DNA of 28,150 nucleotides from contig JBCCHT010000030.1 of assembly GCA_039028615.1 (NCBI GenBank), positions 1 through 28,150 on the forward strand. Reading direction: 5' to 3'. How positions within the stretch are numbered: the stretch's first letter is position 1; the number at the start of each line of letters is the position of its first letter. Positions 1 through 28,150 of this stretch are shown here, piece after piece. This DNA comes from Myxococcota bacterium (GTDB lineage Bacteria > Myxococcota_A > Polyangia > Nannocystales > Nannocystaceae). The position numbers and the translations under genes are program-made. The notes under the pieces were generated by a model. That model was not told where the DNA came from, made no database searches, and was given only the letters and a program-made list of their open reading frames with translations.

Positions 1-550
1 ACATACCGCAGCCGCTCAGGTCGAGCGCGGTGCAGTCGAGCGAGCAGCTCGGCGTGCCATTGTCGAAGCCTTCGCTCTCGCAGGTGACCCCGCCGAAGTC
101 CTCGCCGTCGCAGACGTCCTTGCCGTCGAGGATGCCATTTCCGCAGCTGATCGAAGAGCAGCCCGCCGTGTCGTAGCCGGAGCAATCGAGAGCACAGCCG
201 AGCTGGCCGCCGTCGAAGCCTTGGCTGACGCAGTCTTCACCCGCGACGTCGGTGCCGTCGCAAACCTCGGCGCCCTCGATCACGTCGTTGCCGCACTCTT
301 CGCCCGGCCCGTCGTCGGAGGAGGAATCCAGGCCGTCCTCGCCCGTGGTGTCTTCACCCGTGGTGGTCTCGGGCTCGTCCGTGGTGGCCGGCTCGTCCGT
401 GGTGGCCGAGGGCACCGTGCCGGTGTCGCCCGTCGTACCCGCCTCACCCGTGGTCGTTTCTTCCCCCGACGGATCGGTGACCGTAGTGTCGTCCCCACAA
501 CCGAGCACCAGGAGGCTCGCACCCATCAAGGAAATCAAAGTCTTTTGCAT
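1..550 (-). CDS. Cysteine-rich repeat lipoprotein (Myxococcus-type Cys-rich repeat). The 5' part is in the window and the 3' end runs off the window start.
   Basis: The start is an ATG at 548-550 on the minus strand. The N-terminus reads MQKTLISLMGASLLVLGCGDD, a signal peptide with lipobox LVLGC. An acidic Thr/Glu/Asp-rich linker follows. Two tandem ~47-aa repeats follow, ECGNDVIEGAEVCDGTDVAGEDCVSQGFDGGQLGCALDC and SCGNGILDGKDVCDGEDFGGVTCESEGFDNGTPSCSLDC. I translated the frame by hand and found no stop from 550 down to position 2. The gene is absent from the ORF track because the frame runs off the edge. Confidence 0.7.
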   Translation of the reverse strand, partial: MQKTLISLMGASLLVLGCGDDTTVTDPSGEETTTGEAGTTGDTGTVPSATTDEPATTDEPETTTGEDTTGEDGLDSSSDDGPGEECGNDVIEGAEVCDGTDVAGEDCVSQGFDGGQLGCALDCSGYDTAGCSSISCGNGILDGKDVCDGEDFGGVTCESEGFDNGTPSCSLDCTALDLSGCGM

Positions 551-599
551 GGCGGATCGACTCTACCCGGTGACAACCGCATCAAACCAACTCTTCACC

Positions 600-619
600 C
601 GCCTTCATTCGCCTTCATT
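600..619. promoter_or_regulatory. Perfect tandem direct repeat CGCCTTCATT x2 in a divergent intergenic region.
   Basis: It was read directly at 600-609 and 610-619. It lies between the divergently transcribed edge lipoprotein (start 550) and lipoprotein paralogue A (start 739). A nearby 5-5 inverted repeat CCAGT-N5-ACTGG sits at 633-647. Confidence 0.3.
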
Positions 620-738
620 TTCGTGATCGGCCGCCAGTTGGCCACTGGATGCGGTTTGCGGGACTCTGGGCCGACGGCGTGACTCGGTTCACGAAGCGGC
701 TCGATCGGCCTTCGCTTCCCTTGCTAGGCTGCCCGTCG

Positions 739-1296
739 ATGCGCTCGACCCTCCTCCTTCCGCTGCTGCTCGGCGCCACGATCGCCAGCGGGTGCGCCGA
801 TACGGACGGCGCGGTGGAACTCGCGTGGGTCTTCGTCGATCGCAGTGGTGACCCCATCTTCCCCGGTGGCGTGTTCTCGCTGGACGATGAGCGCTCCTCC
901 TGCAATCTCCCCGGATCCATCGGCGATGAGAACCTCACCTACGACGTGAGGGCGGAGCTGGAGATCTGCGATCCAAATTGCGCAGCCGGATGTGATGACG
1001 ACTCCTGCATCGTGCTACCTCGGCGCGCCTTCGCTTGTAATACCGCCTACGGAAACGAGCCGGCCGTGCCCGCGAGCGACGACCGCTACCGCTTCACCGT
1101 CCGCGCCGTCATCAGCGCCCCCAGCATGGACATCGAATGCCGTGACCCCGCGCCCACCTGCGTCGCCACCCCGGCCCCGCGCGAGCGCCAGGTCGACGCC
1201 GGCCTGGTCACCGACCTCCAGGTCTACCAAATCGCCCTCGATGTCGACCGGGACGGCGACAACCGACTCGACCTGGAGGCATGTGGCTGTGCGTAG
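739..1296 (+). CDS. Secreted lipoprotein, paralogue A of a three-gene tandem family.
   Basis: There is an in-frame ATG at 739, inside the 649..1296 ORF. It gives MRSTLLLPLLLGATIASGC with lipobox IASGC. The mature part begins ADTDGAVELAWVFVDRSGDP, shared with the next two genes. It is Cys-rich with 11 Cys. Confidence 0.6.
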   Translation: MRSTLLLPLLLGATIASGCADTDGAVELAWVFVDRSGDPIFPGGVFSLDDERSSCNLPGSIGDENLTYDVRAELEICDPNCAAGCDDDSCIVLPRRAFACNTAYGNEPAVPASDDRYRFTVRAVISAPSMDIECRDPAPTCVATPAPRERQVDAGLVTDLQVYQIALDVDRDGDNRLDLEACGCA

Positions 1297-2086
1297 ACGC
1301 CTTCTCACTTCCCTCGCGCTCCTGACCGCGGCGACCACGGTCGGCTGTGTCTACCCCGCGACCGAGCCCACCGGGGTCGAGCTCTCCTGGCGCTTCATGG
1401 AGAGCAACACCGTCGATGGCGAAGAGGCCACCGCGGTGCGCACCTGCGTCGGTGCCTTCGTGGAGCAAGTCGCCATCCAGATCGAAGACGCCGACGACCC
1501 CACCCGCGACGGGATCTTCCGCTTCGAATGCATGACCGGGTTCCAGACCGCGGTGGATGCTCAGGTCGAGGCCTCCGACGCCTTCGTGCGCCTCGACCCC
1601 GGCCCCTACATCCTGCGGATCAACGCGGTCGACGATGCCGACGAGGCCAACATCGAAGAGCTCGTCGCGGTGCGCGAGATCGACGTCGACGACCGCGGGG
1701 TCACCCTCATGACCACTGCGCTCCAGCGCGCCACCGTCGAGCTCGACCTCAGCCTCAACGGCACCGAGAGCTGCGACGCCCTGGCCCTGCAGCTGCGCTA
1801 TGCCTCCCCCCAGACCGATCTCGCCGACTACCCGGAGGTCACCGACGATGACCCGCCGCTGTACCGCAGCGCCCTGGTCAGCGACCGCGGCCTGGGCCTA
1901 GGAGGGGCGCAAACCGCCTGCGGCGCCGAAGTGGCGGGGGCCCACCTGTTCTCCGAGATCGACCGCGGAGAGTATCTCCTCACCGTAGACGTTGACGGAA
2001 GGGCCTGTAGCGTCACTCTGGACCTGCGGGGACCGGACGGCGTGGTCAGTGTCATCGACCTTGCCAACCTCCCGTGCCCTGGCTAA
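1283..2086 (+). CDS. Secreted lipoprotein, paralogue B. It contains a duplicated VEL-module.
   Basis: GTG at 1283 (or 1289) is in the frame of the 992..2086 ORF and gives (M)AVRRRLLTSLALLTAATTVGC with lipobox TVGC. The mature part has GVELSWRFMESN...GPYILRINAVDD and a second copy TVELDLSLNG...GEYLLTVDVDG. It overlaps the gene A stop by 14 nt, which suggests an operon. Confidence 0.6.
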   Translation: MAVRRRLLTSLALLTAATTVGCVYPATEPTGVELSWRFMESNTVDGEEATAVRTCVGAFVEQVAIQIEDADDPTRDGIFRFECMTGFQTAVDAQVEASDAFVRLDPGPYILRINAVDDADEANIEELVAVREIDVDDRGVTLMTTALQRATVELDLSLNGTESCDALALQLRYASPQTDLADYPEVTDDDPPLYRSALVSDRGLGLGGAQTACGAEVAGAHLFSEIDRGEYLLTVDVDGRACSVTLDLRGPDGVVSVIDLANLPCPG

Positions 2087-2105
2087 AACCCGCCAAACGG
2101 CGACT

Positions 2106-3833
2106 TTGGTGCACAAACGCAGCTACATCGCGGCCCTCATCCTCACGAGCGGCCTGACCGCGTGCCAGGAGCCCCCCAGCTACCGCCTCCGCTGGGCGCT
2201 CGCCGATCGCGGCACGCCCACCGTGGAGGCCTGCGCCGAGTCGGGGCTCTTCGAAGTCCGCGCCCGCGCCTACCTCGATGGCGAGCGCTTCGTCGGCGAG
2301 CTGACGCTCCCCTGCGCCTCCTCCGAGCTGACCGATCCCCAGGGATACGTCGACGGCTCGGCTCTCCCCGCGGGCGACTACCTGCTCCAGCTCCGCGGCA
2401 TCGATCGTGCGGGAGACCCCTGGCGCACCGAGGTCCCCGCCGACCCCGGTGAAGAGGATGCGCCCGACCTCGAGGGCTGTCTCGACGATGCCTCCGCCTG
2501 CCAGGCCACCGAGTTGGTCTGCGACTGCGTGTCGCTCCAGGTTCGCGAAGACGCCACCGTCGATCTACCCGAGCTGCTGCTCGACACCCCGCCCGAGTGC
2601 GACGACGGCATCGACAACGACCAAGACGGCGTCGTCGATGGCCAGGACCCGTCGTGCGAGATCGACGGCGGCATCAGGGGCGAGGGCCTCCCCGTCGGCC
2701 TCACCGAGCTGTCGCTGTCGCTGACCCTGCTGGGCGAGAACCCCAACGCCACCTGCAGCTCCGTGCCCTTGCGTCGGCTCCAGGTTCAGCTCGAGGGCGA
2801 GACCGAGTCGCCCGTCGTCCTCGACGAAGACTGCCAGATCGATCGGCCCTACCTGCTGTCGCTGCGGGTGCCCGCCGACACGTACACCTTCTCCGTCACC
2901 GGTCTCGACCGCGAGTGTGACGAAGAGCTGTGCCTGACCATCGACGACAACCACGCGCAGGGTCTCAACAGCGACCACTGCCTCGACGACTTCCCGCAGT
3001 GCTTCCCCGCCTACTGCGGCGAGCAGCTCGCCAGCTGTGAGACCGACGACCTGACGCGGCCCGAGTGCGCCGCTCAGTTCCCCGATCTGCCCGAGTGCTT
3101 CGCGCCCACCGATCAGGTGCTCACGAAGACCAAGACCTTCACCGCCCAGATCAACGCCACTGGCGGCTCCATCCTCGAGAGCATCGACTTTTCCGCCGAA
3201 GACTTCGTCACCCCCATCGAGGGTCGCGTCGCCTTCAACCCCACCTACGTCAGCGCCCTCGGCCTCGACCTCGCCGGGGCCCAGATCGCCCCGCGCGCCA
3301 GCTGCCAGTCCACCACCGCCCCAGGCACCCTGGACATCGGCGGCCTGCAGATCGAGATGCTCAACGCCCACGGCGGAGCGGTCGACACCCCCGTCATCCT
3401 CGACGGCACCCCCATGGACGGCCGCGAGCGCACCTGCGCCGCCACCTTCACCAGCGAGCCCACCACCTGGGGAGGCTACGCGCTGGCCATCGACGCCGTC
3501 TCGGCCGAGGGCGACATCTGCTTCAGCAACCGCGCCGAGCCCGAGCCCATGCGCCCCGACGACCCGCTCGGCGTGTTCCTGGCCCGCGCCTACGAGACCG
3601 TCGAAGACGACGACGGCAGCCTCGTGATGCGCGTGCCCGACTCGTGCCGCGAGTGCGAAGCCGACGACGACTGCGACCCCGACGAGCCGAACTGGGCCTG
3701 CCTCGAAGGCGTGTGCCAGCGCCCCTGCGAGCTCGACCGCGACTGCGAGAGCTCGGTCCTCGGCGACCTGGGCTTCACCTGCAACGAGATCGACGGCCGC
3801 ACGCTCAGCTACTGCATCCCGCAGGTCGACTGA
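2106..3833 (+). CDS. Large Cys-rich secreted lipoprotein, paralogue C, with a MopE-like Asp/Asn-rich putative metal-binding motif.
   Basis: The real start is probably TTG 2106 or GTG 2109, just after the gene B stop at 2086, not the ATG at 1992 that overlaps gene B. Signal peptide (L)VHKRSYIAALILTSGLTAC, lipobox LTAC. The mature part has YRLRWALADRG...GDYLLQLRGIDRAGD and a second module LTELSLSLTLLGENPNATC...RPYLLSLRVPAD. It contains CDDGIDNDQDGVVDGQDPSC and a C-terminal Cys-rich block CRECEADDDCDPDEPNWACLEGVCQRPCELDRDC. Confidence 0.65.
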   Translation: MVHKRSYIAALILTSGLTACQEPPSYRLRWALADRGTPTVEACAESGLFEVRARAYLDGERFVGELTLPCASSELTDPQGYVDGSALPAGDYLLQLRGIDRAGDPWRTEVPADPGEEDAPDLEGCLDDASACQATELVCDCVSLQVREDATVDLPELLLDTPPECDDGIDNDQDGVVDGQDPSCEIDGGIRGEGLPVGLTELSLSLTLLGENPNATCSSVPLRRLQVQLEGETESPVVLDEDCQIDRPYLLSLRVPADTYTFSVTGLDRECDEELCLTIDDNHAQGLNSDHCLDDFPQCFPAYCGEQLASCETDDLTRPECAAQFPDLPECFAPTDQVLTKTKTFTAQINATGGSILESIDFSAEDFVTPIEGRVAFNPTYVSALGLDLAGAQIAPRASCQSTTAPGTLDIGGLQIEMLNAHGGAVDTPVILDGTPMDGRERTCAATFTSEPTTWGGYALAIDAVSAEGDICFSNRAEPEPMRPDDPLGVFLARAYETVEDDDGSLVMRVPDSCRECEADDDCDPDEPNWACLEGVCQRPCELDRDCESSVLGDLGFTCNEIDGRTLSYCIPQVD

Positions 3834-3906
3834 GCCCGTCGCAGGCTTGTTCCTCGCTCCGGCCGGAGGCCCGCTCCGCGCGAGATGACGGTTTGCGCGT
3901 CAGCGA

Positions 3907-4218
3907 CTACTTCAGACGTTCGCGCCAGTAACCCGGGGCTCGACTGTGGTGCGCAAACGCGACGAGGGTGAGTACACCATCCAACTCCCCGACGATCATC
4001 GAGTACCTGAATCTCTTCAGCTTGAACGCCCGAAACTCGTAGCGCTCGGGCACGTCCCTCGACAATGGCGCCCCCCGAGGGAATCGCTGAATCTGCCGGA
4101 GTTTCGCTTCGTACTCGTCGAGCAGGACGAAACCATACCCCTCGCGCTCTCTCTCCAGGTACGCGACCGCTGCCTCGAGTTCCTGCGCCACCTCGTCGAG
4201 AACTCGAACGAGACTCAT
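3907..4218 (-). CDS. Type II toxin of the ParE/RelE family.
   Basis: 103 aa. The motifs RFPRGAP...FRYSMIVGELDGVLTLVAFAHHSR match the ParE/RelE fold signature (YRV...V.IL.V.H..R). There is a 4-nt ATGA overlap with the upstream antitoxin gene. The region has visibly lower GC than its flanks. Confidence 0.8.
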   Translation of the reverse strand: MSLVRVLDEVAQELEAAVAYLEREREGYGFVLLDEYEAKLRQIQRFPRGAPLSRDVPERYEFRAFKLKRFRYSMIVGELDGVLTLVAFAHHSRAPGYWRERLK

Positions 4219-4439
4219 CGAGCGAGCTTCGAGCGCAACGCTCGCAGGTGCTCTTCGGCATCGTGGAACACCGCGTCACCAGCCTCGATCTTCTGGAGGC
4301 GCCGAGCGATCTCTTCTCGCCATTGCGGGCCCAAAGAGTCCGTCTCCAGGCTGTTGCTCAGCGCTTCGACGATCTCTTCCCGCTCATCTGCAGGCAGAGC
4401 GAGCGCTGCTTGCAGTACCTCCTGAGCCGCGGACGTCAT
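4215..4439 (-). CDS. Antitoxin, putative addiction-module component (TIGR02574-like) partner of ParE-type toxins.
   Basis: 74 aa. MTSAAQEVLQAALALPADEREEIVEALSNSLETD...WREEIARRLQKIEAGDAVFHDAEEHLRALR matches the characteristic L-x-L-P-x-x-ER...W-x-x-E-I-x-RR pattern. It is translationally coupled to the toxin. Confidence 0.8.
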   Translation of the reverse strand: MTSAAQEVLQAALALPADEREEIVEALSNSLETDSLGPQWREEIARRLQKIEAGDAVFHDAEEHLRALRSKLAR

Positions 4440-4503
4440 GCCCGGTCATCCTACGATGAGCAGAAGGGGCCCGCCACTGGGCTTTTTCTCCCAGGGGTGA
4501 GGC

Positions 4504-6252
4504 TCAGTTGGGGATTGCGGTGACGCCGGAAGAGTCGTCGGCCATGCGGTGGACCTCCATCGTCTCGAGGTCGACGAGGAACGACGGGCGGGGGCCCTGG
4601 AACTCGGCGGCGGACTCGTCGTAGACGACGACCGAGTCGTCCGAGGAGAAGCGGGGGCCGAAGGAGACCTCGGCGCCCTCGGTGGGCGGGGCGCTGATGA
4701 GGGTCGGCGTGCCGGGCGTGTCGCCGGAGATGTCGACCAGGTACAGCTCTCGCAGGTCGCCATCGATGGTGTAGGCCATCATGGTGCCGTCGTGCGACAC
4801 GGCGATGTCGCCCTGGCTCCATCCTTCTTCACCGCTGATCTGCTGCGGCGTGCCCGGGCCCGCTTCGGTGAGCGGCGTCCGGTAGATCCTCGGGAACATC
4901 TCCCCCTCGGCGCCGACGTAGTACAGCCAGGTCGACGTGGCATCGAACTGCGACCAGATGATGTCGGCTCCCGCGGTGAGGCCCTGGTTGACCCGCATGG
5001 GCTCCCCCAGCTCACCGCCCGAGGTGTCGGCGACGTAAAGCTCGTGCGTCTCGGGTTGCTCGTGCGCCGCCTGGTAGACGATCCAGCGGGAGTCGGGCGA
5101 CCAGCCGTAGTCCACGATCAACGACTGCGCGGCCCCCGGGGTACTGACGAGCACGGGAAGCTCGGGCACGCCCGACGACAGGTCGACGTGCATGATGTCG
5201 CCCTCGAGGCCATCGCCGACCCAATACACCAACCCGGAGCCATCGGGCGCGACCTGGGGCCGACGGATCTCGAGGCCCGAGAGCGGATCGTCGACGCGAA
5301 TGGGCTCCCCCGGCATCGCCCCCGCGAGGTCGACCCACCAGATGGAGTCTTCGGTAGCCCCGGGCGTGCCGTCGTCGACCGTGTAGATCAGCCCGCCCTG
5401 CACGAATGCACGCGGGATGGCGGTCTCGATGGGATCGACCAGGTCGCTGACGAGCATTGGAGCGCCCGCACCGTCGAGCGACAGGGCGTACGCGTTGGTC
5501 GGGCCGTCGTCCGTGCTCGAGCGATAGCCGAGCCACGCGCCGCCGGGATCGATCACGATCTGAGTACCTATCTGTTCGCTCGGCCCCTCGACGACCAGTG
5601 CCTCGGCCTCGCCCACGACGCCATCGGCGTACGGAATGGAGGTGATGCTGGCCGGGCCGCCGTCGCTGTCGACCACGACCCCGGTAAAGGCTCCCAGCGA
5701 CGCCTGCCAGGTGGTCGTGCCCAACAACGAGGTCTCGGAGATCGGGTCGCCCTCGATCCGCTGCGGCTCGCCCGGGGGTCGCGTGGTCAGATCGACGAGG
5801 TAGCAATCGCGCCCCGGCTGATCGTCATCGAAGGCACAGTACAAGAGCCCGTCGACAGCATCGGTATAGGCGCCCGGCATGCTCCCTCCACCCTCCGGGA
5901 TGTTGGTCGTGACCAGCACCGGGTCGAGCACCTCGCCATCGGCGTACTCGTACATCGACAGCTGAATGAATTCGCCGCCGTCGATGGGCTCGCGCAGGAT
6001 GAAGCGAGCACCCTCGGGCACGGGCTCGGGCTCACCCGTGCTGGTGGAGCTGTCGTCGTCGGTCTCGGCGGTCGCGCTCGAAGTCGAGCCCGAGCTCCCC
6101 GCGGTCTCGTCGACACCATCGCCGGGGCCCGTCGATGATCCACCGATGTCGGTATCGCCGGTCGAAGCGTCTGCAGACGGAACGGGATCGTCGTCGGGGC
6201 AGCCAGAGAGAGAAACCAAGGCAAGCAAGGCGAGGGGAGTCGTGCCCTTCAT
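4504..6252 (-). CDS. Lipoprotein with a TolB-like (PD40/WD40-like) beta-propeller domain.
   Basis: MKGTTPLALLALVSLSGC, lipobox LSGC, then an acidic low-complexity linker. It has recurring PD40-like strands PDGSGLVYWV, SPDSRWIVYQA, SHDGTMMAYT and FSSDDSVVVYDE. Start ATG 6250-6252 and stop TGA at 4504-4506 were checked. Confidence 0.8.
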   Translation of the reverse strand: MKGTTPLALLALVSLSGCPDDDPVPSADASTGDTDIGGSSTGPGDGVDETAGSSGSTSSATAETDDDSSTSTGEPEPVPEGARFILREPIDGGEFIQLSMYEYADGEVLDPVLVTTNIPEGGGSMPGAYTDAVDGLLYCAFDDDQPGRDCYLVDLTTRPPGEPQRIEGDPISETSLLGTTTWQASLGAFTGVVVDSDGGPASITSIPYADGVVGEAEALVVEGPSEQIGTQIVIDPGGAWLGYRSSTDDGPTNAYALSLDGAGAPMLVSDLVDPIETAIPRAFVQGGLIYTVDDGTPGATEDSIWWVDLAGAMPGEPIRVDDPLSGLEIRRPQVAPDGSGLVYWVGDGLEGDIMHVDLSSGVPELPVLVSTPGAAQSLIVDYGWSPDSRWIVYQAAHEQPETHELYVADTSGGELGEPMRVNQGLTAGADIIWSQFDATSTWLYYVGAEGEMFPRIYRTPLTEAGPGTPQQISGEEGWSQGDIAVSHDGTMMAYTIDGDLRELYLVDISGDTPGTPTLISAPPTEGAEVSFGPRFSSDDSVVVYDESAAEFQGPRPSFLVDLETMEVHRMADDSSGVTAIPN

Positions 6253-6319
6253 CGAAGCCGTTAGTGCCGCCGGCTCGAGAAATGATCACCGCCCGCGACG
6301 CTTTTTTTGCCGCAGCCCG

Positions 6320-6940
6320 TCAGCGCACATCCGCGGTCAACGTCTGCGCTTCGCCGTCCCGCTGATACTCGACCACGTAGCGCCGGGCCGCCCGAGCGTT
6401 CATGTACAGCAACATCGTGTCGCGACTCGAGCCGACCGGAATGCCGTTGACGTGGGTGACGACGTCGCCGACCTGGAAGCCGAGCAGCTCCGCCACGGAG
6501 CCCGATTCCATGCCGTCGATGCGCACCCCGAGCGCGGGGGTCTTCACGATGCGGAACCGAAGCTGGCGCGCCACTGCGCCGCCGTTGCTGCGAGCACGGC
6601 GGGCGAAGTCGGTGGTCACCGTGCAGCGCTGGCCGGGCTCTTCGCAGGCGATGGCGTCCTTGGCCCCCTCGAGCGACTCGGCCGACGTGCGGTGCGCCTG
6701 CTGCTCGGCACGATGGGCCTCCTCGACCGCCTCGGCCGCGACCTCGCCCAGCTTCTCGATCCCCACGCGAGCCTCGTCGACCCCCTTGGCCACCACGTCC
6801 TGGGTCACCTCGGCCGCCTGGCGGGCTTCGTCGGACTCGAGCGCGCTGCACCCCAGCGTCGTACTCAACAGCGAGATTCCCAGGCCCAGGCCGCGCGCGT
6901 TCACCATGGCCAGCATAAACATCGAGGGCCGCCGTGCCAT
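6320..6940 (-). CDS. PDZ-domain lipoprotein.
   Basis: The likely start is ATG 6940 giving MARRPSMFMLAMVNARGLGLGISLLSTTLGC with lipobox TLGC. Alternative ATGs lie at 6922, 6916 and 6907. The C-terminus LLGFQVGDVVTHVNGIPVGSSRDTMLLYMNARAARRYVVEYQRDGEAQTL is PDZ-like. Confidence 0.6.
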   Translation of the reverse strand: MARRPSMFMLAMVNARGLGLGISLLSTTLGCSALESDEARQAAEVTQDVVAKGVDEARVGIEKLGEVAAEAVEEAHRAEQQAHRTSAESLEGAKDAIACEEPGQRCTVTTDFARRARSNGGAVARQLRFRIVKTPALGVRIDGMESGSVAELLGFQVGDVVTHVNGIPVGSSRDTMLLYMNARAARRYVVEYQRDGEAQTLTADVR

Positions 6941-7003
6941 GCCATCGTCATTTGAACGACCGGTGGCCGGTCTCACCGTCCGATCTGAAACAGCGTTCAA
7001 CAA

Positions 7004-7035
7004 CCGAATTTCGTGCGTTCACCGGCCAAATTCGG
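7004..7035. promoter_or_regulatory. Inverted repeat CCGAATTT-N16-AAATTCGG in a divergent promoter region.
   Basis: It lies between the PDZ lipoprotein start (6940, minus) and the GHL10 start (7087, plus). The 8-bp arms are perfect, with a second TTCGAA palindrome at 7041-7046. This is a candidate operator. Confidence 0.3.
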
Positions 7036-7086
7036 CGGTATTCGAAGACCGTGGAGCACATGTAAGGCCCTATACTCCGAGGTGTG

Positions 7087-8694
7087 ATGTGGAGACTCGT
7101 GGGGGGAACGATCGCGGCGGCGAGCCTGGTGCTCGCGACCGGGTGTGGGGACGAAGGCACGGCGGAGGCATGGGATCCGCAGACCGAGAGCGCGGGGATG
7201 GGCGAGTCGGATTCGCCCGCGTCGGACACGGGCACCGAGCCCAGCGAGCCCGGGCAGACCGATGCGCCCGCCGACGAGAGCGGCGAGCCCACGGACACCG
7301 ACGCTCCTCCCTCGCAGCCGTCGGTCGACGTCGGCCATGCCCGCGAGTTCCGGGGCGTGTGGATCGCCACCGTCAGCAACATCAACTACCCGAGCCAGAC
7401 CGGGCTGTCGGCGGACGCCCAGCGGGCGGAGCTCGAAGCCCTGGTCGACGTGGCGGCAGCACACAACCTCAACGCGATCGTGTTTCAGGTTCGCCCCGAG
7501 TGTGACGCGTTCTATCCCTCGGAGCTCGAGCCCTGGAGTCGCTACTTGATGGGCTCGCAGGGAGCCGACCCCGGCTTCGATCCGCTGGCTCACCTCATCG
7601 AGATCTCCCACCCGCGCGGCATCGAGGTCCACGCGTGGTTCAACCCCTACCGCGCCAAGGCCAGCCTGAGCTCGACCCTCGTGCCGCCGCACATCGGCCT
7701 GAGCCAGTCGCAGTACGCCCACGAGTACGGCAACTTCCTGTGGATGGATCCGGGCGCGGAGGTCGTGCAGGAGCACACCATCGACGTGATCCTCGACGTG
7801 GTCGATCGCTACGACATCGACGGTGTGCACTTCGACGACTACTTCTACCCGTACCCCAACGGCGAGCCCTTCCCCGACGCGGTGACCTACCAGGCCTACC
7901 TCGACGGCGGCGGCTCGATGCTGCTCGACGACTGGCGCCGCAGCAACGTCGACTCGATGGTCGAGGTGCTCTACGAATCGATCGTCGGCACCCGCGATCA
8001 CGTGCGCTTCGGGATCTCGCCGTTCGGCATCTACCGCCCCGGGATGCCTCCGGGGATCGTGGGGCTCGACCAGTACGCGGAGATCTTCGCCGACCCTCTG
8101 CTGTGGATGGACGAGGGCTGGGTCGACTATCTCGCGCCGCAGCTGTACTGGCCGTCGACGCAGACCCAGCAGGCCTACGAGCCCCTGCTCGAGTGGTGGT
8201 CGAGCATGACCTCGGAGGGCCGCTACATCTTCGCCGGCAACTTCCTGTCGCAGATAGGCTCGAGCGCAGCGTGGTCGGTCGAAGAAGTCCTCACCCAGGT
8301 CGAGCTGTCGCGCGTGTATGCCGACCTCGGCTCGATGGGCAACATCTACTTCCACATCGAGCCCTTCGTCAGCGACACCCTGGGGGTCGGCACCGCGCTG
8401 GCCGAGGAGTTCTACGATGCGCCCGTGCTCACGCCGCCCCTGGCCGCAGCCGCGGACACCGAAATCGTGGCGCCGTGGATCGACGAGGTGGATGGAACCA
8501 TTACTCCGACGCCACAGGGCGAGGAGGACCTGCGCGCGTGGGTCATCTACCGCGACGACGGCGACGGTTTCGAGCTGGATGAAATCATCCCCGCGCAGAC
8601 CGAGAGCTTCACGCTGCCCAGCGGAACCTGGGCCATCAGCGCGGCCGCGCGCAACGGCGTGGAGAGCCGCGGCGTGCTCGTCGAGATCCCCTGA
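7087..8694 (+). CDS. Glycoside hydrolase-like family 10 (GHL10/YngK-type, PF02638) lipoprotein.
   Basis: ATG 7087 follows GTG 7084. MWRLVGGTIAAASLVLATGC, lipobox LATGC, then an acidic linker. The core REFRGVWIATVSNINYPSQ...AHNLNAIVFQVRPECDAFY...GIEVHAWFNPYRA...IDGVHFDDYFYPYP is typical of GHL10 proteins. Confidence 0.8.
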   Translation: MWRLVGGTIAAASLVLATGCGDEGTAEAWDPQTESAGMGESDSPASDTGTEPSEPGQTDAPADESGEPTDTDAPPSQPSVDVGHAREFRGVWIATVSNINYPSQTGLSADAQRAELEALVDVAAAHNLNAIVFQVRPECDAFYPSELEPWSRYLMGSQGADPGFDPLAHLIEISHPRGIEVHAWFNPYRAKASLSSTLVPPHIGLSQSQYAHEYGNFLWMDPGAEVVQEHTIDVILDVVDRYDIDGVHFDDYFYPYPNGEPFPDAVTYQAYLDGGGSMLLDDWRRSNVDSMVEVLYESIVGTRDHVRFGISPFGIYRPGMPPGIVGLDQYAEIFADPLLWMDEGWVDYLAPQLYWPSTQTQQAYEPLLEWWSSMTSEGRYIFAGNFLSQIGSSAAWSVEEVLTQVELSRVYADLGSMGNIYFHIEPFVSDTLGVGTALAEEFYDAPVLTPPLAAAADTEIVAPWIDEVDGTITPTPQGEEDLRAWVIYRDDGDGFELDEIIPAQTESFTLPSGTWAISAAARNGVESRGVLVEIP

Positions 8695-8722
8695 GGAGAG
8701 TGAGCTACTCTCCGTCCGTCCC

Positions 8723-9106
8723 ATGTCCGCGATCCCCGGAATTCCTCCCGAGTCCCGCGCCTCGTTCAAGACGCACCACGACGCGCCGCTGGTCACCGCC
8801 GATGCCCTGCGCGCGGAGCTGGGCGCCTACGCCCGCGACCTCACCAAGCGGACCGACGACAACGAGCTGGTCGACGCCGGTCTCGGGCGAGCGCTGACCC
8901 GGGCCTGCACCGGGCTCATCGACCGCACCGAGAGCGCCGACGAGTCCACGCGACGGCTGGTGCAGGGCGCCGTGCGCTACTTCATCGATGAAGACGACGC
9001 CGAGCCCGACCGCGACAGCCTATGGGGGCTCGACGACGACGTCGCGGTCTGCAACGCGGTGGCTCGCCACCTCGGGCACGAAGACCTGATCGTCAACCTC
9101 GGCTGA
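8723..9106 (+). CDS. Hypothetical protein of 127 aa.
   Basis: The first in-frame start after the GHL10 stop is ATG 8723, 28 nt away, which suggests co-transcription. Third-position GC is consistent with coding. I did not recognise a domain and there is no clear SD. Confidence 0.45.
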   Translation: MSAIPGIPPESRASFKTHHDAPLVTADALRAELGAYARDLTKRTDDNELVDAGLGRALTRACTGLIDRTESADESTRRLVQGAVRYFIDEDDAEPDRDSLWGLDDDVAVCNAVARHLGHEDLIVNLG

Positions 9107-9112
9107 GCCGCG

Positions 9113-9628
9113 TCACTTCGGCTGCGGCTCCTCGTACACGCTGGTCCAGGCGAGCTTCTCTTCGAGGAACTCCTCGAGCTCGTCGTCGTCGAGCCACATG
9201 AGCAGCGCGCCCAGCCGCCGGTCGCCCTTCGCCAAGGCGACCACGCTCATGGCCGAGCGGATGAGGAGCGGATCGCGAGCGTCTTCGAGGTCCTGCAGGG
9301 CGAGCGTGCCCGCGTCGGCCAGCGCCCGCTCGTAGTCGGCCCGGACCCAGCCAGGCAACGCCGGGTTCCCGGGGCGATGACGCTCGACCTCGATGGTGGC
9401 GACGAGCAGGTGCAGGTTCCAGTCGCGAGGACCCGGTCGACACGCCTCCACCAGCAGGGGAATCGCGGCATACGACGCGTCCCCCACGTCCCCCTGGTGG
9501 TGCAGCTCGTTCCACAGCTCGTTCCAGGCGTCGGCGTGCAGCGGCGCGTCGCGTAGCCGCTGCACCGCGTCGCGTGGATCGTAGGGCGTACGATAGCCCC
9601 CTTCGAGTTTCTTCCAGTCCGGTGCCAA
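9113..9628 (-). CDS. Hypothetical protein of 171 aa.
   Basis: The ORF has coherent composition, with WNELWNELHHQGDVGDASYAAIPLLVE. It converges on the previous gene with only 6 nt between the stops. I did not recognise a family. Confidence 0.5.
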   Translation of the reverse strand: MAPDWKKLEGGYRTPYDPRDAVQRLRDAPLHADAWNELWNELHHQGDVGDASYAAIPLLVEACRPGPRDWNLHLLVATIEVERHRPGNPALPGWVRADYERALADAGTLALQDLEDARDPLLIRSAMSVVALAKGDRRLGALLMWLDDDELEEFLEEKLAWTSVYEEPQPK

Positions 9629-9664
9629 GGTCGTCCTCGGCGCGGACGATAGCGTATTTCGGGC

Positions 9665-10183
9665 TCAGGCCACCGCCTGGGCCGAGGGCAGCAGCTGCAC
9701 TCGGGTGGACATGGCATGCAGCGCGATCATGTGGATCATCTCGTCGGGCGCGGAGCAACAGTCGGGGAGGACCTTCACCGCGTACTTGTCGGCGGCCTTC
9801 GAGATCGCGGTATGGGTCACGCAGTTCTGCGTCATCATCCCGCAGACCAACAGCTCGTCGACACCCAGCTCCACCAGCGTCCCTTCCAGCTTGGTCTGCT
9901 CGAACGAGTCGGCGAAGGCCTTGACCACCACCGGGCCATCGGGCGCCGCGGCGCGGACTCGAGGGTGAATTTCGGCCCCCGCCGTGCCCTCGTTGAAGAA
10001 CGGCGCGGGGCCCTGGCTGGGATCGGCGATGTGCTGGATGTGCACCACGGGGATGCCCTGGGCCTTTGCCCGCTCGATGGTGCCGACGATGTTGTCGAGC
10101 ACTTCGTTCGCCTTCCACTGGGGGTAGCCCCCGCCCTCGAAGTAGTCGTTTTGGATGTCGATGACCAGGAGTGCTTTGCTCAT
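9665..10183 (-). CDS. Isochorismatase-family cysteine hydrolase.
   Basis: MSKALLVIDIQNDYF is the N-terminal hallmark. VCGMMTQNCVTHTA supplies the catalytic Cys context. Start ATG 10181-10183 and stop TGA 9665-9667 were checked. Confidence 0.85.
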   Translation of the reverse strand: MSKALLVIDIQNDYFEGGGYPQWKANEVLDNIVGTIERAKAQGIPVVHIQHIADPSQGPAPFFNEGTAGAEIHPRVRAAAPDGPVVVKAFADSFEQTKLEGTLVELGVDELLVCGMMTQNCVTHTAISKAADKYAVKVLPDCCSAPDEMIHMIALHAMSTRVQLLPSAQAVA

Positions 10184-10248
10184 GGCCCTACGCTAGGATG
10201 TCACCTGTAGCCGGGGTAGCGCTGAAAGTGACAACTTCGAGGCCGAGA

Positions 10249-11190
10249 GTGACAAAGAGAAGCAAGCCCGCCTCGGTGGCGGTCGTGGCCTATCGCGGCG
10301 CCCAGCAGGCAGCCGTGCTCGGCCTCACCGATCTGCTGCAGGCCGCCAGCCGGATCCACACCGAGCGGCACGGTGGCGCGGGCCTGGACGTCGAGTCCGT
10401 CGGCGGCTCCTCGTTGCCCGTCCCCGGTCGGCCTCATGCCGCGCTGATCCTCCCGCCGAGTCTCGGCGAAGGCCCCCCGCCCCACGTGCCCAAGCGGCTC
10501 GGCGCATGGCTGGCCGATCGCCACGACGAAGGCACCGTCCTGTGCTCGGTGTGCGTCGGTGCGTTCTTGTTGGCCGACGCGGGCCTGCTCGAGGGTCGCC
10601 CCGCCACCACCCACTGGGCCTATCGCGACGAGCTGAAGCAGCGCTACCCGAAGCTCGAGGTCGACACCGACCGGCTGCTCATCGACGACGGCGACATCAT
10701 CACCGCGGGAGGCTTGATGGCGTGGATCGATCTAGGCCTGCACCTGGTGGCGCGATTGCTCGCCCCGTCGACCATGCTCGCCACCGCCCGCATGTTCCTG
10801 GTCGATCCGGGCGGCCGCGAGCAACGCTTCTACGCCACGTTCTCCCCCGAGTTCGCGCACGGTGACGCCGACATCCTCCGGGTGCAGCGCTGGCTACAGC
10901 GGGTGGCCGGCGACAACGTCTCGGTCGAAGACATGGCCGCCAAGGCTCGACTCGGTCGGCGCACCTTTCTTCGTCGGTTCCAGCGCGCCACCGGGCTGAA
11001 GACGGGGGACTACCTGCAGCACCTTCGCGTGGGCAATGCCCGCGAGTTGCTCGAGCGAGGCGACCACACCCAAGAAGAGGTGGCGTGGGCGGTCGGATAC
11101 GCCGACCCGGGAGCGTTTCGGCGTGTGTTCGTCAAGCTGATGGGGCTGTCGCCGGCCGAGTATCGCCGCCGGTTCCAGGCCGTCGCTTGA
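10249..11190 (+). CDS. GlxA-family AraC-type transcriptional regulator (DJ-1/PfpI-like domain plus AraC HTH).
   Basis: The DJ-1-like part is VAVVAYRGAQQAAVLGLTDLL...CSVCVGAFLLADAGLLEGRPATTHW. The C-terminal HTH is RRTFLRRFQRATGLKTGDYLQHLRVGNARELLE...FRRVFVKLMGLSPAEYRRRF. I chose GTG 10249 because GAGG sits 6 nt upstream. The ORF-track start at 10171 and the ATG at 10198 both overlap or abut the divergent isochorismatase start. Confidence 0.75.
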   Translation: MTKRSKPASVAVVAYRGAQQAAVLGLTDLLQAASRIHTERHGGAGLDVESVGGSSLPVPGRPHAALILPPSLGEGPPPHVPKRLGAWLADRHDEGTVLCSVCVGAFLLADAGLLEGRPATTHWAYRDELKQRYPKLEVDTDRLLIDDGDIITAGGLMAWIDLGLHLVARLLAPSTMLATARMFLVDPGGREQRFYATFSPEFAHGDADILRVQRWLQRVAGDNVSVEDMAAKARLGRRTFLRRFQRATGLKTGDYLQHLRVGNARELLERGDHTQEEVAWAVGYADPGAFRRVFVKLMGLSPAEYRRRFQAVA

Positions 11191-11197
11191 GCCCGGC

Positions 11198-12037
11198 TCA
11201 GCTTCGCTGGCGGGCGGCGTAGCGCTCGGCGTGCTTCTTCTTGGCCGCCTTGCCCTTGCGCTCCATCACGGGCACCAGCGCCCGCCGCAGCCCGGGGAGC
11301 AGGTACCCGAGCGTCGCCAGGTATCCCCCCATCTTCGGGCGCATGCGCTCCACTCGACCGTCGACGGCACACTCGATCACCAGCTCGGCGATCTCGTCCG
11401 CGCTGCTCATGGGCTGCGAGAACACCAGGTCGGGCACGTCATCGAGCGACTCGCCGAAGAAGCCGGTATCGACGGGGCCGGGCGAGACCACCGAGACCCG
11501 CACGCCCGTGCCGCGCTGCTCTTCGGCCAGCGCATGGGAAAACGCCCGCAGCCCGAACTTGGTGGCGGAGTAGGTCGCCTCGTCGGGCAACGGGATGCGG
11601 CCGGCCAGCGACGCCACGTTGACCACCGCACCGCCGCGCTCGCGCAAGTGGGGCAGCACCAGGCGGGTGAGCAGGATCGGCGCGCTGAGGTTGACCTGCA
11701 CGATCTGAGCGAGCTGCTCGGGAGTCACCGTCTCCAGCGTGCCGCGGTAGTTGACGCCCGCATTGTTGACCAGCACGTCGATGCCTCCGCCGAAGGCCAC
11801 CGCCCGCTCGACCAGGTGCTCGAGCGCCTCGGCCTTCCCGACGTCGGTCGGCACGATCTCCACCTCGTGACCCGCCCCGCGCAGCTCCTTCGCGATCGCT
11901 TCGAGGGCCGGGACGCCGCGCGCCGCCAGCACGAGCCTGGCGCCCTCGGCCGCGAAACGCCACGCCGCCGCCGCACCGATTCCGGCGGACGCCCCCGTGA
12001 TCACCACCGTCTGACCTTCGAAACGCCGCGTGCTCAT
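11198..12037 (-). CDS. Short-chain dehydrogenase/reductase (SDR) family oxidoreductase.
   Basis: The true start is the internal ATG 12037, which is residue 140 of the 418-aa ORF. It gives MSTRRFEGQTVVITGASAGIGAAAA with a TGxxxGxG Rossmann motif. It also has NNAG and the catalytic YSATK (YxxxK) motif. Confidence 0.85.
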   Translation of the reverse strand: MSTRRFEGQTVVITGASAGIGAAAAWRFAAEGARLVLAARGVPALEAIAKELRGAGHEVEIVPTDVGKAEALEHLVERAVAFGGGIDVLVNNAGVNYRGTLETVTPEQLAQIVQVNLSAPILLTRLVLPHLRERGGAVVNVASLAGRIPLPDEATYSATKFGLRAFSHALAEEQRGTGVRVSVVSPGPVDTGFFGESLDDVPDLVFSQPMSSADEIAELVIECAVDGRVERMRPKMGGYLATLGYLLPGLRRALVPVMERKGKAAKKKHAERYAARQRS

Positions 12038-12089
12038 CCTGCGGCTGATAGCAGCATTGGGCCCGCGCCGTCGAGGCGGCGCCCGCAGC

Positions 12090-13058
12090 TCACCACAGCG
12101 GCAGGCCGCAGTCGGTCGGATAGCGGCACAGGTTGAACGCGGGATCCCAGCACGCGTACTCCCCGGTCGGCTCGTGGTAGCGGCTCTCGCAGCAGCTGGC
12201 GCAGGCCTCCTCGTAAGAGTGGAAGGTCGCGGACACGAAGCACGCCTCCACGCCCTGCGGGCAGCCATCGGGGTGCTCCGCCTCGTTGCAGGGCTCGCCC
12301 GGGCACCAGATACGACACGCGCCCGAGTCCTCGCACCCGGCGTTGTCGAGGCAGCTCCACGACCCCGGGCCTCCGGGTCCGTACGGCGACGGTGGGTCGA
12401 GGCAATCGCCGACCATCGGGCAATGGTTGCAGGTGCCGCCGTTCGGCCCCGCATCGCCGCACACCTGCCCTGCGCCGCAGTCCGCCGCGGGCGGCGGAGG
12501 GTCCCCCGGTAGCGGCGGCGGCAGGCCGGTGTCCACGACCTCGCGCTGGCAGCTCGCGATCGTGACCGGCACTTCGCCGTGCGAAAACGAGAAGGTCCAG
12601 ATGCCCGGCGCCAGATCGGTGGTGGGCCACACCCAGGTCCACGGCTCGCTCCCCACGATCTCCATCGACCCGAAGCTCGCCTGGCCGGGCCCCGACGCGG
12701 TGAGCTCGACCCAGGTCAGCGGCTCGCCGAAGGTGAAGCCGATCTCCGCGATCGAGCCCGAGCCGAGGACCTCGGGATTGAAGCTGAAGCCATCGTCGCA
12801 GGGCAGCACGGGCGGAGGCTCGCCGGAGTCGCTGCCCGGCAGGCCGTCGTCCGAGCCCTCGTCGGTCCCCTCGTCCGCGTAGGGCGGCACCCCGCCGTCG
12901 TCGTCGCTTCCCCCCTCGGACCCCGCCGACGTTCCGAACGACCCGATTCCCGGCCCCGACGCGAACGGCCCGCCCGACGAGCCCTCGCCGCAGCCCGAGC
13001 CCATCGCGATGCCCACGACGGCCGCGAGCGCGCACAACGTGTCTGCATGACCCCGCAC
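12090..13058 (-). CDS. Cys-rich secreted lipoprotein of unknown function.
   Basis: Start is GTG 13058 giving (M)RGHADTLCALAAVVGIAMGSGC with lipobox MGSGC. The ORF-track start is a TTG at 13097. An acidic Gly/Asp/Glu linker is followed by a beta-rich middle and a C-terminal ~130 aa with about 18 Cys (CNHCPMVGDC...CRIWCPGEPC...CASCCES). Confidence 0.55.
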   Translation of the reverse strand: MRGHADTLCALAAVVGIAMGSGCGEGSSGGPFASGPGIGSFGTSAGSEGGSDDDGGVPPYADEGTDEGSDDGLPGSDSGEPPPVLPCDDGFSFNPEVLGSGSIAEIGFTFGEPLTWVELTASGPGQASFGSMEIVGSEPWTWVWPTTDLAPGIWTFSFSHGEVPVTIASCQREVVDTGLPPPLPGDPPPPAADCGAGQVCGDAGPNGGTCNHCPMVGDCLDPPSPYGPGGPGSWSCLDNAGCEDSGACRIWCPGEPCNEAEHPDGCPQGVEACFVSATFHSYEEACASCCESRYHEPTGEYACWDPAFNLCRYPTDCGLPLW

Positions 13059-13128
13059 GTGACCGTAGTTGCCGGCCACGCCCGATGGTTCGAACAAAAT
13101 GCTCGAGCCCCGCGCGAACCGCGAGCGG

Positions 13129-15078
13129 TCATCCGACCACGAGCTTCTTGGGCGACCGCACGGGGCTCCACGTCGAGTAGCGGGGATAGTCGCGGGCGTA
13201 GTCGAAGCCGTTGCGGAACTGGCCTCCCGTGTTGCGGATGATCTGGATCACCGCGTCCAGCCCCCCGCGCAGGGCTGGCTCCGTCCAGCCCCCCTCGACC
13301 GAGAACGCCTCGCCCGCGAAGTAGATGCCCGACCTGCGGCTGGTCTCCTGGTTGTAGCGAAGCAGCGCGTAGTTGTCGTTCCACGAGCGCTCCCGGTAGA
13401 GCTTGGCGCAGCCGCGGTAGGTCGGCATCCGCTCCCAGTGAATCACCGCCGTGCTCGAAGGGTCGACGTAGGGCGAGATCGGCACGCCGATGTTGGTGCT
13501 CCGCACGAGCATCGCATCGAGGTACTCGAACAGCTCTCTCGCGAGCGCGTCGTCGTCATCGTCGGCGAGGAACTTGCTCGCGCCGTCTTCCCAGGTGTAG
13601 CTGACCATCAGCACCCCGGGCTCGCCGTCCAGCGCATAGCCGTAGACCCCTTGCAGCTGATTGTCGGTGGAGATGATCTGCGGGATCGGCTTGCCTGGCC
13701 CCCAGTAGCGCTCCTTCAGCGGGTAGAACACCTTGCAGCTGCGAATCCAGTGCGAGACCCGGAAGCTGTTGCGAACCGCGAAGGGCCACTGCTCCGCGTC
13801 GAAGCCCGCGAAATCGACCCCCATGCTGCGCTCGGTGGCCCAGGTGGTCGGGGTCAGCACGACGGCATCGTAGTCGCGCTGCAGACCCGCCGAGCCGATC
13901 GCGATCCGGCCGTCGGCGTTGCGCCGAATCGAGGTGACCGGATTACGAGTGTAGAGATTGACGTCGTAGTGCGGGGAGTTCAGCGCGTCGAAGAGCGAGA
14001 TGTCGACGACGTTGTCGCTGACCACGGGCTGGAAGAACAGGCAATCGGTGTAGGTCTCGATGCCGACGTAGTCGGGACCCGCGAACGAGTTGCCGAGATC
14101 GTCGAGCCCCGGTACCCCGCAGCGCGGCCCCCCACGAAAGCTCCCGTCCTCGTCGAAGAGCCCCTCGATCAGCTGCAGATCGGTGCCGTAGCCGAACAGC
14201 AGCGTGCGCATCACGTACAGGCAGGAGATGTCATAGAAGGCCCCCCACGCCCCATCGCCCGCGCCGATCGTATAGAACAGGTTCGACTCCGCCTCGGTCA
14301 TGCCCAGGCCGCCGAAGTAGCCGGGCCGCCGCGCGTCGTAGGCCTCGATGGCGTCCTCGAACACGAGGTCGCGGAAGTTCATCTCCCAATACCAAGAGAC
14401 GATGGAGTGCCAGCGCTCCTCCCAGTCGTCGCGGCCGTACCACTGCGCCACCTCGCGGGCGAACATCTCCGCGAAGTGCATCCACTTGTAGAACACCGCG
14501 GCCAGCTCCGGGGTCGGGGGCGCCTGTTGGTCGCGCGGCCAGATCAACAGCTGGGGCGGCTTCGACAGGTCGGGCGCAGGTCCGTGGCCATCGTTGATGT
14601 AGATCCCCGTGTCGTACGCGGCGGGTGACCCGGGGTTCGGAAAGTCGGAATGGGCGATCCGAAAACGATCGGTGTAGTAGCCCAGTACCGAGTTGAGTCC
14701 ACCCGGCTCCGTGAACAAGGGCATGCGCATCGCCCCCATCTCGAAGCAGGTATGCTGCCCCGGCGCAGGGATCGAGTACGTTCGGCCCCCGATGCGCTCG
14801 CTGGCCTCGTAGATGTCGAGGTTGGTGTAGCCGCTGCGGAACAGCTCGCGCGCGGCCGTGAGCCCCCCGATGCCGGCTCCGATCACCGCGATGCGCAGCG
14901 ACGGGTTCGTGTTCTTGCCGATCGACGACCGCGCCGCGTCCTGCAGCAGCTTGGCGTAGTTGAAGTTGAAATCGGCCGTGTTCGGCCACTGAAAGCGCCA
15001 TGGGTCGGCCTTCGTGCCCCGCCGCCGAAGGATCGCCCTACGGTCCAAGAACACGTCCATGCCTTTGTTGAGTGCCAT
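13129..15078 (-). CDS. FAD-dependent amine oxidase of the flavin monoamine oxidase family, similar to L-amino-acid oxidase or Trp/Lys 2-monooxygenase.
   Basis: 649 aa. The dinucleotide-binding motif is RIAVIGAGIGGLTAARELFRSGYTNLDIYEASERIGGR (GxGxxG...E...GGR). The C-terminal FAD-contact region is GIYFAGEAFSVEGGW. AAGGA lies 8 nt upstream of ATG 15078. No signal peptide. Confidence 0.8.
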   Translation of the reverse strand: MALNKGMDVFLDRRAILRRRGTKADPWRFQWPNTADFNFNYAKLLQDAARSSIGKNTNPSLRIAVIGAGIGGLTAARELFRSGYTNLDIYEASERIGGRTYSIPAPGQHTCFEMGAMRMPLFTEPGGLNSVLGYYTDRFRIAHSDFPNPGSPAAYDTGIYINDGHGPAPDLSKPPQLLIWPRDQQAPPTPELAAVFYKWMHFAEMFAREVAQWYGRDDWEERWHSIVSWYWEMNFRDLVFEDAIEAYDARRPGYFGGLGMTEAESNLFYTIGAGDGAWGAFYDISCLYVMRTLLFGYGTDLQLIEGLFDEDGSFRGGPRCGVPGLDDLGNSFAGPDYVGIETYTDCLFFQPVVSDNVVDISLFDALNSPHYDVNLYTRNPVTSIRRNADGRIAIGSAGLQRDYDAVVLTPTTWATERSMGVDFAGFDAEQWPFAVRNSFRVSHWIRSCKVFYPLKERYWGPGKPIPQIISTDNQLQGVYGYALDGEPGVLMVSYTWEDGASKFLADDDDDALARELFEYLDAMLVRSTNIGVPISPYVDPSSTAVIHWERMPTYRGCAKLYRERSWNDNYALLRYNQETSRRSGIYFAGEAFSVEGGWTEPALRGGLDAVIQIIRNTGGQFRNGFDYARDYPRYSTWSPVRSPKKLVVG

Positions 15079-15141
15079 CGCTCGGTCCTTTCGTCCGAAC
15101 GAGGTAGTGGCCGAGGCCCGACACGGGATTGCGAGCTACAC

Positions 15142-15179
15142 AAAAAAACCGAGCGCGCCTGTCGAACAGGCGCGCTCGG
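15142..15179 (-). terminator. Rho-independent terminator downstream of the pirin gene.
   Basis: The plus strand reads AAAAAAA at 15142-15148, then a perfect 13-bp inverted repeat CCGAGCGCGCCTG / CAGGCGCGCTCGG with a 5-nt loop. On the minus strand this is a GC-rich hairpin followed by T7. It sits about 21 nt after the pirin stop and before the amine-oxidase start. Confidence 0.65.
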
Positions 15180-15200
15180 CCAACGCGACCCGCGGCTCGG

Positions 15201-16055
15201 CTACTGCGTCAGGCGACCGCTGCGATAGTCGGAGAACGCCCGCTCCAGCTCCGCTCGGGTGTTCATGACGAAGGGCCCGTAGCGCGCCACCGGCTCGTCG
15301 ATGGGCTTGCCCGCCACCACCAGCACGCGCGTGCCCTCGTCGCCCGCCTCGACCCGAAGCCCGTCGCCCTCGCGACCCAGCACGGCCAGATTCCCGCGCG
15401 GCACCTCGTCGTCGTCCCCCAAGCGCGCCGTGCCCCCGAAGACATAGGCAAAGCCGTTGTGCCCGACGGGGATCGGCACATCGAGCGAGCCGCCCGCGGG
15501 CAGCTCCACGTCGAACATCACGGGCTGCGTCGCGACGCCGCCCACCGGGCCCACCTGGTCGCCGAACTGGCCTGCGACCACTCGCACCATGCCGCCCTCG
15601 GGCAGGGCCTGCTGGGGAATCTCGGACGGGTCGATGTCTTGGTAGCGCGGGTCGCCCATCTTGTCCTTGGCCGGCAGGTTGACCCACAGCTGAAAGCCCC
15701 ACATCAGCCCGTCTTCTTGCTTGGGCATCTCGGAGTGGATGATCCCTCGCGCCGCCGTCATCCACTGCACGCTGCCCGCCCGCAGGTTGCCCGTGTTGCC
15801 GACGCTGTCCTTGTGCTGCATCGACCCCGCCAGCATGTAGGTGACCGTCTCGAAGCCGCGGTGCGGGTGAGCGGGAAAGCCCGCGATGTAGTCGTTGGGA
15901 TCGTCGGAGCGAAACTCGTCGAGCATGAGGAAGGGATCGACCTGCGGGACTTGCGGCGTTCCCAGGCTCCGCATCAACCGCACGCCGGCCCCATCGGAGG
16001 TGTTCTGGGCCTTGGCGACTTTTTCGATGGAACGGGTCTGGAACTCGATGCTCAT
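15201..16055 (-). CDS. Pirin-family cupin protein (quercetinase-like).
   Basis: It carries the HPHRGFETVTYMLAG pirin signature and the cupin motifs. 284 aa. GAGG lies 8 nt upstream of ATG 16053-16055. Confidence 0.9.
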   Translation of the reverse strand: MSIEFQTRSIEKVAKAQNTSDGAGVRLMRSLGTPQVPQVDPFLMLDEFRSDDPNDYIAGFPAHPHRGFETVTYMLAGSMQHKDSVGNTGNLRAGSVQWMTAARGIIHSEMPKQEDGLMWGFQLWVNLPAKDKMGDPRYQDIDPSEIPQQALPEGGMVRVVAGQFGDQVGPVGGVATQPVMFDVELPAGGSLDVPIPVGHNGFAYVFGGTARLGDDDEVPRGNLAVLGREGDGLRVEAGDEGTRVLVVAGKPIDEPVARYGPFVMNTRAELERAFSDYRSGRLTQ

Positions 16056-16106
16056 GGCGTTTTCCTCTGCTCGACGACCAGCCTAAGCAATATCGCGGCC
16101 CGGCCA

Positions 16107-16122
16107 AGGCACACAGTGCGCA
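16107..16122 (+). promoter_or_regulatory. Candidate sigma-54-type -24/-12 element upstream of the membrane protein gene.
   Basis: aGGCACAcagtGCGCA has GG and GC with the 11-nt spacing of the TGGCACG-N4-TTGCA consensus. The -12 half is imperfect, GCGCA versus TTGCA. It lies about 135 nt upstream of ATG 16258. Confidence 0.2.
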
Positions 16123-16257
16123 ACAATCCGTGGCCGAATCTGGAACGATCGACGATTGTCCGCTCCGAGCCGGAATCGGACGCCGCAGCGCCCGGTTGCA
16201 CTTTTCGCCGAGGGCGTCATGGAGGCGCCCGGCACCCAAAAAGGAGACCGTAGTTTC

Positions 16258-17238
16258 ATGTGCACTGCAGGAGCAGGAGCCGTCCTCGACGCCATTTCGA
16301 GGATCCGCCGAGCCGAGCGTCAAATGGCCAGCCGCCGCGTCCAGCGGAGGCTCGTCCGCCCCAAGAGCCGCGAATGTGACACCCCCGATCGCTTCGACTT
16401 TCCCTGCTACTACCTGTGCTCGGAGTGCGGCTGGCTCGACCACGGCACCGCGCACCATCCCCATCGCCACGACGGCAGCGACACCACGCCGGGCGCCTGC
16501 CCTTCGTGCAACACCACCGCGTGGATCGATCTCGGCAACCGCAGCCTCTCCCAGAACTACCGCGACGCCGAGGCCTCCGAAGATCGCTTCGCGGCCGGGC
16601 ACTGGCGCCGCGCCAAGCTCATCCTCGGCGCGGGGTTGGGCGTCCTCGCGACGCTGGGAATCGCCACGGCCGTGCCGCTCATCGGTGAGTCGGGCTTGCT
16701 GCTCACCATCGTCGGCGGCCTGTCCTGGATGCTGGGAACCGCGGGCATCGGCGCGCTCATGGGACGTCGGGCTCGCGCCCATCGGCCTCCCCGCCGCTGG
16801 CGGCGGCCCCTGCCGGGCAAGAGCGTGACGGCCGAGTCCTCCGGCTCCAGCTTCACCCACGGTGTGCTCGAAGCCGAGGCCGACCTGCGTGCCCCCCTGA
16901 GCGGACAGCCGTGCGCCGCCTGGTCGATCCGCGTTCGCAGCGACCAGGGCCTGCTGCTCGACGAGCAGCAGCACGCCGCACTGGCCGTCGACGGTCGGGA
17001 GCTCGAGGGCAACACCGCCGCCCTCGACCTGGCGGGACACGAGGTCTACCGCCCCAACTCGAAGAGCCCCGAGTTCATCCGCTTCATGCAGCGCCGCGGC
17101 CTGTCCCCGCACGACGACTCGCTGCGCATCGAAGAGGCCTACCTGCGACCCGGGGTCCCCGTCGCGCTGTTCCGTCACACCTCGCCCCAAGGGCGCACGC
17201 TCATGCTGAGCCAAGCGCCCCGAGCCCTCGCCGCCTGA
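16258..17238 (+). CDS. Membrane protein with an N-terminal zinc-ribbon-like CxxC...CxxC and two TM helices. Function unknown.
   Basis: ATG 16258 is preceded by a perfect AAGGAG at 16241-16246. CYYLCSECGW...CPSCNTTAW are two CxxC pairs. TM helices are LILGAGLGVLATLGIATAVPLIG and LLLTIVGGLSWMLGTAGIGAL. An Arg-rich stretch is followed by a ~150-aa C-terminal domain. Confidence 0.55.
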   Translation: MCTAGAGAVLDAISRIRRAERQMASRRVQRRLVRPKSRECDTPDRFDFPCYYLCSECGWLDHGTAHHPHRHDGSDTTPGACPSCNTTAWIDLGNRSLSQNYRDAEASEDRFAAGHWRRAKLILGAGLGVLATLGIATAVPLIGESGLLLTIVGGLSWMLGTAGIGALMGRRARAHRPPRRWRRPLPGKSVTAESSGSSFTHGVLEAEADLRAPLSGQPCAAWSIRVRSDQGLLLDEQQHAALAVDGRELEGNTAALDLAGHEVYRPNSKSPEFIRFMQRRGLSPHDDSLRIEEAYLRPGVPVALFRHTSPQGRTLMLSQAPRALAA

Positions 17239-17260
17239 CCGCGGCCCGGGCTGCCCCCTC

Positions 17261-17293
17261 GAGGCCATCCCTTCCCCGGGATGGCCTCTTTTT
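17261..17293 (+). terminator. Rho-independent terminator of the membrane protein gene.
   Basis: Perfect 11-bp stem GAGGCCATCCC / GGGATGGCCTC with loop TTCCCC, followed by TTTTT. It is 22 nt after the stop at 17236-17238 and lies between convergent genes. Confidence 0.7.
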
Positions 17294-17306
17294 CGTGGGC
17301 GCGACC

Positions 17307-18053
17307 TCAGCCGTAGAGCAGCCAGCTGATGCCGAGGTTCAGCAGGATGCACATCACCGCGCCGTGGACGATGGCGCGGTTGGTCGCGACGCCGACGCCC
17401 TCGGCCCCTTCCTTCTTGGCCGCCCGGTAGCCGTGGAAGGTGGCGATGAGGGCGACGAGCCAGCCGAAGATGAGGCCCTTGAACATGCCGACGCCCAGAT
17501 CGGCGAGGCCGACGAAGACGTGGAGCTGGCTGATGAAGGTGCCGCCGTCGAGGCCGAGCTGGTACACGGCGCCCGCGTAGCTGGCCCCGATGCCGATGAC
17601 GTTGGCGTAGCCGCACAAAAGCGGCAGGGCGAGCGTGACCGCCCACAGGCGCGGCGCCACGAGGTGGCGCATGGGGTCGATGCCCATGACCTCGAGCGCC
17701 TCGACCTGCTCGCTGATCTTCATGTTGGCCAGGGCCGCGGCCAGGTTGGCGCCGATCCGCGCCCCACAGACCACGGCGGCCATGACCGGGTACAGCTCGC
17801 GCACGCCCCCCACGCCCGCGAACATGCCGAGGAAGTCTTGCCCGCCGAAGCGCTCGAAGGTGGCGTAGGACTGCACCGAGAGGTTGAGCCCTGCGAATAG
17901 GGTGAGCACGGTCAGCAGACCCACGCTGCCTACGCCCGCTTCGTAGGTGTGCCGCACCAGCGGACCCAGGGGCGGAACCTGGGAGAACTGGGCCACGAGC
18001 GCCTGGCGTACGAACACCAGGAACTCGGCGAAGACCTTCAGGGGCGAGTTCAA
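17307..18053 (-). CDS. MlaE/YrbE-family ABC transporter permease, paralogue 2.
   Basis: VVCGARIGANLAAALANMKISEQVEALEVMGIDPMRHLVAPRLWA aligns with the MlaE core [31 protein letters not shown]. The probable TTG start at 18053 overlaps the upstream gene's TGA (ATTTGA) and has an AGGGGCGGGGA SD-like run. The ORF-track N-terminal extension is antisense overlap. Confidence 0.75.
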   Translation of the reverse strand: MNSPLKVFAEFLVFVRQALVAQFSQVPPLGPLVRHTYEAGVGSVGLLTVLTLFAGLNLSVQSYATFERFGGQDFLGMFAGVGGVRELYPVMAAVVCGARIGANLAAALANMKISEQVEALEVMGIDPMRHLVAPRLWAVTLALPLLCGYANVIGIGASYAGAVYQLGLDGGTFISQLHVFVGLADLGVGMFKGLIFGWLVALIATFHGYRAAKKEGAEGVGVATNRAIVHGAVMCILLNLGISWLLYG

Positions 18054-18808
18054 ATCCCCGCCCCTAAAAGCGCCATGCTGACGACGTAGTCGACGAGCAG
18101 GATGAGCACGATGGTGTAGACCACCGTGTCGTTGGCGGCCTTGCCCACCGCCTCGGCGCCGCCGCGGGTGTTCATGCCCAGGTAGCCCGCGATGAGCCCG
18201 ACCGCCGTGCCAAAGAGCGCGCACTTGCCCAGGCCCACCCACAGGTCGGCGGGGGTGATCTGGGCGGTGAGGTGCTCGATGAAGGCCCCGTGGTTGACCC
18301 CGCCCAGCGGCACGGCAAAAAACCACCCCGAGACCAGCCCGAGCACGTTGGTCATCACGTTGAGCAGCGGGGTGACGAAGAAACAGGCGATGACGCCGGG
18401 CACCACCACATAGCGCATCGGGTCGACGGACATCACCGCGAGGGCGTCGATCTGCCCGCGCACGCGCATGGTGCCGATCCGCGCCGCGATGGAGGAGCCG
18501 GCCTGCGCCGCGACCATGACCGAGGCCAACGCGGGGCTGTACTCGCGGAAGATGGCGGTGCCGAGCAGCGAGCTGAGCATGCGCTCGAGGCCGAACATGC
18601 GGAAGATCTCCAGCCCCTGCAGCGAGATCACGGCCCCGATGGGCGCCACCGCCAGTCCCACGGGGAGGATGCAGCGCTTGACCAGGGCGGCCATGATCCG
18701 CACCGTCTCCGCGATGTAGCGCGGTCGCGTCGCGGCGATGTAGAGCACGTCCCCGAAGAAGGCGAACATCGCCCCGATCGTCGACAGCATCTGGAGGATG
18801 GGGCGCAC
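18050..18808 (-). CDS. MlaE/YrbE-family ABC transporter permease, paralogue 1.
   Basis: VMVAAQAGSSIAARIGTMRVRGQIDALAVMSVDPMRYVVVPG is a clear MlaE-family match (PF02405) with multiple TM segments. The start is GTG 18808, or ATG 18790. Confidence 0.8.
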   Translation of the reverse strand: MRPILQMLSTIGAMFAFFGDVLYIAATRPRYIAETVRIMAALVKRCILPVGLAVAPIGAVISLQGLEIFRMFGLERMLSSLLGTAIFREYSPALASVMVAAQAGSSIAARIGTMRVRGQIDALAVMSVDPMRYVVVPGVIACFFVTPLLNVMTNVLGLVSGWFFAVPLGGVNHGAFIEHLTAQITPADLWVGLGKCALFGTAVGLIAGYLGMNTRGGAEAVGKAANDTVVYTIVLILLVDYVVSMALLGAGI

Positions 18809-18821
18809 GAGCGCGTCGTTT

Positions 18822-19775
18822 TTAGCTCACCTCGTCGGAACCGAACAGCTCCGCGAGCGCGCCGACCAGCGCGTCGTCGGGGCGGCCGCCGACCGCGGCG
18901 CGAACCCGCGTGGCGAGGCCCGAGTCGTGGGCAAAGGTGGCCAACGCCTGGAGCGCATCCTGGGCCTCGCCGCGGGAGCCATCCTCGATCCACTCGAGCA
19001 GGGCCGCCCAGGCCGCTTCGGTCCGCAGCATGGCGATGCCCAGCATCAGCACCGAGCGGCGCCCGCTCAGCACGTCGAGCTCCACGCGCTCGCGCAGGGG
19101 CACCAGCGCGTCCGCGAGCCGCGACTCGCCCAGCGCCAGCGCGGCCGCTTCGACGATGGCCTCGTCGGAGGAGCGCAGCAGCTCGGCGACAAAGGGCAAG
19201 CCCGAGCGCGAGGCGAGCTGCAACAGCGCCACCAGGCATTCCCCCAGCACGTCGGGGTCCGGCTCGCCCGCGGCGATGCGCAGGCGCAGCAACGGCTCGC
19301 CCACCTCGACGTTGCCCGACGCCGCGATCGCCCGCGCGGTGGCGGTGCGGGTCGCGACCTCGGGATCGGCCAGGCCCTGGGCGGCCTCGACCATCGCCCG
19401 CGGATGCCCGCGCTCGGCCAGCGCCATCAGGCACACCCCGCGCAGCTCGGCCGCGCTGTCGACCTTGCCGCCCCAGACCGGCTCGTGTTGCACGTAGCGA
19501 GCGCCCCGCACGAACAGCTCGTCGTCCCCCGCGTCCGCATCACGCAGACGTTTGACGATGGCCGTCTTGCCCGTGCACTGCGGGTCGCGTTTGTTCGGGT
19601 CCTTGCACAGGCGCTCGAACGCGGGGCCCAGGCGCTCGAGCAAGTCGGGAAGATCGCCGAGGGCCGGGATCGCGGTGGCGATGAGCAAGCCGCTGGTGCT
19701 CGCCAGGGCGCGCACGATGATCTTGCGTGCATCCGGGGCGGTCGGGTCGGCCACCGCCTCCCGCAGCGCGGCCAT
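18822..19775 (-). CDS. HEAT-repeat (PBS-lyase type) protein.
   Basis: ATG 19775 (MAALREAVADPT) lies 17 nt after the methyltransferase stop. The ORF-track GTG at 19865 would overlap that gene. It has Ala/Leu/Glu-rich helical repeats such as SDEAIVEAAALALGESRLADALVPL and DPEVATRTATARAIAASG. It ends 13 nt before the first permease. Confidence 0.7.
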   Translation of the reverse strand: MAALREAVADPTAPDARKIIVRALASTSGLLIATAIPALGDLPDLLERLGPAFERLCKDPNKRDPQCTGKTAIVKRLRDADAGDDELFVRGARYVQHEPVWGGKVDSAAELRGVCLMALAERGHPRAMVEAAQGLADPEVATRTATARAIAASGNVEVGEPLLRLRIAAGEPDPDVLGECLVALLQLASRSGLPFVAELLRSSDEAIVEAAALALGESRLADALVPLRERVELDVLSGRRSVLMLGIAMLRTEAAWAALLEWIEDGSRGEAQDALQALATFAHDSGLATRVRAAVGGRPDDALVGALAELFGSDEVS

Positions 19776-19792
19776 CCGCTGGTCGAAGCTCT

Positions 19793-20392
19793 TCAAGTCG
19801 CGAACAACCCCAGCTGGCGATCGTCGACGACGTCGGGGCGCCGCGGACCGCCCTTGGGTGACCACGCGGGCACCTGCCGTCGGCGCTCGAGCTCGAGCAG
19901 CCAGCGCTTGGCCTCGAGACCCCCGCCGAAGCCGGTCATCGATCCATCCGCCCCCACGACCCGGTGACAGGGCACCACCACCGCGATGGGGTTCTGTCCG
20001 TTGGCCAGCCCCACCGCCCGCGATGCGCCCGGGTTGTCGAGGCTCTTGGCCTGCTGACCGTAGCTGCGCGTCTGACCGAAGGGGATGTCGATCAAAGCCT
20101 GCCAGGCGCGGCGCTGGAAGTCGGTGCCGAGCAGCCGCAGGGGAAGGTCGAAGTCACGTCGCTGCGCCGCGAGGTACTCGTGCAGCTGAACGACCGCGGG
20201 ACTCTGGTCACGGTCGTCCTCGACCAGCTCCGCCCCGTGGCGCTCGACGAAGCCCGCGAGGTCCTTTGTTCGTGACTCGGTGTCGAACCAAAACCCGAGA
20301 TAGACGAGCACGTCGTCGGCATCGACCACCACCGTCAGCGGCAGCTGCGAGTGCTTCATCCAGGTCACCCGAAACAGTTCGCGGGCCGTCAC
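19793..20392 (-). CDS. ogt: Methylated-DNA--protein-cysteine (O6-alkylguanine) methyltransferase.
   Basis: It has the active-site PCHRVV and the helix-turn-helix IPFGQTRSYGQQA...NPIAVVVPCHRVVGADGSMTGFGGGLEAKRWLLELE. The N-terminal domain is PLTVVVDADDVLVYLGFWF. The start is GTG 20392, or ATG 20359. Confidence 0.85.
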   Translation of the reverse strand: MTARELFRVTWMKHSQLPLTVVVDADDVLVYLGFWFDTESRTKDLAGFVERHGAELVEDDRDQSPAVVQLHEYLAAQRRDFDLPLRLLGTDFQRRAWQALIDIPFGQTRSYGQQAKSLDNPGASRAVGLANGQNPIAVVVPCHRVVGADGSMTGFGGGLEAKRWLLELERRRQVPAWSPKGGPRRPDVVDDRQLGLFAT

Positions 20393-20520
20393 CCCGCCTT
20401 TTTAGCCCGAATTCGAGGAGCACACGGCCGGGTCGAGAAAATTTGACTCGCCTGCCCGGGGCTCGCAGCATCGGAGGGGTGAGTCCCTCGGCCCCATCGC
20501 GCTGGCGCGCGCGCATCGAC

Positions 20521-22131
20521 ATGTTGACCGGGGAAGGGCGCTGGCGGGCATTGTTGGCGGCGGGAGCCGTGGTGGGCCTGGGCGCATACTGGAGCTGCGC
20601 GACCTCGATCCCGCCAGAGACGATCGCGGTGAACGGCGCGGAGTCGCCGAGCGCGCCGGAGCCCGCCGCCGAGGCGAGCGGGACCGACCCCGAGCCCACG
20701 CCCACCGACGAAGAGCCGCCGCTGCTGCCCGTGCTCAACAAAGAGGCGCTCACCGCCCGGCTCGCGGCCCAGCAATCGCTGCTCGGCAAAGACCTCTTCG
20801 AAGACGCGCAGGGCAAGCCCATCCCCTGGATCACCCCGCAGGACGAGATTCCCGGGGGCGGCGACGGTCCGGGCTCGAGTTCGGCCGACGACACCTTGCT
20901 CGACAGCCTGCCCGGCTCCTCCGGCCTGGGCGGGACCGACGGGGCGAGCACCGGGCGGGTCATCAACGGCAACGCGCTCGGGCTGTTCGTGCCCATCGAG
21001 GCGCCCCCCGGCGGCGAGTCGCCGCTATCGAACTTTTACGCCGCGCTCGAAGACCTGCGAGCGGGCAACGACCCCGACGGCAAGGTCCGCGTGCTCGTGT
21101 ACGGCGGCTCGCATACCGACGCCGACGTCTACACCCAGTACCTGCGCCGCTACCTGCAGCAGCGCTTCGGCGACGGCGGGCACGGCTTCGTGCAGGTGGC
21201 CAAGCCCTGGCGGTGGTATCGGCACGTCGACTACCGGGTCGAGGGCGCCAAGTACTGGAAGACCGAGCACGCCCAGCGCCGCAGCGGTCGCATGGACGGG
21301 CTCTACGGTCTGATGGGCTGTAGCCTCGCCGCCAAGAACAAGCGCGCCTTCGGGCGCGTGATCCCCCGGGGCGAGTCGGTCGGGGCCGAGTACGACCTGC
21401 TGTTCTTGCGCCAGCCCAAGGGCGGCAGCTTCAAGCTCCTGGCCGACGGCAAGGTCCTGAAGACCATCAAGACCCGCGCCGACGCGTTCGAGCCGGGGCA
21501 CCACCGCTTCACCCTCCCCGAGGGTCAGCACGAGATCGAGATCGACCTCATCGGCAACGGCGAGGTGCGGGTCTTCGGCATGACCATCGAGCGCGAGCAG
21601 CCGGGCGTGGTCATCGACACCCTGGGCATCGGCGGCACGCGGGCGGCCAACATGCTGAACTGGAACGAGGAGATCTGGGCCGACAACGTCAAGGCCCGCG
21701 ATCCCAACCTCGTGGTCATGTTCTACGGCACCAACGAAGCCACCGACGCCGACCAGCCGATCCGCAAGTACGAGCGCGACCTCCGAGAGGTGCTGAAGCG
21801 CTTCTCCACCATGGCCCCGCAGGCGAGCTGCTTGTTGATGGGTCCGGGCGACTTCCCCCGCAAAGACGAAGAGGGGCGCTGGCACAACCGTCAGCGGATC
21901 GACGACATCATCGAGGTGCAGCGGCGCGTGGCGGCGGAGCACGGCTGCGGCTTCTGGGACACCAAGGCCTTCATGGGCGGTGAGCTGTCGATGACCCGCT
22001 GGGCCGCCGCGCAGCCCCCCATGGCGAAGCAGGACCACATCCACTTCACCAAGCGGGGCTACGTGCGCATCGGCATGGCGCTGGTCGACGCGATGATGGT
22101 CGAGTTCGACGGCGGCAGCCTGACCGACTGA
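20521..22131 (+). CDS. SGNH/GDSL-type hydrolase with an N-terminal signal-anchor and an acidic linker.
   Basis: ATG 20521 gives MLTGEGRWRALLAAGAVVGLGAYW, hydrophobic. The 859-aa ORF upstream of it is antisense to the methyltransferase and HEAT genes. SGNH blocks are VLVYGGSHTDAD (block I, the Ser-containing motif replaces GDS), MFYGTNEA (block III) and DHIHFTKRGY (block V, D..H). Confidence 0.7.
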   Translation: MLTGEGRWRALLAAGAVVGLGAYWSCATSIPPETIAVNGAESPSAPEPAAEASGTDPEPTPTDEEPPLLPVLNKEALTARLAAQQSLLGKDLFEDAQGKPIPWITPQDEIPGGGDGPGSSSADDTLLDSLPGSSGLGGTDGASTGRVINGNALGLFVPIEAPPGGESPLSNFYAALEDLRAGNDPDGKVRVLVYGGSHTDADVYTQYLRRYLQQRFGDGGHGFVQVAKPWRWYRHVDYRVEGAKYWKTEHAQRRSGRMDGLYGLMGCSLAAKNKRAFGRVIPRGESVGAEYDLLFLRQPKGGSFKLLADGKVLKTIKTRADAFEPGHHRFTLPEGQHEIEIDLIGNGEVRVFGMTIEREQPGVVIDTLGIGGTRAANMLNWNEEIWADNVKARDPNLVVMFYGTNEATDADQPIRKYERDLREVLKRFSTMAPQASCLLMGPGDFPRKDEEGRWHNRQRIDDIIEVQRRVAAEHGCGFWDTKAFMGGELSMTRWAAAQPPMAKQDHIHFTKRGYVRIGMALVDAMMVEFDGGSLTD

Positions 22132-22140
22132 GGGCTCGAG

Positions 22141-23319
22141 CTAGGGTCCCGTCGGCTCGTCGACGAGTTCACACGGCAGGTAGGGTCCAACCACCTCGAG
22201 GGTGTCCTCGCCGCTGCCGACGATCTCGTCGACGCCGTCACCATCGACGTCCACCACCGCGATGGGCTCGAAATCGGGGCGCTCGAGGCCGATCCCCTGC
22301 ACGAGGTTCACGCCGCCCGCCTCACCGAAGCTGAGGCTCAGCGAGCTCCCCGCGCCTTGCATGTGATCGAAGACGCCGTCACCGTCGAAGTCACCTCGCA
22401 GATCGGACGAGACGTTGGTGCGCGCGATCAGGCTCCCGCTCTGAACGGAGAAGATCGTGTCGTTGATGAAGACCTCGTCGCCGGAGTCCGTGAGGAACTC
22501 GCCCAGCGAACGCAGCACGAGCTCGTTCGTAAAGTCAGTCGCGGCGTCTTGGGTGAAGGAGCCATCGAGCCCGACCTCGAACACCGCGACGCGCGTTTCC
22601 TCGTCCACGAGACCACAGGAGTCCTTCACCCCTCGCGCGGCGAACCGGGTGGCGCCGTCCCAGTGGGCCACGAGCTGCTCGATGCAGTAGATGTCGGAGT
22701 GAAACTCGCCCTCCTGTGCGAGCTCGTAGGTGCGATCGGGCAGCGCCCGATAGCTGTGCAGGTCGTCGCCCTCGTGGACCATGACGATGTCGAGCACGCC
22801 GTCGCCATCGAAGTCCATGAAGTCCGCGTTGGTACCCAAGAGTAGGCCGGGGAGCTCCTGCTCGACGACCACGGGCTGACCCGTCTCGAGCGGGCCGTAG
22901 GCCACCGCGACGCGAGCCGTACCGAACATCCCGAGATCGACGTGACCATCGCCGTCGATGTCTCGCAGGTGCATCCGGGTGGAGGACAAAAAGAAGCCCA
23001 GGTCGAGTTCGAAGGCCGGACGGCGCTCGAAGGGCGGCCCCCCCGGGGTCCCCGTCAGCAGGGTGACGATCCAGAACTCGCCCGTCCCCAGGTCGTTCGT
23101 GCTGATCCCGACCAGGCTGCCCATGCCGCTGCCATCGACGCGACCGGCGACCCAGCGCTCGGGCAGCAGCGGCGGATCGAGCTCGACGATGCGGATCGGA
23201 TCGAAGCAGTTCCCCTCGTCGGCGTCGGCGGCGGACGACGGATCCTCGGGGAGCAGAACGCACGCCGACCCCAGCACCGCGACCGCGCCGAGGGCCAAAC
23301 TACGCCAAGCCAAGTTCAT
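22141..23319 (-). CDS. FG-GAP/VCBS-like repeat lipoprotein.
   Basis: ATG 23319 gives MNLAWRSLALGAVAVLGSAC with lipobox LGSAC. It repeats D-x-D-G-D-G calcium-binding-like motifs: DIDGDGHVD, DFDGDGVLD, DFDGDGVFD, DVDGDGVDE. It is the C-terminal 392 aa of the fused 868-aa track ORF. Confidence 0.65.
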   Translation of the reverse strand: MNLAWRSLALGAVAVLGSACVLLPEDPSSAADADEGNCFDPIRIVELDPPLLPERWVAGRVDGSGMGSLVGISTNDLGTGEFWIVTLLTGTPGGPPFERRPAFELDLGFFLSSTRMHLRDIDGDGHVDLGMFGTARVAVAYGPLETGQPVVVEQELPGLLLGTNADFMDFDGDGVLDIVMVHEGDDLHSYRALPDRTYELAQEGEFHSDIYCIEQLVAHWDGATRFAARGVKDSCGLVDEETRVAVFEVGLDGSFTQDAATDFTNELVLRSLGEFLTDSGDEVFINDTIFSVQSGSLIARTNVSSDLRGDFDGDGVFDHMQGAGSSLSLSFGEAGGVNLVQGIGLERPDFEPIAVVDVDGDGVDEIVGSGEDTLEVVGPYLPCELVDEPTGP

Positions 23320-23381
23320 CACGCTGGATGATGACACGCGGTTCGAGCTTGCGCCTGGCCCAGTGGCGAACTGACGCATTG

Positions 23382-24503
23382 TTACCAGCCGTCGTCCCCG
23401 TAGGAAGCCCCCGAAGACAACGACACCAACGAAACCCGATCCTCCAGTCGCACCAGGTTCTTCTCGTCGCGGATGGCGAGCTGCACGGAGCCCTCCTGCC
23501 AATCGATGTCGATCGTCCCGAAGTTGGACTGGGCGACCATGGGCCCGCGACGATGCTCGTTGACCTCGTTGGGATGCGCGCGCGGGCGATTGAGACTGCT
23601 GGAGGTCAGGTCGATGAGGGGGTAGCCGATGGGGCTCCCTTCGAGCACCGACAGCTCGGCGTGGTGACGATCGCCGCTGAGCACGAGCACCCCATTGGCT
23701 CCGGTTTCCGCGATGAGCGAGAGCAAGCGTCGTCGCTCGCGGGGGAACACGCCCCAGCGCTCGTAGTCGTGGCCGTCGGCGACGAACTGAACGCTCGAGA
23801 TCAGCAGCCGCAGCTCGGCCGGCTCCCGTAGCTGTTGCTCGAGCCAGGTCCACTGCGCCTCGCCGAGGATCGTGTCTTCGGGATCTTCGCTCCGCTGGTA
23901 GCGACCGCGCGCCGCGGTACGGGACAGCTCGCTGCGAAAGTAGCGGGTGTCGAGCAGCAGCACCTGCACCCGCTGCCCCTCGGGCCCGAACACGTCCGAG
24001 CGATAGACCCCTGGCCGCTGGCGTCGCGGCGAGTCGGCGGGCTCGGCAAAGAAGTCGAGCATCGCCTTTTGCGAGACGTCCCGCAGCGGGTACTCGCTGC
24101 CCGCATCGTCCCGACCGAAGTCGTGGTCGTCCCAGGTCGCGAGCACGGGCGTGGTGGACCGTATCCGCCGCAATCCCTCGCTGCGGGCCTGCTGCGCGTA
24201 GGCTTCGCGCAGCGACGCCTCGTCCTCGGCGTTGGCGTACACGTTGTCCCCGATCAGCAACAGCAGCTGCGGATCGTAGGCCTCCACCGCGTCCCAGATC
24301 GGCTGCGGCCGCTCTTGATCGAGGCACGAGCCGAACGCGACCCGGGTGAGCACCTGCTGAAGGTCGGGCATGGGCCCGGGCAGCGGCTCGATCGGCGGGC
24401 CCGCCAGCGCCCCGGCGCAGCCCCCCGATGCGAGCAAGGAAGAGCCACCGACGGTGAACCACCGTCGGCTCAGTCGCGGTCGTCGCGGGGCATGGGCGCT
24501 CAT
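23382..24503 (-). CDS. PhoD-like phosphatase (metallophosphoesterase) with a Tat-type signal and lipobox.
   Basis: ATG 24503 gives MSAHAPRRPRLSRRWFTVGGSSLLASGGC. SRRWF is a twin-arginine motif and LASGGC is lipobox-like. PhoD-like motifs are LLIGDNVYA, ATWDDHDFG and LVLSGDRHHAEL. Confidence 0.8.
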   Translation of the reverse strand: MSAHAPRRPRLSRRWFTVGGSSLLASGGCAGALAGPPIEPLPGPMPDLQQVLTRVAFGSCLDQERPQPIWDAVEAYDPQLLLLIGDNVYANAEDEASLREAYAQQARSEGLRRIRSTTPVLATWDDHDFGRDDAGSEYPLRDVSQKAMLDFFAEPADSPRRQRPGVYRSDVFGPEGQRVQVLLLDTRYFRSELSRTAARGRYQRSEDPEDTILGEAQWTWLEQQLREPAELRLLISSVQFVADGHDYERWGVFPRERRRLLSLIAETGANGVLVLSGDRHHAELSVLEGSPIGYPLIDLTSSSLNRPRAHPNEVNEHRRGPMVAQSNFGTIDIDWQEGSVQLAIRDEKNLVRLEDRVSLVSLSSGASYGDDGW

Positions 24504-24538
24504 GGCCGCGGACCATAGCGCACTCGGGCCTCGCGGCG

Positions 24539-25327
24539 TCAGCGGATCGGTCGGATCTCCAGCTCGGGCTGGTGCCCGTTGCGGACCCACGGCGTCCCCT
24601 CGCAGCCCTCGAAGTAGAAGCGGGCGCCGTCGATGCTCCCCTTGGCCTCGACTTCGACCTCGACCATGCCATCGACGATGCAGCCCGCCGCTTCGTCGAA
24701 GGCGAGGTCCCAGGTGGTGAAGGTGTTGACGTCGCCGACGCCGTCACCGGGCCAGATCCCCGCGACTTCCCCCCGACCGGGCAAGTTCACCCGCGAGCGC
24801 ATCTCCAGGTCGCCGATCATCCGGCCATCGCCCAGGTTCAGGTGCCCCCGCAGCTCGAAGAAGTTCATGCCGTCGGTCCCGGAACCAGAGCTGATGCGCA
24901 GGTCGTAGTCGACGGTCAGCGGCGTCAGGCTCACCCGGCCGTTGATCGTGCCGTTGTCCGTGATGCAGTTGGAGTAGACGAACCCGGTGGAGGGGTGGCC
25001 GGACGTGCAGCCCGGGTGGATTCCCGGCGGGATCTCCCCGGACGCCCAGATCGGGTTTTCGCTGCCGCGCACCGCCAACGCCGACAACCGGGCCATCAAC
25101 GAGTGCACCTCGAAGGCGCGAACCGGGTCCGAGACGCCTCGACGCGTCGCATTGGCGGACCGCGTCATGGCCCCGAGGATCTGCGCCGCTTCTTCTTGTT
25201 CTTCCGTGGGCGCCCGGGGTTCGCCGTAGTCGATGCTGGTGGTACAGGCCCCGAGCACGAGCAGGCACGGGGTTGCGAGAATGGTTCCGATGCTGAATGT
25301 ACGCGTTGTTCCTATCGTCGACCTCAC
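24539..25327 (-). CDS. Lipoprotein of unknown function.
   Basis: GTG 25327 gives (M)RSTIGTTRTFSIGTILATPCLLVLGAC with lipobox LGAC. It lies 36 nt upstream of phoD on the same strand. I checked the frame by hand translation from the track start at 25510. Confidence 0.5.
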   Translation of the reverse strand: MRSTIGTTRTFSIGTILATPCLLVLGACTTSIDYGEPRAPTEEQEEAAQILGAMTRSANATRRGVSDPVRAFEVHSLMARLSALAVRGSENPIWASGEIPPGIHPGCTSGHPSTGFVYSNCITDNGTINGRVSLTPLTVDYDLRISSGSGTDGMNFFELRGHLNLGDGRMIGDLEMRSRVNLPGRGEVAGIWPGDGVGDVNTFTTWDLAFDEAAGCIVDGMVEVEVEAKGSIDGARFYFEGCEGTPWVRNGHQPELEIRPIR

Positions 25328-25544
25328 GCCTTCAATGTAGTGGATGAAGGCCGTGTCACTAGGGTAGTTCCCCGTCGCGACCGTTGCGGGGTTCTGCGGG
25401 GGTGTAACCGAGGGTGATGACGACCGTCGCCCGCTAGAGCCGGGGAACGACCGCCCACGGGCCCTCGCGGGACGGCTCGTCCCATCGTTCAGCTCCTCCT
25501 GCGACCCCACGGTGTGCGACGGAGCACAACGCTCCGGCGCTCGG

Positions 25545-28150
25545 TCAGCGGTGCTCCTTCAGCCACTGGCGAGCCTTCTCGAGGTCGTCTTCGTAGGCCT
25601 CGCTCGCCGACTCGTAGCGCCGCACCGATTCCTCGGCCATCTCGATCGCTCGCGCTCGGTCGCGGTGCGGTCGCTCGATCGCCCACAGGAACTGCGCGAG
25701 CACGAAGGCCGTCTCGGCCTGGGCCCCCGCGGGGATGCCCTCGCCCTTTCGCTGCGCCCACGCGCGCTCGATCAGCGGCAGCCCCTCCGACGCACGCCCC
25801 AATCGGAGCAAGACCAGCGCCAGGTCGACGCGCAGCTGGATGGTCCGTCGATGGTCGGGCCCGCTCGCGGCCTCTCGCCGCGCCAGCAGCTCCCGGAACT
25901 CGACCTCCGCCTCGACGTTGCGCCCGCGATCCAAGAAGCTGTGGGCGAGGTTCCTCCGGGCATCCAAGGTCGCGGAGTGATCGGGGCCGAGCGCCTTGCT
26001 CCACAGCTCGATCGCCGCCCGATACTCCCGATCCGACTCCTCGTACCGGCCTTGGCCCGCGAGCGCGTTGGCGATGTTGTGAAGCGAGGTCGCCACCTCG
26101 GGGTGCTCGGGGCCGAGGGCCTCCCGCCGAATCGCCAGCACCGCTCGATGCTCGGCCTCCGCCTCCTCGTGCCGCCCCAGGGCATTGAGGCTGGACGCCC
26201 GGTTGTTGCGCGCGGTGATCGTCAGCGGGTGCCCGGGCTCGAGCGCCTTGCTCAGCAGCTCGACCGCGGCTCGGAACTCGACCTCGGCCTCCTCGTAGCG
26301 AAGCTGGGTCGCCAGGGCAGCCCCGATGTTGATGTGGGTGTAGCCGACCTTGGGGTGCTCGGGGCCCAGCTGCCGGATGATCAGCGTCTGGGTCGCGCGG
26401 AGCTGCTCCTCCGCCGCGTCGTGCCGCCCTTGGCTCTGGAGCACGAGCGCGAGGTTGTTCCGCAGCCCGGCGATCTTCGCGTGGTCGGGACCCAAGGCTC
26501 GCGACTGCACTTCGATCGCCGCTCGGTACTCCCGCTCCGCGTCCTCGAACTTGTCTTGCTGATCGAGGGCCACCCCGAGGTGGTTGCGCGCGGACGCGAC
26601 GATGGGGTGCTCCGGGCCGAGGACGCGCTCGCTCAGGGCGACCGCCTGCCGATGCTCGGCCTCCGCCCCCACGTAGTCACCCTGGTCCGTCAGCACGCGG
26701 CCGATGTTGCTGTGCGCCGCCGCGACCGCAAAGTCGTCGGGACCGAAGTGCTCCGTGAGCAGCACGAGCGCGGCCCGGTGCTCGACCTCCGACTGCTCGT
26801 ACTTGCCTTGCGCCGACAGGATTCGTCCGAAGATCCCGTGGGCCCGCGCCTCGTTCCGCGGGTCGTCGCGCGAGAGCCCCTTCACCAGCGGCCAGTAGCG
26901 CAGCGCTTCGTCCATGCGCTGCAGCTCGATCCCCACCACGTCCATCAGCAGCCGGGCCGCGGCCACCGTGTCGTCTCTCTGGTTCCATTGCATGGCCAGC
27001 TCGAGCGCGCGGACCAGGGCCGCCTCGGCCTCGTCGTAGCGGCCGAGCTTCTCGAGCACGCTGCCCTCGCGGAGCACGAGCTCGGTCTGGACCGGGCCGT
27101 ACTCCACGCCCTCCCGCGCGGCCCGAGCCTCCTCCACGGCCTCGAGCGCGGGCTGGTAGCGACCCGCCAGCTCCTCGCTCCCCGCGTGGGCCAGCGCGCG
27201 CCGGATCGCCTCCACCGCGTCCGCCTCCTCGGGCCGCGGCGGCTCGACATCGGCGGTCAGCGCTTCGAGATCGGCGCACCGCGACAGCTCGGGAAGCCCC
27301 GAGGTCAGCTCGTGGGCATGCTGGGCGACCTCTTCGTCGGCGCTCGCCAGGGTATCGACCGTCGCCCGTAGATCGACCGCAGCCCGACGCAAACAACCCA
27401 TTCGCAGGTCGAGCACCCGCGAGGACTGCTCGCCGCGGACCGTCGTGGCCTCGCAGGCCTCGGTGTGCATCGCCGTCCACCCGTCCGCGTACAGATCGAG
27501 CTCGCGGACCGTACGCGTCGACACGCCGTCGACGAAGCCCTTGCCGATGGACGACAGCGATCCCTCGACCTCCCCGCGTCGCGCGTCGTCCCAGACCCCG
27601 GCCAGCTGCTCGCGTGCCCCCGTGCAGCGCTCGGGGGCGGCGTCTCCCCAGGTCTTCAGCGTCAGTCCGCCGAGGCCGAAGACGAGCACCCCGGCCCCGC
27701 CCAGCAGCCAGCGGTTGCGACGCTGCGTGGGGTCTCGGCTCAAGACCTCGAGCAACGGGCGCATCGACGGCCAGCGCTCGTCCGGCTCCACCGCCAACCC
27801 GCGGCGCAGCGCATCGACGATGGTCCGAGGCACGGCGGGCGCGTCGTCGGGCCAGGGCGGTGGCCCGGCGAGCTTGGCCGCGAACTGCTGCTCGAAGTCG
27901 GATTGCGGGAAGGGGCGCGTACCCGTCAGCCCCTCCCAGACCGCCACACAAAAGCCGTATTGATCGCTACGAGCATCGACCGCGGCCACCTGGAACTGCT
28001 CGGGGGCCATATAGGCCGGCGTCCCCATCACCGAGCCCGTCTGCGTCAGCTGGGACGACAGCGTGGAATTCGAGCCCGTCGGAGCATGGAGCGACGAAGA
28101 CTCGGACTCTCCATCGGTGGTGGCCCGAGCCAGCCCGAAGTCGAGCACCT
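25545..28150 (-). CDS. Ser/Thr protein kinase with one TM helix and a C-terminal TPR (kinesin-light-chain-like) array. The N-terminal kinase part runs off the window end.
   Basis: The ORF enters the window at kinase subdomain VII (K)VLDFGLA, then GTPAYMAPEQ (subdomain VIII). The TM helix is WLLGGAGVLVFGLGGLTLKTW. About nine 42-aa TPR units follow with the recurring motif LGPEHP/LGPDHP...NLA..L..QGRYEEAE. Stop is TGA at 25545-25547. Confidence 0.85.
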   Translation of the reverse strand, partial: VLDFGLARATTDGESESSSLHAPTGSNSTLSSQLTQTGSVMGTPAYMAPEQFQVAAVDARSDQYGFCVAVWEGLTGTRPFPQSDFEQQFAAKLAGPPPWPDDAPAVPRTIVDALRRGLAVEPDERWPSMRPLLEVLSRDPTQRRNRWLLGGAGVLVFGLGGLTLKTWGDAAPERCTGAREQLAGVWDDARRGEVEGSLSSIGKGFVDGVSTRTVRELDLYADGWTAMHTEACEATTVRGEQSSRVLDLRMGCLRRAAVDLRATVDTLASADEEVAQHAHELTSGLPELSRCADLEALTADVEPPRPEEADAVEAIRRALAHAGSEELAGRYQPALEAVEEARAAREGVEYGPVQTELVLREGSVLEKLGRYDEAEAALVRALELAMQWNQRDDTVAAARLLMDVVGIELQRMDEALRYWPLVKGLSRDDPRNEARAHGIFGRILSAQGKYEQSEVEHRAALVLLTEHFGPDDFAVAAAHSNIGRVLTDQGDYVGAEAEHRQAVALSERVLGPEHPIVASARNHLGVALDQQDKFEDAEREYRAAIEVQSRALGPDHAKIAGLRNNLALVLQSQGRHDAAEEQLRATQTLIIRQLGPEHPKVGYTHINIGAALATQLRYEEAEVEFRAAVELLSKALEPGHPLTITARNNRASSLNALGRHEEAEAEHRAVLAIRREALGPEHPEVATSLHNIANALAGQGRYEESDREYRAAIELWSKALGPDHSATLDARRNLAHSFLDRGRNVEAEVEFRELLARREAASGPDHRRTIQLRVDLALVLLRLGRASEGLPLIERAWAQRKGEGIPAGAQAETAFVLAQFLWAIERPHRDRARAIEMAEESVRRYESASEAYEDDLEKARQWLKEHR
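25860..27000. repeat. Tandem ~126-bp coding repeats (TPR units) inside the kinase gene.
   Basis: The motif GGGTGCTCGGGGCC(G/C)AG, the reverse complement of LGPEHP, recurs at roughly 120-126-bp intervals near 25990, 26110, 26232, 26355, 26475 and 26600. Boundaries are approximate. Confidence 0.6.

Follow-up and report, generated by a model that had tools for sequence, protein, structure and literature searches.

Gene organization of the locus

The window, a stretch of 28,150 nucleotides from a Myxococcota genome of the order Nannocystales (assembly GCA_039028615.1, contig JBCCHT010000030.1), contains three genuine genes, designated A, B and C, which lie in the same orientation and overlap or almost abut one another. 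The genes and the parts of their products are listed in Table 1.

Table 1. Genes A, B and C and the predicted parts of their products (positions in the window; aa, residues of the respective protein).
Feature	Position	Strand	Description
Gene A	739..1296	+	185 aa lipoprotein (predicted); lipobox Cys19 at 793-795; best conserved of the three
Gene B	1283..2086	+	267 aa lipoprotein (predicted), 265 aa from GTG 1289; lipobox Cys22
Gene C	2106..3833	+	575 aa lipoprotein (predicted), 574 aa from GTG 2109; lipobox LTAC, Cys20
A N-terminal module	808..1128	+	aa 24-130, from the VELAWVF strand to DRYRFTVRAV; Cys-rich insertion CDPNCAAGCDDDSC
B1 beta-sandwich	1373..1687	+	aa 31-135; two invariant Cys, C55 and C83
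B2 beta-sandwich	1700..2059	+	aa 140-259; TVELDLSL and GEYLLTVDV strands; invariant Cys C164, C213, C242 and C265
C1 beta-sandwich and Cys-rich connector	2175..2582	+	aa 24-159; YRLRWAL, GDYLLQLRGID; from the model
Acidic loop CDDGIDNDQDGVVDGQDPSC, disulfide-bracketed	2598..2657	+	C aa 165-184; predicted Ca2+ binding
C3 beta-sandwich	2700..2906	+	aa 199-267; LTELSLSLT, RPYLLSLRV; C217 and C243; from the model
Helical Cys-rich insertion of C	2907..3110	+	aa 268-335, from the alignment; helices 273-332, pLDDT low to medium
C4, larger beta-sandwich	3123..3605	+	aa 340-500; GGYALAIDAVSAEG strand; model pLDDT about 90
C5, C-terminal Cys-rich knot	3621..3821	+	aa 506-572; 9 conserved Cys

An earlier note on this DNA had proposed a 14-nt overlap between A and B, which corresponds to a start of B at GTG 1283. 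The overlap itself is conserved, but its length should probably be revised: a GGAGG Shine-Dalgarno sequence at 1275-1279 favours GTG 1289 as the start, which agrees with the 265-aa NCBI call for B and leaves an overlap of 8 nt, the same as in relatives. C may start at either TTG 2106 or GTG 2109. Conservation of the gene order and of the overlaps, together with the lack of any terminator-like site between the genes, makes it very probable that A, B and C form one operon, as had been suggested. The scan of positions 400-4300 on which this rests found no sigma-70 promoter or terminator, and when the sequences preceding A in the various loci were aligned, no interpretable promoter shared with the window emerged. 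The same alignment showed a conserved upstream element near the tolQ start, in other loci only.

A, B and C as predicted outer-membrane lipoproteins

The signal peptide at the N-terminus of each protein combines a positively charged n-region, a hydrophobic h-region and a lipobox with an invariant +1 Cys (MRSTLLLPLLLGATIASGC in A, ..LLTSLALLTAATTVGC in B and ..IAALILTSGLTAC in C). The Cys of the lipobox column is conserved in all full-length homologs (44/44 for A, 45/45 for B and 25/25 for C), which bears out the earlier assignment of all three as lipoproteins and predicts their lipidation. Of these homologs, 37/44, 43/45 and 21/25, respectively, have a relaxed lipobox; the strict E. coli form [LVI][ASTVI][GAS]C is found in 15/25 of the C family and in a minority of the A (4/44) and B (10/45) families. 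The mature N-terminus of B, CVYPATEPTGVELSWRF, is almost invariant.

In Myxococcus xanthus, Lys at position +2 is the inner-membrane retention signal and Ala at +7 the matrix-sorting residue (PMC3222651). No member of the A, B and C families examined has Lys at +2, and by these sorting rules, extrapolated from a different suborder, the most likely anchoring site of the three proteins is the outer membrane. All three are very acidic (pI 4.05 for mature A and also for C) and contain an even number of non-lipid Cys (10 in A and 30 in C); the even number and the pI of 4.05 point to an oxidising compartment for all three.

Distribution and linkage to tol genes

Searching 1.84 billion representative sequences with the A profile revealed a small family of 67 matches; long multi-stretch matches in this search were discarded as repetitive junk sequences. 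A has 115 homolog clusters, and neither its Cys pattern nor its C-terminal LDLEACGCA varies. Homologs occur in Nannocystales only, consistent with the lineage specificity proposed earlier, and A, B and C constitute three separate orthologous families, each represented once per locus throughout the order. Almost all of the roughly 30 loci, at identities as low as 35%, retain the A-B-C order. Two species lack B and in two C was undetected, indicating that the three are not strictly interdependent.

The operon stands head-to-head with tolQ-tolR-tolA-like-tolB in 22 of 25 species-level loci, tolQ being about 80-250 bp from A, and in the remaining three tolQ lies within 4.3 kb of A (25/25 species loci). 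In the window's own sublineage the Tol linkage is eroded or broken: no tolQ was present within 6-10 kb in loci L005, L031 and L033, and the window itself covers 738 nt upstream of A.

Domain architecture and fold class

The roughly 90-aa module described in the earlier note is a genuine structural unit, appearing in the models of B and C as a small disulfide-stapled beta-sandwich. The N-terminal module of A is a putative sandwich of the B1 type. The Cys of the CxxxCxxxCxxxxC stretch of A are lost together in distant homologs and are therefore more readily read as disulfides than as a metal site, which is unlikely. In B1 a C55-C83 disulfide is predicted, and C43/C70 of C1 are equivalent to this pair. 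The helical insertion of C is confined, in the family alignment, to this protein and P0012, with P0007 having part of it. The Cys cluster at 514-570 is conserved in C homologs, in agreement with the C-terminal Cys knot noticed before; its odd Cys is presumably paired with a Cys of C4.

Scanning A, B and C against Pfam gave no family even at an E-value of 1 or below, NCBIfam offered no usable model, and the A and B profiles found nothing among PDB sequences, where the motif of C gave the only match (to teneurin, see below). The earlier statement that the module could not be placed in a known domain thus holds for domain families; at the level of fold it probably does not, as the models appear to fit the FN3 / transthyretin-like class. 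This class is well known, and the model-based assignment is a generic one that is neutral as to function.

Relationship among the three N-terminal domains

The strand motifs on which the module was defined are found much more often than chance predicts. Shuffled sequences would give 0.027 copies of the VELxW-type strand and 0.012 of the GxY[IL]Lx[ILV] strand, whereas 5 and 4 were observed, respectively; both patterns were defined post hoc, and neither strand appears in the 6,576 aa of the window's other ORFs. With a relaxed pattern DRYRFTV of A is also recovered, as is GGYALAI, which marks a sixth module in C.

Whether these motifs reflect paralogy, as had been claimed, is a separate matter. 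BLASTP among A, B and C detected no similarity. The region contains no DNA repeats, and a recent duplication was rejected on this ground. Whole-protein hhalign comparisons gave probabilities of 25-66% and were inflated by the signal peptides; they were therefore repeated with the mature sub-modules, and reversed profiles and column shuffles served as controls. The N-terminal module of A (A_N) and B1 scored 30.0 over 82 columns (column-shuffle null maximum 19.8), and B1 and C1 scored 29.6 over 83 columns (null maximum 16.5); with z of 7-8.5, none of the 40 column shuffles reached either score. One reversed-profile control in 45 comparisons reached 29.0 and so matched the best true pairs, and homology of the N-terminal domains is for this reason suggestive rather than proven. 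In the hhalign alignments C55/C100 of A fall on C55/C83 of B, and two Cys together with the GxYxL strand align across all three N-terminal domains; the models of B1 and C1 show the same order of secondary-structure elements. These results suggest an ancient common origin of the three N-terminal domains. For the internal modules the evidence is weaker: B1 and B2 are weakly similar (22.3, z 4.0), C1 and C3 score 19.8 (z 4.0), and z for B1-B2, C1-C3 and B1-C3 ranges from 3.4 to 4.0. The A_N-C1 score lacks significance, and those of B2-C3 and A_N-B2 lie at noise level.

Alternatively, A, B and C could be unrelated lipoproteins sharing a beta-sandwich fold, their motifs having converged on a first post-lipobox strand and a GxYxLxV hairpin. 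Such a reading would account for the empty BLASTP result, the low whole-protein probabilities, the reversed-profile score and the pairs without signal, and carboxypeptidase-regulatory-like domains often contain GxYxLxV-like strands. We regard it as unlikely in view of the length and z of the two best alignments, the placement of the two Cys and of both motifs at equivalent positions in all three domains, the shared element order of B1 and C1, the adjacency of the genes and the absence of the motif pair from the other ORFs. Paralogy therefore survives in a restricted form, at most ancient and suggestive for the N-terminal domains. The picture of a duplicating family, in contrast, is contradicted by the separate orthologs of each gene and the single copy per locus throughout the order, as well as by the BLASTP and DNA-repeat results.

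The acidic loop of C

The loop between C1 and C3 contains eleven positions that are invariant in 29 homologs (C165, D167, G168, D170, N171, D172, D174, G175, D178, D181 and C184), and carries, between bracketing Cys, the acidic ligand pattern D-x-x-D-N-D-x-D-G-x-x-D-x-x-D of thrombospondin type-3 repeats and teneurins. The C-family profile matched the C-rich domains of teneurins (8fia_A, E 0.0024, 19.8 bits; 7plp_A, E 0.16), with C-x-D-x-x-D-N-D-x-D-G-h-V-D-x-x-D-P-x-C of C aligning residue for residue. When compared with the Ca2+ ligands listed for Ten4 (PMC9058538), the invariant Asp/Asn of the C family occupy 7 of 9 side-chain ligand positions; the position of D856 is Ser in C, and E835 lies upstream of the aligned stretch. 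In C, as in the teneurin structures 7plp and 8fia, a transthyretin-like sandwich follows the motif. The match is nevertheless short (19.8 bits), and C differs from teneurins in having two bracketing Cys only instead of six (1-3, 2-5, 4-6 pattern, three Ca2+ sites) and in lacking the YD-shell and other teneurin context. From this comparison the loop of aa 165-184 is predicted to bind Ca2+ in the manner of the thrombospondin type-3 / teneurin C-rich class.

The motif had previously been likened to the putative metal-binding repeat of MopE-like proteins, which would make C a copper-binding protein. Apart from that resemblance, the NCBIfam acidic double-disulfide repeat NF033662 matches C 164-185 with 24.2 bits (E 2.1e-5). 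This score is below the cutoff of 41 bits, which it normally takes several repeats to attain, and C has a single motif copy, so that the loop is related to NF033662 without C being a member of the family. The Pfam copper-binding model PF11617 (Cu-binding_MopE) gave no match to C even at E <=1, while it was detected in neighbouring proteins of related loci, demonstrating that the model works in this lineage. As the invariant Asp/Asn of the DxDxDGxxD core also coincide with teneurin Ca2+ ligands, we rejected the MopE assignment and consider copper binding by C extremely improbable.

Proposed role and comparison with known systems

We propose, with moderate confidence, that A, B and C are an ancient Nannocystales operon encoding an outer-membrane lipoprotein scaffold with a role in the envelope. 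In this proposal a three-gene operon specific to the order, probably translationally coupled, would yield three strongly acidic lipoproteins that numerous predicted disulfides stabilise and that most likely sit in the outer membrane. In each, the lipidated Cys would be followed immediately by the same type of small beta-sandwich, stapled by a disulfide and belonging to the FN3 / transthyretin-like class. One ancestral domain would probably have been triplicated before the Nannocystales radiated, giving the three N-terminal sandwiches, after which B would have acquired one more sandwich and C two sandwiches, the predicted Ca2+-binding acidic loop and the C-terminal Cys knot. Made in fixed proportion, the proteins would probably act together, possibly as a complex, as scaffold or docking modules that have no enzymatic activity and are attached to the outer membrane, with Ca2+ rigidifying C; ancestrally they would have been co-regulated with tolQ-tolR-tolA-like-tolB through a shared divergent intergenic region. 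This co-regulation and the scaffold mechanism make organisation of the outer membrane or envelope, rather than catalysis or copper binding, the most likely role.

A surface location is the principal competitor. The earlier note suggested a cell-surface, possibly adhesive family; in such a view A, B and C could be surface-exposed or matrix adhesins, in which beta-sandwich stalks stiffened by Ca2+ would stand on the cell surface. Their best structural neighbours include Mfa2, Bacteroides putative adhesins, BcpA, CnaB and FN3 arrays; the loop of C is of the kind found in extracellular teneurin and thrombospondin; the proteins are extremely Cys-rich and acidic; and A of the window has the M. xanthus matrix-sorting Ala at +7 (PMC3222651). 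However, Ala at +7 occurs in just 9/44 of the A family, with E/D and Y at this position in B and C, and the proteins are short (1-4 domains) compared with long repeat arrays. The ancestral neighbours are Tol genes, not secretion or adhesion loci, and periplasm-facing outer-membrane lipoproteins such as TssJ and pilotins share these folds. Adhesion is accordingly a possible, rather doubtful function.

The Nannocystales are marine and soil myxobacteria rich in natural products, and to our knowledge their cell envelope is essentially unstudied. If the scaffold proposal is correct, the operon encodes an undescribed envelope component present order-wide, and its clean delimitation and conserved head-to-head position with tolQRAB make it a concrete candidate for lineage-specific organisation of the outer membrane. 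C would in addition be a bacterial example of a predicted teneurin-type C-rich Ca2+ loop ahead of a transthyretin-like domain. Taken alone, the finding is one of an undescribed family of a known kind; beta-sandwich lipoprotein families lacking an assigned function are common in myxobacterial genomes.

Among known systems, CarboxypepD_reg (PF13620), the transthyretin-like domain of carboxypeptidase D (5aq0, 1qmu) and FN3 domains may have the fold class of the modules, which differ from them in giving no Pfam match at E <=1 and in the conserved intradomain disulfide and VELxW first strand specific to the A, B and C families. Bacteroidetes Mfa/FimA-type lipoprotein pilins and putative adhesins (5nfi Mfa2, 3gf8, 4qdg, 3pay) are structural neighbours of the models with very low TM-scores (0.13-0.26) and high rmsd, a match to strings of sandwiches in general, and belong to a different phylum.

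The accessory components of Tol-Pal, Pal and CpoB, resemble A, B and C in that lipoprotein genes are linked to tolQRAB. In the loci studied here pal and cpoB were not seen directly after tolB, where Ppx/GppA and PHP genes are located instead. A, B and C could be conceived as a Nannocystales outer-membrane Tol module, partnering TolB or the TolA-like protein and supplementing or replacing Pal/CpoB, and would then represent a new way in which myxobacteria couple the Tol motor to the outer membrane. We judge this quite unlikely. In these genomes pal may be encoded elsewhere, the linkage to tol genes has been lost in some relatives, and the proteins have neither the OmpA-like peptidoglycan-binding domain of Pal (PF00691), nor any other Pfam domain, nor the TPR of CpoB, the models of B and C being all-beta sandwiches.

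A service to another envelope-spanning machine (a secretin, a T6SS-like system or a gliding apparatus), for which A, B and C would be docking or pilot lipoproteins and the Tol adjacency incidental, appears very unlikely. Among the known systems most similar to A, B and C are TssJ of the T6SS (3zhn, 4a1r) and the secretin pilotins ExsB (2yjl) and AspS (5wec), small outer-membrane lipoproteins with a transthyretin-like beta-sandwich.

The A-B-C operon and its families

Genes A, B and C form a conserved operon of three lipoproteins on the plus strand of a window with ~69% G+C. The earlier note's coordinates for the three co-oriented genes hold; its 14-nt overlap of A and B probably does not. This sequence is also found on a public contig and in an NCBI MAG, in whose annotation (AAF799_32325, _32330) B starts at GTG 1289 (265 aa) and C at GTG 2109 (574 aa), and a GGAGG Shine-Dalgarno sequence at 1275-1279 suits a B start at 1289 better than one at 1283. 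The resulting 8-nt GTG...TAG overlap with A recurs in relatives. A scan of 400-4300 found no terminator-like or sigma-70-like sites.

The three leaders are short, basic and hydrophobic and end in a Cys that is kept in all full-length homologs (A 44/44, B 45/45, C 25/25), in keeping with the lipoprotein status that had been noted. A relaxed lipobox fits most leaders, and that of C is canonical (LTAC). The mature proteins each have a pI of 4.05, nearly lack Lys and contain, besides the lipobox Cys, an even number of Cys (10 in A, 6 in B, 30 in C).

Orthologs fall into 115 clusters for A (~60-70% identity), 75 for B (~55%) and 29 for C (~40-60%), all from Myxococcota or metagenomes, all without Pfam domains. 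Members carry no annotation beyond hypothetical protein, neither Pfam nor NCBIfam models the families, and literature searches on myxobacterial Tol-Pal, the teneurin C-rich domain and Myxococcus xanthus lipoprotein sorting did not bring them up; even so, A, B and C are lipoproteins made of a commonplace fold. Scanning one genome per GTDB species located A in 25 species, including Paraliomyxa miuraensis and Nannocystis MAGs, all Nannocystaceae, Nannocystales or Polyangia, which bears out the proposed lineage specificity. Searched with a profile, 1.84 billion representatives yielded only 67 matches, the long ones being repetitive artefacts. HMM searches of the loci showed the A-B-C order to be kept almost everywhere; B is absent from L021 and L025, with C directly after A, and C was undetected in L012 and L024.

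Features of the window and predicted domains of B and C (protein residues where stated)
Feature	Position	Strand	Length	Basis or remark
Cys-rich lipoprotein gene, 3' part (cluster 11)	2-562	-		CGNG..E.CD-type repeats
Gene A	739-1296	+	185 aa	ORF listing and translation
Gene B	1283-2086	+	267 aa	ORF listing and translation
Gene C	2106-3833	+	575 aa	ORF listing and translation
Toxin-antitoxin candidate pair	3907-4439	-		directly downstream of C
Acidic lipoprotein, leader ..LVSLSGC	4504-6252	-	582 aa	weak PD40 / DPPIV_N beta-propeller matches
PDZ-domain protein, lipoprotein-like leader	6320-7003	-		divergent from GHL10 gene
GHL10 glycosyl-hydrolase-like gene	7084-8694	+		divergent from PDZ gene
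B1 beta-sandwich	B residues 31-135	+		predicted structure
B2 beta-sandwich	B residues 140-259	+		predicted structure
C first sandwich (C1)	C residues ~26-100, completed by strands 139-159	+		predicted structure
C acidic loop	C residues 160-195	+		predicted structure, low confidence
C second sandwich (C3)	C residues 200-267	+		predicted structure
C helical Cys-rich insertion	C residues 268-335, helices 273-332 (window 2907-3110)	+		predicted structure and alignment
C larger sandwich (C4)	C residues 343-500	+		predicted structure
C small Cys-rich domain (C5)	C residues 506-572	+		predicted structure

Synteny with Tol genes

Synteny with Tol genes is the most informative result. In 22 of the 25 species loci the immediate upstream neighbour of A, ~80-250 bp off and in opposite orientation, is a MotA/ExbB-family gene, followed by an ExbD-family gene, a gene in the TolA position (no Pfam match), TolB_N+PD40, Ppx/GppA and PHP genes; the remaining three have one or two genes inserted between A and tolQ. 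The best NCBIfam matches of the MotA/ExbB, ExbD and TolB_N+PD40 genes are TolQ, TolR and TolB, but below equivalog cutoffs. The head-to-head arrangement of A-B-C with tolQRAB is ancestral.

The link is looser in the sublineage of the window: one or two genes are inserted in L002, L004 and L006, and tolQ was not found within 6-10 kb of the operon in L005, L031 (whose A is 90% identical to that of the window) and L033 (an 11.1-Mb genome). The window starts 738 nt upstream of A, inside the cluster 11 gene. This gene also stands before A in L002, L006 and L031, where it and a CarboxypepD_reg lipoprotein (cluster 16) separate the operon from tolQ.

In Proteobacteria, pal and cpoB usually follow tolB; in L007-L030, Ppx/GppA and PHP-domain genes occupy that position, and pal and cpoB do not. 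Near the tolQ start of L011, L013-L018 and others with tolQ and A head to head lies a conserved element, approximately CGGCGCCAGGCTAMCCG, perhaps a regulatory site that serves both genes; the window lacks this element upstream of A.

Instead of the tolQ link, a downstream PDZ lipoprotein and GHL10 gene are common to the sublineage, the pair being found in L002, L003, L004 and L033 and, in L005, the PDZ gene alone. The intervening, very acidic 582-aa lipoprotein has no homolog in any of ~30 clustered related loci; it and the adjacent toxin-antitoxin candidates therefore look like an insertion that parts C from the conserved PDZ gene. The likely type II toxin-antitoxin pair comprises a 103-aa ParE-like ORF, whose PF05016 match of 18.2 bits misses the cutoff of 23, and a 74-aa ORF that shares 4 nt with it; the pair lies in a stretch of lower G+C (0.653) and is absent at this position in related loci.

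Probable localization and proposed role

For M. xanthus, Lys at +2 is reported to be an inner-membrane retention signal, and Ala at +7 is linked to matrix export (PMC3222651). None of A, B and C has Lys at +2, which makes outer-membrane anchoring the presumptive default by a rule taken from another suborder. With moderate confidence we propose that the conserved operon encodes outer-membrane lipoproteins that would act jointly in the envelope as a non-enzymatic scaffold or docking complex, with C stiffened by Ca2+ and with ancestral co-regulation with Tol; it is mainly the function that is uncertain. The chief alternative, that A, B and C are surface-exposed with an adhesive or matrix role, appears rather unlikely, although the fold matches and the sorting residues are compatible with it. 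Ala at +7 occurs in A of the window but is not conserved. A more novel reading, in which the trio would serve the Tol system as an outer-membrane module peculiar to Nannocystales, is unlikely.

Relatedness and folds of A, B and C

The module motifs recur as claimed: the GxY[IL]Lx[ILV] pattern was found 4 times against 0.012 expected and the VELxW-type pattern 5 times against 0.027, both patterns being set post hoc and both absent from the remaining ORFs of the window (6,576 aa). When relaxed, the pattern also matches DRYRFTV in A and, as a sixth module, GGYALAI in C. Recent paralogy of A, B and C was rejected, since BLASTP found no similarity among them (best E 0.05-0.2 over 12-50 residues) and no DNA repeats were found.

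When whole proteins were compared as profiles, the probabilities were 66% for A-B, 30% for B-C and 25% for A-C, to which signal peptides contribute. Mature sub-modules were therefore compared as profiles, with 40 column-shuffled and 45 reversed-profile controls. The N-terminal module of A (A_N) matched B1 (score 30.0, shuffle maximum 19.8, z 7.0) and B1 matched C1 (29.6, 16.5, z 8.5), both above all 40 shuffles; as evidence to the contrary, 1 of the 45 reversed profiles reached 29.0, near these scores. Once realigned, both alignments span 82-83 columns and place A C55/C100, B C55/C83, C C43/C70 and an xYxLxh strand in the same columns; secondary-structure elements follow the same order in the B1 and C1 models. 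A_N-C1 was not significant (z 2.4), B1-B2, C1-C3 and B1-C3 were weak (z 3.4-4.0), and B2-C3 and A_N-B2 stayed at noise level. Of the paralogy first proposed, recent duplication falls away; the three domains next to the lipobox are likely to share an ancient ancestor, and a common origin of the internal sandwiches is possible but unproven.

The confident model of B (pLDDT 92.2, pTM 0.83), with two beta-sandwiches, and that of C (pLDDT 79.7, pTM 0.66) place the module, which the earlier note could not assign from sequence alone, by prediction in a well-known fold class with no specific function attached. In C a Ca2+-type loop adds to this beta-sandwich architecture. The helical insertion, with 8 Cys, separates the third domain of C from the fourth and occurs in only 3 of 29 homologs: C of the window, P0012 and, partially, P0007.

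The acidic loop of C

The motif was first described as MopE-like, a comparison that failed: the Pfam MopE model does not match C, and the NCBIfam acidic double-disulfide repeat reaches 24.2 bits, below its cutoff of 41. The C-family profile matches two teneurins, the fly protein in its Cys-rich region (8fia_A, E 0.0024) and human teneurin-4 in its C-rich domain (7plp_A, E 0.16). The Ten4 crystal structure holds three Ca2+, with ligands E835, D840, D843, N844, D845, D847, D851, D854 and D856, in sites of which two resemble those of thrombospondin type 3 (PMC9058538). At Ten4-aligned positions D167, D170, N171, D172, D174, D178 and D181 are invariant in the C family, as are the loop-bracketing C165 and C184. 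With these invariant residues and the sandwich that follows, Ca2+ binding is the best prediction for the loop: a predicted transthyretin-like sandwich comes after the acidic loop in C, just as a TTR domain comes after the C-rich domain in Ten4 (PMC9058538).

Follow-up and report, generated by a model that had tools for sequence, protein, structure and literature searches.

Four tightly packed genes on the minus strand of the stretch of DNA analysed here (28,150 nt in full length, hereafter the window) encode an O6-alkylguanine-DNA alkyltransferase, a HEAT-repeat protein and two different MlaE-type permeases. A reading of the sequence alone had taken the permeases for an orphan pair in an undescribed module with the other two proteins. 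The question is whether such a module exists or whether the permeases belong to a transporter whose other genes lie elsewhere. As set out below, the cluster probably represents the preserved front half of an operon ancestral in the Nannocystales; the other half, mlaF-mlaD, would have been displaced elsewhere in the genome.

Gene calls, junctions and flanks of the cluster

The coordinates of the four minus-strand ORFs at 17307-20392 were confirmed, and profile matches supported the identities assigned in the sequence-only reading (methyltransferase, HEAT protein and two MlaE-type permeases). The cluster and its flanks comprise the following features.

20521..22131, plus strand: GDSL/SGNH hydrolase-like protein, exported or membrane-anchored (PF13472, E=3e-17)
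20360..20520, no strand: divergent intergenic region between ogt and the GDSL gene, about 161 nt, read from the sequence
19793..20392, minus strand: ogt (MGMT), O6-alkylguanine-DNA alkyltransferase, first gene in the cluster (PF01035, TIGR00589)
18822..19796, minus strand: HEAT-repeat (PBS-lyase/alphaRep-type) alpha-solenoid protein, 324 aa (PF13646, E=3e-14)
18050..18808, minus strand: mlaE1, first MlaE-family permease paralogue, 252 aa, GTG start (PF02405, E=1e-61)
17307..18053, minus strand: mlaE2, second MlaE-family permease paralogue, 248 aa, TTG start (PF02405, E=1e-60)
17261..17288, no strand: GC-rich hairpin between convergent genes, an 11-bp stem followed by TTTTT on the plus strand only

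All four ORFs exhibit a coding-type GC pattern (GC3 of 0.85-0.96), and dN/dS values indicated purifying selection on each of them. The ogt ORF is open from GTG 20392; judged from the lengths of homologues, ATG 20359 (188 aa) is the likelier start. The tight packing described earlier was evident at every junction, with either a 4-nt overlap or a 13-nt gap. The ogt stop codon overlaps the TTG start of the HEAT gene by 4 nt (TTGA). This start is also used in the NCBI annotation (324 aa, MEM7157589.1), and the gap of 17 nt previously given for this junction holds only from a downstream ATG at 19775. The distance of 13 nt between the HEAT stop and the mlaE1 start was reproduced, as was the overlap of the mlaE1 stop with the TTG start of mlaE2, again TTGA. 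We infer that the four genes are co-transcribed.

The hairpin downstream of the cluster had been read as a strong terminator at 17261-17293. It is indeed strong (folding energy -40.1 kcal/mol for a 71-nt region, z=-3.15), but its T-run is on the plus strand and by sequence it would therefore be the intrinsic terminator of the convergent gene at 16087-17238 and not of the operon strand, which carries A5 before the hairpin and no U-run after it. At the other end, the divergent region 20360..20520 is presumed to be the promoter region of the cluster. A scan of this region for the sigma-70 consensus gave no match, the consensus being uninformative for a myxobacterium with 69% G+C.

Both permeases cover positions 2-211 of the 212 positions of PF02405 with scores far above the gathering cut-off (208.7 and 205.3 bits versus 22.5). 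They did not reach the NCBIfam trusted cut-off of TIGR00056 (171.5 and 166.5 bits versus 212.2) or the cut-off of NF033619, which describes MlaE proper (140.7 and 168.3 bits versus 315), and are thus divergent members of the MlaE family rather than the proteobacterial MlaE equivalog. The MlaE1 sequence is identical to MEM7157588.1 at NCBI. MlaE1 and MlaE2 share approximately 36% identity and their genes stand in tandem at every related locus. Among solved structures, MlaE2 matched proteobacterial MlaE best (106-116 bits, versus 70 for YrbE1A), and MlaE1 matched YrbE1A as well as any MlaE (90 bits). Judging from what is known of the family, the two proteins are old paralogues that most likely form a heterodimeric membrane part.

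As no ATPase or MCE gene lies in cis, the pair could be regarded as the decaying remnant of a broken-up transporter. Their reading frames, however, are intact with a GC3 of 0.94-0.96, and their dN/dS values are 0.05 (mlaE1) and 0.06 (mlaE2). No other gene of the locus is as well conserved as these two: their amino-acid identities are 96-97% where the HEAT protein reaches 85%, and MlaE1 is 88-97% identical within its clade. Decay is therefore most improbable.

Probable stepwise separation of mlaF-mlaD from the permease genes

Pfam scans of plausible ORFs and tblastn searches (E<=1e-3) with linked orthologues, two of MlaF and two of MlaD, detected no ABC ATPase and no MCE/MlaD homologue in the whole window. 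MlaB (STAS), MlaC and MlaA Pfam domains were likewise not found among the window ORFs, and their genes may lie elsewhere in the genome. The reported absence in cis was thereby upheld, for mlaF and mlaD by both methods and for mlaC and mlaB by the Pfam scans. An Mla/MCE operon, comprising permease, MlaF ATPase and MCE protein, is thus lacking in the window and present in 37 related genomes.

We classified the layouts of 67 related genome loci by tblastn and arranged them on a neighbour-joining tree of E1+E2, a quick distance tree without support values, in which the HEAT-bearing loci were not cleanly monophyletic. In most Nannocystales and in the Sericytochromatia outgroup, a divergent GDSL gene is followed by mlaE1-mlaE2-mlaF-mlaD in one contiguous block, headed by ogt where this gene is present. 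Pseudenhygromyxa (L011) and Nannocystis pusilla (L012), for example, possess the divergent GDSL gene and mlaE1-mlaE2-ABC_tran-MlaD with some gaps of 13 nt or less. The window permeases are clearly related to the contiguous E1-E2-F-D operon of Pseudenhygromyxa, MlaE1 being 73% identical to its first permease and MlaE2 71% identical to E2. The gap between mlaE2 and mlaF does not exceed 182 nt in 37 loci, among them the outgroup from the Sericytochromatia and, with the exception of L070, every basal clade of the Nannocystales. In ten loci of a sister clade the two genes are separated by inserts of 309-7331 nt, and the genes inserted ahead of mlaF-mlaD (radical SAM, ECF sigma, Spondin_N-like) have no relation to the transporter and in many cases run in the opposite direction. 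Finally, in the window clade (the window, L006/7, L008, L010, L013, L016 and L018), no F-D pair was found within 8-17 kb. The relatives thus display the split in steps, from contiguous over interrupted to unlinked. A single MlaD gene is present at the relatives' loci, apart from a few basal MAGs that have two. In almost every locus of the Nannocystales, an orthologue of the GDSL gene lies upstream of the mla block in divergent orientation.

The missing half persists in the clade. The MAG GCA_039194325.1 has E1-E2 at L018, on contig 259; its ABC_tran-MlaD pair is found on another contig, number 40 (L081), where no mlaE gene lies nearer than 10 kb. An orthologue of MlaF (P0372) is also encoded on the 11.1-Mb contig with ogt-E1-E2 (L010), more than 10 kb away from these genes, so that loss of MlaF from this genome was ruled out. 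In Paraliomyxa miuraensis the permease and ATPase genes are on different contigs, E1-E2 (L013) on one of 800 kb and MlaF (WP_266221756.1) on one of 713 kb. The MlaF proteins of the window clade are 88-94% identical to each other and share approximately 71% identity with the Pseudenhygromyxa MlaF, which is linked to the permeases, and MlaF adjoins MlaD in both neighbourhoods that were read (L080 and L081). The window is part of a 156-kb contig. The window genome's own MlaF was not among the cluster members listed (NCBI accession neighbourhood MEM7157xxx); the mlaF-mlaD pair would lie elsewhere in this genome as well. Because the orthologous loci are mlaE1-mlaE2-mlaF-mlaD operons and the clade keeps an unlinked MlaF orthologue, the view of the permeases as an orphan pair finds no support; with mlaF-mlaD displaced elsewhere in the genome, they would be orphaned in appearance only.

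Following the split, the permeases might have been recruited to the ATPase/MCE set of a paralogous system or might have altered their partners. The physical separation of the two halves in the window clade would fit this idea, and mycobacterial MceG, which is encoded at an unlinked locus and works with several Mce permease sets, offers a precedent. On the other hand, the ancestral MlaF is retained in every clade genome checked at the high identity given above and still adjoins MlaD in L080 and L081, which argues that MlaF keeps its job; a change of partners thus appears unlikely.

Taken together, a split operon explains these observations best. In the ancestral operon, the genes ogt-mlaE1-mlaE2-mlaF-mlaD would have followed a divergent gene for a GDSL hydrolase. 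The MlaE1/MlaE2 heterodimer would constitute the membrane component of an ABC lipid transporter of the Mla/MCE type, powered by a dimer of the MlaF-type ATPase and capped by a ring built from one MlaD-type MCE protein. Insertion of unrelated genes would first have parted mlaE2 from mlaF; the pair mlaF-mlaD would then have moved elsewhere, so that the complex would now be assembled from two transcription units; assembly of MlaE1/E2 with the relocated MlaF and MlaD is deduced from knowledge of the family. As a further change, a free-standing HEAT gene would have inserted between ogt and mlaE1 and become translationally coupled to ogt, itself probably a normal, active-site-bearing alkyltransferase long co-transcribed with the transporter genes. 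As the operon is common to this myxobacterial group, the cluster would represent a lineage-specific reshuffle, an ordinary rearrangement of a two-permease Mla-like transporter operon, and not a new system. This advises caution, as seemingly orphan permeases may be half of a split operon.

In L078, L080 and L081 the gene after mlaD encodes a Ser/Thr-kinase/TPR protein (the L080 and L081 kinases are 63% identical), and a kinase/TPR gene at 25545-28148 runs off the end of the window. A position of mlaF-mlaD just past the right window end nevertheless found no support, the window kinase being only approximately 31% identical to the mlaD-following kinases. The 339-aa gene beside the window kinase has no counterpart at the mlaD-kinase loci compared.

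The HEAT-repeat protein and the alkyltransferase

Repair of alkylated DNA by HEAT-like repeat proteins is known from AlkC and AlkD. With this precedent, ogt and the HEAT gene could encode a DNA-alkylation repair pair sharing the transporter transcript, the HEAT protein being an AlkD/AlkC-like glycosylase or DNA binder. The translational coupling of ogt and HEAT through the TTGA overlap is compatible with such a pair; the same 4-nt overlap is repeated in L006 and L008. In addition, the polar residues invariant in the HEAT family (D71, C74, K77, Q103, E105, D113, R119, D144 and R150) suggest a defined site. However, none of the 46 sequences in the family alignment matched PF08713 (DNA_alkylation), even at E<=1, whereas all 46 matched PF13646. 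A family profile run against PDB sequences retrieved only alphaRep/PBS-HEAT proteins (E down to 1e-33), and the predicted structure is a 20-helix solenoid (pLDDT 96.7) whose fold did not match the AlkD/AlkC structures. The protein therefore belongs to the PBS-lyase-type HEAT proteins (PF13646/PF03130) and not to AlkD/AlkC (PF08713); it is a generic solenoid and not AlkD-like. As most family members, moreover, are not encoded beside ogt, we regard a repair pair as improbable.

Recurrence of the ogt-HEAT-mlaE-mlaE order, put forward earlier as a check, was confirmed in part. The four-gene form is limited to L006/L007, L008 and L016 besides the window, the only loci with a HEAT gene between ogt and E1, and the HEAT proteins of these three other lineages are 62-85% identical to that of the window; the reduced form ogt-mlaE1-mlaE2 recurs across the order. 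L010 contains ogt-E1-E2 without HEAT, and the same 11.1-Mb genome encodes a 57%-identical HEAT homologue approximately 1.8 Mb away from this block. Within the clade, homologues that are 57-59% identical and far from the permeases occur in this genome and in P. miuraensis; more distant ones have unrelated neighbours. The HEAT gene thus appears to be a late, clade-restricted insertion between ogt and mlaE1 with homologues that stand alone elsewhere, and nothing in the sequences points to a part of its product in lipid transport.

The ogt product matched PF01035 (E=3e-33, 113.9 bits) and TIGR00589 (E=5e-33, 113 bits versus a cut-off of 46.4). Its DNA_binding_1 domain is C-terminal and contains the active site VVPCHRVVG; the N-terminal half had no Pfam match. 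Like the suicide alkyltransferases of the Ogt/MGMT family (TIGR00589), it thus combines this domain with the PCHR active-site cysteine; unlike them, it is encoded by the first gene of a lipid-transporter operon. At 45 loci mlaE1 is preceded by an ogt gene, and each of these 45 orthologues retains PCHR. The tblastn alignment ends lie no more than 12 nt from the mlaE1 start, or overlap it, at 17 of these loci. The dN/dS of ogt is 0.10 relative to L006. Its linkage to mlaE1 is old and widespread, with no sign in these sequences that Ogt takes part in lipid transport. Being order-wide, the linkage has outlasted usual random hitch-hiking and may thus reflect a functional tie.

These data also bear on the proposal of a true functional module, in which an orphan MlaE heterodimer, HEAT and Ogt would form a new system linking alkylation damage and membrane lipids, and in which HEAT might, for instance, serve in the cytoplasm as an accessory subunit in place of MlaB or of the ATPase contact. 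The overlapping stop and start codons, the conservation of the four-gene block in three other lineages, the purifying selection on all four genes and the order-wide adjacency of ogt and mlaE1 would be expected of such a system. It is at odds with the generic fold of the HEAT protein, with the HEAT homologues located far from permeases or among unrelated neighbours, with the HEAT-free arrangement in L010, with the many genera that carry E1-E2-F-D without ogt and with the retention of MlaF orthologues. We consider this module unlikely; the orthologous operon is conventional, and the HEAT insertion appears recent. Whether ogt-mlaE1 adjacency and HEAT-ogt coupling nonetheless reflect a real functional link, be it a co-regulated toxicant response or HEAT as a permease accessory, seems doubtful to us. 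If such a link did exist, alkylating or lipophilic toxicants might be handled at the envelope by a two-permease Mla-like transporter and in the DNA by Ogt; alternatively, HEAT might be a new cytoplasmic permease accessory, acquired once the ATPase gene was no longer co-translated.

Comparison with Mla and Mce transporters

Under the split-operon reading, the reconstructed transporter resembles MlaFEDB of E. coli, A. baumannii and P. aeruginosa (PDB 6XBD, 6IC4, 7CH8) in that both permeases belong to PF02405 and the orthologous loci encode one MlaF-type ATPase and one single-MCE MlaD right after the permeases. In contrast to the homodimeric MlaE of that system, there are two distinct permease genes whose products are only approximately 36% identical. 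Further differences are that no MlaB (STAS), MlaC or MlaA gene was seen in the window, that mlaF-mlaD lie outside the permease operon in the window lineage and that MlaD is longer (344-356 aa), with a long C-terminal extension.

With the actinobacterial Mce systems (YrbEA/YrbEB, MceA-F and MceG; M. smegmatis Mce1, PDB 8FEE), the cluster shares two different tandem permeases, presumed to form a heterodimer, and an ATPase encoded away from them, as is MceG from the Mce permeases. Since the paralogues differ and are adjacent in every related locus, the analogy to a YrbEA/YrbEB-like heterodimer drawn in the sequence-only reading is reasonable. E1 and E2 do not match YrbEA and YrbEB one to one, so the duplication may be independent. 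The six consecutive mce genes typical of those loci are absent from the window, as had been noted, and relatives have one or two MlaD-type genes instead. Furthermore, the ATPase gene stays beside the MCE gene and not the permeases, and the host is a diderm myxobacterium.

From their gene content, Nannocystales and some Sericytochromatia thus appear to possess a transporter of Mla-like type in which two different MlaE subunits are combined with one MlaD. Our literature searches retrieved no description of two-permease Mla systems or of Mla in Myxococcota or Nannocystis. Such a transporter would be intermediate between the Mla system of proteobacteria, which has one permease, and the Mce system of actinobacteria with its two permeases and six MCE proteins, and could serve as a simple model of heterodimeric MlaE permeases. 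For research on the myxobacterial envelope, the lasting association of ogt with the mla genes and the conservation of a divergently encoded GDSL hydrolase are small additional leads.

Gene content and junctions of the cluster

Four minus-strand ORFs at 17307-20392, all with coding-type codon-position G+C (GC3 0.85-0.96; G+C content of the window 65-73%), were identified with Pfam and NCBIfam:

19793-20392, minus strand: ogt, Ogt/MGMT alkyltransferase (PF01035, E=3e-33; TIGR00589), PCHR active site seen in the translation
18822-19796, minus strand: HEAT-repeat protein (PF13646, E=3e-14)
18050-18808, minus strand: mlaE1, MlaE-family permease (PF02405, E=1e-61), GTG start
17307-18053, minus strand: mlaE2, MlaE-family permease (PF02405, E=1e-60), TTG start

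The gene identities proposed in the sequence-only reading are borne out, and the packing is as tight as stated there or tighter. The 17-nt gap described between ogt and the HEAT gene is really a 4-nt overlap (TTGA) of the ogt stop with a TTG in the HEAT frame, because the NCBI annotation starts the protein at the same TTG (324 aa, identical to MEM7157589.1). The GTG of mlaE1 lies 13 nt beyond the HEAT stop, and the TTG start of mlaE2 overlaps the mlaE1 stop. Judged by homologue lengths, the likelier ogt start is the ATG at 20359 (188 aa). MlaE1 is identical to MEM7157588.1, consecutive with the HEAT protein among the NCBI proteins, and the closest relatives belong to Nannocystaceae, Paraliomyxa miuraensis among them.

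Pfam scans of all plausible ORFs and tblastn searches with MlaF and MlaD orthologues (two of each) revealed no ABC ATPase or MCE protein encoded in the 28,150-nt window, which confirms the reported absence of these genes in cis. The hairpin next to the permeases (17261-17288) is strong, as described, but its T-run lies on the plus strand and no U-run follows it on the operon's strand; by sequence, it is therefore the terminator of the convergent gene at 16087-17238.

The permease pair and the probable break-up of its operon

Within the clade, MlaE1 orthologues share 88-97% identity, and across the order 66-75%, far above the conservation of the neighbouring genes. Compared with L006, a related locus with all four genes, dN/dS was 0.05 for mlaE1, 0.06 for mlaE2, 0.10 for ogt and 0.17 for the HEAT gene. 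No other gene of the locus is under constraint as strong as that on the permeases, which rules out a decaying remnant.

In Pseudenhygromyxa and Nannocystis pusilla, the permease pair is directly followed by genes for an ABC ATPase and for an MCE protein of the MlaD type, and the same GDSL hydrolase gene is located divergently upstream. Scanning one genome per GTDB species with an MlaE1 alignment yielded 67 loci, each classified by tblastn, and a neighbour-joining tree of MlaE1 and MlaE2 was rooted with two Sericytochromatia loci. Contiguous mlaE1-mlaE2-mlaF-mlaD (37 loci, mlaE2-mlaF gaps ≤182 nt) occurs in the outgroup and in all basal Nannocystales clades except L070. In 10 loci of one derived clade, 309-7331 nt of foreign genes separate mlaE2 from mlaF; ECF sigma, Spondin_N-like and pirin-like genes are among them, and part of the inserted genes are encoded on the other strand. 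Sister to this clade is an unlinked group comprising the window, L006/7, L008, L010, L013 (P. miuraensis), L014, L016 and L018, in which no mlaF-mlaD was found in the 8-17 kb of downstream sequence available (L014 offers only about 1 kb and is uninformative).

The simplest reading of the three layouts is a stepwise break-up of one operon. The cluster corresponds to the first half of an operon, ogt-mlaE1-mlaE2-mlaF-mlaD, that is conserved in Nannocystales; it appears to have become physically detached from the ATPase/MCE half and has acquired the HEAT gene. The view of orphan permeases functionally joined to a DNA-repair enzyme and a HEAT-repeat protein finds no support; orthologous loci read mlaE1-mlaE2-mlaF-mlaD and unlinked partners persist in the clade. 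The arrangement is a variation on an already known transporter type.

MlaF-side partners were present in every clade genome checked (three genomes). In MAG GCA_039194325.1, mlaE1-mlaE2 lies on contig 259 (L018), and ABC_tran and MlaD genes are paired on contig 40 (L081), where no mlaE lies closer than 10 kb to that pair. The 11.1-Mb contig with ogt-mlaE1-mlaE2 (L010) also encodes an MlaF orthologue (P0372) beyond ±10 kb around the permeases, and in P. miuraensis mlaE1-mlaE2 and MlaF (WP_266221756.1) are on contigs of 800 kb and 713 kb, respectively. These MlaF proteins are orthologues of the linked MlaF because they are 88-94% identical mutually and approximately 71% identical to that of Pseudenhygromyxa. 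We infer that mlaF-mlaD of the window's own genome lies elsewhere.

In three loci, the gene after relocated mlaF-mlaD encodes a Ser/Thr kinase with TPR repeats (L078, 3959-6391; L080, 11925-12999; L081, 11933-14806). The window ends inside a kinase/TPR gene (25545-28148, minus strand), which is probably a paralogue since identity to those kinases is only about 31%.

MlaE1 and MlaE2 are approximately 36% identical and each is orthologous to its own counterpart in every locus, which makes the suggested analogy to YrbEA/YrbEB heterodimers reasonable; that the two would form a heterodimeric permease is an obvious inference. There is no clear one-to-one correspondence with mycobacterial YrbEA/YrbEB. 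Proteobacterial MlaE is the nearest solved structure to MlaE2 (116 bits versus 70 for YrbE1A), whereas YrbE1A and P. aeruginosa MlaE match MlaE1 equally (90 and 89 bits). With one MlaD copy, or two in a few basal MAGs, the two-permease system of Nannocystales is intermediate in architecture between Mla and Mce. Literature searches found no description of such a two-permease Mla-like system. In basal Polyangia/Myxococcales MAGs (L055, L057, L061, L064), two tandem MlaD-type genes follow mlaF at about 12350-14550, a step toward the Mce loci of Actinobacteria with their several MCE genes. Outside Myxococcota, mlaE1-mlaE2-mlaF-mlaD was seen in Candidatus Sericytochromatia/uncultured bacterium (L075, 3992-7357; L079, 10007-13234; 38-44% MlaE1 identity); the permease duplication is therefore ancient or was transferred between phyla.

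Origin and family of the HEAT gene

The four-gene order recurs in L006 and L007 (HEAT identity 85%) and in L008 and L016 (61-63%), with the same 4-nt overlaps wherever gene calls exist, but elsewhere HEAT homologues stand alone amid unrelated genes (P. miuraensis 59%, the 11.1-Mb genome 57%, another MAG 47%, metagenome contigs 41%). In the 11.1-Mb genome, ogt-mlaE1-mlaE2 lacks HEAT and the homologue lies about 1.8 Mb off on the same contig. Because homologues of similar or greater divergence are free-standing and this block is without HEAT, the gene is, on comparative grounds, a late insertion limited to the clade.

The predicted model is of high confidence (pLDDT 96.7) and forms a 20-helix solenoid with a single beta-hairpin at residues 104-113; the motif Q-x-E-P-V-W-G-G corresponds to this hairpin set into the solenoid. 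In the family (~320 aa, >200 homologues), D71, C74, K77, Q103, E105, P106, G109, D113, R119, D144 and R150 are invariant, and residues 71-150 of the 18822-19796 product look like a putative, defined binding or catalytic site. A repair pair of ogt and an AlkD-like HEAT protein is unsupported, since the family profile matches only alphaRep and PBS-HEAT proteins among PDB sequences and none of the 46 aligned members matches PF08713 (AlkD/AlkC profile).

Linkage of ogt and neighbouring genes

An ogt orthologue with intact PCHR precedes mlaE1 in 45 loci scattered over the tree and is absent there in Nannocystis species and several Enhygromyxa, so that the linkage is old and was repeatedly lost. In 17 of the 45, the tblastn alignment ends ≤12 nt from the mlaE1 start or overlaps it. 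Nothing beyond this linkage ties ogt to lipid transport; we treat it as long-lived co-transcription and give a real functional tie to the transporter a small probability. The GDSL/SGNH hydrolase-like protein is more likely than ogt or HEAT to be a functional partner of the lipid transporter: its gene lies divergently to the mla genes in almost all Nannocystales loci surveyed (L006-L073), whatever the state of ogt, HEAT or mlaF-mlaD. In the window, this hydrolase-like protein (20521-22131, plus strand; ~540 aa) has an N-terminal hydrophobic segment.

The ogt/mlaE1 junction seems to be a rearrangement hotspot in the window's clade. Close relatives carry insertions there (L014, 2443-3849, minus strand; L018, 3260-9260; L013, 1100-10010), consisting of an opposite-strand radical-SAM gene or 6-9 kb of genes. 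In the window, the ORF at 22141-24747 (minus strand, 868 aa) has an atypical GC3 of 0.68; its L006 counterpart is two genes, encoding a PhoD-like protein (373 aa) and an FG-GAP protein (397 aa), and the ORF may be a fusion, the product of a frameshift, or a read-through of two genes.
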